A stretch of DNA of 64,000 nt from an uncultured bacterium (GTDB taxonomy: Bacteria > Patescibacteriota > Minisyncoccia > Phycocordibacterales > GWA1-40-21), in assembly GCA_963716205.1 (NCBI GenBank), contig OY970290.1, forward strand, positions 239,417 through 303,416, written 5' to 3'. Below, piece by piece: positions 1-64,000 of the stretch. Numbering within the stretch: position 1 is the first letter of the stretch; the number at the start of each line of letters is the position of its first letter. The notes under the pieces were generated by a model that was not told the DNA's origin, did not search any database, and was given only the letters and a program-made list of their open reading frames with translations. The position numbers were made by a program, and so were the translations under genes.

Positions 1-220
1 ATGCTGTTGGGTCAGCTTATTTTCTGAAATCCTAAGCTTAAGCATGTTTTTTTTCTGGTATGTTGCCCGCGATGAAAAAAAATCGCTAGAAGAAAGGGAA
101 AGGAGTAGAGATATTGATCTCAGGAGAATAATCAAGTTTTAAAAATCTTTCAAAACCCCATCACGCTTTTGCGCGGCGGGGTTTTCTTTTTCTATTTTTT
201 ATACATGATATAATTCTTTC

Positions 221-1189
221 ATGAAAAAGATCAAAGTCGCAGTGCTTCGCGGCGGACCGAGCAGTGAATATGACGTATCTCTCAAGACGGGCAAAAGCGT
301 GATTGATAACTTGCCAAGCGGATATATTCCGACGGATGTTTTTATTTCCAAACGCGGCGAATGGCTCGTGGATGGCGCAGCGGTAGATCCGCAGAAAATT
401 TTCCAAGGCAATGATCTTGTTTTTAACGCGCTTCACGGCGACTACGGCGAGGACGGAAAGCTCCAGCAATTTCTCGACCACTGCCAGGTCAAATATACCG
501 GCAGCGGCGCGCTTGCATCAGCACTTGCCATGAACAAAGTCATGGCGAAAGAAATTTTTATTTCCGCCGGGCTCAAAACACCGATTTTCAAAGTTATCAA
601 GAAAAGCGAAATCACTGATGATATTGCCCACACAATCTTTACCACATTTCCCATGCCGGCTATCGTGAAGCCGAATGGAAGCGGATCGTCGGTCGGCGTA
701 TCGCTTGTCAAAAAAATATCTGAAATCATCCCCGCTCTCGATAAAGCATTGAAACATTCCGATACGGTCATTATCGAAGAATTTATTTCCGGCAGGGAAG
801 CGACCTGTGGCGTTATTGAAAAATTCAAGGGAAAAGAATTGTACCCGCTTCTGCCGATTGAGATAAAAAAGCCGAAAGAAAATAATTTTTTTGACTATGA
901 TGCAAAGTATTCCGGCAAGTCGGAGGAAATCTGCCCGGGGAATTTTTCCAAAAAAGAAACAGAAATGATCGAAGACATGGCGATCAAAGCGCATCAAGCG
1001 CTCGGTCTCCGGCATTATTCCAGATCAGACTTTATCGTGCATTCAAAGCGCGGCATATATATTCTGGAGACGAATACTCTGCCGGGTCTGACAAAAGAAT
1101 CACTTCTGCCGAAATCGCTTACTGCGGTCGGCTCATCACTTTCGCAATTTTTGGACCATGTTCTCGCTCTTGCTTTGGAACAAAAATAA
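221..1189 (+). CDS. ddl: D-alanine--D-alanine ligase
   Basis: 322-aa ORF with an ATP-grasp Ddl N-terminus (KVAVLRGGPSSEYDVSL...). Its length and C-terminal motifs (LETNTLPG) are typical of Ddl. Confidence 0.9.
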   Translation: MKKIKVAVLRGGPSSEYDVSLKTGKSVIDNLPSGYIPTDVFISKRGEWLVDGAAVDPQKIFQGNDLVFNALHGDYGEDGKLQQFLDHCQVKYTGSGALASALAMNKVMAKEIFISAGLKTPIFKVIKKSEITDDIAHTIFTTFPMPAIVKPNGSGSSVGVSLVKKISEIIPALDKALKHSDTVIIEEFISGREATCGVIEKFKGKELYPLLPIEIKKPKENNFFDYDAKYSGKSEEICPGNFSKKETEMIEDMAIKAHQALGLRHYSRSDFIVHSKRGIYILETNTLPGLTKESLLPKSLTAVGSSLSQFLDHVLALALEQK

Positions 1190-1229
1190 TTTGGAAAAAC
1201 CACGGGAATGTGTTAGTCTATTTTCTCAA

Positions 1230-1302
1230 GGGCCCGTAGTTCATCTGGTAGAACGCCTCATTTGCAATGAGGAGGTAAGCGGTTCGAGTCCGCTCGGGTC
1301 CA
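1230..1302 (+). tRNA. tRNA-Ala (anticodon TGC)
   Basis: 73-nt cloverleaf: acceptor gggcccg/cgggtcc, anticodon loop tttgcaa, T-loop ttcgagt. It has the G3:U70 alanine identity pair. The 3' end is ...ggtccacc. Confidence 0.85.
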
Positions 1303-2563
1303 CCTTAGCAGACTTAAGAGGCAGAAATGCCTCTTTTGTCTTGTAAAGACTGGCTATTTCGGGAGTTCCAAATAAATTATTTTCAAACGTCAACCCTAGA
1401 GGGAATTGGAACCATTGTAATTTAACTTTTGGTCCTATTTTCGCTTTTCGCCATATTTTACTTGGGTTTTTTAGGTATTCTTCGGCAATAGCCAGTGCTT
1501 TCTCAAAATTCATTTCTGTGTTCGGAATGATCGCCAGTGATGCATTTGCCTCACCTAAATCTCTATCAATCATTGCCAATTGTTGCTTTAAAACCGTATC
1601 TGGAATGATACCGTCCAGATTTTTCTTGATAATTCCTGACTGTTTTTCCGTAAGCTCGACAATATATTTTTTTAATCGACTTGCGTCTTTTTGTTGACCC
1701 TCTGTTGCTTTGACCAAGTTATTCTCAATGCATTTTTTTAGCTTTTCAAACTTATTATCATCGAACCGATATTTTTCTAAAAATTTCATAAAATTTTTTT
1801 CAAACTCGTCACGATTGTGATTGGAATCACTCCCACCAAAGCGATAGAAGGGATATTTTTTCAAACGGCCACCTCTGGACCAACTTCCAGTAAGTTTTTT
1901 GCCATTCTCATTTACAACAAATCTGCGGAGAGGGAAGTCTGGGTGATCAGTAATATGTGGTGAATTTTTTCTACCTTTATTTTTAAGTACTGACTGAACC
2001 TGATTAAAGAGCTCTTCAGAAATAATTGGCTCAAACACACCCTTGTGTCTTTCTCCAAATTTAATGATCCATCCAGCATAAAGTTCATTGGTAAGCATCG
2101 TATAGAAATACGATTTGCAAATAGGATTTTGTTTTTTGTTCAAGAGGCCATTTTTTGTTGTCACCATCCTTCTGACAACTTCCGTTGGATAGACACCAGA
2201 AGCAATAAGTTCAAAAGTTCGCTTTACAATTGGACACATCATTTCGTTTGGAGCTATCGTTGCCTTACCGGCCATTTTTACATTATCATATCCGATTGGT
2301 GCCATCCATACATAACGACCATCTCGCATGGCTTCTTTCATGCCACCTGCACAACGTTCAGATCTAATATCGTTATCGAATTGGGCGATATTCGCCATTG
2401 TATTCTCCATAAAGCGACCTACGGGTGTATTCTCAAAATGTTCCGAGGTTGATTTGATCTCAACCCCATAACGTTTCAAAAGAAGGCGAAGTTGACTGTA
2501 GTCGTCCGTGTTTCTGGAAAGACGGTCCAATTTATAAATAATCACTGCCGGAATACAATTCAA
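1241..2563 (-). pseudogene. large serine recombinase, 5'-truncated (catalytic resolvase domain missing); 3' end reads through the tRNA-Ala gene
   Basis: The product aligns with the intact recombinase at 7516..9066 starting from its ..IVYKIDRFSRN region, so about 75 N-terminal residues including the catalytic Ser are absent. The upstream frame holds only repeat-A sequence and a TAA. The C-terminal 21 codons are the reverse complement of the tRNA-Ala(TGC) gene. Confidence 0.7.
1318..1348 (+). terminator. hairpin gaggca-gaaa-tgcctc followed by ttttgtctt (repeat module M2, copy at the native tRNA-Ala)
   Basis: Perfect 6-bp stem with a GAAA loop and a T-run immediately 3' of tRNA-Ala. The same 30-mer recurs at 22626 and 24023. 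Confidence 0.6.
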
Positions 2564-2588
2564 ATCGAGGCGAATGTTCAGGCAGCCA

Positions 2589-2820
2589 GTTCCAATTCGT
2601 CCTCTTGTTTCTCGAAATGATTTCTGAAGTTTTTAATATACAAAAAAATATGGTTCCAATCCTGGAGGATGAGGTCCACAAACACTATTTTAATACCAGT
2701 ATTAAAATAAAGGCTTTAATCATAGATTTTTCAGAATAGAAAAAATTGAAATAGGAAACGACCCAAGCCGACTCGAACCACCAACGATGAAAGTTAGCCG
2801 TATTTTATGTTTTCACTCCT
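2589..2820 (+). repeat. composite repeat copy A (left arm gttccaattcgtcctc..., M1 core ggttccaatcctggaggatgaggtccac at 2652-2679, inverted T-arm-like M3 cgactcgaacc at 2769-2779)
   Basis: Direct sequence similarity to copy B (3664-3754) in the left arm and M1, and to copies C and D in M3. It abuts the truncated recombinase. Confidence 0.75.
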
Positions 2821-2929
2821 ACCATTCAGATCTTCATCAATTTGCGAAAAAAATTAAAAATGTTACCGTTATTAACGGACATAGTTCGTTAATAAAGAAC
2901 ACCGTCCAAATAATTAAAGGAGGTCAACC

Positions 2930-3529
2930 ATGAGCAATCTCATGCTCGATGTTGATCAAGCAGGTGAGTTGAAGGCTGCATTTCGGCGTGAAGGACCGTG
3001 GACGAATGGAGAGATCAAAATGCTCACGGAGCAAAAAGGTTTACTCAGAAAGTTTCGCGAAGTATTACTTGGCCACGCCAAGATTAATTTTCTCGACACG
3101 CTGATTGATTGTGATGCAGATCCTTATCGGCTTTTCGAAAAATGGAAAGTACGAACTCACAAAAAGGGCGGAAGTTGGTCTTTCAATCCCGAGGAGGTAG
3201 AACTTTTTCCAGTAATTAATTTTGGAAATGTTCGTATCAGGGATCTTGCCGATGAATTTGTCAAACTACCGATCCTGAATGCGAATGTTCTTGATCACCT
3301 CATCAAGAGGCCTTATCTGATGCCAGATGAGTGGGAAGGAAAAAGAATCCTGTTTGCCGGAACGATTTATGAGTCTGAGAGATCTTCCAGTCAAGGTTTG
3401 GAGCCAATCATTCGCTTTTTGGAGGTTAAAGGGACTCCGCATTATTTTGGTGGTGATACATTTCGTTCTTTTTACGGCACTCCACTTGAAGTGTATTCAG
3501 AAAATTGTGTTTTGCCGATTAGAAAGTAG
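2930..3529 (+). CDS. hypothetical protein (cassette-like ORF flanked by repeats A and B)
   Basis: 199-aa ORF with a strong SD (aaaggaggtcaaccATG) and a downstream terminator. Confidence 0.6.
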   Translation: MSNLMLDVDQAGELKAAFRREGPWTNGEIKMLTEQKGLLRKFREVLLGHAKINFLDTLIDCDADPYRLFEKWKVRTHKKGGSWSFNPEEVELFPVINFGNVRIRDLADEFVKLPILNANVLDHLIKRPYLMPDEWEGKRILFAGTIYESERSSSQGLEPIIRFLEVKGTPHYFGGDTFRSFYGTPLEVYSENCVLPIRK

Positions 3530-3542
3530 TTTTAGTTTTTAA

Positions 3543-3568
3543 AGGCGCGCTTACCCCGCGCCTTTTTT
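3543..3568 (+). terminator. rho-independent terminator
   Basis: Stem ggcgcg/cgcgcc with a 7-nt loop, followed by tttttt. Confidence 0.65.
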
Positions 3569-3663
3569 ATCCACACAACTTGTCGTTCTCGATAATTTTC
3601 TACCCCTTGGCAAAATATTTTTCAGGAGTAGGATTTATACTGAGACGAATATTTAGGCAACGA

Positions 3664-3754
3664 GTTCCAATTCGTCCTCATGTTTCTCAAAATGATTTCT
3701 AAAGTTTTTGATATACAAAAAAATCTGATTCCAATTCTGTAGGATGAGGTCCAC
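3664..3754 (+). repeat. composite repeat copy B (left arm plus M1 core gattccaattctgtaggatgaggtccac)
   Basis: About 85% identical to copy A over 91 bp. Confidence 0.75.
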
Positions 3755-3781
3755 TCTGGTAGATATTTTGACACAAAAAAA

Positions 3782-3811
3782 CACTCGCGATCATATCGCG
3801 AGTGTTTTTTT
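3782..3811 (+). terminator. hairpin cactcgcgat-cat-atcgcgagtg followed by a T-run
   Basis: 10-bp perfect stem followed by ttttttt. It could also serve the minus-strand small ORF. Confidence 0.6.
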
Positions 3812-3818
3812 GTAAGAT

Positions 3819-3986
3819 TTATTTCTTTTCTTCAGCCTTGCCTTTTGCTGACCAGCCCATGAGGATGCTGACGAGACCGAGAATGACAAGAGCCCACATT
3901 AAAAATGTAGAAAAGCTCGATACGAGACCGATCAAACCGAGTACCAGTAAAATGACTCCGACGACTAACAATGTATTTTTTTGCAT
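3819..3986 (-). CDS. small hydrophobic membrane protein (55 aa, two predicted TM helices)
   Basis: The reverse strand translates to MQKNTLLVVGVILLVLGLIGLVSSFSTFLMWALVILGLVSILMGWSAKGKAEEKK. It is below the 60-aa ORF-track cutoff. Note: the start should be 3984 to keep a whole number of codons. Confidence 0.4.
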   Translation of the reverse strand: MQKNTLLVVGVILLVLGLIGLVSSFSTFLMWALVILGLVSILMGWSAKGKAEEKK

Positions 3987-4035
3987 ATGTTTATTTTCTT
4001 AAGTTATAAATTAAATTATCTAATAAAACTTATTT

Positions 4036-4281
4036 TTATCCATTCAAATCTTTTTTTATCGTTTCAAAAACATCGCCGCTTATTTTATTCAATTTCTCAC
4101 CGACCTTTTTTGCCTGTCGCAGATATTTTTCACGCTGGGGCGTTTCTTTTTTCCATTCTTTCGCAAGCACCTTTACGGCTTTATCTGCTTTTTTATTTGC
4201 CTTCTTAATAAATGATCCCGTTTTCGCGATCGCACTTCTCACAGATGATTTTATTTTTTTAACAGTTTTTTGTTTTTTCAT
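4036..4281 (-). CDS. hypothetical small lysine-rich protein
   Basis: 81-aa ORF that is K-rich with no recognisable motif. Confidence 0.4.
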   Translation of the reverse strand: MKKQKTVKKIKSSVRSAIAKTGSFIKKANKKADKAVKVLAKEWKKETPQREKYLRQAKKVGEKLNKISGDVFETIKKDLNG

Positions 4282-4300
4282 AGATTGTAATTATATCATA

Positions 4301-4666
4301 CTATTTATTAATATCACTAATCATAACTTTTCGAAAATGCTTCACGCTAAAATACAAAGCAATAACAAAGGTAAATACGAGGCCTTGATCGGTCAGAAAG
4401 ATTCCTATAAGAGATGGAATTTGTGCATAAGTAATCGCGTGATTTTCAAAATATACAATAGCAAAGAGTGAGATGATAATATCAATACCTACCATCCAAC
4501 GCCTTTTCGAAGTCGTAAGTCCAGCCATGACTGATAAAAGGGCAATGGCACCTATCATAAAAATTGGATATTGGGGAAGAAATGTTCTGAAGCTCGGATA
4601 GGTGACAAGCATAATTATTGCTGCAAAAAGAAAAAGTTTGCTGACTATATTGTTTTCTAGATTCAT
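4301..4666 (-). CDS. hypothetical integral membrane protein
   Basis: 121 aa with four hydrophobic segments. Confidence 0.5.
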   Translation of the reverse strand: MNLENNIVSKLFLFAAIIMLVTYPSFRTFLPQYPIFMIGAIALLSVMAGLTTSKRRWMVGIDIIISLFAIVYFENHAITYAQIPSLIGIFLTDQGLVFTFVIALYFSVKHFRKVMISDINK

Positions 4667-5001
4667 AGGTTCACACTAGCACAGAGTCAGGTTTAATCCT
4701 AATACTATTGACTCATGCTGAAATATGATTTTTAACATTATTATTTCGTATATTCTGCAACATATTTTTTAATACGAACAATCTTAACAAGATATATTCT
4801 TTTCTGGTGTGTTACAATCATGGTTAAGATATGCGAAGGGAATTAATTCATTACATTGATTCTCGCAAATCTTTTTACTTTCCAACCTTATTTATTTTTA
4901 TTGTTGCATGCGCAGGTCGGACAACGTGTATGATAAAAAGAAAATTAAATTATTAATCAGTTAGTTCTAGTTAGTTAATTAAGTTATAATAATTATTATA
5001 T

Positions 5002-6660
5002 ATGAAAATATTCGATAAGCTTACAATAGCGGCATTTTTTTTGTTTGTTTTTAGTTTTTTTGTGCCGGCACTTACGTTTGCGGCAGGTCCTGCAATAGTC
5101 AATCTCGGATCCGCCAGTAATTATGTTATTCTTTCAAAAACAGCAATCACGACGACCGGAGTAACTTCAATTATTGGGAACATCGGCATTAGTCCTGCTT
5201 CTGCAAGCGCCTTGACCGGTTTTGGACAAACACTTGATAGTTCCGGTCAGTTTTCAACATCAGCACTTGTCAGTGGAAAAATATACGCATCAGATTATGC
5301 AGTTCCAACTCCGGCGACGATGAGTACGGCGATCAGCGATATGCAATCGGCATATGTCGATGCTGCAGGCAGAACTCCTGGTGTCGGCGCAAATTTGAAT
5401 GTTGGCGGCGGAACATTGAATGGACAAACATTTGTTCCCGGAACATACACATGGGGAAGCAATGTCGATATCACGGGAAATATTACACTTTCTGGTACTG
5501 CAAGCGATGTTTGGATTTTTCAAATCTCAGGAACATTGAGTCTTGAAGCAGGAAAAAATATTATCCTTGCCGGCGGTGCATTGCCACAAAATATTTTCTG
5601 GCAAGTTGCAGGAACGACAACGGTGTACCCGGGAGCTATTTTTAGCGGAGTTATTCTCGCAGGTCCCGGCGCGTCAACAATTGCATTTCAAAACGGCGCA
5701 GTTTTGAATGGACAAGCGCTTGGACAAACAGATGTCACTTTGATTGGAACTACCGTTTCATCAGTTCTCTTGATACCGCCAGTGGCGGCAGCAGCAAGTC
5801 AGAATGGGGGTGATTACACTGCCATAATACCAATAATTGGTATTACAAAAATTCCCACACCGCTTGCTTTATCCGGACCCGGTTCAGTTACATATAACTA
5901 TACAATTTGGAATGCTGGAAATAAGGTAGTTTTTGAACCCACATTGCCGTTAACAAATATTACTCTTACTGATGACAAATGTAGTCCAGTAACATATGTT
6001 TCCGGTGATACAAACAATAATAAAGAGCTTGACCCTGGCGAAACATGGAATTACACTTGTACAACAACACTTTCAACGACGACGACGAATACCGCCACGG
6101 TAACGGGTTACAGTGAGGATACCTATCATCCTGCAGTAGCTGCAATTGCGACTGCAATCAGCACCGTTGTCGTTGGCATACCGGCGGCAGCTCCCGTTGC
6201 CAGCGTAGCAGCACCGCTTATCAACGTTATCGAAGTACCAAATCGTTTGACCCCGTTTCCATTTGGAGGAGGAAGTGTTACTTACACGTATACCGTGACG
6301 AATCCTGGCGTAGTTGCAATACACGATGTGGCTCTTACTGACAATAAATGTGCTCCAGTTTCTCGAGTTTCTGGAGATACCAATAGCAATAATCTTCTTG
6401 ATCCGAATGAAACATGGATCTATACGTGTACAACGAACGTTCCCGTTTCAACGGCGTCTGTTGCCACAGTGAAAGGTGATGCGAACGGTTTTCCGGCTCT
6501 CGGCTACGCATATGCGAATGTTCTTGTAGCTACTCCAGGTCTTCCAAACACGGGATTTCCTGCAAATAGCAACATTTCATGGACAGTCATTATATTGGCA
6601 GCTCTTCTCGTCATCGTTTCAGTTTCACTTATTGTGACACTCAAGAAAAGAAAGATTTAG
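5002..6660 (+). CDS. LPXTG-anchored surface protein with a DUF3494 (ice-binding-like beta-helix) domain and two DUF11-like repeats
   Basis: Signal peptide, QNIFWQVAG-type motif, and duplicated LTD[DN]KC..VSGDTN..LDP.ETW.YTCTT modules. The C-terminus is LPNTG followed by a hydrophobic TM segment and KKRKI. Confidence 0.8.
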   Translation: MKIFDKLTIAAFFLFVFSFFVPALTFAAGPAIVNLGSASNYVILSKTAITTTGVTSIIGNIGISPASASALTGFGQTLDSSGQFSTSALVSGKIYASDYAVPTPATMSTAISDMQSAYVDAAGRTPGVGANLNVGGGTLNGQTFVPGTYTWGSNVDITGNITLSGTASDVWIFQISGTLSLEAGKNIILAGGALPQNIFWQVAGTTTVYPGAIFSGVILAGPGASTIAFQNGAVLNGQALGQTDVTLIGTTVSSVLLIPPVAAAASQNGGDYTAIIPIIGITKIPTPLALSGPGSVTYNYTIWNAGNKVVFEPTLPLTNITLTDDKCSPVTYVSGDTNNNKELDPGETWNYTCTTTLSTTTTNTATVTGYSEDTYHPAVAAIATAISTVVVGIPAAAPVASVAAPLINVIEVPNRLTPFPFGGGSVTYTYTVTNPGVVAIHDVALTDNKCAPVSRVSGDTNSNNLLDPNETWIYTCTTNVPVSTASVATVKGDANGFPALGYAYANVLVATPGLPNTGFPANSNISWTVIILAALLVIVSVSLIVTLKKRKI

Positions 6661-6686
6661 TTTTGTTTGCGCATTCTGAAAAATTT

Positions 6687-7286
6687 ATGCGCTCAAAAAT
6701 ATCATTTGCATGGTCGGTGGTGATCATCAGTATCACAGGGGTTATATGTTCCTGGATTATTATTTCTTTTCCAGCACCAAGCAGCAATGATCAGATTGTC
6801 GCACCGATTGCAAATATTATCGTTCCCAAACAAGTCATTGCAGAACTTCCAGCTCGCCTGATTATTCCTGCCATCCATATTAATGCTTTTATTGAATATG
6901 TTGGGCTTACATCGAGCGGCGCAATGGCTGTGCCGCAAGGTCCGAATGATGTCGCATGGTTTGATCTCGGTCCGCGTCCCGGATCAAGCGGAAGCGCGGT
7001 GATCGCGGGGCATGAAGGATGGAAAGACAACATACCGGCAGTATTTGACAGTCTGCATCAACTCAAAGCTGGAGACTTAATCTATATTGAAGATCAAAAG
7101 GGCGCGACCAGCACGTTTGTGGTGCAGAAAACTGAAATTTATGACCAGAACGGAAATTCTTCCACTGTGTTTAATTCAACTGACGGGCTCGCGCATTTGA
7201 ATCTCATTACCTGCGAAGGTGTGTGGAATGCGACGGAACAAAGCTATTCCAATCGAATTGTTGTATTTACTGATAAAGAAAATTAA
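6687..7286 (+). CDS. sortase (transpeptidase)
   Basis: N-terminal TM helix, conserved His (VIAGHEGW), and catalytic LITC motif. It lies directly downstream of its LPXTG substrate. Confidence 0.85.
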   Translation: MRSKISFAWSVVIISITGVICSWIIISFPAPSSNDQIVAPIANIIVPKQVIAELPARLIIPAIHINAFIEYVGLTSSGAMAVPQGPNDVAWFDLGPRPGSSGSAVIAGHEGWKDNIPAVFDSLHQLKAGDLIYIEDQKGATSTFVVQKTEIYDQNGNSSTVFNSTDGLAHLNLITCEGVWNATEQSYSNRIVVFTDKEN

Positions 7287-7328
7287 TAAAAAATAATAAA
7301 CAAAAATCGTTACCAAAGATTTTTATAG

Positions 7329-7402
7329 TGGGCGATACAAGATTCGGACTTGTGACCTCACGAATGTGAATCGTGCGCTCTAACCAACTGAGCTAATCGC
7401 CC
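7329..7402 (-). tRNA. tRNA-Val (anticodon CAC)
   Basis: The reverse complement folds as acceptor gggcgat/atcgccc, anticodon loop ttcacat. The T-loop is tccgaat, with C at position 55. Confidence 0.75.
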
Positions 7403-7504
7403 ATATTATTTTGTGTTTGATTTATAGCATAAAAAAGATTTTTATTCTATTTTTAACTTTGATTTTCTTCATTTTTTATATTACACTCCTTTCACTCAAT
7501 AAAA

Positions 7505-7580
7505 GGGCCGCTAGCTCACTTGGTAGAGCGCTTCCATGGCATGGAAGAGGTAACCGGTTCGATCCCGGTGCGGTCCACCA
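7505..7580 (+). tRNA. tRNA-Ala (anticodon GGC), CCA encoded
   Basis: Acceptor gggccgc/gcggtcc with G3:U70, anticodon loop atggcat, T-loop ttcgatc, and a 3' ACCA. Confidence 0.85.
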
Positions 7581-9066
7581 AAGCCGACGGATTGATCAAA
7601 TATTCCCGATAAACCTCATAAACTGGGCTTAGTTTTGCGGTTCCAAATTTCTCCCCAGAAAATATTATATTTCCATTAAATATCAAGTTTTGGAACCGTA
7701 GTCGCTTTTCAGGTCTTTCATTCAGTCTAAGCCAGGTTTCCGCTGTATTTCTAATGTAGTTAAAGCAGTACTCTAAAGCCTCATCCATATTTAAGCTCTC
7801 GATTTGCTTGTCGAATATTAAAGCTTCTTTCTGAACGATTTTCCGATTAGCAGAATCCTTTTGAGCCAGGAATTCTTCTTTCGTGTAGGTGCCAGATTCA
7901 AAGAGTTCATAAATGTTTTGTCTTCTAATCTCTAGTTCTCCGATTTCTTTTCGTATTTTCCCTTTTAGTTCATCGAATTGCTTGTAATTGTTTTTCCAGA
8001 TATCAACCACGATTGTTTTAAAAGCCTTTTCAAACTGAAACGTTGGATTGATCTCATGTAGATATTCGATGAATAATTGCTCAAACGATTCTTTAGGAAT
8101 GGATTTAGCATAATCGCACTTCTGTTTATGATGGTGATAGTAAGGATATCTGATACCTTTTCGCCCCGTAGAATAGCTGCCGGTAAATGATTGTTCACAG
8201 AATTTGCAGACCGCCAGCTTTCGAAGCGGGAAAGCCGGATTTTTTGCTAAATGTGGCGTGCTTTTGTGTTGTCTTCTTCCCGTTCCCTGGCAGGTGTTGA
8301 AAAGCTTCTCATCAATAATTGGTTCAAACTTTCCCTTTATATCAATGTCCCACACCCGGATAATTCCGCAATAAATTGGATTCTTGATAATCATCTCCAT
8401 GAGTTGTCGTGTAGGAGCGTAGCCATTTCGGGTAGAAAATCCTCGATCCTTCAAGTATTTGGCAAGTGACTTTAAAGTGTGATGGCCCTTAGCAAATTCC
8501 TCAAAAATAAGACGAATATACGGGACATATTTTGGGTCAGGGGTTAGGTTGGCACCCTGGGCCAGGCGATAGTAGCCGAGGGGGGCCGGCCATACCCAAA
8601 TGCCTTTCTTTAAACGCTCCCGCATTCCATTTACACATCTTTCAGTTCGGACGTTGTTATCAAATTCAGCGAATCCCGATAACATAACCTCCATCAGCTT
8701 TCCTGATGGCGTATCGTCTATTTTTTCGGAGACTGAACGAATTTCCGTTCCGTATCCCTGAAGTTTTTGTTTGGTAATCGCGTAATCAGTCTGATTGCGG
8801 GAAAACCGGTCAATCTTGTACACAATAAAGTATTTTATCGTGTTTTTCTTGTTCGAGCAAAAGGCTACTGCCTTTGTGAACTCGGTGCGATCCACAGTTT
8901 TGGCAGACTCTCCACGCTCAATAAATACCTCCGATACGGTTACTCCCTCCCGTACCGCATACTCTTTACACATCCGTTGCTGTGATTCAAGACTCGTACC
9001 ATCTACCTGTTCGAGTGAAGACACCCGACAATAGATTATTCCGTTTTTTGTTTCTCCATTTTGCAC
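7516..9066 (-). CDS. large serine recombinase (integrase), intact; 3' end embedded in tRNA-Ala(GGC)
   Basis: 516 aa with N-terminal IIYCRVSSLEQ (catalytic Ser), a recombinase domain, and a Cys-containing region. The last 21 codons are the antisense of the tRNA-Ala gene. Confidence 0.85.
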   Translation of the reverse strand: MQNGETKNGIIYCRVSSLEQVDGTSLESQQRMCKEYAVREGVTVSEVFIERGESAKTVDRTEFTKAVAFCSNKKNTIKYFIVYKIDRFSRNQTDYAITKQKLQGYGTEIRSVSEKIDDTPSGKLMEVMLSGFAEFDNNVRTERCVNGMRERLKKGIWVWPAPLGYYRLAQGANLTPDPKYVPYIRLIFEEFAKGHHTLKSLAKYLKDRGFSTRNGYAPTRQLMEMIIKNPIYCGIIRVWDIDIKGKFEPIIDEKLFNTCQGTGRRQHKSTPHLAKNPAFPLRKLAVCKFCEQSFTGSYSTGRKGIRYPYYHHHKQKCDYAKSIPKESFEQLFIEYLHEINPTFQFEKAFKTIVVDIWKNNYKQFDELKGKIRKEIGELEIRRQNIYELFESGTYTKEEFLAQKDSANRKIVQKEALIFDKQIESLNMDEALEYCFNYIRNTAETWLRLNERPEKRLRFQNLIFNGNIIFSGEKFGTAKLSPVYEVYREYLINPSALVDRTGIEPVTSSMPWKRSTK

Positions 9067-9263
9067 GGCGGTAATTTTTTCATATCACCATCTACTTGTC
9101 GAGGTACCAAAGGCGACATTTTGGAACCATTTTTCTCTTCTATAAAACAATCAAGCGCCAACTGAGCGTGGGTATAAATGAGATTCCTAATAACCTCCAC
9201 ATCCTCGTCGGGAGCATTTTTTAAAGTCGGCTCAATTTCTCTCATTTGTTCAATGCTAATCAT
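9036..9263 (-). CDS. hypothetical small protein overlapping the integrase start (possible directionality factor)
   Basis: 75-aa acidic ORF overlapping the integrase start by 31 nt. No motif is recognised. Confidence 0.3.
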   Translation of the reverse strand: MISIEQMREIEPTLKNAPDEDVEVIRNLIYTHAQLALDCFIEEKNGSKMSPLVPRQVDGDMKKLPPCKMEKQKTE

Positions 9264-9413
9264 GTTTTCATTTTGATCTTCCTGGAATATAGCGAAAGAC
9301 GGGGAATCTTTCCGTAATCAGCAGGTTGCCGATTTCGGCAACTTTCACCGTCTTCGCGGAATGATTGTCTTCTTTCACAATAGGTGGAGGTCGATTTTTA
9401 TTAAAATCAAAAC

Positions 9414-9731
9414 ATGTTTTATATGAGCACGTTTACAAAACCTTTAAAAAAGGGAAACCGGATTCGGATATGCCGGACGCTCGCGCGCTACACACAAGAG
9501 GAATTGTCATACCTCCTGGGCATTCCGACCACCACGCTTTCAAAATGGGAGAACAGGTCGCAGACTCCCTCGATCCATTATGCCATCGGTCTTTCGGTGG
9601 CACTCCACCGCTTGGTGGACGAAATCTTTTCGGATTATCGGAATGAGTGGGTGAAGATAATTAATCAAAGGGCGCAGATTCTTGAAAATAAAAAGTCGAA
9701 AAAAATTACGAACGATAACGATAAACGATAA
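9414..9731 (+). CDS. XRE-family helix-turn-helix transcriptional regulator
   Basis: The segment RTLARYTQEELSYLLGIPTTTLSKWENRSQTPS is a classic HTH_XRE. It is divergent from the integrase. Confidence 0.7.
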   Translation: MFYMSTFTKPLKKGNRIRICRTLARYTQEELSYLLGIPTTTLSKWENRSQTPSIHYAIGLSVALHRLVDEIFSDYRNEWVKIINQRAQILENKKSKKITNDNDKR

Positions 9732-9888
9732 CGAAAACGTTATGAAAAAAATAAACGTTATTGGCGGCGAATGGCGAACAGCATGGCACTGGGGATTTGC
9801 TATTTGAAAAGTAAGAAACCATGTAAAATATCGCTTTGATCCAGAGCATTCTTTCTATTTTACAAGCACTCAAAGGGAGGATATTTCA

Positions 9889-10107
9889 ATGGCAGTCACT
9901 CTCAAAAAAGAAGTCGTGGTTGATGAATGGTGGATGCTTGTCGAAGGAGCGGCAGACAAGGTTGAACAGGTTTTCAAGGATACCGAGGACAATATAAAAA
10001 AATCTAAGGCTCCCGACGTAACCTTTGAGCGGGTATCTATTCAGTCTCTATTGAACCCCCATGGGAACTCGTGGACGTGGGAGAAGATGAATTTCGGAAT
10101 TACATAG
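9889..10107 (+). CDS. hypothetical protein (possibly the N-terminal part of a frameshifted gene continuing at 10071)
   Basis: 72-aa ORF overlapping the next ORF by 37 nt in another frame. Confidence 0.35.
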   Translation: MAVTLKKEVVVDEWWMLVEGAADKVEQVFKDTEDNIKKSKAPDVTFERVSIQSLLNPHGNSWTWEKMNFGIT

Positions 10108-10880
10108 ACAAAATTCCTTTTGGCGGAAATTACCTTATTGAACGGAAAATCCTGGCTTCGCTTGGAGAGGAAAGACGAAAACAAATCACCAGTGAGATTG
10201 AGCAAAAACGAGAACAAAAGAAATTCACCAAGCCGCCGGAAGTCGAACATATTCCCAAACCTGCTGAAGAACCAAAGCAAGAACCGAAATATGAACCTGT
10301 CCGAGAAAAGACGGGAAAGAAAGAACGGGTATCAGACCTGCCTGTCGAGACTAGTCCGGCACAGACGGAAGAAAAAGGCACGTCACGCCATCAATATCTT
10401 CAAAGTCTCATTAAACGTATGGCCGAGGAAAAGGGATACAAAGCGACCGTCGAGGAATCAATTCCCGATGGTCGGGTTGATGTCGGTCTTCTAAAGAATG
10501 GGAAGAAAATTGCCTGTGAGATTTCCGTGACCAATGCCCCCGATAATGAATTAGGAAATATCGAAAAGTGTCTCAAGGCAGGATACGACAAAGTGCTCAT
10601 GTGTGCCCAGGACAAGAAACATTTGGAAAAGATACGGACCTTGGTTATGGAAAAGCTAACCGACTCCGCTCTTGAAAAAGTAATGTTTGTTGAACCCGAA
10701 GAACTTTTCTTTTATCTGGAAGAAGAAGCGGCCAAGGATTCAGGAAAGGAACAACGGGTTAAAGGCTATAAGGTAAAGGTGAATTACCAACCCTTAAACC
10801 AGGACGACAAGAAAAGGAAACGCGAGGCCGTGGCCCAGGTCATCCTCGGAGCTTTCAAAAGGTTGAAGGGGAAGGATTAG
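10071..10880 (+). CDS. hypothetical protein; C-terminal region weakly PD-(D/E)xK-like (GRVDVGLL...ACEIS)
   Basis: 269-aa ORF with a K/E/P-rich linker then a conserved-looking C-terminal domain. No firm assignment. Confidence 0.45.
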   Translation: MDVGEDEFRNYIDKIPFGGNYLIERKILASLGEERRKQITSEIEQKREQKKFTKPPEVEHIPKPAEEPKQEPKYEPVREKTGKKERVSDLPVETSPAQTEEKGTSRHQYLQSLIKRMAEEKGYKATVEESIPDGRVDVGLLKNGKKIACEISVTNAPDNELGNIEKCLKAGYDKVLMCAQDKKHLEKIRTLVMEKLTDSALEKVMFVEPEELFFYLEEEAAKDSGKEQRVKGYKVKVNYQPLNQDDKKRKREAVAQVILGAFKRLKGKD

Positions 10881-10965
10881 GATTTGGCCGTTTAAGACCT
10901 CGGCAGACTTTTTTAAAATAAAGTTGTGTTAAAATGAATTGCATAAAGATTAAAAGAAGAATCCA

Positions 10966-11568
10966 ATGAAAGATATAAAGTCAGAATCCATTTTAGTAAT
11001 GAAAATCGGCTACCATGGAGCCGAAGATATTGACACTATTATTGCGAGAAAAAAAGAAGAAGAAAAAAAATGCGGTCAAACCTATTGGGGTTATGGCGGG
11101 GTATTATGCCACCCAATCCGAGTTGTCCAAAATTTTGCATCGCAAGTCGGAACGAAAAAAATCAAAGTTCTTTTCAGTGTTACCAAATCCCCATTCCAAT
11201 CTGATCCGACGCGAGCAAAATATTTTTCCGAGGACGGAAAAACATGGTCACCATTACATGACAGCGCCAATGTTCTGGCATCAAAATTTGCAATAGTTCT
11301 TCGTTCTCTCAAAGCATGTAAAAAGACAATAGTTCTTAACGATTATTGTGTCCCAATAGGTCCTTCAAAGGGGCGTCCCCTTAACGAATATCTAAGATTT
11401 CGTGTTGATAAAGCGGTCGGAACATTATCGAACAAAAAGAACCTGGGTCCCCTTAAGAGTCTTCCGATCCAGTTTGAGGCTGATTTGGTCCCGCCTTACG
11501 CCATCTTGGTGAGTCACCAGCATCAACCTGAGTCCCATCATCCATCACAAATTTCCCTTCCTTATTGA
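10966..11568 (+). CDS. hypothetical protein
   Basis: 200-aa ORF whose 3' end overlaps the convergent recombinase fusion by 116 nt. Confidence 0.4.
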   Translation: MKDIKSESILVMKIGYHGAEDIDTIIARKKEEEKKCGQTYWGYGGVLCHPIRVVQNFASQVGTKKIKVLFSVTKSPFQSDPTRAKYFSEDGKTWSPLHDSANVLASKFAIVLRSLKACKKTIVLNDYCVPIGPSKGRPLNEYLRFRVDKAVGTLSNKKNLGPLKSLPIQFEADLVPPYAILVSHQHQPESHHPSQISLPY

Positions 11569-13984
11569 TATAAGCTGGAATTTTCCTGTCTTTGCTCCCA
11601 TAGAATTTAGGCATTGCATCATCTTTTATTTTTTGGCCCTCAAAAGGAGCCGGACAATTATAGACACGATCTAAAACAAGATTTGCCGACCGTAAACTAG
11701 GTCGGTCTTCGAGATGATATTGATGAATTTCACGAATCATTTCAGAAACTACATACCCGTGCTTGCATAAAAATTCTTGAATGTTCGCCATTGCTTCTCT
11801 ACTCCAATCTTCCTTATGAGCAAAAGGCAAAATAGCCATTCCCCAACTTGGAGCTGGTTTGCAAAATTCCATGCAACGTCCTAGAAATAGTTTCCCGCAT
11901 TCGCCCTTGTCAACTGATCCATAAGGAGGGTTCGTGTAGAACACTTCATGAGCGCCTTTATATTTTTCAGGGATTGGATCTCGAACATTGTAGCGATGAA
12001 CCGAAATAAGATCGGGAGGAAGGCGCAAGTCGTCGATTACTTGTTCAATAAATGCTAAAAGCCTTTCATCAAAATCGAAAATACGAATTTTGGCCGGTCC
12101 TTTGAAAACATCTCGATTAGCAAGATGCGCAATAACCAAACCCATACAATCGCCATCACCAACAAATGCAACGTCTCTGTATTTCAGATAATCAATTGCT
12201 AAAAGTGCCTGAGTTGCTTGGCTTCCGGGAAGCATAAAGACTTGATCTATTGAACGGATTGGACGTGGTCTATCTGGATGTTGCGTGACCTGTGCAACTA
12301 AATCCACAATAGCCGCATCAGGCCTCACCCCCAGGCTGAGAGCCACGTCTTTTTGCCACAGCCTCAGGTCAAGGCGGCGCTTTCGGATATGGTCCCCAAG
12401 GGTTGTTAGGCTCTTAGGGTAGGCAGGATTTTGTGGTTTTTTGGCCGATAATTGAAAGTTAATGAATGGCAACGCAGGAATGAGGTTGTGTTGCTTTTCA
12501 TTAGTCAATTCAGCGGTCGAGGGAATATAGGCGAGGGATATGGAAATATCATCCGAGCCTATAGTGATCCTATCGGTGATATTCTCGATGATCCGCCGTT
12601 TTTCTTCGAAAACCAGTTCTTTCCATTTGGAATAAAGGTCTTTGGCCTCGGATATGATCTCGTCACTTGAGAGGTATTTGATCTTGAGGAAGTCTATCTC
12701 TCCCTGAAGGTCCGGGAGCTGGGCCTTGACCTTCTCCAAGCGCTCTTCATTTTCCCGGAATTCGGTTCCAAAGGTCTTCACGCTGATCTCGTCGTTGTAA
12801 TAGGCTTTTTTTATCTTGTCCATTTGGCTTTCGATTTTGGCACGCTCTTTCTCAAGCCGCTCTAAGAGTTCCTGCTTTTCCTGAATGACCATATCGGCCC
12901 GTTCAAGGTGCTTGGAAATCTCAACCGGGGAAAAGAAGAAGTTTTTTAATTGTTCATGGAATATGGATTCAAGATCATCCGGGAGTATCTTGTTCCTGCA
13001 TTTGGCACAGGTATATTTCGACGCATTCGGCGGTATGGGCATCTTGCCCCCGCAGTGACAAAAGACGAAGCCGGTGAAAAGATGTGTTGGCCTTTTGGCG
13101 GGTTTCTTACGTTTCGATTCCTGTTCCCTTAAGATAGCGTTGCACTGATCCCACAATTCAGCAGAAACAATGGGCTCTACCTCGACATATTCCCATTCCG
13201 CTTTGGGCTTCATCACCCATGCTTTGCCGTCGCCCAGGCTCTTCGTGTAATTGAGCCGGTGCTTTCCTTTGGCCGTGGGGTCTTGGAGAAGACGGTCAAC
13301 AGTGGTATCGGAAAACTTTGAGCCTTTGCGCGTCCGATATCCCTTGTCATTGAGAATCCGGGCAACAGTTTTCTTGCGGTGATGTTCAAGGAAATATTCA
13401 AAGATGAGTTTTGCAATGGGAACCTCTTTGGGTTCAGGGATGAGTTGTTTGTCTTTCCAGCGATAACCGAAAGGAGCCTGACCGCCAAGGGGTTTGCCGA
13501 GCTTTGCCCGGATGGGGACAGAGGCGGCCACCCGCGAAGCGATTTCTTCCCGTTCCCATTGGGCCATGGCCGCGATCATGGTGTAGAAGAGACGACCAGC
13601 AGGGGTTGAAGTATCGATGGATTCTTGGAGGGAAATTAAATCGGCGTCACTCTCATTGAAGAGGTCGGCGAAATCTAAAAGCTCTCTAGTGTTTCGGGCA
13701 AGGCGAGCAAGTTTCGAGAAGATGAGTCCTGTGATATGGCCGGACTTAATATGCCCAAGCATCTTTTGAGCTTCCGGGTGGGCAATGACTGCTTTGCCGC
13801 TTACTGCCTCTAAGTGATAGACCTCTTTGACATTCCAACCCTTCGACTCTGCATAATACCGCGCCCGTTTCTCATGGTGTTCAGGGCTTTCCCCCCGCGC
13901 CTGATCTTCCGTTGAAACACGAATCCAAATACCGACGTTTTTCTTTCCTTGGTTTTTTTCCACGAGCGCACCTCCACAAATCAA
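11453..13984 (-). CDS. large serine recombinase fused to a C-terminal HTH plus DUF43/BpsA-like SAM-dependent transferase (methyltransferase-like) domain
   Basis: 843 aa with N-terminal IWIRVSTEDQ (catalytic Ser), a recombinase domain, a Cys cluster CHCGG..CAKC, and a coiled coil. After about residue 500 it continues with LGDHIRKRRLDLRLWQKDVALSLGV (HTH-like), VAFVGDGDCMGL (GDGD), and VFYTNPPYG (NPPY). Confidence 0.8.
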   Translation of the reverse strand: MICGGALVEKNQGKKNVGIWIRVSTEDQARGESPEHHEKRARYYAESKGWNVKEVYHLEAVSGKAVIAHPEAQKMLGHIKSGHITGLIFSKLARLARNTRELLDFADLFNESDADLISLQESIDTSTPAGRLFYTMIAAMAQWEREEIASRVAASVPIRAKLGKPLGGQAPFGYRWKDKQLIPEPKEVPIAKLIFEYFLEHHRKKTVARILNDKGYRTRKGSKFSDTTVDRLLQDPTAKGKHRLNYTKSLGDGKAWVMKPKAEWEYVEVEPIVSAELWDQCNAILREQESKRKKPAKRPTHLFTGFVFCHCGGKMPIPPNASKYTCAKCRNKILPDDLESIFHEQLKNFFFSPVEISKHLERADMVIQEKQELLERLEKERAKIESQMDKIKKAYYNDEISVKTFGTEFRENEERLEKVKAQLPDLQGEIDFLKIKYLSSDEIISEAKDLYSKWKELVFEEKRRIIENITDRITIGSDDISISLAYIPSTAELTNEKQHNLIPALPFINFQLSAKKPQNPAYPKSLTTLGDHIRKRRLDLRLWQKDVALSLGVRPDAAIVDLVAQVTQHPDRPRPIRSIDQVFMLPGSQATQALLAIDYLKYRDVAFVGDGDCMGLVIAHLANRDVFKGPAKIRIFDFDERLLAFIEQVIDDLRLPPDLISVHRYNVRDPIPEKYKGAHEVFYTNPPYGSVDKGECGKLFLGRCMEFCKPAPSWGMAILPFAHKEDWSREAMANIQEFLCKHGYVVSEMIREIHQYHLEDRPSLRSANLVLDRVYNCPAPFEGQKIKDDAMPKFYGSKDRKIPAYINKEGKFVMDDGTQVDAGDSPRWRKAGPNQPQTGSEDS

Positions 13985-14038
13985 TCAAACTTTTTGGTGA
14001 ATATGAATAGGATTAAATTGTATACGATTGTATACCTG

Positions 14039-14374
14039 CTAAGCCGTATCCTCAAGATCAAATATAGTATCGGCACTAAACGGTTTCGACGTATTTCCGT
14101 CGATCATCAGTTTGAGATATATGCCATACGCGGGAAGGTTCACGATATCACTTTGCCGGAAGACCGGCCAGAATTCATCAGAGAGCATCTTGGCATCTTC
14201 CGTTCCCACCCTAAACGAGATCATGGTTCCCACATTTCCCAAGATGGCCCTTCGAATATGTTCATCGACTTGATGAAGGTATTGGTTGACGAGGATCAGG
14301 TTCAAGCGGTATTTGCGCGCCTCTGAAAGAATATCTATAAACCCGGAAGTGGTGAAGCTTTGAAACTCGTCCAC
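14039..14374 (-). pseudogene. C-terminal fragment of a VirD4/TraG-type conjugative coupling protein
   Basis: Residues ...YVDEFQSF..EARKYRLNLILVNQYLHQV..AILGNVGTMISFRVGTEDAKMLSDEF match the C-terminal region of T4SS coupling ATPases (ILVNQ). The frame stays open upstream of the annotated Met, but no N-terminal ATPase or TM part is present. Confidence 0.5.
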
Positions 14375-14447
14375 ATAAAGATAGAAGTCCCGTCGTTTTT
14401 CTTCCGGTATCTATCATCCGCTCAAGGGAACATCCGCCGGAAATATC

Positions 14448-14879
14448 GTGGATACGCTCACCCAGTTCATCACCGGGAAAGGCTACAGCGTCCGCGTCGG
14501 CATGACCCCTTCTGAAGATATCTACGGCTATGTCAATGACAAGAAGGAGATCGTGCTCAAGGAGGGCGAGAGTTCCGACCATCAAGCTTTGGTTCTAGCT
14601 CATGAAATGTCGCACGCCCTTCTCGGTCATGTCGGTTCTTTCCAGAATCAAGCGGAGAAGGAACTTGAAGCCGAAACGTCTGCCTGGATCATTTGCCGCA
14701 ATCTCGGATTGCGGACTAATGAAACAAGTTTTGCTTACTTGGCAACATGGGCAAGCGGGCCGGAACAAGAAAAGAAGTTGGAAAAGGCCGCTTCTCGTGC
14801 CTGTCAGGTGGCGCAACTAATTTTGGAAGGTCTGGAAGCAATGAAGCAGATTTCCAGCCAGAAAGGAGAAATGGTATGA
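14448..14879 (+). CDS. HExxH metallopeptidase-like protein (ImmA/IrrE- or ArdC-C-terminal-like)
   Basis: LVLAHEMSHALLGH motif. GTG start. Its stop overlaps the next start (ATGA). Confidence 0.5.
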   Translation: MDTLTQFITGKGYSVRVGMTPSEDIYGYVNDKKEIVLKEGESSDHQALVLAHEMSHALLGHVGSFQNQAEKELEAETSAWIICRNLGLRTNETSFAYLATWASGPEQEKKLEKAASRACQVAQLILEGLEAMKQISSQKGEMV

Positions 14880-15145
14880 AAAAACTCGTCATCATCATCG
14901 ACGATGGAATGGTTGAGGACGTGCTCATCAGTTCCAAGGAACCGATGGACATTATGATCGTGGACTTTGACAAGAAGACCCTCGATCAATCGGCCTTGCA
15001 TGAACTGAGCGAACCGCACAACTTTGAAGACGTGGCCGCATTAGCCGATATCTACAAGTGGGATGCCTTCTACGATCCCAAACGGGTCAAGGAGGTCTTT
15101 GCAACACAAGAGCCGAAACACGCCTTTAATCCCAGCACTTCATAG
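14876..15145 (+). CDS. hypothetical protein
   Basis: 89-aa ORF with an SD (aggag) 9 nt upstream and translational coupling to the upstream gene. A strong terminator follows. Confidence 0.5.
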   Translation: MKKLVIIIDDGMVEDVLISSKEPMDIMIVDFDKKTLDQSALHELSEPHNFEDVAALADIYKWDAFYDPKRVKEVFATQEPKHAFNPSTS

Positions 15146-15164
15146 GAATTCCAATTCCTAGCAA

Positions 15165-15198
15165 AGCCCTATCGACAATCGATAGGGCTTTTTTTTTA
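15165..15198 (+). terminator. rho-independent terminator
   Basis: Hairpin agccctatcga-caa-tcgatagggct followed by ttttttttt. Confidence 0.8.
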
Positions 15199-15294
15199 CT
15201 TATCTCTGATTTTTTATTTTATAGAAATTCTGTTATAGTTAATCCGTAGTTGTGTCCGAGTTGGTTTGAAATCCCAAGTCAAGAAACTCCAAAT

Positions 15295-16317
15295 ATGAAA
15301 AATTATTTTTATTACAAAGATAAAAAAAAAGTCCTACCTGTTTTAGGTGAGGAAAAAAATAAACTGGCAAAAAAGAAACTCGACCACATTCTTAAGACCA
15401 AAAAGGAATTAATACCAGAACACTTTATCGAAAGGTGGTCAGAGGTGGCATTGTATAATCCTGGCGGTGATGTTGAAAAAGCAAATGCCATTTTGATCAA
15501 TCCGGAAGACGGCGCTTACGATCTATCGAACCCACTCAACGACATGACAGGAAAAGAATGGGTAAAGTTCAGTTGCAGTTGGTTTATTTTTAATGCTCTG
15601 CACAAAGACTTAAAGGAAGAGAGAGAAGTATCTCCAAATACTCAGGATCATCCAGCGACATTTTCTCCGACAATGATTGAGGGGTTTGTGAAATTCTTTA
15701 CAAAAAAGGGAGAAAACGTACTCGATCCTTTTTGCGGCATTGGAAGCACTATGGTTGCCTGCAAACGAACCGGAAGAGTCGGCTATGGTATTGAGCTTAA
15801 TAAAAAATATTATGATCTGTCGCTCAAGCGAACTCCGGAATTCAAAAAGACCATATTCAACGAAAATGCGGCCAATATCAAAAAACTGAATCTGCCAAAG
15901 ATTGCTTTTTCGATTTCATCGCCTCCGTACTGGGACATGCTTAACCGAAGTACCAAAGACTTCAAAAAGGATAGAACGAAAGACGGTTTCGATGTTAACT
16001 ATTCCGAAGCCGAAGAGGACTTGGGTAATATTGATAACTACGATCTGTTTTTGGAAAAATTAGCAAATATATATTTTGACATATTTGATCTACTCAAAGC
16101 CGGAGGGTATCTCGTGGTCATTGTGAAGAACCTTAAGAAAGAGGGTAAAATGTATCCATTGGCGTGGGACTTGGCTCGGCTTCTCTCGAAGAAGTATATG
16201 CTCAAAGATGAGAAGCTTTGGATACAAGACAAAGTCGGTCTTGCCCCCTACGGATACCCTTCAGCGTGGGCAAGCAACATACTGCATCATTACTGTTTAG
16301 TTTTTCAAAAGAAATAA
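15295..16317 (+). CDS. DNA methyltransferase (N4-cytosine/N6-adenine family, SPPY motif IV)
   Basis: Motif X/I HPATFSP..VLDPFCGIGST is followed by motif IV SISSPPYW. It overlaps or abuts the next MTase. Confidence 0.8.
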   Translation: MKNYFYYKDKKKVLPVLGEEKNKLAKKKLDHILKTKKELIPEHFIERWSEVALYNPGGDVEKANAILINPEDGAYDLSNPLNDMTGKEWVKFSCSWFIFNALHKDLKEEREVSPNTQDHPATFSPTMIEGFVKFFTKKGENVLDPFCGIGSTMVACKRTGRVGYGIELNKKYYDLSLKRTPEFKKTIFNENAANIKKLNLPKIAFSISSPPYWDMLNRSTKDFKKDRTKDGFDVNYSEAEEDLGNIDNYDLFLEKLANIYFDIFDLLKAGGYLVVIVKNLKKEGKMYPLAWDLARLLSKKYMLKDEKLWIQDKVGLAPYGYPSAWASNILHHYCLVFQKK

Positions 16318-16318
16318 C

Positions 16319-17947
16319 ATGTCTTTAACCATTTCACAAATTGTAAAAAACCTTGTCGATGTAAACGATATCAAACACGATCGGCAGTATTCGCGCGTGG
16401 CGAAACTTCATAAATATTGGTCAAGAAAACCTTGGTTTGTTATCGATCAATACATTGAGAAATATTCCAAAAAGGATCACGTCGTTTTGGACCCGTTTTG
16501 TGGTAGCGGAATTATTGGACTGCAATCAGTTTTAGCCAATAGAAATTTCATCGGTTACGACCTGAATCCTTTCGCTGTCTTTCTCGCAAAGAACTCTTTG
16601 CAGGTCGGTTATGACAACGCCTCTTTTGAAGAGGACTTCTCAGCGATTGAGCGGGCTGTTCGGGAGGAAATAATGCCTCTCTATGCGACCAAAGACAAAT
16701 ATATTCTGTATACCATTCTTGGAAAGAAAAATAGTAAGGACTATAACGCTGTCATCGCTGACAGTAATTTCCACAACAAGCAAAAAGTTAGTCTCTCTCA
16801 AGAATATCTAAATCCAATCATAAAATTTCCTAAGAACTTGAAGTATCCAGACAAGGACTTTCCAGAGAAATTTTATAAAGATCGTTTTTCTTATAAGGGT
16901 GTGAAGCGAGTGTCAGACATGTTCACCAAGAGGAACCTTCTTGCTTTGGCAACACTTCATATGGCTATCAACAAATTGCCTCTAAAAAACAGAGATTTGT
17001 TCATGCTTGCATTTACGAACACCCTATTGCATGTAAGTAAATTAAAAGCAGAAAATGTGCGGCCTCTTGGTGTAAATAACTTTTGGATTCCGGATGATTT
17101 TATTGAAGAGAATGTCTGGTGGAGGTTTGTAGACCGAGTCAATAATGTAAAAATGGCAAAGGAAGTTATTGCAGACAAGGCTTCCCGAAACGAGGTCTCG
17201 AAGCCTGTCTCTAAGATTTATAACAAGTCGTCTTTGAAGATGATTGAAATTAAGCCGGGTAGTGTTGACTATTTGATTACCGATCCTCCATACGGCGACA
17301 CCATCCAATACTCAGAGCTTTCATACATCTGGAATTGCTGGCTTGAGAAAGAGTTTGAGATTGAGAATGAAGTCATTATAAACCCTGTGCAAAAAAAGGG
17401 AGTGAACGAATACTACGATCAGCTCGCTACTTTTATCCGCGAAGCGAAAAGGGTTCTCAAAAAAGACGCTTACTTTACACTTGCATTCCACAACAAGGAT
17501 TTGAAAATTTGGATTAGCCTTGCCGAATTAATAAGAGATCATGGAATGGAATTGGTAGACATCTCTTCCTACGACACCTTCGGCAGTCCTTACAATAAAA
17601 ATTGGGCAAAATTTTCGCCCAAATCTGACTTCTATGTGACCTTTATAAATTCGAAAAATAAAGCAAGGGTTAAAAATAAAAAAGTTATCTATCCCAATGA
17701 TATTGCAGATGAGATCGTCAAATGCCTTGGCAAAAACAATGGCAAACTTTTTAATCTGAATAAGGCGTATGATCTGTTCGTAAGCGTAGTTATAAGTAAA
17801 ATATTTGATGGGTCGCAAGTCATTGAACACGAACGACTAAGTATTGAGAACATTATGAATCTTTTTCAGAACGTTCCACGAGATGAGAAGCATGGTAAGA
17901 AAAAGGAAACTGTTCAGATAAGTTTATTTGAACTACAACATGTTTAA
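16319..17947 (+). CDS. DNA methyltransferase (N6-adenine type, DPPY motif IV)
   Basis: N-terminal HKYWSRKP..VLDPFCGSGIIG (motif X/I) and LITDPPYGD (motif IV). 542 aa. Confidence 0.8.
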   Translation: MSLTISQIVKNLVDVNDIKHDRQYSRVAKLHKYWSRKPWFVIDQYIEKYSKKDHVVLDPFCGSGIIGLQSVLANRNFIGYDLNPFAVFLAKNSLQVGYDNASFEEDFSAIERAVREEIMPLYATKDKYILYTILGKKNSKDYNAVIADSNFHNKQKVSLSQEYLNPIIKFPKNLKYPDKDFPEKFYKDRFSYKGVKRVSDMFTKRNLLALATLHMAINKLPLKNRDLFMLAFTNTLLHVSKLKAENVRPLGVNNFWIPDDFIEENVWWRFVDRVNNVKMAKEVIADKASRNEVSKPVSKIYNKSSLKMIEIKPGSVDYLITDPPYGDTIQYSELSYIWNCWLEKEFEIENEVIINPVQKKGVNEYYDQLATFIREAKRVLKKDAYFTLAFHNKDLKIWISLAELIRDHGMELVDISSYDTFGSPYNKNWAKFSPKSDFYVTFINSKNKARVKNKKVIYPNDIADEIVKCLGKNNGKLFNLNKAYDLFVSVVISKIFDGSQVIEHERLSIENIMNLFQNVPRDEKHGKKKETVQISLFELQHV

Positions 17948-19034
17948 TCATATGGAAATATACAAAAAAGATTTTTTTAACATATTCAAAGCCAACTTTG
18001 ATTTCAAGATTGTTGAAACTGAAATGGGGCTGGCAGTCAAAATGCCCGCAAAGGAAGCTTTTATTTACAGCAGTATTACCGGTGCCGGGTACTTTGAAAA
18101 TCCAATCTATCCTTTTACCCCAAAAGGTCTGATGAAGCTTTTCTATAATGCATTCACCTATAAGTTCGTATCAGGTATTTTTGATAACGGTGTCCTCAAA
18201 AATACGCCGTACATTCTGTCGAAAGCAAAGAAGTATTTGTTTGAGGGCGATAAATATGTTGTCCCTATTGAATTTGAATCAGAAGAAAAATTGATCAATC
18301 TGCTCAAGGAAAAGTTTGATCATATTAAAAACCCAGAAAATTACATTATTCAGCGCATTGAGACAAGCAAGCAAGGCAACGGAATGGAACCATTCATGGA
18401 ATACCTTGCAGGCGAGTCTTTCCGACATCTTGGCTTCATTGTAGAGAATCAAATACCTCTTGCCCATGCAGTCGGCTCTCCGGATTTTGCTGGGTACGGT
18501 TTAAGTGACCTCATAATCAAGATAAGCGATTACGGATACCTATCAAGCGCCGGTTTTCACATGATTGAGTTGGCTCTCATTAGAAACTTTAAACAAGGGC
18601 CAAAGAACGAGAGTCACCATGTCACTCACGACTTTATTGTCGGTGAAGCAAAGACTGGGAGTCTGATCATGACCAAACAGTTGGAAAAATATCTCAATAC
18701 CGGACTATTTGATCAGGGATTTGAGATTCACCCTGCAAAGGCCAAGCCCTCAAAAGATTACTTCGGTTTGATCAGTTTGGATTCTGATTTCAAAATAAAA
18801 ATCACTCTCCCTGTAACTAAGCATACGGCGGAGAATCCGCTGTCACGGGAAGAGTATGCGATATGGCTTGGTAACTACATTAAGTTTTATCTAATTTCAA
18901 ATTTCACAAACGATGAGCTTAAGCAATTTTACATTGAACAGGAAGGTGAAGAGATAAATAAAGAGTCTGATCTTGTTAGTTTCGTCTTGGGGTTGGAGAC
19001 TGAAACAATTCTAGCAAAAATTAAATCCCTATAA
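17928..19034 (+). CDS. hypothetical protein, candidate PD-(D/E)xK nuclease (possible restriction component)
   Basis: 368 aa. E..SPDFAGYG...IVGEAKTG resembles the E/PD/ExK triad. It overlaps the MTase stop by 20 nt. Confidence 0.5.
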   Translation: MNYNMFNHMEIYKKDFFNIFKANFDFKIVETEMGLAVKMPAKEAFIYSSITGAGYFENPIYPFTPKGLMKLFYNAFTYKFVSGIFDNGVLKNTPYILSKAKKYLFEGDKYVVPIEFESEEKLINLLKEKFDHIKNPENYIIQRIETSKQGNGMEPFMEYLAGESFRHLGFIVENQIPLAHAVGSPDFAGYGLSDLIIKISDYGYLSSAGFHMIELALIRNFKQGPKNESHHVTHDFIVGEAKTGSLIMTKQLEKYLNTGLFDQGFEIHPAKAKPSKDYFGLISLDSDFKIKITLPVTKHTAENPLSREEYAIWLGNYIKFYLISNFTNDELKQFYIEQEGEEINKESDLVSFVLGLETETILAKIKSL

Positions 19035-19035
19035 T

Positions 19036-20049
19036 ATGGCATACTCCAGCGACGAAATTATTAAAAGAGAGATTCTAGATACCCTTGGTTATGAAACCAA
19101 TGGGATTAAACTTCGCATCTTTCCACAAAGCAGTAACGAAGATCAAAAGCCATTTTCAGAGGGCGGTCTTACTTTTGGGTTTAAAGGTGTTTCTTATGGT
19201 TCGTGTGATGCCGCATGGTATGTGGACGAAAAATGGGTAGACGGATTGAATGGCAAAGAAATAAACAAAAAGCCAGTGATTGCACTCGAAGGTACTGATG
19301 CTTTAAGTAGGAACTCGGCAGGCAATGCTCTCTATCAGCGATTTCATCATGCACTCGGTGGGGTAAAAAACGGCATCATTGGTGTTTATTATTTGAAAAA
19401 AGGCACTCAAAAAATCCAGCCAGACCTCTACGGCATGGCCTACTTTGCATCTAAGGTGGAAAAAGGAAAATATCTAATCACAGATGATCTCTCCGTCGTT
19501 AAGGATTTGCTGGATCGCTATCACAAACCCGCAGAATTTTCTGCTTACGTCAAAGCTTATTTGGAAAAGATGCACAAGATTTTTATAACTAAATTCAATG
19601 CCGCCTATGGTGGAGATTGGAAAAGGTTTGCAGAGCATCGATCGACAATCATACAAAACGACTACGTTATTAAATATGCTGGCCGAATGAGAAGAAATTT
19701 CACTGACGGATCACAGCGTGCAGGGCATATTGCTGTCGGTGAGATGTTTCTTACCAAATACTATTTTTACGATAAAATGTTTTACTATCTTTTTCCGAAA
19801 ATGACACATAATGATTTGGAGGTTCTTGATCACAATAAAACCACGGACAAAGAGTGGTTCCTTTTGCGAAATGAGCCTAACGTTGAAATAAAGACTATGG
19901 ACGATATTGCCGGACTTAGTCAGTCAACCCGAGAAGCGCTTTTGAGTATCCAAGATACCCCTCTCAAGGGAGAGGCTATGCGCACTTTTAATAAATGCAT
20001 GAAAACCATTGTCGAGGGATTTAAGTCTGGCAAGTTGAAGCTGAAATAA
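19036..20049 (+). CDS. hypothetical protein (operon partner)
   Basis: 337-aa ORF tightly packed between neighbours. No motif is recognised. Confidence 0.5.
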   Translation: MAYSSDEIIKREILDTLGYETNGIKLRIFPQSSNEDQKPFSEGGLTFGFKGVSYGSCDAAWYVDEKWVDGLNGKEINKKPVIALEGTDALSRNSAGNALYQRFHHALGGVKNGIIGVYYLKKGTQKIQPDLYGMAYFASKVEKGKYLITDDLSVVKDLLDRYHKPAEFSAYVKAYLEKMHKIFITKFNAAYGGDWKRFAEHRSTIIQNDYVIKYAGRMRRNFTDGSQRAGHIAVGEMFLTKYYFYDKMFYYLFPKMTHNDLEVLDHNKTTDKEWFLLRNEPNVEIKTMDDIAGLSQSTREALLSIQDTPLKGEAMRTFNKCMKTIVEGFKSGKLKLK

Positions 20050-20072
20050 TTGTAAAGTTAGTACGAAATCCT

Positions 20073-22451
20073 ATGAAAATTCGTAAAATCAAATCGATAA
20101 AGAACTACAAATCATTTACGGATTTTGAGTGGCAAAAGTTTTGCAAGAATAAAGATGGCCAAGAATCCATACTACAAAATTTTACTACTATTTTTGGCGA
20201 GAACGGATCAGGAAAATCTTCCGTCTGTGATATTTTAAAAAGCGTTTCTCAGTATCAGGACTTTCAAAATACTCCACCGGCTTTGACCGAAATAGAGCTG
20301 AATGATGGTAGTAATAATCAAATTCATAAATATGAAAACGGGGGATGGCTAACCCAAGTCGAGAAAAATTCGTTTCTATTTTTCGATGTTGATTTTATCA
20401 ATGCGAATGTTCATACACATGGTATTAGGTCAAGTAATCAGCAACAAGGCGCGCACACACAAAAAGCGGGTAAGCTAATAATTGATTTAGATGAACAGGC
20501 GAACAGTCTCAAAGAGATAGTTAAGACAAACCAAGACGCATTGGAAACACAAAAGATTATTAGCAAAGATATCTTAGGACAATCATTTACAGATAAAGAT
20601 AAAGAACTTTTCGAAATATATAAGGATGATGATGAAAAAACAAAACAAGAAAAACTTTCCAAAGCAGAAGAAGAACTAAAAACACTTGAAGAGGGATTAA
20701 CAAACCTTGAAAAGGTTAATAAAAAGTATAACGAAATAAATCTCATATCGGCAGTTGATCAAATAGCATTTTCTAATGATTTTTCTTCAAAAGAATTTTT
20801 CACTGAATTGTTTACCCGTCAAATAAAAGAAAAGGCACAAGATGATGCAGACGAGAAGATAAAAACGCATTTTGCAAAGCACAAACAGTTTATTGAGTCC
20901 GCCAAAGACCAAATACCCGAAAAATACAGCGACGAAAACTGTCCCCTTTGTATGCAACCGCTCAAAAACGCTATAAAAGTTATTGAGTACTACAGAACCG
21001 TCTTTGATCAAACCTATGAAAATGCTAAACAAAAATTTTTGGCCGACATTGAAACCGCAAAAAGCGAATTGGAAATAATAAAGTCAAACCTGAATTTATT
21101 GCCCTCTAAGGCAAATGAAGTATTTGACGCACTGGAAAAAATAAAAACAGATTTTGAAATCAAAGACATTTACAAGCTTGATGAAAAAACAAAATATACT
21201 GAAAAGTTTAGTGGTATTACCATAAAAGAAATTGATGATTCGCTCATGGCGTTAGAATCTCTGAAAAAAATTGAACGAAAGCAAGTGGAAATAGCAAATC
21301 TCTATGACGTGATCGCCGCAAAGCTTGTAAAAATCGTAAAATCAGTTGAGGGCATCAACGAACTTATTGCCGAAAAAAATAAATTGATAAGTGATTTCAA
21401 AAGTAAATATTCTGATCAAACCAAAATCACGGATGAACTACAGGAGAAAAATAAAAAGCAAATAGACTTGAACCAGTTAGTAGATTTTTTGAAAAGCGAA
21501 AAAATAAAACTCATAAAACTTCAAAACGATGCTTCTGCCAAAGAGAAAACATTATCGGAAAAATTGAAAAAGACACAGGAGGATTTGAAAACATATCTTG
21601 CCAAAACAATTCCAGAGAGTGTTATTTCACAAATGATAATTATTCTTAATAAGTTTAATTTGGGCTTCACCCTTGAACATATCAAACCCGCAGCCAATAC
21701 AAAGGAATATTCTTTTTCGTTCAAAATTACTGATCTAAAAGGAAATGAACGAGAAATGAAGGATGGATTATCAGAAGGTGAGAGACAGCTAATTTCTCTT
21801 GCCTTCTTCTTTGCGATTAATGAAAATTTGCAGAGCAAGGATCAAACCGTCTTAATTTTTGATGATCCGATAACAAGCTTAGACTCGCCAAACTTAAAAA
21901 TTCTTGCAGAGTTGATACACAAGGAGACTCAGGAATTTTCTCAGGTTATAGTTTTTACTCACCATCCACTATTTTTTAAGTATTTAGCAAAATGTGTAAA
22001 TCCAAATCCAAGCAAGTTTGGCGTTTTAAAGAATGTAGAAAAATTCGGTGGAAGTTTTATCTTTGTTGACCCTGGATTTGATTTGACCTCTGAAATCCAA
22101 AAATGCAATCAAGAAATTACTCAAAATGCCAAAAACGGTGATCTAAAACCAGAGGAAATTGCCTTAAAATATGGACAACTTTTACGATTGGCAGTTGAAA
22201 AATTTATCAAAAATGACTTACTGATGTGGGATAAGGAAAATAACTTTGATGGCATAACAGAAAATTTGAAACAAGGAAAAAATAAAATAGCTAAACTTTC
22301 CGATGACGATTTGGAAGTGATAACAAATATGTATAAATATTGTAATTACTCCAATCTCTTACACGCTGATAAGGAAACACCTTCCGCACTTTCTGAACTA
22401 ATGACACACATTGATAAATTTGATCAAATCTTGGATAAAGTGAAGGTTTAA
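20073..22451 (+). CDS. Rad50/RloC-like ABC-type ATPase with coiled coil and CxxC hook; putative abortive-infection/anticodon-nuclease-type defence protein
   Basis: Walker A FGENGSGKSS and about 450 aa of predicted coiled coil containing DENCPLCMQPL. The ABC signature is LSEGERQLISLAFFFA, Walker B is VLIFDDPITSLD, and the H-loop is VIVFTHH. A roughly 110-aa C-terminal domain follows. Confidence 0.65.
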   Translation: MKIRKIKSIKNYKSFTDFEWQKFCKNKDGQESILQNFTTIFGENGSGKSSVCDILKSVSQYQDFQNTPPALTEIELNDGSNNQIHKYENGGWLTQVEKNSFLFFDVDFINANVHTHGIRSSNQQQGAHTQKAGKLIIDLDEQANSLKEIVKTNQDALETQKIISKDILGQSFTDKDKELFEIYKDDDEKTKQEKLSKAEEELKTLEEGLTNLEKVNKKYNEINLISAVDQIAFSNDFSSKEFFTELFTRQIKEKAQDDADEKIKTHFAKHKQFIESAKDQIPEKYSDENCPLCMQPLKNAIKVIEYYRTVFDQTYENAKQKFLADIETAKSELEIIKSNLNLLPSKANEVFDALEKIKTDFEIKDIYKLDEKTKYTEKFSGITIKEIDDSLMALESLKKIERKQVEIANLYDVIAAKLVKIVKSVEGINELIAEKNKLISDFKSKYSDQTKITDELQEKNKKQIDLNQLVDFLKSEKIKLIKLQNDASAKEKTLSEKLKKTQEDLKTYLAKTIPESVISQMIIILNKFNLGFTLEHIKPAANTKEYSFSFKITDLKGNEREMKDGLSEGERQLISLAFFFAINENLQSKDQTVLIFDDPITSLDSPNLKILAELIHKETQEFSQVIVFTHHPLFFKYLAKCVNPNPSKFGVLKNVEKFGGSFIFVDPGFDLTSEIQKCNQEITQNAKNGDLKPEEIALKYGQLLRLAVEKFIKNDLLMWDKENNFDGITENLKQGKNKIAKLSDDDLEVITNMYKYCNYSNLLHADKETPSALSELMTHIDKFDQILDKVKV

Positions 22452-22496
22452 TAATGGCCTTAGACTGTCACACTTTTGGAGCGGCGTTTACACATC

Positions 22497-22800
22497 AAGC
22501 AACCGATTTTTCTTTTTCAGGAAAGTCAGGTATGTTTAAAGAGACGTGAAATTCCCAGAATTCCCTAAGACTTTTGAAAATTAGGTTCCAATTCTGTAAG
22601 GTGTGGTCCACTCTGGTGAACATTGGAGGCAGAAATGCCTCTTTTGTCTTTTAAAGATTAGCTATCTTGATGGTTTAAAGAAAAAATTTTTCTAAAAAAC
22701 AGACGGCTCTAATTATGGATAGAAATTAATGACCCAAGGCGACTCGAACCGATAACGAAAGTTAGCTGTATTTTGTTTCTTTCGTTCATACCAGACCTCC
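22497..22800 (+). repeat. composite repeat copy C (left arm ccgatttttctttttcaggaaa..gtgaaattcc, M1 22584-22611, hairpin M2 22626-22656, inverted T-arm-like M3 about 22704-22790)
   Basis: About 80% identical to copy D over about 280 bp. M2 and the flank also match the sequence downstream of tRNA-Ala(TGC). Confidence 0.8.
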
Positions 22801-22855
22801 CATCATTGACAAATCCCTACTAAATGTAATCATTCCTTTATTAATAAAACTAATC

Positions 22856-23881
22856 ATGGAAGGAAAAACTCATTTTGAAAATATTGTAGGTGGAACACAA
22901 GAAGAGAAAAATGAGATTTTGTATGAATTACAAAAGACTTTTGAAACTCGTTCAGAAAAGCTTACAAAATATGAACTAGAAAAAACTATAGAAGATATAG
23001 GGCTTATTAAAAATACGGAATTGGTTGTAGATAAAATTGTGAGTCAATATGGAGGCAAACCGAAATCAATATCACTTGATCATATATATATCCTCAAGCC
23101 GGGGTCGGTGCTCGAAATGACCGAGGGAAAATTAGCAAGGGGTCTTCACCAGCCAGTAGGGCTTAATATTGGTGTTGAGAAGAAAGAATCAAAATTATTA
23201 TTTGCAAGTACTATTGCACATGAACTTTTTCATCTGAAATCTTACAAATCTGCACGTAAAGGAGAATCGGTTGATGACATAAGATTATACAGAACTGGAC
23301 TTTCAATGATTGACATCAAGGATGAGTCAAAAAAGGCTGGCGAAGAAAAAGAATATTTTTCTCAACTAGAGGAAGCTGTTGTGGTTGAATGCACTAGAAA
23401 ATTTCTTGATAACATCAGTATGGATAAGGAATTTAGACCAGAAACAGAGGCAATTAAAAAAATCAAAAATTGGGTTACTGAATTTTATAAAAGACGAGGA
23501 ATATCTCAAGATAAAATAGAAGAATTTAATGATGAGATAAAATATATATCAGATCCAGAGAAGTGGGTTTCGGACGTAGAAAATGCATACACTGAAGAAA
23601 ATAGAAAGCAGGCATATGCAGCAGGAATGTTTGAGTCACTTTATAAAAATGGTTCCGCAGAATCTATGGAAAGATATACAGAAAGAAAAAAACTATATGA
23701 TCTTCTTGATAAATTAGTTTTAGAATCCAATAGAAAATATAAAAATCGTAATGAATTATTTGACGAGTTTGCAAAAGCAAATTTTTCTGGTAATTATCTG
23801 CCGTTGGCGAAAATAATTGAGAGTATTTTAGGAAAAGGGTCATTCAGAAAAATAGCAGAAGATTTTAGTAATAAATCTTAA
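22856..23881 (+). CDS. hypothetical HExxH-motif protein (putative metallopeptidase)
   Basis: 341 aa with IAHELFH and no signal peptide. A cassette-like ORF between repeats C and D. Confidence 0.5.
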   Translation: MEGKTHFENIVGGTQEEKNEILYELQKTFETRSEKLTKYELEKTIEDIGLIKNTELVVDKIVSQYGGKPKSISLDHIYILKPGSVLEMTEGKLARGLHQPVGLNIGVEKKESKLLFASTIAHELFHLKSYKSARKGESVDDIRLYRTGLSMIDIKDESKKAGEEKEYFSQLEEAVVVECTRKFLDNISMDKEFRPETEAIKKIKNWVTEFYKRRGISQDKIEEFNDEIKYISDPEKWVSDVENAYTEENRKQAYAAGMFESLYKNGSAESMERYTERKKLYDLLDKLVLESNRKYKNRNELFDEFAKANFSGNYLPLAKIIESILGKGSFRKIAEDFSNKS

Positions 23882-23892
23882 AACATAATGAT

Positions 23893-24170
23893 TAAGCAGC
23901 CGATTTTTCTTTTTCAGGAAAATCTGGTATGTCTACAGAATCGTGAAATTCCTGGAATGCCTTGATGCTCTCGTATATTTGATTCCAATTTCGTAAGATG
24001 AGGTCCACCCAAGCTGACAAAAGAGGCAGAAATGCCTCTTTTGTCTTGTAAGGGCTAGCTATCTTGGTATTTCCAAAATAATTTTTCTCTAAATATCCAA
24101 CGGCTCTAATTATGGATATAGATTAATGACCCTACACGACTCGAACCAATTTTGATAATTTTTTAGACAG
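23893..24170 (+). repeat. composite repeat copy D (left arm, M1 23981-24008, hairpin M2 24023-24053, M3 about 24101-24165)
   Basis: See copy C. M1 is gattccaatttcgtaagatgaggtccac. Confidence 0.8.
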
Positions 24171-24236
24171 TGTTACGCTATAGGAACAGATGTTATTTTT
24201 AGTTTTGGTATGAATCAGTATTAATTAAATAATAAA

Positions 24237-25283
24237 ATGTTCAATTTTTTACATAAAATTATATCAGCCATAGGTACTGCGATTGTTTCCGTAGGATTGC
24301 TTTTCACTGGGACGCACATATCAACCAAAATTCCTAATACACCTCTCGTAAGTACTTCCACTTCCCAAGTTGAAGTTGTAAGCACAAGCACAATAGTAAA
24401 TACAGGTTCTATAACTAAACCTTCTCCAGTTCAAACACCAACAATTGTGCAACCTCTAATCGTCTCTTGCAGTGCAGATATGGCAAATGCTTCTCCCGGA
24501 CAAACTATTATATGGACTGCACAAACATCAGGAGGTAATGGTAGTCATTCTTATACTTGGGCAGGGGATGGCGGTTTATCTAGTACCAATCAATCGCCAA
24601 CTATTTCCTGGTCATATAATTCTACGGGGATTATGAATGCGAGAGTGAGTGTGACTTCTGGAACACAAACAGTGAATGCTAACTGTAAAAATTCTGTTAT
24701 AGTCACTCAAGTAGAATCAGCACAAAACAATAATCAGAATCAAGTCCAAGCTCAAACAAATTCTCAAGAACAAGCTATCCAAAGTGTTATCACTGCTTAT
24801 ACACAAAAAGAAGGATCTATTCAGCAAGAAATTGATGATGTGCAAGGTCAAATGCAAGAATCACAAAATAATAATTGTTCTAATAATATTGGAGAAGGTG
24901 AGGGCGCACTTGAATGCACTGCAAGTGCTGAAGAGATAACAGCCAATGAAAGTTATGTTAGTAATTTACAGACACAAAATGGAATTTTACAAAAAGTTCA
25001 AGTAGAATTACAAAATGATATTTCCCAGGAGGTATCTCTGACTCAAGATCAGATTGATTCATATATGCAAAATATAACTATTCTTGGTCAAATTGATACA
25101 CTTGAACAACAAATCACTGCATTAAAAATAAAAAGTATCGGTGAGATAATGGGATATGAAACAAGTGGAGGTACAGAAGCTGTTGCTGAAGGTGAAGCAA
25201 ATTTGATAACGACACAAGAAAATGCACAGATTGATTCATTAAATTCACAGATTCAGGTTTTAGCTGCTGAACTGGTTCAATAA
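24237..25283 (+). CDS. hypothetical secreted/membrane-anchored protein with a PKD-like beta domain and a Q/N-rich coiled-coil tail
   Basis: N-terminal TM or signal segment, a Cys-bounded beta domain (CSADMANASPGQTIIWTAQTSGG...NC), and a glutamine-rich C-terminus. Confidence 0.5.
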   Translation: MFNFLHKIISAIGTAIVSVGLLFTGTHISTKIPNTPLVSTSTSQVEVVSTSTIVNTGSITKPSPVQTPTIVQPLIVSCSADMANASPGQTIIWTAQTSGGNGSHSYTWAGDGGLSSTNQSPTISWSYNSTGIMNARVSVTSGTQTVNANCKNSVIVTQVESAQNNNQNQVQAQTNSQEQAIQSVITAYTQKEGSIQQEIDDVQGQMQESQNNNCSNNIGEGEGALECTASAEEITANESYVSNLQTQNGILQKVQVELQNDISQEVSLTQDQIDSYMQNITILGQIDTLEQQITALKIKSIGEIMGYETSGGTEAVAEGEANLITTQENAQIDSLNSQIQVLAAELVQ

Positions 25284-25319
25284 AAATTGGCTCAAGAAGC
25301 TAGTTAATCTTCAAGGGAA

Positions 25320-25390
25320 CTATGAAATTCCCAGAACGCCTCTAGGCTTTCGTATATTGGGTTCCAATTCCGTATAATGAGGTCCACCAA
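25320..25390 (+). repeat. partial composite repeat copy E (gaaattcccagaa... plus M1 ggttccaattccgtataatgaggtccac)
   Basis: Matches the left arm and M1 of copies C and D but lacks M2 and M3. It lies 80 bp upstream of tRNA-Ala(CGC). Confidence 0.65.
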
Positions 25391-25466
25391 CGACGATGAA
25401 TTTTGTAAGACAAGGTCCACACAGAGTTTTTTATTTTATCGGAATATGTTAGAGTAGCAAACGCCT

Positions 25467-25537
25467 GGGCCTATAGTATAGTGGTAGCACGCGTCATTCG
25501 CATTGACGAGACGGCAGTCCGATTCTGCCTAGGTCCA
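25467..25537 (+). tRNA. tRNA-Ala (anticodon CGC)
   Basis: Acceptor gggccta/taggtcc with G3:U70, anticodon loop ttcgcat. The T-loop is tccgatt, with C at position 55. Confidence 0.7.
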
Positions 25538-25575
25538 CAAAAGCAGAAAATCTAAACTGCTTGATAAATAAATTT

Positions 25576-25647
25576 CGGAGCGTGGTGTAACGGTAACATG
25601 CATGATTCGGGTTCATGTGACTCCGGGTTCAAATCCCGGCGCTCCGA
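25576..25647 (+). tRNA. tRNA-Pro (anticodon CGG)
   Basis: Acceptor cggagcg/cgctccg, anticodon loop ttcgggt, T-loop ttcaaat. Confidence 0.8.
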
Positions 25648-25693
25648 CAAATGATTTTCAAATTTGGAAAAAATCCTGTATAATCACACAGAG

Positions 25694-27166
25694 ATGAAAA
25701 ATTTCTTTTCAAAAATAAAAATGTTTGCGCAGAAAAATAAATGGTGGACTGCGCTTATTTTTCTTGTCATTATCATCATACTTTTCATGATTTTCGGCAA
25801 GAAAAAATCTTCCGGACTGGAAACGGTGACAGTAGAGAAGCACGATATCACTCAAGTTGTCAGTGCCACGGGAAATGTCACTCCGCTTTCAGATCTTGAT
25901 CTTGCATTTCAGGCAAGCGGACAAGTCTCGCAGGTTGCGGTAGCTGTAGGCGATACCGTGTATCAAGGAGAATATCTCGCTTCGCTTTCAAATGCCGATC
26001 TTTCCGCTGCTCTCGAACAAGCAAAAGCCGGATTGCAGATTGAACAAGCAAAACTTGCCGACATGCAAAATGGAACTCCGCCGGAAGAATTGGCAGTTGC
26101 GCAGAATTCTTTGGATAACAGCATCACGAGCGCTTATACGACCTGTGATAATGCCATACACAATGATATCGATCAAATGTTTGAGAATCCGAAAACTCCA
26201 TCAGCCAAGATCATCATTCCGATGAATAATTTTCAACTGCAAAATACTATCGACAACGATCGATATACCATTGAACTGACGCTTACTGATTGGAATGCAA
26301 GCACTTCAGTTTCCGCGACATCAGCACTTGCTTCAATTGATGCAATAAAAAGTTTTGTTGATGAGATCGCTCTCGCACTCAATGAATCTTTGGGAGATTC
26401 AAGTATTTCGCAAGGAACAATTGATTCATATAAAACTATTGTTTCTGCTGACCGCGCAGCCATAGATCTTGCTCGTTCGAATATCACAACAGCAGAGGCA
26501 AATTATAATCTTGAACTCGCCGGCAACACTCCGGACTCCATCGCGGCGCAGCAAGCTGCGGTAGCGCAGGCGCAGGCAAATATTGATGCGGCACAGGCGC
26601 AACTCGATAAATCAATCATCTATTCACCGATCGACGGTGTCATTACAAATGTAAATGCAAAAGTCGGGGAGACGATGCAGCAGGGCGATGCCGCCATTTC
26701 CGTCATTTCATACGGACAATATGATATCGAATCGTATGTTCCGGAAGCCGATATCGCAAAAGTAAAAATCGGCGATCCTGCCACGACTACACTTGATGCT
26801 TATGGTTCCGATACTTTTTTCCCGACATCCGTCATTAAGATCGATCCGGGAGAGACAATTCTCGAAGATGTGCCGACATACAAAGTCACTTTGGCTTTTG
26901 CTTCAACTTCCGATCCGAGAATCAAATCCGGAATGACAGCGAATCTGGATATTCTGACCGATCAAAAAAATGATGTGCTTGCCGTTCCATCAAGATCCGT
27001 GTATGAAGATGGCACCCAGGAATACGTAGAGCTGATTGATCCTGCAAATCAAAAAAATACAATACAAACAGCGATCACGGTAGGCATACGCGGCGTCGAC
27101 GGATATGAGGAAATAGTTTCCGGTCTCAAAGAAGGCGATGTGATTCTCGCTTCGCCAAACATGTAA
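25694..27166 (+). CDS. HlyD/MacA-family periplasmic adaptor (membrane fusion protein) of an ABC exporter
   Basis: N-terminal TM anchor, long coiled-coil hairpin, and C-terminal beta-barrel region. It is followed by MacB-like ATPase and permease genes. A TATAAT at 25680 suggests the upstream in-frame TTG at 25664 is promoter, not coding. Confidence 0.7.
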   Translation: MKNFFSKIKMFAQKNKWWTALIFLVIIIILFMIFGKKKSSGLETVTVEKHDITQVVSATGNVTPLSDLDLAFQASGQVSQVAVAVGDTVYQGEYLASLSNADLSAALEQAKAGLQIEQAKLADMQNGTPPEELAVAQNSLDNSITSAYTTCDNAIHNDIDQMFENPKTPSAKIIIPMNNFQLQNTIDNDRYTIELTLTDWNASTSVSATSALASIDAIKSFVDEIALALNESLGDSSISQGTIDSYKTIVSADRAAIDLARSNITTAEANYNLELAGNTPDSIAAQQAAVAQAQANIDAAQAQLDKSIIYSPIDGVITNVNAKVGETMQQGDAAISVISYGQYDIESYVPEADIAKVKIGDPATTTLDAYGSDTFFPTSVIKIDPGETILEDVPTYKVTLAFASTSDPRIKSGMTANLDILTDQKNDVLAVPSRSVYEDGTQEYVELIDPANQKNTIQTAITVGIRGVDGYEEIVSGLKEGDVILASPNM

Positions 27167-27170
27167 AAAC

Positions 27171-27890
27171 GTGGCGCTTATCGAAACAAAAAATTTGTGG
27201 AAAGTCTACGACAATGAAGGGACAAAAACCGAAGCACTTCGAGGAGTTTCCCTCGATATTCAAAAAGGTGAATTTGTGGCAATCATGGGTCCTTCCGGTT
27301 CTGGAAAATCAACTTTGCTTCAAATTCTCGGACTTTTGGATAATCATACCGATGGCACCTATATTTTTTCCGACAAAGATGTCGGTTCATATAATCCGGA
27401 AGAAATTGCACGGATGCGCAACGAAAAAATGGGTTTTGTTTTCCAAGCATTCAATCTTTTGCCGCATGCATCCGTTCTCGATAATGTAAAGTTGCCGCTC
27501 ATGTATTCGAATATTCCCGAGGAGGAGTGGGATGTCCGCGCGCAGGAAGCGGTCATTGATGTCGGGCTTGAACACCGGATGTATCATCAGGCAACGCAGC
27601 TTTCGGGCGGTGAGAAACAAAGAGTGGCAATCGCCCGCGCACTGGTGAACGATCCGGAAGTTATTTTTGCCGACGAGCCGACGGGAAACCTGGATTCAAA
27701 ATCCGGCGAGGCGGTCATCGATATCATCCAAAAATTAAATACCGAAATGGGTCATACGATTATTTTGATTACCCACGAAACATACACGGCTGAATACGCG
27801 CAGAGGATTATCCGCTTGCATGATGGGCAGATACTCAGTGATGAAAAAGTTGTAAACAGAAAAACAAAAGCCGATGATTTTATAAAATAA
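27171..27890 (+). CDS. ABC transporter ATP-binding protein (MacB/LolD family)
   Basis: Walker [12 protein letters not shown], signature [15 protein letters not shown], and Walker [12 protein letters not shown]. Confidence 0.9.
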
Positions 27891-27891
27891 T

Positions 27892-29130
27892 ATGAAATTA
27901 AGGCATAGCATACAAACAGCAATTATCGGACTGACGACGCACAAGTCGCGCTCGGCATTGACGGTTCTTGGCGTTGTCATCGGCATTACATCAATTATTC
28001 TTGTCATGTCGCTCGGACAAGGCGCGCAGAATTTAATTCTTAGCCAGGTTAACGGGCTTGGCGCGACAACAATCGCTGTTATTCCGGGGAAAATTTCAGA
28101 TGGTCCCTCAAGCGCAGCACAAACGCTTTCCGATTCGCTCAAAGATTCGGATCTGACTGCCCTTGAAACAAAAGCAAATGTACCGTACGCAAAAGAGGTC
28201 ATGCCGATGGTTTTAGGAGGAGGAAATGCTATCTATGGAAATCAAGTGTATCAGATCAGCTTGTACGGCGGCGGAACACTCATGGCAGATATGTTTAATA
28301 TTACGGTTGGAGAAGGAGATTTTTTTACTGATGACGATGTGCTTTCAAAATCGCAGGTCGCGGTCATTGGCTATAAAGTAAAAGACCAGCTTTTTGGCGG
28401 CGATGAAGCAGTCGGACAGAAAATCAGAATTGGCAACAACACGTTCAAAGTCATCGGCGTTCTGCCGCAAAAAGGTCAATCCGGTCTAATTAATTTTGAT
28501 GACGCAGTCATCATGCCATATACGACCGCTCAAACGTATGTTCTCGGCATCAATTATTTCAACAGGATTATTGTTGAAGCGGATACCCAAGATCATATCG
28601 ATGCTACCGCAGCGGATATTACCGATACGTTGAGAAATGATCACAATATCACAGATCCAACACAGGATGATTTTTCCGTAGAAACATCGGCTGATATTGC
28701 ATCAACACTTGGCACAGTGACAAGCGCTCTGACGGCGTTTCTCGCGGCGGTAGCGGCGATATCCCTTGTTGTCGGAGGAATCGGCATTATGAATATCATG
28801 CTTGTATCGGTGACGGAGCGGACACGCGAAATCGGCCTGCGAAAAGCGCTTGGCGCCTGCGATCACGATATTCTGATCCAATTCTTACTTGAAGCGGTTA
28901 TGCTGACGGCGACCGGCGGAATCATCGGCATCTTGCTCGGAGGATTTCTTTCCTATGTCATATCCATTATTCTTACAGATGTGCTTGCTTTGAGCTGGAC
29001 ATTTATTTTCCCGTGGAATGCGGCAATACTCGGCATTATCGTTGCAAGTTTGGTCGGTCTGGTATTTGGTATTTATCCGGCACGCCAGGCATCGAAGAAA
29101 AGTCCGATGGAAGCATTGAGATATGAGTAA
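27892..29130 (+). CDS. ABC transporter permease (MacB/FtsX-type, four TM helices plus a large periplasmic domain)
   Basis: 412 aa with FtsX-like C-terminal TM helices. It is in an operon with the ATPase. Confidence 0.85.
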   Translation: MKLRHSIQTAIIGLTTHKSRSALTVLGVVIGITSIILVMSLGQGAQNLILSQVNGLGATTIAVIPGKISDGPSSAAQTLSDSLKDSDLTALETKANVPYAKEVMPMVLGGGNAIYGNQVYQISLYGGGTLMADMFNITVGEGDFFTDDDVLSKSQVAVIGYKVKDQLFGGDEAVGQKIRIGNNTFKVIGVLPQKGQSGLINFDDAVIMPYTTAQTYVLGINYFNRIIVEADTQDHIDATAADITDTLRNDHNITDPTQDDFSVETSADIASTLGTVTSALTAFLAAVAAISLVVGGIGIMNIMLVSVTERTREIGLRKALGACDHDILIQFLLEAVMLTATGGIIGILLGGFLSYVISIILTDVLALSWTFIFPWNAAILGIIVASLVGLVFGIYPARQASKKSPMEALRYE

Positions 29131-29171
29131 AATATGATACAATTTTTTTGTTATCAATTTAAATAAAATAT

Positions 29172-29402
29172 ATGGGATTTTTTAAAAACTTAGTGATGAA
29201 ACAGGCAATGAAATCGCAAATGAAAGGTCTACCGAAAGACCAGCAGGAAAAAGTGCTTGCGGCCATAGACAAAGATCCGGAATTTTTCGAAAATATAGCT
29301 AAGCAAATTAAGCAAAAAGAAAAGGAGGGGAAAGGCAAAATGGAAGCATCGATGCTCGTCATGCGGGAGAATCAAGACAAGTTGAGAAAGCTGATGATGT
29401 AA
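29172..29402 (+). CDS. hypothetical small K/E-rich protein
   Basis: 76-aa ORF followed by a strong bidirectional terminator. Confidence 0.35.
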   Translation: MGFFKNLVMKQAMKSQMKGLPKDQQEKVLAAIDKDPEFFENIAKQIKQKEKEGKGKMEASMLVMRENQDKLRKLMM

Positions 29403-29419
29403 AGAAAGAGAAAAAAGAA

Positions 29420-29452
29420 AAGCCCGGCGTGCAAGCGCGCCGGGCTTTTATT
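29420..29452. terminator. bidirectional rho-independent terminator
   Basis: Stem gcccggcg/cgccgggc flanked by A-run and T-run, between convergent genes. Confidence 0.8.
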
Positions 29453-29515
29453 GCAATAAAAAAAGCCGTTCCCCTCATAAAGGAACGGCCTTCGAATCTC
29501 GACGAAAGAATTTGG

Positions 29516-30583
29516 TTAGAAAGAAAAAGGAATACTGAGACTGCACTGCACATCACCAACGCTGTCATATTCCTCTGGACCAACACCAGGCAGCAATACC
29601 GGCGATTGATTCATCCTGAGTTCGGCGAGAACGGAACATCTAACATCCGTTCCGAATTCAACCCCAGCAGCGAGAACAGGTGTTACGCTGTTATCATTGC
29701 CAATCGGGAATTTTACACCACCCTGACTCGGATTTCCTGAATACCTCACATTTCCAGCGCCTAGACCAAAAACTAAAGACGCAGAATCTGTGAGTCGTTG
29801 GTAATTCTTTACCATCAAAGTGATCGGATGGTATACCGTAAACCCGTTATAACTTGAACCATAATCGTTCATGCCAACGGGATGACCGGTCGTATCTATC
29901 GACAAGCTCAAAGCATAATCTTGACATCTGATTTGAGCGAGAAGATTGAATTCCAACAATGTTGATGTACTCGGAAATTCCATTCCCGGTTGTAAAACTC
30001 CTGATCCGGAAAATTCAAACGGCATAAAACCCAACCCAAGTTGTCCCTCCCAGCCGCTTTTTTTCTTGACGACAATCGGCGTCGGAGTTCCAGTAACGAC
30101 TTTCGTTGGTGCGGAACTCGTGACAACTACTGTGGTTATTGGCGTCGATGATACAACCGGAGTCGGTGTCGCTAACACAGTCAGCTGTGCATTAAGCAAA
30201 GCTCGCGTTTTTGGCCCGACAAATCCGGAAGCAGTGAGTCCATGATCTTGTTGATAGTGCACCACGGCCTCTTTTGTCATATTCCCGAAATATCCGGTCG
30301 GCGTGACCTTCAATATCATTTGCAAGTTGACAACTTTGTCACCTGTGTTTTTGAAACCGAAATTCGAAGTGAATTGATATACCGGTTTCAATGCAGGTGA
30401 GACTGATGTCGGAACAGCGATTGGTACAGCGGTCGGAGTGTTTGATACCCCGTTCCGATGTATGTCCAGACTGACCGTAACACCATCCGCTCGCACTTGC
30501 GCACTGACCGCAAAAAGCAGCAGTGAAACAATTAATAGCAACATAAACTTTTTCATTTCTTCCTCCTTGTTAATGTGCAACAA
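29516..30583 (-). CDS. secreted protein with a peptidoglycan-binding-like segment and a Thr/Pro-rich linker
   Basis: Signal peptide MKKFMLLLIVSLLLFAVSAQVRA. AVVHYQQDHGLTASGFVGPKTRALL resembles a PG-binding repeat. The C-terminus ends ..SIPFSF. Confidence 0.5.
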   Translation of the reverse strand: MLHINKEEEMKKFMLLLIVSLLLFAVSAQVRADGVTVSLDIHRNGVSNTPTAVPIAVPTSVSPALKPVYQFTSNFGFKNTGDKVVNLQMILKVTPTGYFGNMTKEAVVHYQQDHGLTASGFVGPKTRALLNAQLTVLATPTPVVSSTPITTVVVTSSAPTKVVTGTPTPIVVKKKSGWEGQLGLGFMPFEFSGSGVLQPGMEFPSTSTLLEFNLLAQIRCQDYALSLSIDTTGHPVGMNDYGSSYNGFTVYHPITLMVKNYQRLTDSASLVFGLGAGNVRYSGNPSQGGVKFPIGNDNSVTPVLAAGVEFGTDVRCSVLAELRMNQSPVLLPGVGPEEYDSVGDVQCSLSIPFSF

Positions 30584-31073
30584 ACTAAATCAAAAATCCC
30601 TTCATCTTCATGGGGGATTCAAAATCAACTGACACTATCATATATTACATTATGTAAAGTGTCAAGTTATTTTTTGATAAATTTTTTAAGACTTTCCAAT
30701 AAAGGACATAAAAATTATAAAGGACATTTATGATAAATTGTAAAATGTCCTTTATAAATAAGCTTTATTTCGAATTCGATATTTTTTGATATATTTTTCA
30801 GAGAATGATACTTGGAGTAGTGTATTCACTTGACAAGATAATTCTTTGTGATACGATGTTGTTGTATAAAGCTCTTTATGAAGATTTTTTACATAGATTT
30901 TGTAAAAAAGTTCTTTATTCAACTCAATGTTTGCGTTTCTTTGTTTGAAACTCATATTGTTAGTTTCAGTTCAGTTTTTTGATCAAGTTTTATTTTAAAG
31001 TCATTTAAAAATTCAATTTAATTTAGCAATTACAACCACCATCGTGCGTTTGTTTTTAACCACCAAAATTATT

Positions 31074-31928
31074 ATGTTTACAAATTATCAAAAAATAAGC
31101 AGAGCCATAGGCAATTTTACAATAGTTGTCCTTTTAGCTGTTGCATCACTCAGTTTTGCTTCAGTAGCCCATGCGGACTACTTTGCAACAACAACATTGA
31201 CCTCAACAAGTTCAATGAATTTCTTTACAGTTCCTGCTGGAGTTACCAGTATTAATGCGACTCTTACTGCAGGCGGTGGCGGTGGCGGTGGCGGAGCATA
31301 CTCGTTTGGAGGTGGCGGTGGCGGAGCAGGAGGAGTATATTCTGTAGAAGCGATTCCAGTTATTCCTGGACAAATAATCGCATATACAGTTGGAGCAGGT
31401 GGTGTTGGTGGCACTAGTGGCTTTATAAATGTTGCAGGTGGAAATGGTGCTGATGGAGGAAATACCGTTTTGACTCTTGGAGCATCAGGTATTATGGAAA
31501 TTGGTGGAAAAGGAGGAATGGGAGCTATCTACGGAAATTCAAATAGTGGAAAAGGTGGACTCGCAGGCGGTCTTGGTGGAACAAATGGTACTAACGGTGA
31601 TGACCAGATAAATACTCAAAGAAATTACGGAGGCACTGGTGGTTCAACACCAAACGGTCTTGCCGGAATCGGAGGATATGGTGATGCTAATACATACAGA
31701 CTTCCAACAACTGGAACAAATGGTGCTGGAGGCGGAGCAGGAAGCGGATGGGCTTCTGGTGATGGCGTCTATCGTGATGCTGGTGCAAATGGCGGAGATG
31801 GTTCAATAGTACTTAGTTATTTTGCCGATCTTACTGCCTCCTGTTATTACCATTACTGGTTCAAGCACTCTTACACTTCAAGCAAGTTCAACTGGTGTTT
31901 ATGTAGATGCCGGAGCAACTGCACTTGA
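31074..31928 (+). CDS. glycine-rich N-terminal segment (signal peptide plus GGxGG repeats), probably the N-terminal part of the giant surface protein separated by a frameshift near 31820
   Basis: Signal peptide MFTNYQKISRAIGNFTIVVLLAVASLSFASVAHA then a Gly-rich domain. The frame ends in nonsense (..CYYHYWFKHS..) while the +1 frame continues as the adhesin. Confidence 0.5.
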   Translation: MFTNYQKISRAIGNFTIVVLLAVASLSFASVAHADYFATTTLTSTSSMNFFTVPAGVTSINATLTAGGGGGGGGAYSFGGGGGGAGGVYSVEAIPVIPGQIIAYTVGAGGVGGTSGFINVAGGNGADGGNTVLTLGASGIMEIGGKGGMGAIYGNSNSGKGGLAGGLGGTNGTNGDDQINTQRNYGGTGGSTPNGLAGIGGYGDANTYRLPTTGTNGAGGGAGSGWASGDGVYRDAGANGGDGSIVLSYFADLTASCYYHYWFKHSYTSSKFNWCLCRCRSNCT

Positions 31929-34900
31929 TAATGTTGATGGAGTGGTGCCGGTAACAACAACTTTTAATAATGTAAATCTTGCGGCAACAGGAACCTATTC
32001 TGTTGTCTATTCTGCTACCGATGCGGCTGGAAATACAGCTACAACTTCACGAACGGTGATTGTCATTGATACGACAGCGCCAGTTATAACTTTTGTTCCG
32101 GGCACGCAAGTTTTTGAAGCGACAGGCGCAACAACAACTCCAATATTAGCACCAATTATAGCTACGGATGCCTTTGGTCCAAGCCCGGTTATTACCTATT
32201 CACCCATTAGTTTTGGTCTCGGAACCACAACAGTCACTTGGACAGCAACTGATCCAAATACTGGAAATACTGTTATCGCCACATCCAGCGTTGTTATAAA
32301 GGACACAACTGCACCAGTAATTGTCCTTAACGGAACAAATCCGATGAATGTCCTTTATGGGTCTGTATTTATAGACCCAGGAGCGACAGCTTATGACCTT
32401 GTAGATGGAACAACTACAGTTACAACGACTTTTGATAATGTAAATACTGCAGCAACAGGAACATATTCTGTTGTTTATTCTGCTGTCGATTTGTCAGGAA
32501 ATGCAACAAGTTCAACACGAATTGTGAATGTTCTTGCAACTGCACCAGTTCTTACAACACTTTCTATTTCACCATTAAATTTAACAACAACAGTCGGCAC
32601 CACAACACAGTTTGTGGCTACAGCACTTGATCAATACGGAAATCCAATTGCAGCTTCCGTTTTCTGGGGACCATCAAATCCTTCTGTTGGAACAATCGGT
32701 TTCAATACAGGCTTGTTTAATGCAGTTTCAGTTGGAACAACGACAATCACGGCAATCAGCGGAGCATTTAATGCTACTACAACAGTCACCGTTGTTCCCC
32801 TTGTTGCCACGTCTTCACCTTCAGCGGTGACAATTACCAATTCAACATTAGGCGGAACATTTTTTGCTTCTTATATTCCAACACTTGCTGAAACTACAGT
32901 TGCACCAATTGGAACGACAACTGGCACTACGACAATTACAAATTCTACATTGTCTGGATCATGGAACGTAAATAATTCAACACTTACAACAACTACGCTC
33001 GGCACTTCAACATTGGATAATGTAATTTCTACAAATTCTGTCATTACAAATTCCAATGCTACAAATTGTACAATTCTTAATTCATCTATCGATGGTTATT
33101 TACTTTCAAATTGCTATGTTGCGAACTCAACCTTTGATCCTGGAGCAATTGTAAATTCAACCACGACAAGCGTATCAGGATCAGATGCATTTATATACGA
33201 TTCAACAGTTAGTAATTCAACCGTTTCAACATCAACTATCCATGGATCAACTATAGCTGATTCAATAGTTACGTTTAGCTCCGTTGCCACATCTACGATT
33301 ACGAATAATTCAAATGTTGCAAGTTCAACAATAATTTTGTCAAATATTGATAATTCGCAAGTTACGAATTCAACGATTACCAATAGCACGATAATTCTTG
33401 GTTCAGTGATTTCATCTTCAACATTGACCAATGTCACTGCTGCAAGTTCAACAATCACGAATACAACTTTGTCTGATGCGACAACTACAAATGCAGTCAT
33501 TGATAGCGGTACTATATATAGTGGAACAATTACGATTGGCGGAAATACATTTACTGTTACTGAACCAACCTTGCTTTCAGATTTGATTGAACCGACAATA
33601 ACTTCTGTTACGCCAAATTCTGGCTCAATTAATGGAGGAACAAATATTATTATTGATGGAACTAACTTTGCATCAAGTACAGCAACCGTTGGCGGAGTTT
33701 TGGCAACAAATATTATTGTTGCAAGCAGCACAGAAATTACAGCAACAACTCCAGCTGGAGCAGCGGGTGCAGCTGATGTCGTTGTTACAAACACTAATGA
33801 TGGAGGCATTGCCACTTCAACTGGAGGATTTATGTATACATCAGGCGGAGGATCGGGAAGTTCAACCAGTTCCGATGACACCTTGAGCAACTTGACGGTC
33901 TCAGCCGGAACGCTCGCACCAGCTTTTGCCGCAGGAACACTTTCATATACTGACACATTGCCAGCAGGAACCGTTATCATTCCGACAGTCACGGCGACGA
34001 CAAATGATGCAAACGCAACCGACACAATTACTCAAGCATCCGCTTTGCCGGGATCAGCAACCATTGCAGTCACGGCACAAGATGGAACGACCACACAAAC
34101 ATATACCGTTGCTTTCACGGTATCAGGCGGAGGATCGGGAAGTTCAACCAGTTCCGATGACACCTTGAGCAACTTGACGGTCTCAGCCGGAACGCTCGCA
34201 CCAGCTTTTGCCGCAGGAACACTTTCATATACTGACACATTGCCAGCAGGAACCGTTATCATTCCGACAGTCACGGCGACGACAAATGATGCAAACGCAA
34301 CCGACACAATTACTCAAGCATCCGCTTTGCCGGGATCAGCAACCATTGCAGTCACGGCACAAGATGGAACGACCACACAAACATATACCGTTGCTTTCAC
34401 GGTATCAGGCGGAGGATCGGGAAGTTCAACCAGTTCCGATGACACCTTGAGCAACTTGACGGTCTCAGCCGGAACGCTCGCACCAGCTTTTGCCGCAGGA
34501 ACACTTTCATATACTGACACATTGCCAGCAGGAACCGTTATCATTCCGACAGTCACGGCGACGACAAATGATGCAAACGCAACCGACACAATTACTCAAG
34601 CATCCGCTTTGCCGGGATCAGCAACCATTGCAGTCACGGCACAAGATGGAACGACCACACAAACATATACCGTTGCTTTCACGGTATCAGGCGGAGGATC
34701 GGGAAGTTCAACCAGTTCCGATGACACCTTGAGCAACTTGACGGTCTCAGCCGGAACGCTCGCACCAGCTTTTGCCGCAGGAACACTTTCATATACTGAC
34801 ACATTGCCAGCAGGAACCGTTATCATTCCGACAGTCACGGCGACGACAAATGATGCAAACGCAACCGACACAATTACTCAAGCATCCGCTTTGCCGGGAT

Positions 34901-36819
34901 CAGCAACCATTGCAGTCACGGCACAAGATGGAACGACCACACAAACATATACCGTTGCTTTCACGGTATCAGGCGGAGGATCGGGAAGTTCAACCAGTTC
35001 CGATGACACCTTGAGCAACTTGACGGTCTCAGCCGGAACGCTCGCACCAGCTTTTGCCGCAGGAACACTTTCATATACTGACACATTGCCAGCAGGAACC
35101 GTTATCATTCCGACAGTCACGGCGACGACAAATGATGCAAACGCAACCGACACAATTACTCAAGCATCCGCTTTGCCGGGATCAGCAACCATTGCAGTCA
35201 CGGCACAAGATGGAACGACCACACAAACATATACCGTTGCTTTCACGGTATCAGGCGGAGGATCGGGAAGTTCAACCAGTTCCGATGACACCTTGAGCAA
35301 CTTGACGGTCTCAGCCGGAACGCTCGCACCAGCTTTTGCCGCAGGAACACTTTCATATACTGACACATTGCCAGCAGGAACCGTTATCATTCCGACAGTC
35401 ACGGCGACGACAAATGATGCAAACGCAACCGACACAATTACTCAAGCATCCGCTTTGCCGGGATCAGCAACCATTGCAGTCACGGCACAAGATGGAACGA
35501 CCACACAAACATATACCGTTGCTTTCACGGTATCAGGCGGAGGATCGGGAAGTTCAACCAGTTCCGATGACACCTTGAGCAACTTGACGGTCTCAGCCGG
35601 AACGCTCGCACCAGCTTTTGCCGCAGGAACACTTTCATATACTGACACATTGCCAGCAGGAACCGTTATCATTCCGACAGTCACGGCGACGACAAATGAT
35701 GCAAACGCAACCGACACAATTACTCAAGCATCCGCTTTGCCGGGATCAGCAACCATTGCAGTCACGGCACAAGATGGAACGACCACACAAACATATACCG
35801 TTGCTTTCACGGTATCAGGCGGAGGATCGGGAAGTTCAACTCCGGTCACGTCGATTAATATTGTTCCGGCAAATCCGACAATCGCACCAGGAGCCACTCA
35901 AACATTTACTTTGACTGATCAGAATAATAATCCGCTTTCAACGACAACCGCATGGTCAAGTTCAGATGCAACAATCGGCACAATTGATCCGGCGAGCGGA
36001 TTGTTCAATGCAATTGCAGTCGGACAAACAACAATTACTGCTACAGTTGATGCATTAACTGCAACAACGGTAGTGACAGTTTCTACAAGCACACCGGTAA
36101 CTCCGCCAGCTCCAGTAAGTTCGGGAGGGGGAGGCGCAACGCAGCATACTCCACCAACAATTGTAATTCTTGGCGATAATCCAGTTTCAATTGTTGCCGA
36201 TTCAGCATACACGGATGCTGGAGCAAAAGCATACGATGCCAATGACAATACAATCACTCAAAATATTATTGTCTCAAACAACGTCAACACTGCGGTCGCA
36301 GGATCATATACAGTAAAATATACTGTTACAGATAGTCATGACAATACAACAACGGCAACACGAACGGTGAATGTTACGCCAGCACCAGCAGCAGTTGCAA
36401 CGACAAGCACAGCTACAACCGGAGGAACAAATGTTACCGCTTCAACTTCTTCAACATCAGTTTCAACAAATACAGCAACAGTTCCTGCTACGACAACTAT
36501 AACCTTGACACAAACACCGGTGGTAACAACCGGAGGAAATGGAGTTACTTCAAACAATACTGGTACCAATAGTATTCCGTTTGTTGATCTTGGAAATACA
36601 CTTCCGGTGAAAACAGTTGCGACAACTTCCGTTTCAACGACGACAAGCCCTGCAACATCAAGCGTTGCCGAAACGGTTTCAACTACAACTGCGACAAATC
36701 TCTTGGCGACAGTAGCTCTCGCATTCTCAAGTATTTCGAAAAATTTGATTGCGATTATCCTTTCTATCATCGTTCTCATATTTGCAGTGTTTGCGGTCTA
36801 TAAAGTTCAGAGAGATTAA
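31822..36819 (+). CDS. giant cell-surface adhesin-like protein
   Basis: Domains visible in the translation: DUF5011 Ig-like domains (PVITF..GATA.D.VDG..TYSVVYSA.D..GN), Big_2 (ISPLNLTTTVGTTTQFVATALD), an N-S-T-rich repeat region, IPT/TIG (PTITSVTPNSGSINGGTNIIIDGTNF), seven identical 94-aa cadherin-like beta-sandwich repeats (LSNLTVSAGTLAPAFAAGTLSYT...), Big_2, DUF5011, and a Thr-rich stalk. It ends in a C-terminal TM anchor IAIILSIIVLIFAVFAVYKVQRD. Confidence 0.8.
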   Translation: MPILLPPVITITGSSTLTLQASSTGVYVDAGATALDNVDGVVPVTTTFNNVNLAATGTYSVVYSATDAAGNTATTSRTVIVIDTTAPVITFVPGTQVFEATGATTTPILAPIIATDAFGPSPVITYSPISFGLGTTTVTWTATDPNTGNTVIATSSVVIKDTTAPVIVLNGTNPMNVLYGSVFIDPGATAYDLVDGTTTVTTTFDNVNTAATGTYSVVYSAVDLSGNATSSTRIVNVLATAPVLTTLSISPLNLTTTVGTTTQFVATALDQYGNPIAASVFWGPSNPSVGTIGFNTGLFNAVSVGTTTITAISGAFNATTTVTVVPLVATSSPSAVTITNSTLGGTFFASYIPTLAETTVAPIGTTTGTTTITNSTLSGSWNVNNSTLTTTTLGTSTLDNVISTNSVITNSNATNCTILNSSIDGYLLSNCYVANSTFDPGAIVNSTTTSVSGSDAFIYDSTVSNSTVSTSTIHGSTIADSIVTFSSVATSTITNNSNVASSTIILSNIDNSQVTNSTITNSTIILGSVISSSTLTNVTAASSTITNTTLSDATTTNAVIDSGTIYSGTITIGGNTFTVTEPTLLSDLIEPTITSVTPNSGSINGGTNIIIDGTNFASSTATVGGVLATNIIVASSTEITATTPAGAAGAADVVVTNTNDGGIATSTGGFMYTSGGGSGSSTSSDDTLSNLTVSAGTLAPAFAAGTLSYTDTLPAGTVIIPTVTATTNDANATDTITQASALPGSATIAVTAQDGTTTQTYTVAFTVSGGGSGSSTSSDDTLSNLTVSAGTLAPAFAAGTLSYTDTLPAGTVIIPTVTATTNDANATDTITQASALPGSATIAVTAQDGTTTQTYTVAFTVSGGGSGSSTSSDDTLSNLTVSAGTLAPAFAAGTLSYTDTLPAGTVIIPTVTATTNDANATDTITQASALPGSATIAVTAQDGTTTQTYTVAFTVSGGGSGSSTSSDDTLSNLTVSAGTLAPAFAAGTLSYTDTLPAGTVIIPTVTATTNDANATDTITQASALPGSATIAVTAQDGTTTQTYTVAFTVSGGGSGSSTSSDDTLSNLTVSAGTLAPAFAAGTLSYTDTLPAGTVIIPTVTATTNDANATDTITQASALPGSATIAVTAQDGTTTQTYTVAFTVSGGGSGSSTSSDDTLSNLTVSAGTLAPAFAAGTLSYTDTLPAGTVIIPTVTATTNDANATDTITQASALPGSATIAVTAQDGTTTQTYTVAFTVSGGGSGSSTSSDDTLSNLTVSAGTLAPAFAAGTLSYTDTLPAGTVIIPTVTATTNDANATDTITQASALPGSATIAVTAQDGTTTQTYTVAFTVSGGGSGSSTPVTSINIVPANPTIAPGATQTFTLTDQNNNPLSTTTAWSSSDATIGTIDPASGLFNAIAVGQTTITATVDALTATTVVTVSTSTPVTPPAPVSSGGGGATQHTPPTIVILGDNPVSIVADSAYTDAGAKAYDANDNTITQNIIVSNNVNTAVAGSYTVKYTVTDSHDNTTTATRTVNVTPAPAAVATTSTATTGGTNVTASTSSTSVSTNTATVPATTTITLTQTPVVTTGGNGVTSNNTGTNSIPFVDLGNTLPVKTVATTSVSTTTSPATSSVAETVSTTTATNLLATVALAFSSISKNLIAIILSIIVLIFAVFAVYKVQRD
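33841..35839 (+). repeat. seven perfect tandem copies of a 282-bp unit (plus 25 nt of an eighth) inside the adhesin gene
   Basis: Unit starts at 33841, 34123, 34405, 34687, 34969, 35251, and 35533. The eighth begins at 35815 and diverges after gaagttcaac. The copies appear 100% identical. Confidence 0.95.
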
Positions 36820-36835
36820 TTCTCAAATAAAAAGG

Positions 36836-36866
36836 CGGCGCGCGCAAAGCGGGCCGCTTTTTTATT
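36836..36866 (+). terminator. GC-rich hairpin plus T-run terminator
   Basis: ggcggcgcgcgcaaagcgggccgc followed by ttttttatttg. Confidence 0.6.
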
Positions 36867-36903
36867 TGTATTTTATGAATTTTCTGATAAAGTAGTTTTT
36901 ACC

Positions 36904-38001
36904 ATGAATCTATCCATCGGCATCGTCGGTCTTCCAAATGTCGGCAAATCAACCCTTTTCAACGCGCTTACGAGAAAAAGCGTGCTCGTTGCCAATTATC
37001 CGTTCGCCACTATTGATCCATCGGTCGGCGTTGTTGCCGTGCCGGACGAAAGACTTTGGAAACTTTCAGAATTTTCAAAATCCGCAAAGACATTGCCGGC
37101 AGCAATCGAGTTTGTAGACATCGCGGGATTGGTCAAGGGCGCATCGGCAGGCGAGGGTTTGGGCAATAAATTCTTGACGAATATTCGCGAGACAGATGCC
37201 ATTGCTGAAGTTGTCAGAATTTTTGAAGACGACAATATTATTCACGTGGCAAATAAAGTTGAACCGCTTTCCGACATTGAAACGATTAATCTCGAACTTG
37301 TTCTTGCAGATCTCGCGACAGTGACAAAACGAATCCAGAATCTTGTCAGTGAAATAAAACGGGGAAGCAAGACTGCTGTTGTGGAAAATGCCGGATTGGA
37401 AAAAATTAAACTTGTGCTTGAAAATGGAAAATTTGCGCAGGCCGTGACGCTTGATGAAAAAGAAATGATAGAAGTGAAAAAACTTTGTCTTCTGACGATG
37501 AAGCCGATACTTTATATATTGAATAAAAAAGCTGGCGGGAAAAATCTGGATGAATTGAATGACGAACGATACAAAAAACTTTTACAATTTTTCAAAGAAA
37601 ATAATGCAAAATATGTTATCGTGGATGCAGGTATTGAACAAGAGCTCAAGGATTTGGAAGGGAACGACAAAGTTGAAATGCGCGAAGGTCTCGGCGTCAA
37701 AGACGACGGCATCAACGATTTGATTAAAGCCGGCTATGACCTGCTTGGGCTCATTACCTATTTCACGACTGGCGAAGATGAAACCCGCGCGTGGACGATA
37801 CAAAAAGGTTGGACTGCGCCGGAAGCTGGCACTGCGATCCACGGAGATTTTAAGGAGAAATTTGTGCGAGCAGAAGTCATTGAATGGGATAAACTTCTCG
37901 CATCAGAATCCTACGCCAAAGCCCGCGAAAAAGGATTATTGAGAACGGAAGGAAAAGAATATGTGGTCAAAGATGGCGATGTCATCGAGTTTAAAATCTA
38001 G
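36904..38001 (+). CDS. ychF: ribosome-binding ATPase YchF (Obg-family GTPase)
   Basis: N-terminal SIGIVGLPNVGKSTLFNALT. 365 aa with a C-terminal TGS-like domain. Confidence 0.9.
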   Translation: MNLSIGIVGLPNVGKSTLFNALTRKSVLVANYPFATIDPSVGVVAVPDERLWKLSEFSKSAKTLPAAIEFVDIAGLVKGASAGEGLGNKFLTNIRETDAIAEVVRIFEDDNIIHVANKVEPLSDIETINLELVLADLATVTKRIQNLVSEIKRGSKTAVVENAGLEKIKLVLENGKFAQAVTLDEKEMIEVKKLCLLTMKPILYILNKKAGGKNLDELNDERYKKLLQFFKENNAKYVIVDAGIEQELKDLEGNDKVEMREGLGVKDDGINDLIKAGYDLLGLITYFTTGEDETRAWTIQKGWTAPEAGTAIHGDFKEKFVRAEVIEWDKLLASESYAKAREKGLLRTEGKEYVVKDGDVIEFKI

Positions 38002-38075
38002 CATTGACACAACACTAATTTTCATATAAGGTTCTGAACGAAGGTTTCAAAAACTGCAGCTATAAAGGAGCGGTC

Positions 38076-38639
38076 ATGAAAAAGTTCTTTACAATATTGT
38101 TCATGTTCTTGGTGTTTTCATTGATCCAAAATTCTGCTCTCACCCAGACGAATGGGAAATTTCCAGTTTGGCAGACCGTCCTCGGCACGAATATCAATAG
38201 CGCTGACGGTTTCCGCGGAGCTTTGAGATTACAGAGTTACAAAATCGATGATATGGCGGATTTCATTCTCGGAAAGATTATTTTTCCGACGGATGAGACC
38301 AAGTTAATCAAGCTGGTTAAAGTATCAATGAAGGATCTTGGTTTGAAAGATGATACAACCGGAATTGATATTTATAAAAAAGCAGTGGGGCAGGGATTAC
38401 AACTTTGTCCACGTGAAGTTGGTCCAAGACTTGCTCTGCAATATATGGATCAGCCAAACGGTGATGAAGTAGTCGTTGCTTCAGAACCGATTGCTGGTCC
38501 GAGCGCCATGCCGGTGTCCCTTGTTTTTCGAATCAGCCGACTTGTTGACGGTGTGCATTTGCTCGAAGTCGCAAGCGGTGATTTGAATCATGTTTGGCAT
38601 CCGTCTTCTGACACAAAATTTATTTTTATGTTACCGTAA
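38076..38639 (+). CDS. hypothetical secreted protein (paralog of 38759..39208)
   Basis: Signal peptide. Shares FPVW[QK]T and V[KR]VS[MI][KE]DLG motifs with the downstream ORF. Confidence 0.55.
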   Translation: MKKFFTILFMFLVFSLIQNSALTQTNGKFPVWQTVLGTNINSADGFRGALRLQSYKIDDMADFILGKIIFPTDETKLIKLVKVSMKDLGLKDDTTGIDIYKKAVGQGLQLCPREVGPRLALQYMDQPNGDEVVVASEPIAGPSAMPVSLVFRISRLVDGVHLLEVASGDLNHVWHPSSDTKFIFMLP

Positions 38640-38658
38640 GGCAAACGCAGAAATAAAA

Positions 38659-38682
38659 GCCCTCGAATCCGAGGGCTTTTTT
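38659..38682 (+). terminator. rho-independent terminator
   Basis: Stem gccctcg/cgagggc with an aatc loop, followed by ttttttg. Confidence 0.75.
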
Positions 38683-38758
38683 GTTTGACAAAATATGAAA
38701 TCTACGATAAAATGACAACTGAAGGTTTAAAACCAATGTTGTTTGAAGGAGGAAGTGG

Positions 38759-39208
38759 ATGAAAAAGCTAATGCCGTTGTCATTATTTGCATTGTTTGTG
38801 TCTGTGGCGGTCGCAAATGCTTTTCCTGTTTGGAAAACTATTACGACTGAAAAAGGGAATATTCATCTGGTTCGAGTGAGCATTGAAGATCTTGGTTTCG
38901 AATATAACCCGACCTATATCGAGATAAATGCTCGCGCAATTGATCTTGGTTTGCAATCTGGATCAGAGAAAATTGCAAATGAATTGCGCGGGCAATATAA
39001 AGATCAGCAGGCTGGCGAACATCTTTATGTAATGACCAATCCGGTAAATGGGAAGTTCAAGGTTTATGATCTTTACCGTTCAGAGAAGAGGATAGATGAA
39101 CCTTACTCGACATTGCATAGTGATGACGAGACGAAAGATTTCCTTGACGACTACAAGTATGATTATAAATCAGTTGGCGAACACTACTTTGTGTTCGTTA
39201 CCAAATGA
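38759..39208 (+). CDS. hypothetical secreted protein (paralog)
   Basis: Signal peptide with an SD (ggaggaagtggATG). Confidence 0.55.
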   Translation: MKKLMPLSLFALFVSVAVANAFPVWKTITTEKGNIHLVRVSIEDLGFEYNPTYIEINARAIDLGLQSGSEKIANELRGQYKDQQAGEHLYVMTNPVNGKFKVYDLYRSEKRIDEPYSTLHSDDETKDFLDDYKYDYKSVGEHYFVFVTK

Positions 39209-39219
39209 TTTTTGTTTGA

Positions 39220-39256
39220 GGCCTTGCGGGTTATACCGCAGGGCCTTTATTTTTTC
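39220..39256 (+). terminator. rho-independent terminator
   Basis: 10-bp stem ggccttgcgg/ccgcagggcc followed by a T-run. The minus-strand gene's stop lies inside the stem. Confidence 0.75.
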
Positions 39257-40349
39257 TTGTTAAAATCCACACGGAAACCAAAGTCGTAATGGGCACCGCA
39301 AGAATGAGCCCAATCGAGCCGATCATAATGCGTACGATTTCCGCGGAGAAAATTTCTTTGTTGATCATATAGGCGAGGTTTCCCGTTTGCAAAATATAAA
39401 ATAAGAGCAAAAGCGGCAATGCGACGCCGACATAGGCGATTGCCAGAGTGTTGACAAGAGCGCCGATATGCTCGCGTCCCATGCGAATGGCACGCTCATA
39501 TAATTTTCGCTTCGGCATATCCGGTGCAGCAGTTTTTAATTCTTCAACGGCGATCGCTTGGCTTATGGCGACATCATAAAGCACACCAAGAAGCCCGATC
39601 ATGATTCCGCCGAGCAGAAGTCCGAGCATATTGATTGAGCCGTTTGTGCCCAGATTCAAAGACACTGCTTCTTCAGTCCCGTAGCCAGTCAGATACGTGA
39701 AATGCACTGCCCATGTAGCGAGTGCTCCGGTGATAGCGATAGTTGCAATCATGCCGAGTACCGCTGAAGTGGTTGTTTTATTAAATCCATGCGTGATATA
39801 TGAACCGATGATAATAATAAGCGCTGAAATGCCGAGCGTCATCAATATCGGCGAGAAGCCGTGCAAAATTCCTGGGAGCAGGACAAAAACAATCAATGCA
39901 AAACTTCCGATCAAGCTGATTAATCCGCGCACACCTTGCCGTCCGCCAAAAATAAAAAGCATAAGAAGAAAAATCCCGACAAGAGTCATGACTTCGGGCA
40001 AGCGATACGGCTCATCGACCGAATATGAGTCGGTTCCTCCGGCAAGTGTGGCCGGCGTGTATGTTGTATAGAAAATTTCGCCTTTTGTCAGATTATAATA
40101 ATCATTATCCACAGTAACAATAGTTCCTGTTTTATTACCATCAAGAATTTCCGCCTGAATGACCTGATAATTGCTTTTAAGATTTGTTCCGGGAACATTT
40201 TCAATCTGCTGGCTTACAATATCAAGCACCTGTGCTTTCAAGGTACTGACCGCGGTTACTGTTTCTTCTCCGTTCGTTTGCGCGTGCACAATTCCAAAAA
40301 AAGAAAAGAAAATGATGAAAAACAAACCGGAAAAAAATATTTTTTTCAT
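39231..40349 (-). CDS. YibE/F-like polytopic membrane protein
   Basis: 372 aa. Signal or TM segment, about 100-aa extracytoplasmic domain, then 7-8 TM helices. Confidence 0.55.
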   Translation of the reverse strand: MKKIFFSGLFFIIFFSFFGIVHAQTNGEETVTAVSTLKAQVLDIVSQQIENVPGTNLKSNYQVIQAEILDGNKTGTIVTVDNDYYNLTKGEIFYTTYTPATLAGGTDSYSVDEPYRLPEVMTLVGIFLLMLFIFGGRQGVRGLISLIGSFALIVFVLLPGILHGFSPILMTLGISALIIIIGSYITHGFNKTTTSAVLGMIATIAITGALATWAVHFTYLTGYGTEEAVSLNLGTNGSINMLGLLLGGIMIGLLGVLYDVAISQAIAVEELKTAAPDMPKRKLYERAIRMGREHIGALVNTLAIAYVGVALPLLLLFYILQTGNLAYMINKEIFSAEIVRIMIGSIGLILAVPITTLVSVWILTRKNKGPAV

Positions 40350-40475
40350 AGATTCATTCTAACTTTTTAAAGATAATTTGTATATTATTATTTTTTATGA
40401 ATATATTTGTATATATTTTAAATACATGGTATAATTCTTCTTAGACGTTTGACATATCATTTTGGGGAGGAAGTC

Positions 40476-41171
40476 ATGACATCATTTCTGGTGGCAGTAT
40501 TCGCGGGAATCGCTACATTTTTTGGTGGAAAACTCGCGCTCAAGTTTCGCGACAAAATTCACTTCATGTTAAGTGTCAGCGCGGGAGCAGTAATGGCCGT
40601 TGCGTTTTATGATCTCTTGACAGAAGCTTTGGAGACAGGAAAAGAATTCAGCTACGAACCAAAAACCATTATCGCATGCTGCAGTATCGGCTGGATTCTC
40701 TACATGCTGCTTGATCGCTGGGCAGGCAAAGACGGAGATACTCGCGGAAATTTAGGAGCAGGGAGTCTTACAATTCATAGCTTATTTGATGGTCTTGCTA
40801 TAGGATTGTCATTTGCGTGGTCGGATAAAACAGGTTGGCTTGTGTCAGTTGCAATTTTAGCCCATGATCTTTCCGATGGAATGAACACGGTCAATCTGAG
40901 TATGTTTGGCAATGGGCGAAAGGAGATTGCTGAACGATGGCTCTACGCAGATGCCTTTGCTCCTTTTGTCGGAGTTTGCCTCACACATTTGTTTATCATT
41001 CCTCGTGTGTATACCCCGATTATTTTTGCTGTTCTTTCAGGTTTTTTCTTTTATATCGGAGGAAGCAATTTGGTCATAGAAAGTTACCATAAACACAAAA
41101 AATTTTGGATAACTGCTACGACTATCGCAACTATGGCGCTCCTATATTGGGTTATAGAAATTGCCGGATAA
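40476..41171 (+). CDS. ZIP-family divalent metal transporter (ZupT-like)
   Basis: HSLFDGLAIG and LAHDLSDGM metal-binding-type motifs in TM helices. SD ggggaggaag upstream of the ATG. Confidence 0.65.
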   Translation: MTSFLVAVFAGIATFFGGKLALKFRDKIHFMLSVSAGAVMAVAFYDLLTEALETGKEFSYEPKTIIACCSIGWILYMLLDRWAGKDGDTRGNLGAGSLTIHSLFDGLAIGLSFAWSDKTGWLVSVAILAHDLSDGMNTVNLSMFGNGRKEIAERWLYADAFAPFVGVCLTHLFIIPRVYTPIIFAVLSGFFFYIGGSNLVIESYHKHKKFWITATTIATMALLYWVIEIAG

Positions 41172-41267
41172 AGAAGCCAGTTTTATTGCAATGAAATCCG
41201 CATTATTACAAATGGTGCGGATTTTTTATTGCCCAAAGTTGAAAAAATGCTATAAATAAAGTTCGAA

Positions 41268-42341
41268 ATGAAAGCAAAGAAACAAAAAGTATTTGTGGGA
41301 ATGTCCGGCGGAGTGGACAGCTCGGCATCTGCAGCATTGCTGAAAGAACAAGGATATGATGTTATCGGAGTTTTTATCAAGGTCTGGCAGCCAGAGTTTT
41401 TTGAGTGTACCTGGCGGCAGGATCGCCTTGATGCCATGCGCGTCTGTGCCAAGCTTGATATTCCGTTTATTACTCTGAATCTTGAAAAAGAATACAAAAA
41501 AGAAGTAGTGGAGTATATGATCAACGAATATAAAGCGGGGCGGACGCCGAACCCAGATGTCATGTGCAACAAATACATCAAGTTCGGCGGATTTTTTGAT
41601 TTTGCAATGAAGCACGGCGCGGATTTTGTTGCTACAGGGCATTATGCACGGGTGAAAAATATAAAAAATAAAACTGAACTTTTGGCAGGAAAGGATACAA
41701 ATAAAGATCAGTCGTATTTTCTCTGGACTTTGACGCAAAAGCAATTGGCAAAAACTTTATTTCCGATAGGCGATATTGATAAGCCGGAAGTGCGAAAACT
41801 CGCGGAAAAATTTGGTTTGGCGACAGCGGTGAAAAAAGACAGCCAAGGGCTTTGCTTTATCGGTAAGATCGATATGAAAGATTTCTTGAAAAATTATATC
41901 AAAGAAAAAAAAGGAAATGTGTTGAATGAAAAGGGGGAAATCATCGGTGAACACGATGGAGCGTTTTATCTGACGATCGGACAGCGGCATGGTTTCCGGA
42001 TTTTGGAAAAAACTCCGTCTGATGCGCCGTATTATATTGTTGAAAAAAATGTCATGAAAAATATCATTATCGTCTCGCAAAATCCGAAGAAAATTTCAGG
42101 GCAGGCATCAAAAATCGTGAAATTAAAAAATGTCAGCTGGACGGCAGGCGAGCCAAAATTATCAAAAAAATATTCCGCGCGCATTCGCTACCGAGCACCA
42201 CTTGAAGCTTGCAGGATAAAAAAATCCAGCGGAAATTTTGAGCTTCATTTCAAAAATCCGCAAAAAGCGGTTACGGAAGGTCAGTCTGCAGTTATGTATG
42301 ATAAAGAAATTTGTTTGGGAGGTGGAATAATCAGTGATTGA
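41268..42341 (+). CDS. mnmA: tRNA-specific 2-thiouridylase MnmA
   Basis: PP-loop VGMSGGVDSS, conserved Cys, 357 aa. Confidence 0.9.
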   Translation: MKAKKQKVFVGMSGGVDSSASAALLKEQGYDVIGVFIKVWQPEFFECTWRQDRLDAMRVCAKLDIPFITLNLEKEYKKEVVEYMINEYKAGRTPNPDVMCNKYIKFGGFFDFAMKHGADFVATGHYARVKNIKNKTELLAGKDTNKDQSYFLWTLTQKQLAKTLFPIGDIDKPEVRKLAEKFGLATAVKKDSQGLCFIGKIDMKDFLKNYIKEKKGNVLNEKGEIIGEHDGAFYLTIGQRHGFRILEKTPSDAPYYIVEKNVMKNIIIVSQNPKKISGQASKIVKLKNVSWTAGEPKLSKKYSARIRYRAPLEACRIKKSSGNFELHFKNPQKAVTEGQSAVMYDKEICLGGGIISD

Positions 42342-42406
42342 CACATCTAAATTTTGAGTGTATTTTTAATTGCAGAAAGATCTTAAATTCAAAGGAGGTG
42401 CTTTTC

Positions 42407-42844
42407 GTGCTTGAACTGACAATGAATAGTCCGATAACCGTTGAGAAAGTTTTGCAGGCTCTTGGGAGAGCTTACGAAGAGCGTATACGTGAATATTTGC
42501 GAAATGAACAATCTCCTATGCTTCCGGAACTAGAATCATTGAGTGAGTTCGTTGATATTACGGAATTTTCTCCAAAGAGTCTCATTGATTCCGCAGACTT
42601 GTTTTATAAGTGTTTTGAAAATGTTCTTTTACGTTTTCGATCCATGCAAACAAAGAATGAACATATTACTCATACACATGAGGAGTTTGAAGCTCTTAAA
42701 AAATGTGTTCAGCTTGCTACCTTGAGAGAGTGCGGCACATTGATCCAGTGCTATTACGATGAGAGCGTAGACTGGGCATTCGGCTACATTGTCGTAGAAA
42801 CAGCAAAAAAGGTAATGCGTGGCGAACAACTTCAGGACAGGTAA
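42407..42844 (+). CDS. hypothetical protein
   Basis: GTG start 8 nt after the SD aaaggagg. A terminator follows. Confidence 0.45.
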   Translation: MLELTMNSPITVEKVLQALGRAYEERIREYLRNEQSPMLPELESLSEFVDITEFSPKSLIDSADLFYKCFENVLLRFRSMQTKNEHITHTHEEFEALKKCVQLATLRECGTLIQCYYDESVDWAFGYIVVETAKKVMRGEQLQDR

Positions 42845-42854
42845 CAATTTAAGT

Positions 42855-42888
42855 TCGCGGTGTCAGTACTGACACCGCGACTTTTTAA
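42855..42888 (+). terminator. rho-independent terminator
   Basis: 26-nt perfect palindrome tcgcggtgtcagtactgacaccgcga followed by ttttt. Confidence 0.8.
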
Positions 42889-42926
42889 TTTTTTCATTTT
42901 CGTCCTTTATGATACCATAATATCGT

Positions 42927-43778
42927 ATGCAAAACTTCTCTGTCATCAAGCAAAACGGCGAGCGGCAGGCTTTTGATCCGAGAAAACTCGAGGCGTCTTT
43001 GCGGAAAATAGGCACCAAAGAATCCGTCATTCAGGAAGTTCTTATCGAAGTCGGCAAAAAAGCTTTTGACGGCATTACGACTGCGCAGATTTATCGCAAT
43101 GCATATTCTATCCTCCGCAAAAAACACAGACCGACTGCCATCCGGTATTCTTTGAAAAAAGCCGTCGCATCGCTTGGTCCGACCGGCTTTCCGTTTGAGA
43201 AATTCGTGGCGGAAATTTTCAAAGCGCAAGGATATGAAACATTGACGGACCAGATTGTCAAAGGCAAATGCGTGGAACATGAAATCGATATCGTGGCGTG
43301 GAAAAATGAAGAACTAATCATGGTCGAAGCAAAATTCCACACGGATTTCAATCTGAAATCAGATCTGAAAATAGTTTTATATGTCAAAGCCCGCTACGAT
43401 GATATTTTTGGCAACAATTACACCTTTGGCGCAAAAGTCAGAAAGCTGACGGAGGGTTGGATTATTACAAATACCAAATTCAGCGCGACTGCGATCCAAT
43501 ACGGCGCATGTCAGCCAGCACTTAAATTTATCGGCTGGAATTATCCGCATGACAACGATCTCCATCACATGATAGCAAAGTATGGTCTGATACCGCTGAC
43601 AGCGCTTACTTCATTGAATACAATGGAAAAAGGATTATTGCTTTCTCGCGGAATCGTTTTGTCAAAAGCGCTGCTTGATCGGAAAATCTTGGAGGATTTG
43701 AATTTTGATGATAGAAAAATCCGCTCCATTCAGGATGAAGTCAATGAGCTTGCGGTATCGCTCAAAGAAACTTTATAA
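42927..43778 (+). CDS. ATP-cone domain protein fused to a restriction-endonuclease-like (Mrr_cat-type PD-(D/E)xK) domain
   Basis: N-terminal VIKQNGERQAFDPRKLEASL.. is an ATP-cone. FEKFVAEIFKAQGYE..HEIDIVAW..VEAKFH is a Mrr-like catalytic core. Confidence 0.6.
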   Translation: MQNFSVIKQNGERQAFDPRKLEASLRKIGTKESVIQEVLIEVGKKAFDGITTAQIYRNAYSILRKKHRPTAIRYSLKKAVASLGPTGFPFEKFVAEIFKAQGYETLTDQIVKGKCVEHEIDIVAWKNEELIMVEAKFHTDFNLKSDLKIVLYVKARYDDIFGNNYTFGAKVRKLTEGWIITNTKFSATAIQYGACQPALKFIGWNYPHDNDLHHMIAKYGLIPLTALTSLNTMEKGLLLSRGIVLSKALLDRKILEDLNFDDRKIRSIQDEVNELAVSLKETL

Positions 43779-43780
43779 AT

Positions 43781-44371
43781 ATGCCGACAAAAACCGAACA
43801 ATTGAAAAAAATAAAAGATGAGGTTTTGAACTTGAAAGATTCTCCTTTATATCAATACCGAACAGAAAATAAATATTTTCCTGTCATCGGGGAGGGAAGC
43901 CATGATGCCGAAATCATGTTTGTCGGCGAAGCGCCCGGAAGAAATGAAGCAAAGACCGGCAGACCGTTTTGCGGTGCGGCGGGGAAAATTCTTGATACGC
44001 TTTTGGCGCATGCCGGTATCGAACGGAAAAATGTGTATATCACAAACATTGTCAAAGACCGTCCGCAACAAAACAGAGATCCCTTACCGAGCGAGATCAA
44101 AATATACGGCCCTTTTTTAGACCGACAGATTGATATTATCCAGCCGAAAATTATCGCTACACTCGGCAGATATTCGATGGATTATATTATGAAGAAATTC
44201 GACCTTATTTCTGAACTTCAGCCGATAGGAAAAGCTCACGGAAAGGAGTTTGAGGCGCAAGCGAGCTATGGACCCATAAAAATAGCCGTTTTATACCATC
44301 CCGCTGTTGCTGTTTATGATTCGCGCAAAATTGACGAATTGAAAAAAGATTTTGAAATTTTGAAGAAATAA
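43781..44371 (+). CDS. uracil-DNA glycosylase, family 4
   Basis: MFVGEAPG and GRPFCGAAGKILD motifs, with HPA near the C-terminus. Confidence 0.8.
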   Translation: MPTKTEQLKKIKDEVLNLKDSPLYQYRTENKYFPVIGEGSHDAEIMFVGEAPGRNEAKTGRPFCGAAGKILDTLLAHAGIERKNVYITNIVKDRPQQNRDPLPSEIKIYGPFLDRQIDIIQPKIIATLGRYSMDYIMKKFDLISELQPIGKAHGKEFEAQASYGPIKIAVLYHPAVAVYDSRKIDELKKDFEILKK

Positions 44372-44426
44372 TACCTCTTGATATAATACATATCTAAACT
44401 TTTTAAAAATTTAATTTAATAAAATT

Positions 44427-45008
44427 ATGTACGAACAGAAAAATTTCGACGGTTTGCTTGGGATAAAAGGTTTGAGCGACACGATGCTCAAAAATCATTT
44501 CACGCTCTATGGCGGCTATGTGACGAATTTCAATAAGCTTAATGATACTTTAGTTGCAATGGAAAAAGACGGAAAATTTGGCGCATCGGAATACGCGGAG
44601 CTCAATCGCCGGCTCGGCTGGGAATGGAACGGTATGCGATTGCATGAGCTTTACTTTGAAAATATGACGAAAAATTTCTTGCCAATGAATAAAAATTCTG
44701 AATTATCAAAAAATATTGTGAAAGAATTCGGTTCATTTGAAATGTGGGAAAAAGATTTCAGGTCAATGGCAGCGATGCGAGGCATCGGCTGGATTATTCT
44801 TTATCATGACACAAAAGTAAACAGACTTTTCAATATCTGGGTCAATGAGCACGATGTCGGTCATCTTGCCGGCGCAACACCGCTTTTGGTGATGGATGTC
44901 TTCGAACATGCCTACATGACTGACTACGGCATCAAGCGCGTGGATTATATCAATGTGTTCATGCAGAGTATTGATTGGAAGGAAGTGGAAGGAAGAATGG
45001 AAAAATGA
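44427..45008 (+). CDS. Fe/Mn superoxide dismutase-like protein
   Basis: DVFEHAYM (compare D-x-WEHAYY) and an N-terminal HH-like helix region. 193 aa. Confidence 0.6.
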   Translation: MYEQKNFDGLLGIKGLSDTMLKNHFTLYGGYVTNFNKLNDTLVAMEKDGKFGASEYAELNRRLGWEWNGMRLHELYFENMTKNFLPMNKNSELSKNIVKEFGSFEMWEKDFRSMAAMRGIGWIILYHDTKVNRLFNIWVNEHDVGHLAGATPLLVMDVFEHAYMTDYGIKRVDYINVFMQSIDWKEVEGRMEK

Positions 45009-45066
45009 TACTATAGAAATGGAAAGTAACCTTGCAATTTTTAAAAATCCTTAAAGGAGGCAGGGC

Positions 45067-45459
45067 ATGGGAATGAACAGAAGCGAACTCATGGACAAAT
45101 TTCTTCTTGGTCTCATGTCTATTGATCCGGAAAGGTTGGAATCTTCAAAAATAAAGATCAATTACAGGGATGAATTCATAATTGGAACCATCAAAGATCG
45201 AGGGATGAGACGCCTACTCGGTTTTATCTGGCTGCTCAATAAAATCTTGGAAGATGAAATAGAATCTAACTCTGAAGAAATCGAGAAAATAAATTTTTTC
45301 ATCGAGACAGCGTGGAACAACTTTCAAAAATTTGCGGAAAAAGAATTTCCAGTGATCAGGGAATTCGATGATACATACGAATTTGGTTTCCGGGAAGGAT
45401 GGACGATGGTTATCGTGAGCAAGAGTCCAAATCGCAATCTTTTTTTAGGTTCAAGTTAG
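45067..45459 (+). CDS. hypothetical protein
   Basis: 130-aa ORF with an SD (aaggaggcagggcATG) and a downstream terminator. Confidence 0.45.
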   Translation: MGMNRSELMDKFLLGLMSIDPERLESSKIKINYRDEFIIGTIKDRGMRRLLGFIWLLNKILEDEIESNSEEIEKINFFIETAWNNFQKFAEKEFPVIREFDDTYEFGFREGWTMVIVSKSPNRNLFLGSS

Positions 45460-45477
45460 TTGCAGTTTTGTTTTAAA

Positions 45478-45511
45478 GGCTTTGGAGTTTCACAATTCCA
45501 AAGCCTTTTTA
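45478..45511 (+). terminator. rho-independent terminator
   Basis: Stem ggctttgga/tccaaagcc followed by ttttt. Confidence 0.7.
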
Positions 45512-45539
45512 ATTTCTCATTTTGTGTTATATTTTAAAA

Positions 45540-47369
45540 ATGCAATCATCCGAAATTCGAGAGCGATATATGAAATTCTTCGAGAAAAGAGGACATGCCA
45601 TCATTCCGTCTGCATCGCTCGTGCCTGAAAATGATCCGTCATCACTTTTTAATACCGCAGGAATGCAGCCGCTCGTGCCATATCTTTTGGGTGCAAAACA
45701 TCCTGCTGGAACGTGTCTTGTGGATGTCCAGAAATGCGTCCGCACTATAGATATTGAGGATGTCGGTGACAATCGCCACCTGACATTTTTTGAGATGCTT
45801 GGCAATTGGTCGCTCGGAGATTATTTCAAAAAGGAGGCGATTGAATACAGCATGGATTTTTTGACATCGAAATCTGAAGGTCTCGGACTTGATCCGAAGC
45901 GACTTTATATAACAGCGTTCAAAGGCGAAGATGGAATTCCGCGCGACGAAGATTCTATAAAATTTTGGAAAGAAAATTTTGAAAAGAAAAATATCAAAGC
46001 TGAAGTTGCTGGAACTAATGAAATGATAAAAGATGATATCAGGATCATTCCTCTTGGGAAAGATGACAATTTTTGGATTGCCGGAAATACCGGTCCGTGC
46101 GGACCGGATACGGAAATGTTTTATGATGTTGCCGAAGGCGGAAAAGTGGAAGGAGATTTTCATGACCTTGTGAAAGCGGGAAGAATTATCGAGATTTGGA
46201 ACGACGTGTTCATGGAATTCAATAAAACCGCGGACGGAAAATATGAAAGACTGAAAAAGCCGAATGTGGATACCGGCATGGGACTTGAGCGTACGACGGT
46301 GGTGATGCAAGGGAAAAATAATGTTTTTGAAACGGATATTTTCGCGCCGGTCATCGCTGAAATAAAAAAACTTGCCAGAAATTACAATGAAAAATCGGCA
46401 CGGATAATTGCCGACCACGTCCGTGCCGCAACATTTCTGATTGCCGACGGCGTTACACCGTCAAATACCGAGCAAGGTTACGTGCTCCGAAGGCTTTTGA
46501 GGAGGGCTGCCAGATGCGTGGATCAGATAGGCTTGGTCCAAGAAAGTAAAACCGAACGCAGCGACCTTTCGTATATCGCGGAATTATTCGTAAGGCAAAA
46601 TATGTCCGCGTATCCATATCTCGCTGCCGAATCTGATAAAATTTTCAAAGAAATCGAAATGGAGGAAGAAAAGTTCAGGAAAACTTTGGCAAATGGCTTG
46701 AAATCTTTTAATATGTTTGCTGCAAATGGTATTTCTGGTGAAGTAGCGTTCATGCTTTTTTCAACGTATGGTTTTCCTATTGAATTAACTGAAGAATTAG
46801 CCAGGGAAAGAGGTTTGAGCGTTGATAAGGTAAGTTTTAATTATTTCATGAAAAAACATCAAGAAATTTCTCGCGCTGGAAGTGAACAAAAATTCAAAGG
46901 CGGATTGGCATCAACAGGCGAGATGGAAACAAAATATCATACTGCGACGCACACACTTTTGGCGGCTTTGCAAAAAGTTTTGAAATCCGAAATCGTTCAG
47001 AAGGGAAGCAATATCACGGCGGAGCGATTGCGTTTTGATTTCAACTGGCCAGAGAAATTAACAGCGGAGCAATTGAAAGAAGTTGAGGATCTGGTGAATG
47101 AAAAGATCAAGGAAAAGCTTCCAGTCCAAATGATTGAGATGCCGAAAGAAGAGGCGCAGAAAATCGTCACGACATTCAACATTGATCTTTCAAAATATGC
47201 TGACACGGTCAAGGTGTATAAAATCGGCGTGAAAGACGGAAAATATTTCAGTATCGAATTCTGCGGCGGCCCGCATGTCAAAAATACCGGCGAGCTCGGA
47301 CATTTCAAAATCGTAAAAGAAGAAGCGTCAAGTGCCGGTGTCAGAAGGATCAAAGCGGTATTGGAATAA
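45540..47369 (+). CDS. alaS: alanine--tRNA ligase (short form: catalytic, tRNA-recognition, and editing domains, no C-Ala domain)
   Basis: Class II AlaRS motifs (FNTAGMQP, FFEMLGNWS), the editing-domain HTATH, and CGGPHV. Confidence 0.85.
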   Translation: MQSSEIRERYMKFFEKRGHAIIPSASLVPENDPSSLFNTAGMQPLVPYLLGAKHPAGTCLVDVQKCVRTIDIEDVGDNRHLTFFEMLGNWSLGDYFKKEAIEYSMDFLTSKSEGLGLDPKRLYITAFKGEDGIPRDEDSIKFWKENFEKKNIKAEVAGTNEMIKDDIRIIPLGKDDNFWIAGNTGPCGPDTEMFYDVAEGGKVEGDFHDLVKAGRIIEIWNDVFMEFNKTADGKYERLKKPNVDTGMGLERTTVVMQGKNNVFETDIFAPVIAEIKKLARNYNEKSARIIADHVRAATFLIADGVTPSNTEQGYVLRRLLRRAARCVDQIGLVQESKTERSDLSYIAELFVRQNMSAYPYLAAESDKIFKEIEMEEEKFRKTLANGLKSFNMFAANGISGEVAFMLFSTYGFPIELTEELARERGLSVDKVSFNYFMKKHQEISRAGSEQKFKGGLASTGEMETKYHTATHTLLAALQKVLKSEIVQKGSNITAERLRFDFNWPEKLTAEQLKEVEDLVNEKIKEKLPVQMIEMPKEEAQKIVTTFNIDLSKYADTVKVYKIGVKDGKYFSIEFCGGPHVKNTGELGHFKIVKEEASSAGVRRIKAVLE

Positions 47370-47398
47370 AATCAAAGAATTGTTATAATAGTGGGCAT

Positions 47399-48583
47399 AT
47401 GCTCTCTTTTTCTTTCAAAAACAAACCTTCCTTGCATTTAGTTTTTGATATTCGAGACTCATCCGTCACGCTCGCTGCGGCGAAATTTGAAAAAAATAAA
47501 AAGCCGGAGCTCGTGCTGTGCCAGAATTTTCCCATCAAAGCTGAAAATGAAAATGATCAGGAAAAATATCTTGCCGCAATGTTTTCTACACTTGATGAAG
47601 CGATTCTTACCATCCGAAAATCATTGGTGCAGATCGGTCATACTGAAAAAATAGAAAAACATTTCTTTTTCATCGGATCGCCGTGGAGCGTCTCGCAGAG
47701 CAAATCGATCACGGTGACGAAAGACAGGCCGTTTGAGATCACCAATACGATATTCGAGAAAATCATTACCGGAGAAGAAACGGAAACGGAAAAAAGCATG
47801 AGACAGGATTCTTTTCCAGGCGGATGGCAAGTGCTCGAAGAAAAAATTCTCGAGACCAAACTTGGCGGCTATGTCATTGAAAATATATTCGGCAAAAAAA
47901 CTGATGATCTTGCAGTAGAATTATTCGTTTCGTTCATTCCATCCAAAATCAAAAACAAACTATATTCCATTGCGGATGCACAATTCGGAAAACACGAGCA
48001 AAACCATGTCGGCTCGTCTATCCTTCCGTCGTATTCTTTTTTGCGGGACGCATATCCGGATAAAGATAATTTTATTTGTGCGGATATCGGCGATTATTTG
48101 ACCGACATATATGTGGTCAGAGATAATGTCATTTTTGCGGTTGCATCAATGCCGTTCGGCGAAAAAGACATCGTGCAGTCTGCGGCAAAAAAAACGAAAA
48201 CATCGGAATCCATTGTGTCGTCATCTATTGCGATTCATCGTGCCGGCAACGATAACGGCAGCACTCAAAAAGATTTTGAAACAAATATTATCGGTCAGGA
48301 AATCTTGGTTTGGTTGGCGAAGATCGGCGAGTTGCTTTCAAAAATGGTCGGTGAATTTGGCATTTCCAAAAATCTTTTTATCATTCCCCGAAGCGAACTT
48401 TCGCGTTTTATCGCAGAGTATGCTAGTTCAAAAGAGCATCCAATTAAAGTTTTTGAAAAAGAAATGGAAGTATTTATCGTTGACGATCAGGTCATAAACG
48501 ATGCTATCACAAATGCGAAAGTTTTTGAAAATGAGCCTGGCATAAAAATCGATCTTTTGTTTCTCAACAGAACAATAGGATAG
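47399..48583 (+). CDS. hypothetical actin-fold (FtsA/PilM-like) protein
   Basis: VFDIRDSSVTLAAA near the N-terminus and ICADIGDYLTDIYVV resemble ASKHA phosphate-binding motifs. Confidence 0.45.
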   Translation: MLSFSFKNKPSLHLVFDIRDSSVTLAAAKFEKNKKPELVLCQNFPIKAENENDQEKYLAAMFSTLDEAILTIRKSLVQIGHTEKIEKHFFFIGSPWSVSQSKSITVTKDRPFEITNTIFEKIITGEETETEKSMRQDSFPGGWQVLEEKILETKLGGYVIENIFGKKTDDLAVELFVSFIPSKIKNKLYSIADAQFGKHEQNHVGSSILPSYSFLRDAYPDKDNFICADIGDYLTDIYVVRDNVIFAVASMPFGEKDIVQSAAKKTKTSESIVSSSIAIHRAGNDNGSTQKDFETNIIGQEILVWLAKIGELLSKMVGEFGISKNLFIIPRSELSRFIAEYASSKEHPIKVFEKEMEVFIVDDQVINDAITNAKVFENEPGIKIDLLFLNRTIG

Positions 48584-48635
48584 ATTTGGTGTATAATGAT
48601 TCCGCAGAAATTATAACGAATAATAAATCAACACA

Positions 48636-50033
48636 ATGGCGCGAAAACTCATACAAGATATTTTTGTAAATGACAAGCCGGCGGATATCGTCCGGAAAGA
48701 TGTATCCGGCAAAAAAGAAGAGCCGAAAGAAGATTCAAAAAAAACTGAGTCAAATCAGAAAAAAGAATTTTTTGCCAAACGACAGGATTTCAAGAAAATT
48801 TTTACGGAAAGGAAAAAAGGTCTCGAAGTCATTGAGAGATATGACGAGCCGGAAGAAAAAATTTCAAAAAACTCACATATTTTCATTTGGATTATCTGTA
48901 TCATTGCGGTCGGCACGCTGCTCTTTTTTGTTTCATCCATTTTTTCCACCGCTGTCCTAACGATAACACCAAAGTCCGAGCCGGTAACATTGAATGATTT
49001 GTTTATGATTACAACATCGACAAGCACGGCTCAAAGTCTTGATTTACACTATCAGATAGAGACGCTTACGGAAACTATGTCACAGCCTCTCACAACAAAT
49101 GGCAGCAACAATGTTTCAGTAAAAGCGACAGGGAAAGCTATTATTTACAATGACTATAGCGCCGTGACCCAGCGGCTTATTACGAACACCCGTTTAGAAA
49201 CAACTGACGGTCTTATATATAGAATAACCGAACCGGTGGATGTGCCGGGGATTAAAACAGTGAATGGAGTCCAAACTCCTGGAAGCGTGGAGGTGACTAT
49301 CGTTGCCGATGCCCCAGGGACACAATATAATATGAAGCTTACGGACTTCAAGGGAGATTTCACCATACCAGGTTTTGAAGGTACGCCCCAATACAGCGGA
49401 TTTTATGCGCGGCTTTCAGCGGATGCCACTGGCGGCTATGTTGGAACCGCAAAGACCGTTTCCGCCGATGTTCTTTCCGCTGGCAGGACTGAATTGAAAA
49501 ATACTATTCAAGCCCAGCTGATAAAAGATATTTATTCTCAAAATCCAGATCAGGATACTATTTTCAAGAATGATTACTTTGTGACATACACTGATCTGCC
49601 GGACGCGGCAGACGCGACCAATTATACGATTTCCGAATCAGCGACCATGTATGCCATTGCATTCAACAAAAGCGAGCTCGCAGCTTTCATCGCGGAGGAT
49701 AAATTACCGGATTACGATAATTCTCCAGTCAATGCAATTTGGAATGACGACATGTCCGTTACGGTTTCTGGTATGACAGCTACGCCGTGGCTTGAAAATC
49801 AATTGAAAGCGACATTTTCCGGAGACGGCACTATTGTGTGGTCATATGATTCCAATAAAATCCTTGATGAAATAAAAGGTCAGGATAAATCCGTCCTTTC
49901 CGATATTTTGAATGAAAGCACCAGTTCAATCACTCAAATGACAGCGAGTATTATGCCGGCGTGGGACAATACATTCCCGAAAAATACCGCGAAAATCAAA
50001 ATTATCGATTCGGTGATGGATCAAGCGCAATAA
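48636..50033 (+). CDS. hypothetical membrane-anchored protein (charged N-terminus, single TM, large extracytoplasmic domain)
   Basis: 465-aa ORF with a TM segment IFIWIICIIAVGTLLFFVSSIF. Confidence 0.45.
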   Translation: MARKLIQDIFVNDKPADIVRKDVSGKKEEPKEDSKKTESNQKKEFFAKRQDFKKIFTERKKGLEVIERYDEPEEKISKNSHIFIWIICIIAVGTLLFFVSSIFSTAVLTITPKSEPVTLNDLFMITTSTSTAQSLDLHYQIETLTETMSQPLTTNGSNNVSVKATGKAIIYNDYSAVTQRLITNTRLETTDGLIYRITEPVDVPGIKTVNGVQTPGSVEVTIVADAPGTQYNMKLTDFKGDFTIPGFEGTPQYSGFYARLSADATGGYVGTAKTVSADVLSAGRTELKNTIQAQLIKDIYSQNPDQDTIFKNDYFVTYTDLPDAADATNYTISESATMYAIAFNKSELAAFIAEDKLPDYDNSPVNAIWNDDMSVTVSGMTATPWLENQLKATFSGDGTIVWSYDSNKILDEIKGQDKSVLSDILNESTSSITQMTASIMPAWDNTFPKNTAKIKIIDSVMDQAQ

Positions 50034-50417
50034 AAATCCATAATGCAGTTGAGAAAATCTAGAAAAGTATTTTTGGCGCTTGGAGCCACCGCACTTTTAT
50101 TTTTTGCCGGTTTTGCCATTGCTGAAAATTCCTCAGGAAATGTTGCAAACCAGACTAGGCGCGGACAAGCATTGGTATCCCAATCAGTTATTGTTTTTTA
50201 AAATGGCACTAAAATCGCTCTTGATCATAAAAGAAGCCCCCAAAATGGGGACTCGGTAGTGCTGTGTTGAACGGGGGCGGATAAGCTAGAGAAACTACCC
50301 TTACAAATCAAGTTTGGAATCAATATCGGTGGTTTAATGGTGGAATTCGACTTTAGAAACAAAGTATCATTGACTCTCCCTCTATAATTTGTTAGTATAA
50401 GCCGTCGTTAATTAAAA

Positions 50418-50639
50418 ATGCCAATACCAAATAAAATCAAGGAAAGTGCTACCGGTATCGTGCTTGAAGCATTCCCGAACGCATTGTTCAAGGTCAAACT
50501 TGACAATGAAAAAGGCGAACTACTTTGCTATCTTGCCGGAAAAATGCGCCTTCACCGGATAAAGATTTTGATAGGAGATCGGGTGGATGTGGTGCTCGAT
50601 GAATACGGCGGAAAGGGCAGAATAACCAGGAGACTTTAA
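50418..50639 (+). CDS. infA: translation initiation factor IF-1
   Basis: 73 aa with an S1-like fold sequence ..[18 protein letters not shown].. Confidence 0.9.
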
Positions 50640-50644
50640 ATAAT

Positions 50645-50761
50645 ATGAAAGTAAAAGCTTCAGTAAAAAATATTTGTGCGAAATGCAGGACTTTGCGAAG
50701 AAAGGGCAGAGTGCATGTTGTCTGTACGTCAAATCCTCGACATAAGCAAAGACAGGGATAA
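50645..50761 (+). CDS. rpmJ: 50S ribosomal protein L36
   Basis: 38 aa, [38 protein letters not shown]. Below the ORF-track size cutoff. Confidence 0.85.
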
Positions 50762-50815
50762 AAGGGGTTGATTTTTTATGAAAGAAATGCTAGTCTAACA
50801 GTTCTTGTAATTTTT

Positions 50816-51196
50816 ATGCGCATCGCAGGTATCACAATTCCAGAAAACAAAAGATTGAAAGTCGGACTTACGGTGCTCTACGGCATCGGTCTTCCGCTTG
50901 CGAGGCAGATATTGGTTCAAGCAAAAGTCAGCGGCGACAAAAAGCCGGCAGAATTGACAGCTGATGAAGAGGCAAAAATCAGAAAAATCGTTGAAGCGAG
51001 AAAGATAGAAGGAGATTTGAAAAGAGAAGTTGCCGGAAATATCAAGCGGCTCAAAGATATCAAAAGTTTCCGTGGTTCGCGACATATGAAAAAGCTTCCG
51101 TCTCGCGGCCAAAGAACCAAGACCAATTCCCGAACACTCCGTGGCAACACCAGAAAGACCATGGGCACCGGCAGAAAGAAGGAGGACAAAAAATAA
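50816..51196 (+). CDS. rpsM: 30S ribosomal protein S13
   Basis: MRIAGITIPENKRLKVGLTVLYGIG... Confidence 0.9.
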   Translation: MRIAGITIPENKRLKVGLTVLYGIGLPLARQILVQAKVSGDKKPAELTADEEAKIRKIVEARKIEGDLKREVAGNIKRLKDIKSFRGSRHMKKLPSRGQRTKTNSRTLRGNTRKTMGTGRKKEDKK

Positions 51197-51216
51197 TATC
51201 TAATACATAACGAACA

Positions 51217-51651
51217 ATGGGTAAGAAACGAATAGTAAAAACGGAAGATACAAAAGAAGGAGCAAAAGCGGCTCTGGAAGTAAAAAAATCATCAAAGAAA
51301 CGAGTTGATGCGGGTATTTTGTATGTTCAATCCACATATAATAATACAATGGTCCTTTTGACCGACAAAAAAGGAAATGCACTTCTCGCGTCATCCGCAG
51401 GCGCGCTTGGTTTCAAAGGTGCAAAGAAAGGTACGCCGTTTGCAGCTGCAAAAGTCGGCGAAGTGCTCGGTGAAAAAGCCATGGATTTCGGACTGAAAGA
51501 AATTGATGTCGTTGTCAAAGGCGTCGGCTCGGGACGAGAGTCAGCTATCCGGGGTTTCATTTCAAAAGGCGGCGTAAACATTACCAATATCAAAGACGAA
51601 ACGCCGGTGCCGCACAATGGTCCGAAGCCGAAGAAACCGCGAAGAGTATAA
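51217..51651 (+). CDS. rpsK: 30S ribosomal protein S11
   Basis: Conserved S11 core ..NTMVLLTDKKGNALLASSAG.. Confidence 0.9.
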   Translation: MGKKRIVKTEDTKEGAKAALEVKKSSKKRVDAGILYVQSTYNNTMVLLTDKKGNALLASSAGALGFKGAKKGTPFAAAKVGEVLGEKAMDFGLKEIDVVVKGVGSGRESAIRGFISKGGVNITNIKDETPVPHNGPKPKKPRRV

Positions 51652-51663
51652 TTTAATTTCAAT

Positions 51664-52269
51664 ATGATAACAGGAAAAAGATACAAAATAGCAAAGAGAC
51701 TCGGCGCAAGCGTTTTTGAAAAAACGCAGGGCAAAAAGTTTGCCTTGAGAATGGATGCAAAAAAAGCAGCTCGACCGAAGAGAGCAGGATCGGATTTCGG
51801 CGTACAGCTTATTGAAAAGCAGAGAGCAAAAGTTACCTACGGTGTCGGTGAGAAACAGTTCAAAAATTCCGTCCAAAAAATCCTCAACAAAAAATCATCA
51901 AATATAAATGAAGCTCTTGTCGCGGAGCTTGAAACGCGGCTCGACAATGTCATCTATCGCCTTGGTTTTGCAAAATCACGCCAGGCGGCGCGACAGATGG
52001 TCAATCACGGACACATCAATATCAACGGCAAAAGACAATCGATTCCTTCTTATAAAGTGAGTGTCGGAGATGTCATTGCGATACGGGAGGGAAGCTTGAA
52101 GAAAGGATTGTTCACGGATTTGAATGACCGGCTGAAAGAGCAGAGAATCCCTTCATGGCTCGCGCTTGATGCAGCAAAGAGGGAAGCGAAAGTGCAGGGT
52201 ATGCCGAAGATTGCGCCGAATGAAATTGCCTTCGATGTTTCAGCGATATTCCAGTATTACAGCAAATAA
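51664..52269 (+). CDS. rpsD: 30S ribosomal protein S4
   Basis: S4 domain ..YRLGFAKSRQAARQMVNHGHI.NG.. Confidence 0.9.
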   Translation: MITGKRYKIAKRLGASVFEKTQGKKFALRMDAKKAARPKRAGSDFGVQLIEKQRAKVTYGVGEKQFKNSVQKILNKKSSNINEALVAELETRLDNVIYRLGFAKSRQAARQMVNHGHININGKRQSIPSYKVSVGDVIAIREGSLKKGLFTDLNDRLKEQRIPSWLALDAAKREAKVQGMPKIAPNEIAFDVSAIFQYYSK

Positions 52270-52319
52270 AAATATCATTTAGTTAGCAAAAATTTTATTA
52301 ATTTTAATAAAGAAAAAAT

Positions 52320-53279
52320 ATGCCCGATCAATATAAAATAATATTGCCATCAAAACCAAAAATCATCGCCGAAGATGCGCATTCCGGAACGTATGAAATC
52401 GAAGGTTTGTATCCGGGATACGGACACACGCTTGGAAATTCTTTAAGAAGAATCATCCTTTCGTCAATTCCGGGAGTCGCGATCATTTCAGTCAAGATAA
52501 ACGGCGCCGAGCACGAATTTTCCACACTCAAAGGTGTCAAAGAAGATGTGATCAATATTATTTTGAATTTGAAGCAGGTTCGGTTCAAAGTCGTCAATGA
52601 TGAGCTTCAGACAGTTGAATTAAAAATCAAAGGTGTGAGCGAAGTGACAGCTGGAGACATCAAAGTTCCCGGTCAGGTTGAAGTTTTGAATCCTGAACAT
52701 CATATCGCATCGATTACCGACAAGAATACGGAGCTTGTCATTGAAATGAAAATCCAGAAAGGCCTCGGATTCGTGCCGAAAGAAATCATCCAGAAAAATA
52801 AAATGGAAATAGGAATGATTGCACTTGATGCCATTTTTACTCCCATCAGAAGAGTGAACTATGATGTGGAAAATATGCGCGTCGGTGACAGGACTGATTT
52901 CAATAAATTGAAGATATCAATAGAAACGGACGGTTCGATTACACCGAAAGAAACGCTTGAAAAATCCATCTTTATTATGATAGAACAGTTGAAGGCAATT
53001 GTCGGTTTTGAAGAGCCGGTGGAAGAGAAACTCGAGAAGAAATCGGAAAAAGGCTCGGGCGAAGAAAAAGAAGTTGATGCAGAATTTTTGAAAACACGGA
53101 TCGAAGGATTGGATTTGTCGGTCAGAACGGTTAATGCGCTTTCTGCCGCAAACATTCGCACGGTCGGCGGCTTGGCAAAAAAGAAGGAAAAAGATCTGAC
53201 GGATATTGACGGTCTCGGCGCAAAAGGCATTCAGGAAATCAAAAAAGTCTTGTCAAACTACGGCATCACATTGAAATAA
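52320..53279 (+). CDS. rpoA: DNA-directed RNA polymerase subunit alpha
   Basis: N-terminal ..GHTLGNSLRRIILSS.. and a C-terminal alpha-CTD. Confidence 0.9.
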   Translation: MPDQYKIILPSKPKIIAEDAHSGTYEIEGLYPGYGHTLGNSLRRIILSSIPGVAIISVKINGAEHEFSTLKGVKEDVINIILNLKQVRFKVVNDELQTVELKIKGVSEVTAGDIKVPGQVEVLNPEHHIASITDKNTELVIEMKIQKGLGFVPKEIIQKNKMEIGMIALDAIFTPIRRVNYDVENMRVGDRTDFNKLKISIETDGSITPKETLEKSIFIMIEQLKAIVGFEEPVEEKLEKKSEKGSGEEKEVDAEFLKTRIEGLDLSVRTVNALSAANIRTVGGLAKKKEKDLTDIDGLGAKGIQEIKKVLSNYGITLK

Positions 53280-53288
53280 TCCATTATC

Positions 53289-53636
53289 ATGTTACATTCC
53301 AACAAGAACAAACAGCTATCAAGAATGAGAAACGGAAGAAATGCGCTCATCAAAACGCTCGGTGTTTCTCTTGTCCGCGACGGCAAAATAACCACAACAG
53401 TTATCAAAGCGAAAGTTTTGAAATCATTCATCGAGAAGCTGGTGACAAAAGGAAAAGCTGGAACGCTCGCTGCACACAAGCTTTTGGCAAAAAATATCGG
53501 TCCGACTGCTGCGCAGAAAATTGTCAAAGTGATTGCGCCGAAATATAAAGACAGAAATGGCGGCTACACGAGAGTGATCAAGATGAAAAGAAGAACATCG
53601 GATGGTGCAAGCATGGCGGTCATAGAATTTGTATAA
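53289..53636 (+). CDS. rplQ: 50S ribosomal protein L17
   Basis: Typical L17 sequence and position after rpoA. Confidence 0.9.
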   Translation: MLHSNKNKQLSRMRNGRNALIKTLGVSLVRDGKITTTVIKAKVLKSFIEKLVTKGKAGTLAAHKLLAKNIGPTAAQKIVKVIAPKYKDRNGGYTRVIKMKRRTSDGASMAVIEFV

Positions 53637-53645
53637 TAAAAATAT

Positions 53646-53996
53646 ATGGAAAAGAAAATTTACACAATAGATGCGACGGGAGGAAAAATTGGCAGGGTAG
53701 CGACAAAAGTTGTGACGATTTTGACTGGTAAAAACAGAGCGGATTATGCTCGCAATAAAGTTTTTGATGTTCAAGTAGTGATCAATAATGCTTCAAAGCT
53801 CGATATCGCTGAAAGTAAACTTGGAAATATGTATAAAAGATATTCTGGATATCCTGGCGGACTTTCTGAAAAAAGTATGGAGCAGATTATCGAGAAGAAA
53901 GGCAAAGCTGCAATATTAAAACTTGCCATTTCTGGAATGATTCCGCACAACAAACTCAAATCAAGGATTATCAAGAATGTTTTGATCAACGAATAA
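53646..53996 (+). CDS. rplM: 50S ribosomal protein L13
   Basis: ..IDATGGKIGRVATKVV.. Confidence 0.9.
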   Translation: MEKKIYTIDATGGKIGRVATKVVTILTGKNRADYARNKVFDVQVVINNASKLDIAESKLGNMYKRYSGYPGGLSEKSMEQIIEKKGKAAILKLAISGMIPHNKLKSRIIKNVLINE

Positions 53997-54001
53997 AATT
54001 T

Positions 54002-54430
54002 ATGGAAAAAACAACAAAAACAAAATCAGAAAGCGGAGCACGATATGTGGAAGCTGTCGGAAGACGAAAAACTTCGATCGCCCGAGTCCGAGCAACTCCA
54101 TCTGCAAAAGGTTCTATTTCCATCAATGGTGGAAAAAACGTTAATGATTATTTTAAAGTGGAAGCACATCAGATTTCTGCGCTTGAATCTTTGAAAAAGG
54201 GAGGTAAAGAAAACGAGCTTACCATTACTGCGATGATTTCCGGCGGCGGGATCAATTCTCAAGCGGAAGCTTTGAGGCACGCTATTGCCAGAGTTCTCAT
54301 CAAGATGGATCCGGCGCTCCGAAAGGATTTGAAAAAAGAAGGATTCCTCAAAAGAGATCCTCGGGCAAAAGAGAGACGAAAGTTTGGCCTCAAAAAAGCG
54401 AGAAAGGCTCCTCAGTGGTCAAAAAGATAA
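54002..54430 (+). CDS. rpsI: 30S ribosomal protein S9
   Basis: ..VGRRKTSIARVR.. and a C-terminal ..KKARKAPQWSKR. Confidence 0.9.
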   Translation: MEKTTKTKSESGARYVEAVGRRKTSIARVRATPSAKGSISINGGKNVNDYFKVEAHQISALESLKKGGKENELTITAMISGGGINSQAEALRHAIARVLIKMDPALRKDLKKEGFLKRDPRAKERRKFGLKKARKAPQWSKR

Positions 54431-54437
54431 AAGAAAA

Positions 54438-54467
54438 TCCCCGAGAAATATTCCTCGGGGATTTTTT
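54438..54467 (+). terminator. rho-independent terminator of the ribosomal-protein operon
   Basis: Stem tccccgag/ctcgggga followed by tttttt. Confidence 0.75.
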
Positions 54468-54470
54468 ATA

Positions 54471-54506
54471 AAAAAAAGCCCGTTTCCTCCTGAAAGGAAA
54501 CGGGCG
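54471..54506 (-). terminator. rho-independent terminator for the minus-strand small ORF
   Basis: Stem gcccgtttcc/ggaaacgggc preceded on the + strand by aaaaaaaa, giving a T-run on the minus strand. Confidence 0.65.
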
Positions 54507-54527
54507 GGTCAGCTTGAAAGGGGAGAT

Positions 54528-54647
54528 TAGTTGTTCTCGTCATCTGCCATCTGGCCGTTTCCTTGGGCACTTGTGACTCCAAAGAGTTTGACGAAAGCGG
54601 ACAGCTCTCCCTGATCTTCATTCTCGATGCTTTTGTTGTTCATGGAA
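54528..54647 (-). CDS. small acidic protein (39 aa)
   Basis: MNNKSIENEDQGELSAFVKLFGVTSAQGNGQMADDENN. SD GGAGGA 7 nt upstream, and its own terminator. Confidence 0.4.
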
Positions 54648-54765
54648 CTTCCTCCGGTAAAAAATCACTGCATTTCTGAAACTAGAATTAGTTTAGCATA
54701 TCATTGATAATATGTCAAGTATATTACGTAATATAAAACTTGATTTATAAAAAAAGTATGATAAA

Positions 54766-55317
54766 ATGGCTATAAATATGAACAAAAACGACGAAAATAA
54801 CGACATAATATATGATGAGAATGAAACTCTGGAAGAGCTAGTCAAAAAGCTGAAAGAAAGGATAAAAACTCTTGAAAAAGAAAAACAGGAATACATGAAC
54901 GGCTGGCAAAGGGAGCGCGCCGATTTCGTCAATTACAAAAAACGGGTTGAGAATGAAAAGCTCGAGGTTATCAAATACGGAAATGAAAATCTGGTTTCCG
55001 AGCTTGTGCCCGTGCTTGACTCTTTTGAAATGGCCTTTGCAAATAAAGAGGCTTGGGAAAAGGCGGACAAAAATTGGCGGATTGGCGTGGAATATATTCA
55101 TTCGCAGCTCATCAAAATTCTCGATGAAAACGGTTTGAAAATAATGGATCCTCTCGGCGAGAAATTTGATCCAAAATTTCATGTTGCAGAAGAACATATT
55201 GAAACGGAGGATGAAAAGCAAGACGGCATCATTACAAAAGTAGTGAAGAAAGGATATATGCTCAGCGGTAGAGTAATCATCGCACCGAAAGTTGTTGTGG
55301 CGGAGTATAAGAAATAG
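54766..55317 (+). CDS. grpE: nucleotide exchange factor GrpE
   Basis: Coiled-coil N-terminus and a C-terminal GrpE core (..WQRERADFVNYKKR..). Confidence 0.85.
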   Translation: MAINMNKNDENNDIIYDENETLEELVKKLKERIKTLEKEKQEYMNGWQRERADFVNYKKRVENEKLEVIKYGNENLVSELVPVLDSFEMAFANKEAWEKADKNWRIGVEYIHSQLIKILDENGLKIMDPLGEKFDPKFHVAEEHIETEDEKQDGIITKVVKKGYMLSGRVIIAPKVVVAEYKK

Positions 55318-55330
55318 TATAATAAAAGCT

Positions 55331-55633
55331 ATGTTAGCAATCCAAAAACAACCGAAATTTTTGAGAAAAACAATGCGCTTGCCGAATGGAGAGCTCGTTT
55401 TGGTTGTGTTTGAATTGATTGAAACCAATGGCAAAGTTATTGCAAAAGCAGTTTATGGAGAAATATTGCAGAGCATGGTTCCGGCACAGGAGACGATGGT
55501 CGCACTTCCGGTTTATTTTGAAAGACAGAATATTGTACCTGTCGTCAGTCCATTTTTTGCATATGTTTCAAAATTGGTAAAAGATTTTTCATTCGTTACC
55601 TCCCAATCCACTCGGGCGCCGAATTTTATATAA
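55331..55633 (+). CDS. hypothetical protein between grpE and dnaK
   Basis: 100-aa ORF. No motif is recognised. Confidence 0.35.
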   Translation: MLAIQKQPKFLRKTMRLPNGELVLVVFELIETNGKVIAKAVYGEILQSMVPAQETMVALPVYFERQNIVPVVSPFFAYVSKLVKDFSFVTSQSTRAPNFI

Positions 55634-55717
55634 AACGCCAAAGAAAATTTCTTTGGCATAACAAAAGTATTATTAGTACTTGTTTTTTAAATTATTCATT
55701 ATTAACTTATCAAAATT

Positions 55718-57616
55718 ATGTCAAAAATTATAGGAATAGATTTGGGAACGACATTTTCGGCGATGGCGGTGATGGAGGGAAATGCTCCCAAGATCATTGA
55801 GAATGCCGAGGGCGCAAGAACCACACCGTCTATCGTTGCAACGACCAAGACCGGAGAGAGACTCGTTGGACTTTTGGCGCGCAGACAGGCAGTGACCAAT
55901 CCGAAAAACACGATTTTTCAGATTAAAAGATTTATGGGTCACCTGTATGATGATGCCGGTGTGCAGAAAGACAAAGCATCGGTTTCATTTGATGTCTTAA
56001 AATCCGCAAATGGCGGCGTGGAAGTTGCGATGGGCGGGAAGAATTACCGACCAGAAGAAGTTTCCGCAATGATCTTGCAGAAATTGAAAGCGGATGCGGA
56101 AGCGAGGCTCGGAGAAAAGATCACTGACGCGGTCATTACTGTGCCGGCATATTTCAACGACTCGCAGAGACAGGCGACAAAAGATGCGGGACAGATCGCA
56201 GGACTCAATGTTTTGAGAATCATCAACGAGCCGACGGCAGCCGCGCTTGCATACGGTTTGAACAAAAACAAAAATGAAAAGATCGCGGTGTACGATTTCG
56301 GAGGCGGAACATTTGATGTTTCGATCTTGGAAATCGGAGACAGCGTGGTTGAAGTCAGATCGACTGATGGCGACTCGCACCTCGGTGGACGCGATATCGA
56401 CAAGAAGATTGTTGACTGGCTTGCGGATCAATTCATGAAAGAAAACGGAATTGATTTGAGGAAAGATTCTTTGTCGCTTCAGAGACTTGATGAAGCTGCA
56501 GAAAAAGCAAAGATAGAGCTTTCGACTGCACTTGAAACGGAAATAAATATTCCGTTTGTCACATCGGATGCAAACGGTCCAAAGCATTTGTTGGTAAAAT
56601 TATCGAGAGCGACTTTGGAAAATCTCACAAAAGAATTTATTGATCGATCAATTGAGATTTCAAAGCGAGCGATTTCAGCTTCACCATTCAAGATTGAAGA
56701 TATCAACGAAGTGATCATGGTCGGCGGACAGACGAGAATGCCAGCAATTGTTGCTGCAGTCAAAGCTTTGTTTGGAAAGGAGCCGAATCTCACGGTGAAT
56801 CCGGATGAAGTGGTGGCGCTCGGCGCTGCGGTGCAGGGTGGAATTTTGCGTGGTGATGTCAAAGATGTTCTGCTTCTTGATGTCATTCCGCTTGCACTTG
56901 GTATTGAAACGATGGGCGGAGTGGCGACGCACTTGGTGGAAAAAAACACGACCATTCCGACTTCTCGAAGTCAGGTATTTTCGACGGCGGCGGACAATCA
57001 AACCTCGGTGGAAATCCATATTGTGCAAGGCGAGCGCTCAATGGCGAAAGACAATAAATCGCTCGGGAAATTCATTCTTGATGGGATCGCACCAGCACCA
57101 CGAGGTATTCCGCAAGTGGAGGTCACTTTTGATGTGGATGCAAACGGAATTCTCAACGTCAAAGCAAAAGATAAAACGACGGGCAAAGAGCAGTCCATAC
57201 GAATTGAGGCGAGCTCGGGTCTGAAAAAAGAGGACATTGAAAAAATGCAAAAAGATGCCGAGATGCATGCGGAAGAGGACAAAAAACAAAAGGAAGTTGT
57301 CGAGGTGAAAAATGTTGCCGAGCAAATGATGTATACTGCCGAAAAATCAATCAAAGACAACAAAGACAAAATTCCGGCGGAAATTATCAAAAGTGTAACG
57401 GATGCAGTTACTGATGTAAGAACGGCAAATGCCGGATCGGACATCACTCTTATCAAATCAAAGACTGAAGCTCTTTCGACCGAGATGCAGAAAATAGGCG
57501 AAGCGATGGCAAAAGCAAATCAGGCAAATCCGGGGCAAACTGCGGGCACGGAAAATAAAGGAGATAATGTGAAAGATGCCGAATACAAAGAGACGGGCAC
57601 TGATGAAAAGAAATAA
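55718..57616 (+). CDS. dnaK: molecular chaperone DnaK (Hsp70)
   Basis: [16 protein letters not shown], and other Hsp70 signatures. 632 aa. Confidence 0.95.
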
Positions 57617-58500
57617 TGGCACAAAAAGATTATTACAAAATTCTCGGCGTGGAGAAGAACGCAAGTGCGGAAGATATTAAAAAAGCTTTTCGGAAACTTG
57701 CGCTCGAACATCATCCTGATAAAGGCGGCAACGCAGAAAAGTTCAAAGAAGTGAGCGAGGCTTACAGTGTGCTTAGCGATCCTGCAAAACGCACGCAATA
57801 CGACACCTATGGAAACGCAGGTCCGCAAGCTTCATACGGTGCGGGCGGATTTGGAGCGGGTCAGGGTTTTGAAGGATTTGATTTTTCCGGCTTTCAGCAG
57901 GGGCAGAATTTTGATTTTGATCTCGGAGATATTTTCGGCGAATTTTTCGGAGGAAATTTTTCCCGGCGGCAGAAAAAAGGCAGGGATATTTCCGTGGATT
58001 TGGAAATCTCATTTCATGAATCAGTTTTTGGCGCACAAAAACAGATACGATTTACAAAGACTTCAGAGGGGAAATTGAAAGAAGAAAAATTCACGGTAAG
58101 CATACCCGCTGATATCAATGACGGGCAAACGCTCCGGCTTCCGAATGCCGGCGAGCCGATAGCAGGCGGCATGAACGGTGATTTGTTTATCAGAGTTCAT
58201 GTCAAAGACGATCATCTCTTCAAAAAAGAAGGCAAAAATCTTGTTACAGAATTGAATATCAAATTAACCGATGCCGTGCTCGGCGCGAAATATCAGCTCA
58301 AAACGCTTGATGGCGATATTGAATTGAAAATTCCGGAAGGCGTGGAGTTTGGCCAAACGCTTCGCGTTAAAGGCAAAGGAATTCCGTATGGTTCTAGCAA
58401 GCGCGGTGATTTGTTTGTGAAGATCAATATCAAAACACCAAACAAGCTTTCGCGGAAAGCAAAAGAGAATTTTGAAAATCTGAAAAAAGAAGGATTGTAG
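57616..58500 (+). CDS. dnaJ: DnaJ-family co-chaperone (J domain plus G/F region plus C-terminal domains, no zinc finger)
   Basis: The J domain has HPD. No CxxCxGxG repeats. Its start overlaps the dnaK stop. Confidence 0.8.
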
Positions 58501-58522
58501 AATTACAATTCGAAAATTCAAA

Positions 58523-58551
58523 AGAGCGGCGCCTTCAGCGCCGCTCTTTTG
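58523..58551 (+). terminator. rho-independent terminator
   Basis: Stem agagcggcgc/gcgccgctct followed by tttt. Confidence 0.8.
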
Positions 58552-58624
58552 AATTTCTTTTCATTTATCCACAGTTTTTTCTTGTTACCTTGCTTCCCGG
58601 ATCTAAAAATGATCTAATTGGATC

Positions 58625-59071
58625 ATGTTAAAGATCAAGAAAATAAGCAACAAAGAATCTGGAAATTCAGGAGAAAAAGAAATTGTTAAGATTGTTCCAT
58701 GTCCAAATTGTGGAAAAAAATTAATGTTGCTCCCAGCTAATTATCCGTTATTTGATGTTCAATGTACAGGATGTTCTTTTCGCGCACAAGTAAAAACAAA
58801 CAAAAATAAACCAAAATCAGTTGTTTTTGGTGCCGGGTGGCAGATTATGAATAAAGTTTTAAAGTCTGGATATATGACACCGCCACTTTTTCTTAATTTT
58901 AAATGGGAAGAAAAAGAAAAATTTAAACAAGAAATACGATTCTATCCATTTGTGCCAAAAAAGAATTTATCTAATTATACACTTTCAAAAACTGCTCATC
59001 GGGCAAATTATGAAATGTTCACTTATGTTGAAATGGACAAGTTACCATATTTTTTAGTATTCAAAAAATAA
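58625..59071 (+). CDS. hypothetical protein with a CxxC...CxxC zinc-ribbon-like N-terminus
   Basis: 148 aa with CPNCGKK..CTGCSF. Confidence 0.45.
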   Translation: MLKIKKISNKESGNSGEKEIVKIVPCPNCGKKLMLLPANYPLFDVQCTGCSFRAQVKTNKNKPKSVVFGAGWQIMNKVLKSGYMTPPLFLNFKWEEKEKFKQEIRFYPFVPKKNLSNYTLSKTAHRANYEMFTYVEMDKLPYFLVFKK

Positions 59072-59072
59072 T

Positions 59073-59819
59073 ATGTCCGAATACTACAAAGGCACACGGG
59101 GAGCAGCGTGGAATTATGGCGGGAGGAATTGGAAACTGAGCCGGTCCAAAATAGATTTGTTTTTGGAATGCCCGCGATGCTTTTATCTCGACAACAAGCT
59201 CGGCGTGAAGCGCGTGCCGGGATTTCCATTTTCTATCAATAGCGCAGTGGATCATCTTTTGAAACAAGAATTTGATGCGCACCGGATAAAAGGCGAGCAG
59301 CATCCGATACAAAAAGAATACGGAGTGGACGCCAAGCCTGCGCCGCACGATGAGCTCGATGAATGGAGAAGAAATTTCGGCGGGGTGCGATACTTGCACG
59401 AGTCGACGGGAATGCTGATCACCGGAGCCATCGATGACCTTTGGATAAATAGTAAAGGCGAATATATTGTTGTTGATTATAAAGCCACAGCAAAAGAAGA
59501 AGCAGTCACCGAGCTTGATAAAGAATGGCAAGATGGATACAAAAGGCAGATGGAAGTGTATCAATGGCTTTTGCGGAAAAATGGATTAAAGGTAATTGAT
59601 ACTGGATATTTTGTTTATTGCACCGGCAGGATGGACAGGAAAGCGTTTGATAAGAGGATAGATTTTGATGTAAACTTGATTTCGTATAAAGGGTCTGATA
59701 CATGGGTGGAAAAAACTTTGCTTGATATCAAAAAATGTCTAGATGGCAAAATGCCAGCTACAGGCGCGGATTGCGATTGGTGCGCGTATTGGGATGCGAG
59801 GGAAAAGTTTGAAAAATAA
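59073..59819 (+). CDS. PD-(D/E)xK nuclease of the RecB/Cas4-like type with Cys pairs
   Basis: GAIDD..VVDYK (D..D.K) and QMEVYQWLL (QxxxY). N-terminal CPRC and C-terminal CDWC. Confidence 0.55.
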   Translation: MSEYYKGTRGAAWNYGGRNWKLSRSKIDLFLECPRCFYLDNKLGVKRVPGFPFSINSAVDHLLKQEFDAHRIKGEQHPIQKEYGVDAKPAPHDELDEWRRNFGGVRYLHESTGMLITGAIDDLWINSKGEYIVVDYKATAKEEAVTELDKEWQDGYKRQMEVYQWLLRKNGLKVIDTGYFVYCTGRMDRKAFDKRIDFDVNLISYKGSDTWVEKTLLDIKKCLDGKMPATGADCDWCAYWDAREKFEK

Positions 59820-59832
59820 TTTTAATAAAAAT

Positions 59833-60243
59833 ATGAATACAAAAATAAGAAATCAAGAATGGTACAGCCAGCTGAAGAAGCCGAAGTTTGCTCCGCCCGC
59901 ATCAGTTTTCGGTCCGGTATGGACGTTTCTTTATGCGATTATCGTTGTTTCATTTGTCTATGTTGCTTATCTTTATCTCGAGAATCAAATACCGTTTATT
60001 GTTTTTCTGCCGTTTTTCCTCAATTTGATTTTCAATGTTATTTTTGTGCCGATTCAGTTTGGTTTGAAAAATAATCTGCTTGCTGCAATTGATATTTTAT
60101 GTGTTCTTACAACGATCATTTGGTTTTTTGTTGCGATTTTCCCTTACGCTTCATGGGTTTTATATGTCAACATTCCGTATTTGTTATGGGTTGTTTTTGC
60201 CACGGTATTGCAGATAACGGTGACGTGGCTCAATAGGAAATAG
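59833..60243 (+). CDS. TspO/MBR-family tryptophan-rich membrane protein
   Basis: WYSQLKKPKFAPPASVFGPVWTFLY motif with five TM helices. Confidence 0.7.
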   Translation: MNTKIRNQEWYSQLKKPKFAPPASVFGPVWTFLYAIIVVSFVYVAYLYLENQIPFIVFLPFFLNLIFNVIFVPIQFGLKNNLLAAIDILCVLTTIIWFFVAIFPYASWVLYVNIPYLLWVVFATVLQITVTWLNRK

Positions 60244-60549
60244 ACTGTGGATAACTTTTTATTTGACTTTGAATATCGTTTCCTATATACTCTAAAAGCT
60301 TTATATGGAATGAGTTGCGGGTGCAAGCGCCAAAAATACTAGGCAGATAAGTTGCAAAGATCTTGCTTAAAAAAATAAGATAAAATTTTAGAGAGGAAAT
60401 CGGATACCTTGAAGGGAGAGGTGTCTATTTTGTTTTGTATAATTTACACTTACAAAAATTTTCTTTCCAGATTCCGTCGCTCTTATTTTTTTGCGCAAGA
60501 TATACTTTTATCAGCTGATTTTACCAACGTTTATTATTTTTTTATAAAC

Positions 60550-64000
<3,451 letters not shown>

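Follow-up and report, generated by a model that had tools for sequence, protein, structure and literature searches.

What a perfect tandem array is doing inside the gene of a giant surface protein, and how it came to be there, is the question raised by a 64-kb stretch of DNA (hereafter the window, within which all coordinates given here are positions) from an uncultured Patescibacteria (CPR) bacterium. Patescibacteria are small-genome bacteria that have been little studied and, to our knowledge, very little is known about how they attach to hosts or surfaces. Our analysis suggests that the array probably serves as a stalk segment of variable length in a giant surface protein made of a single chain.

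The array occupies positions 33840..35840 of the plus strand, where Tandem Repeats Finder reported a period of 282, 7.1 copies, 100% matches, 0% indels and a score of 4002. A script of our own followed the 282-base periodicity without any mismatch across exactly 2001 bases, which comprise seven full units (33840-34121, 34122-34403 and so on to 35532-35813) with 0 mismatches and a terminal 27 bases. Seven identical 282-bp tandem repeats had been proposed in a first-pass annotation of this DNA and were recovered here; the span it gave (33841-35839) was right in location, each end being off by one base, which is immaterial. Within the 282 bases 3′ of the array, 185 positions differ from the unit, and no other long tandem repeat is present in the 64 kb. 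Every unit starts with the 27-mer ATCAGGCGGAGGATCGGGAAGTTCAAC, which is present eight times across the window but in none of 100 shuffles; the terminal linker-coding copy (35814..35840, plus strand) and positions 33840-33866 form a direct repeat that bounds the amplified unit. Since 282 is 3 x 94, the array preserves the frame of the open reading frame (ORF) in which it lies, and each unit encodes 94 amino acids, namely the 13-residue Gly/Ser linker SGGGSGSSTSSDD and one Cadherin-like beta-sandwich domain. The GC3 value of the unit is 0.415, compared with 0.21-0.28 elsewhere in the gene, and simple in-place duplication does not account for this jump at the array edges.

The unit belongs to the Cadherin-like family PF12733, whose model it matches at positions 1-87 of 89 with 26.6 bits (E 8.3e-6; gathering cut-off 24.2), and it also matches, by sequence, the Cadherin-like accessory domain of a solved beta-galactosidase (PDB 8q2h). 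Single-sequence AF2 modelling of the unit gave no usable result (pLDDT 48), and its fold therefore depends on a Pfam score just 2.4 bits above the cut-off. A word-indexed homologue search with the unit returned one weak match and missed P0011, an orthologue discussed below; the index-free search used instead matched 4260 representatives, the best relatives being themselves PF12733 arrays. All of the best 150 of these 4260 matches have 3-41 matched stretches, with a median adjacent amino acid identity of 0.50 and a maximum mean of 0.89, and none has a mean of at least 0.95. In other phyla, PF12733 arrays are frequent in proteins held at the surface by T9SS or SLH anchors, and array-bearing proteins also contain Glucodextran_B, PA-IL-like and other sugar-related domains.

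The features surrounding the array, all on the plus strand, are those of a putatively exported and membrane-tethered protein. A promoter-like site, TTGACA-16-TACGAT with TG (30830..30857), lies approximately 215 nt 5′ of the ATG; it is a consensus match only and weak evidence, given that such sites are no more numerous in this region than in shuffles. The 5′ part of the gene (31074..31836, frame 0) encodes a signal peptide, placed by hydropathy at residues 8-35 with a cleavage-like site between AHA and DY, and a Gly_rich_2 domain (PF21722 at 50.6 bits, E 3.4e-13) that matches phage tail-fibre PHROGs (phrog_863, 4e-15; phrog_6202, 3.7e-5). The N-terminus is common to the window protein and its orthologue P0007. 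This glycine-rich domain was absent from the domain list of the first-pass annotation, and a literature search on PF21722 and on sequencing run ERR11563597, used below, found nothing. The next domains are a DUF5011/Bact_surface_Ig-like domain (31846..32064; PF16403, 50.6 bits, with a weak HYR match too), a module of approximately 84 residues (32068..32319) that is conserved in orthologues, has no Pfam family at E<=0.01 and is HYR-like by eye only, a second DUF5011 (32320..32532; PF16403, 58 bits) and a Big_2 domain (32563..32793; PF02368, 38.5 bits). They are followed by an Asn/Ser/Thr-rich (NST) beta-helix (32785..33591) with a 5-residue periodicity, two invariant Cys and 15 N-x-S/T sequons. 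The AF2 model of this region, built from a 14-sequence alignment, has a pLDDT of 81.2, a pTM of 0.77 and 3-residue strands every 5 residues, and its Foldseek matches in the PDB are all beta-helices or solenoids (Ag43, PfbA, AlgE4 and pentapeptide-repeat proteins). In Pfam, the region gave weak Pentapeptide_4 and CfAFP matches, its Pentapeptide score of 17.6 bits falling below the cut-off of 38; as modelled, the NST-rich stretch is a regular beta-solenoid with a strand periodicity of approximately 5 residues.

An IPT/TIG domain (33592..33831; PF01833, 59.2 bits, E 4e-16) separates the NST region from the array, 3′ of which lie a second Big_2 (35842..36081; PF02368, 50.3 bits), a third DUF5011 (36166..36375; PF16403, 72.7 bits) and a Thr/Ser/Val-rich low-complexity spacer (36376..36729). 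The spacer has no family match, contains a conserved IPF(V/I)DLGN aligned with three orthologues and is presumed to be a wall-spanning segment. The gene ends with a C-terminal transmembrane (TM) helix, LIAIILSIIVLIFAVFAVY, a short charged tail (KVQRD) and the stop codon (36730..36819), as defined by hydropathy and alignment, and a terminator-like hairpin with a T tract (36846..36870; one site versus a shuffle mean of 0.3) is located just 3′ of the stop. Only two hydrophobic segments are found in the protein, the N-terminal signal and this helix. Sortase anchoring could be ruled out, as the C-terminus (...SSISKNLIAIILSIIVLIFAVFAVYKVQRD) has no LPXTG and no sorting-signal model was found in NCBIfam. 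Elsewhere in the window, by contrast, the protein encoded at 5002..6660 ends LPNTG-TM-KKRKI and adjoins a sortase gene. A minus-strand ORF (33114..34025) was treated as a by-product of biased composition. Most of the architecture described in the first-pass annotation is borne out by these results, including the 94-residue cadherin-like beta-sandwich repeat (PF12733 above the cut-off, 8q2h match), the DUF5011, Big_2 and IPT/TIG domains (three PF16403, two Big_2 and one TIG in Pfam), the beta-helix-like NST repeats (AF2 model and fold matches) and the C-terminal TM anchor, to which hydropathy adds a signal peptide.

The same annotation had described a single protein of roughly 1,900 residues, which is not open in the window. 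Instead, the gene consists of two overlapping ORFs in different frames (31044/31074..31928, 284 aa, and 31822..36819, 1665 aa), split by an extra C at 31836..31837 of the plus strand that shifts the frame by +1 (window ACTGCCTCCTG versus ACTGCTCCTG). Removal of one base at 31836/31837 gives an open frame of 1914 codons, with no further stop or frameshift in 5.7 kb. The Logan contig L007 (run ERR11563597; 99.96% identical over 8.4 kb) lacks the extra C and reads through as LSYFADLTAPVITITG, and the same junction is uninterrupted in orthologues (LSYTADLTAPV.. in P0002 and VSYGADLTAPVITIL in P0011). A T4 run at 31820-31823 was also considered as the frameshift site and ruled out, as both the orthologue junctions and L007 point to the CC at 31836/31837. 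Programmed +1 frameshifting was rejected because the site lacks a slippery or stop context and an allele lacking the extra base is known. At the three pairs of overlapping ORFs that were tested, widespread indel errors in the window were ruled out, the ORFs proving to be separate genes. With the extra C, the intact protein would not be made from this genome copy; most likely, the frameshift does not represent the normal state of the gene, but either an error of assembly or a null allele present in a minority.

Positional orthologues of the giant gene are present as single ORFs in related Patescibacteria genomes (P0007, 2354 aa; P0001, 1875 aa; P0011, 2084 aa), where they share with it the neighborhood HlyD-ABC-FtsX ... 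giant gene ... YchF. They resemble the window protein in the N-terminal ~850 residues (signal, Gly_rich_2, DUF5011, Big_2, beta-helix) and in the C-terminal DUF5011-spacer-TM, but differ in the middle cassette, which is composed of Big_3/Big_2 in P0007, of PKD and about ten DUF5011 in P0001, and of duplicated Big_2 blocks with one Cadherin-like unit among them in P0011. This single unit has 75% amino acid identity to the window unit and is flanked on both sides by similar linkers (GGTGTST / NGTGTST). None of the three orthologues has a perfect array, their tandem repeats being 68-93% identical, and in four other proteins (P0008, P0013, P0014 and P0037) there are one or two units, but no tandem pair. 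Such a distribution in relatives suggests that the amplification seen in the array, which the 27-bp linker repeat bounds, is specific to this lineage, and the recent expansion that had been suggested from the identity of the copies is upheld as both recent and lineage-specific. A scan of GTDB genomes with the corrected protein retrieved only distant Big_2-type matches in unrelated organisms and no close relatives.

Based on these observations, a model of the protein and of its growth may be proposed. The protein would be exported via its N-terminal signal peptide and tethered by the single C-terminal TM helix and the Thr/Ser-rich spacer. Outward from the membrane, DUF5011 and Big_2 would be followed by the seven linker-plus-Cadherin-like modules, TIG, the NST beta-helix and more Ig-like domains, with the glycine-rich, phage tail-fibre-related domain outermost as the likely binding tip. 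The seven copies would be of recent origin and descend from one module, which had the same 27-bp linker-coding sequence at either end. The first duplication may have come about when these two 27-bp stretches recombined unequally or slipped against each other, and the resulting 282-bp perfect repeats would then have been substrates for more unequal homologous recombination, each exchange adding or removing exactly 94 residues while the frame is kept. With such in-frame steps, cells in a population could differ in the distance of the N-terminal part (~920 residues) from the surface. The array may extend in a rod-like manner; flexible 13-residue Gly/Ser linkers would make it a tether rather than a rod. 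The array and its frame, the domain assignments, the topology signals, the single-copy state in orthologues and the contig breaks at the repeat are seen directly in the sequence data, whereas rod-like extension, adhesion, actual variation in length and the attachment organelle envisaged in the first-pass annotation are inferred.

How much of this model depends on the assembly deserves attention. It is unlikely, in our estimation, that the repeat is real but that assembly or polishing produced the number of seven copies, their perfect identity or both, with units that are in fact fewer, more numerous or slightly divergent. The independent k=31 contigs of run ERR11563597 are interrupted precisely at the two edges of the array, L007 ending at 33869 (30 nt into the array from the left) and L009 starting at 35811 (30 nt before its right end), which supports a real repeat and, at the same time, the assembly hazard that had been pointed out earlier. 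Short-k contigs cannot cross the array, and the copy number is given only by one long contig (681,747 bp), the one assembly that spans it; a second spanning contig was found neither by exact-protein look-ups nor by two metagenome scans. No record was found of the exact product of YchF or of either window ORF, three alternative starts included, and neither scan, one using a 41-mer taken exactly from the unit and the other a degenerate 41-mer for TATTNDANATDTIT, returned a match. In addition, indel differences from the independent contigs elsewhere indicate that the window consensus is not flawless, and 0 of the 150 best array-bearing proteins reach the mean adjacent identity of 0.95 mentioned above, although perfect arrays are expected to be missing from databases because short-read assemblies cannot build them. 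On the other side, long reads easily span a 2-kb array, the window contains neither an N nor a further long repeat, both array edges match the independent data to the base, and just 4 differences were found across 13.4 kb of independent sequence. Another reading takes the frameshift as real and the gene as a true pseudogene in this lineage, with an array that expanded recently and neutrally while the gene decayed. The extra C is indeed present in the window, the second ORF (31822..36819) would be without a signal peptide, and the Logan contig is an imperfect reference whose tRNA-Pro variant breaks the acceptor stem, while the window version pairs perfectly. However, we regard decay as improbable, considering that run ERR11563597 has the intact allele, that a single base separates the window sequence from 1914 open codons without any other lesion, that the remaining domains all score well and that no other split gene came to light among the pairs of overlapping ORFs examined in the window.

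In a third reading, the identical modules are no passive stalk but serve multivalent ligand binding (for example, of carbohydrates), in which case amplification would raise avidity for a host or substrate polymer and not reach. Glycoside hydrolases, among them the beta-galactosidase 8q2h, carry PF12733-type domains as accessory modules, the co-occurrence of Glucodextran_B, PA-IL-like and other sugar-related domains with PF12733 arrays points in the same direction, and repeated domains of fibrillar adhesins may be stalk and adhesive at once (PMC8286594). This role appears doubtful, as the array lies in the membrane-proximal half, behind ~920 residues and a tail-fibre-like tip, orthologues function with one copy or none, and the unit has no known binding site or ligand. 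We also hold a small place for a more dynamic history, in which the middle of the protein is rebuilt via recombination between Gly/Ser/Thr linker repeats, cassettes are swapped between lineages, an imported cassette (as the GC3 value might indicate) is amplified and contracted, and the frameshift is a segregating off-state. Were it true, the locus would act in an episymbiont as a switch that rapidly alters reach or host range.

A variable-length stalk remains the preferred interpretation, and the best reading of the sequence is that the window protein is a putative adhesin of a known design, that of the Periscope Proteins (Whelan et al. 2021, PMC8201768; review PMC9704523), which include Sgo_0707 (SHIRT), SasG/Aap (G5-E), Rib/alpha-C and Esp. 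Periscope Proteins are monomeric and surface-attached, with the functional domain placed away from the anchor; their repeats are globular domains of >50 residues that fold independently and have very high identity also at the DNA level, their arrays are extended and rod-like, and their defining behavior is repeat-number variation between closely related strains or within a population (PMC8201768, PMC9704523). Like them, the window protein is predicted to be a single-chain, surface-tethered protein with a tandem array of putative folded domains (7 x 94 aa, 100% identical over 2001 bp), a candidate functional region at the N-terminus and an anchor at the C-terminus, and its in-frame units would alter length by recombination. 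It differs in its anchor, a plain TM helix in place of the LPXTG/sortase anchor of typical Gram-positive members, in its repeat domain (PF12733 Cadherin-like) and in its source organism, an uncultured Patescibacteria bacterium; and whereas Periscope Proteins vary in repeat number, the array described here is known from one spanning assembly. PF12733 does not appear in the accessible portion of the Dataset S1 text of PMC8201768. The protein also resembles fibrillar adhesin-like proteins (Monzon et al. 2021, PMC8286594; PMC9210967), which are long and multidomain, with a signal peptide, a surface anchor, Ig-like or beta-helix stalk domains (Big_2, TIG, DUF5011-type) and a distinct terminal domain. 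None of the adhesive domains in their list was detected in the window protein, whose candidate tip is Gly_rich_2, with similarity to phage tail-fibre PHROGs as the sole functional hint. Finally, the T9SS- or SLH-anchored PF12733 arrays of other phyla (for example, P0249, P0250, P0301 and P0362) share the head-to-tail arrangement, with 4-41 matched stretches, in large secreted or surface proteins, but their copies are diverged, and their anchors and partner domains are different.

As regards assembly, the locus calls for caution on two counts: its copy number resists verification, and its one-base frameshift would lead annotation pipelines to call a pseudogene or two genes. Because the repeats are perfect, variation in stalk length is directly testable. 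For the Periscope-type design, both the phylum and the repeat domain would be new, as would anchoring by a TM helix instead of a sortase, and the giant protein, with its tail-fibre-like tip, beta-helix and proposed stalk, provides a concrete, position-conserved candidate for attachment in Patescibacteria.

The tandem array at 33840-35840 (+) is real, and chance is of no concern. Tandem Repeats Finder delimited a single array with period 282, 7.1 copies, 100% matches and 0 indels, and a direct periodicity test gave perfect 282-periodicity over a stretch of exactly 2001 bases, made up of seven full units with 0 mismatches and a further 27 bases, which confirms the seven identical 282-bp tandem copies reported in the first-pass annotation. 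In the 282 bases 3′ of the array, 185 positions differ from the unit. The window holds eight copies of the 27-mer that opens each unit, against zero in shuffled sequence, and no further long tandem repeat was detected in the 64 kb of the window.

The unit spans 94 aa and joins a Gly/Ser linker (SGGGSGSSTSSDD) to one domain that matches the Cadherin-like beta sandwich, as had been proposed: the unit scores 26.6 bits against PF12733 (curated cut-off 24.2, model positions 1-87 of 89) and matches the Cadherin-like domain of the solved beta-galactosidase 8q2h (E 6e-4). Because AF2 modeling of the unit from its single sequence failed (pLDDT 48), this fold is assigned from sequence matches. In an index-free search of 1.84 billion representatives, 4260 proteins matched the domain (E<=1e-3). 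Each of the 150 best contains 3-41 matched stretches, and the five that were scanned carry arrays of PF12733 together with T9SS or SLH anchors; such arrays are thus common on surface proteins. The mean identity of adjacent array copies in these 150 proteins peaks at 0.89, with a median of 0.50, and in no case is it 0.95 or higher, a count to be read with the caveat that databases are biased against perfect arrays, since short-read assemblies cannot assemble them.

The array sits inside a 1665-codon ORF (31822..36819, +), which is overlapped in a different frame by an upstream ORF (31044/31074..31928) coding for a signal peptide and a Gly_rich_2 domain (PF21722, 50.6 bits). Among the sixteen top homologues, Gly_rich_2 and DUF5011 share one protein of approximately 1900-2350 aa in most cases, and in every one of the best nine. 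At the junction, where the homologues P0002 and P0011 read LSYTADLTAPV.. and VSYGADLTAPVITIL, the window follows them in frame 0 as far as ADLTA and, starting with PVITITG, in frame +1, a switch indicating that the gene is broken by a single extra base near 31836. Independent confirmation comes from L007, a Logan contig of run ERR11563597. This contig (8402 bp, corresponding to window 25466..33869 at 99.96% identity), has ACTGCTCCTG at this site, whereas the window has ACTGCCTCCTG, with an extra C, and in L007 the giant gene is open from its ATG through the contig end (931 codons). Thus, the adhesin of roughly 1,900 aa that had been described exists as two overlapping ORFs in the window as written, but removal of one C yields a protein of 1914 aa. 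L007 is itself an imperfect reference, as its two other differences from the window both lie in a tRNA-Pro and break an acceptor stem that pairs perfectly in the window. In this tRNA-Pro(CGG) (window 25576-25648, L007 110-182), both differences fall in the 5′ acceptor arm, where the window has a perfect 7-bp stem, and they represent either strain microdiversity or a short-k contig error.

The corrected protein, encoded on the plus strand, begins with the signal peptide and Gly_rich_2 (31074-31836), followed by DUF5011 (PF16403, 31846-32064), an HYR-like module with no Pfam match (32068-32319), a second DUF5011 (32320-32532), Big_2 (PF02368, 32563-32793), an Asn/Ser/Thr-rich (NST) region characterized by an AF2 model and Foldseek (32785-33591) and TIG (59 bits, 33592-33831). 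Beyond the array lie a second Big_2 (35842-36081), a third DUF5011 (36166-36375), a Thr/Ser-rich spacer of approximately 110 residues with no family match (36376-36729), and the TM helix, tail and stop (36730-36819, by hydropathy). There are only two hydrophobic segments, the N-terminal signal (aa 8-35, ..SVAHA|DY) and a C-terminal helix (aa ~1886-1910) followed by KVQRD. Pfam matches and hydropathy bear out the DUF5011, Big_2, TIG and C-terminal TM assignments of the first-pass annotation, and its beta-helix-like NST repeats are supported by a model from a 14-sequence alignment (pLDDT 81, pTM 0.77) with three-residue strands at five-residue spacing. In Foldseek, every significant PDB match of this model has a beta-helix or solenoid fold (Ag43, the pneumococcal adhesin PfbA, AlgE4, TibA and pentapeptide-repeat proteins), with low TM-scores (0.15-0.41). 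The N-terminal glycine-rich domain matches phage tail-fibre families of PHROGs (phrog_863 at 4e-15, phrog_6202 at 3.7e-5). A terminator-like hairpin lies 3′ of the stop codon, and a promoter-like site, a weakly supported call, lies upstream of the gene.

No LPXTG or other sorting model was found at the C-terminus of the giant protein. Elsewhere in the window, an ice-binding-like/DUF7507/DUF11 protein (5002..6660) ends in a sortase signal LPNTG, a TM segment and KKRKI, and a sortase gene (6579..7286) directly follows, which implies that the organism has sortase anchoring that the giant protein does not use. The giant protein (36520-36816) and its orthologues have in common two motifs near the TM helix: TIPF(V/I)(D/N)LGN, some 60 residues before it, and S(I/M)(P/S)K(N/D), where it begins. 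These motifs, for which no NCBIfam model was matched, may act in sorting or processing.

According to its RpoB, which is 84-87% identical to that of named MAGs, the organism belongs to Patescibacteria/Paceibacterota; its source contig measures 681,747 bp. The giant gene is present at the same locus in three related genomes (P0007, 2354 aa; P0001, 1875 aa; P0011, 2084 aa), with the shared order HlyD-ABC-FtsX, a small ORF, a minus-strand ORF, the giant gene and YchF downstream; YchF adjoins the giant gene in contig L002 and lies two genes further in L010, and the flank examined in L001 stops short of it. The N-terminal part and the C-terminal DUF5011-spacer-TM portion are conserved among the orthologues, and the middle is wholly different, so that the locus is hypervariable. 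P0011 has only one copy of the unit (75% aa identity), between GGTGTST and NGTGTST linkers, and four further homologues (P0008, P0013, P0014 and P0037) have one or two copies, none in tandem. Repeats inside the orthologous genes, tandem or dispersed, show 60-98% identity. In the giant genes of L010 (9587-12255) and L001 (14036-16135), entire Big_2/Big_3 blocks have been duplicated at dispersed sites with 93-98% identity, such as 284 nt at L010 11192 and 11972 (98%), and intragenic cassette duplication is thus a habit of the family.

Another part of the window, between a D-Ala-D-Ala ligase (221..1189) and a tRNA-Ala/tRNA-Pro pair (25467-25648), resembles an integrated element, or several of them (1230-25650). 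It contains three large minus-strand serine recombinases (1241..2563, 7516..9066 and 11453..13984), each beside or near a tRNA gene, as well as two DNA methylases (15250..17947), an AAA_13 ATPase (20073..22451) and many ORFs without a family match; in the relative L001, Ddl is followed instead by aconitase and isocitrate dehydrogenase. At its C-terminus, the third recombinase (843 aa) carries BpsA_C, the C-terminal domain of branched-chain polyamine synthase (86.8 bits), a fusion of which we know of no earlier description.

With regard to the origin of the array, the unit is flanked at both sides by the identical 27-bp linker-coding sequence. In the simplest history, a single module between two copies of this direct repeat would have been duplicated through exchange or slippage between the 27-mers and then rapidly expanded by unequal recombination among the 282-bp copies, the frame being kept at each step. 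The absence of any substitution among the copies implies very recent expansion or continual homogenization, in agreement with the earlier reading. GC3 is 0.415 in the unit, equal to that of the window's housekeeping genes (0.40-0.46), versus 0.12-0.30 in the remaining giant gene, with change points at the array edges, and the giant gene is AT3-richer than its neighbors in four of four related genomes. This contrast may reflect a cassette imported from another gene or lineage, or a composition bias from recombination.

The array had also been flagged as an assembly hazard, a warning that still holds, and independent k=31 contigs of ERR11563597 indeed break at both of its edges: L007 stops at 33869, 30 nt into the array, and L009 starts at 35811, 30 nt before the exit, and is 100% identical from there on. 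A k=31 graph breaks in exactly this way at a tandem repeat whose copies share sequence past the 27-bp linker, and the breaks therefore attest independently to both boundaries and to a minimum of two copies in tandem, while giving no copy number. No second contig spanning the array was found by exact-product look-ups, a GTDB genome scan and two metagenome scans. We regard it as unlikely that the seven copies, their perfect identity, or both are an artefact. At the YchF start (36909-36920), the overlap of L009 with L008 is just 12 nt rather than k-1, L008 has one mismatch to the window, and the exact YchF product of the window is not on record in the protein look-up, which suggests polymorphism or low coverage at this site in the run. 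The extra C could make the gene a true pseudogene; however, a fixed pseudogene is rated less likely than an error in the consensus or a null allele present in a minority. Three further pairs of overlapping ORFs in the window proved to be distinct genes and not the halves of a split one, so indels are not rife.

Periscope Proteins are single-chain, surface-attached proteins whose stalk is formed by arrays of highly identical folded domains, the number of which shifts by homologous recombination and sets the projection distance of the N-terminal functional domain (PMC8201768, PMC9704523). Like them, the giant protein has the repeat length and identity of the class, signals that predict a surface topology, an N-terminal candidate binding domain and a putative C-terminal anchor; unlike them, it has a predicted TM-helix anchor without a sortase signal, a repeat family (PF12733) not found in the accessible part of the PMC8201768 dataset, and a CPR bacterium as host. 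By analogy, the giant protein would work like, and probably belongs to, the Periscope Proteins, a class defined by repeat-number change and represented here by one assembled array. That the modules serve avidity instead of forming a stalk seems quite improbable. The first-pass interpretation was largely right; new in the present analysis are the frameshift, a tip resembling tail fibres, the hypervariability of the locus among orthologues, the 27-bp repeat that bounds the unit and the anomalous GC3. As a probable stalk of identical repeats in a fibrillar surface protein, the array is of a common type, but the organism that carries it is unusual.
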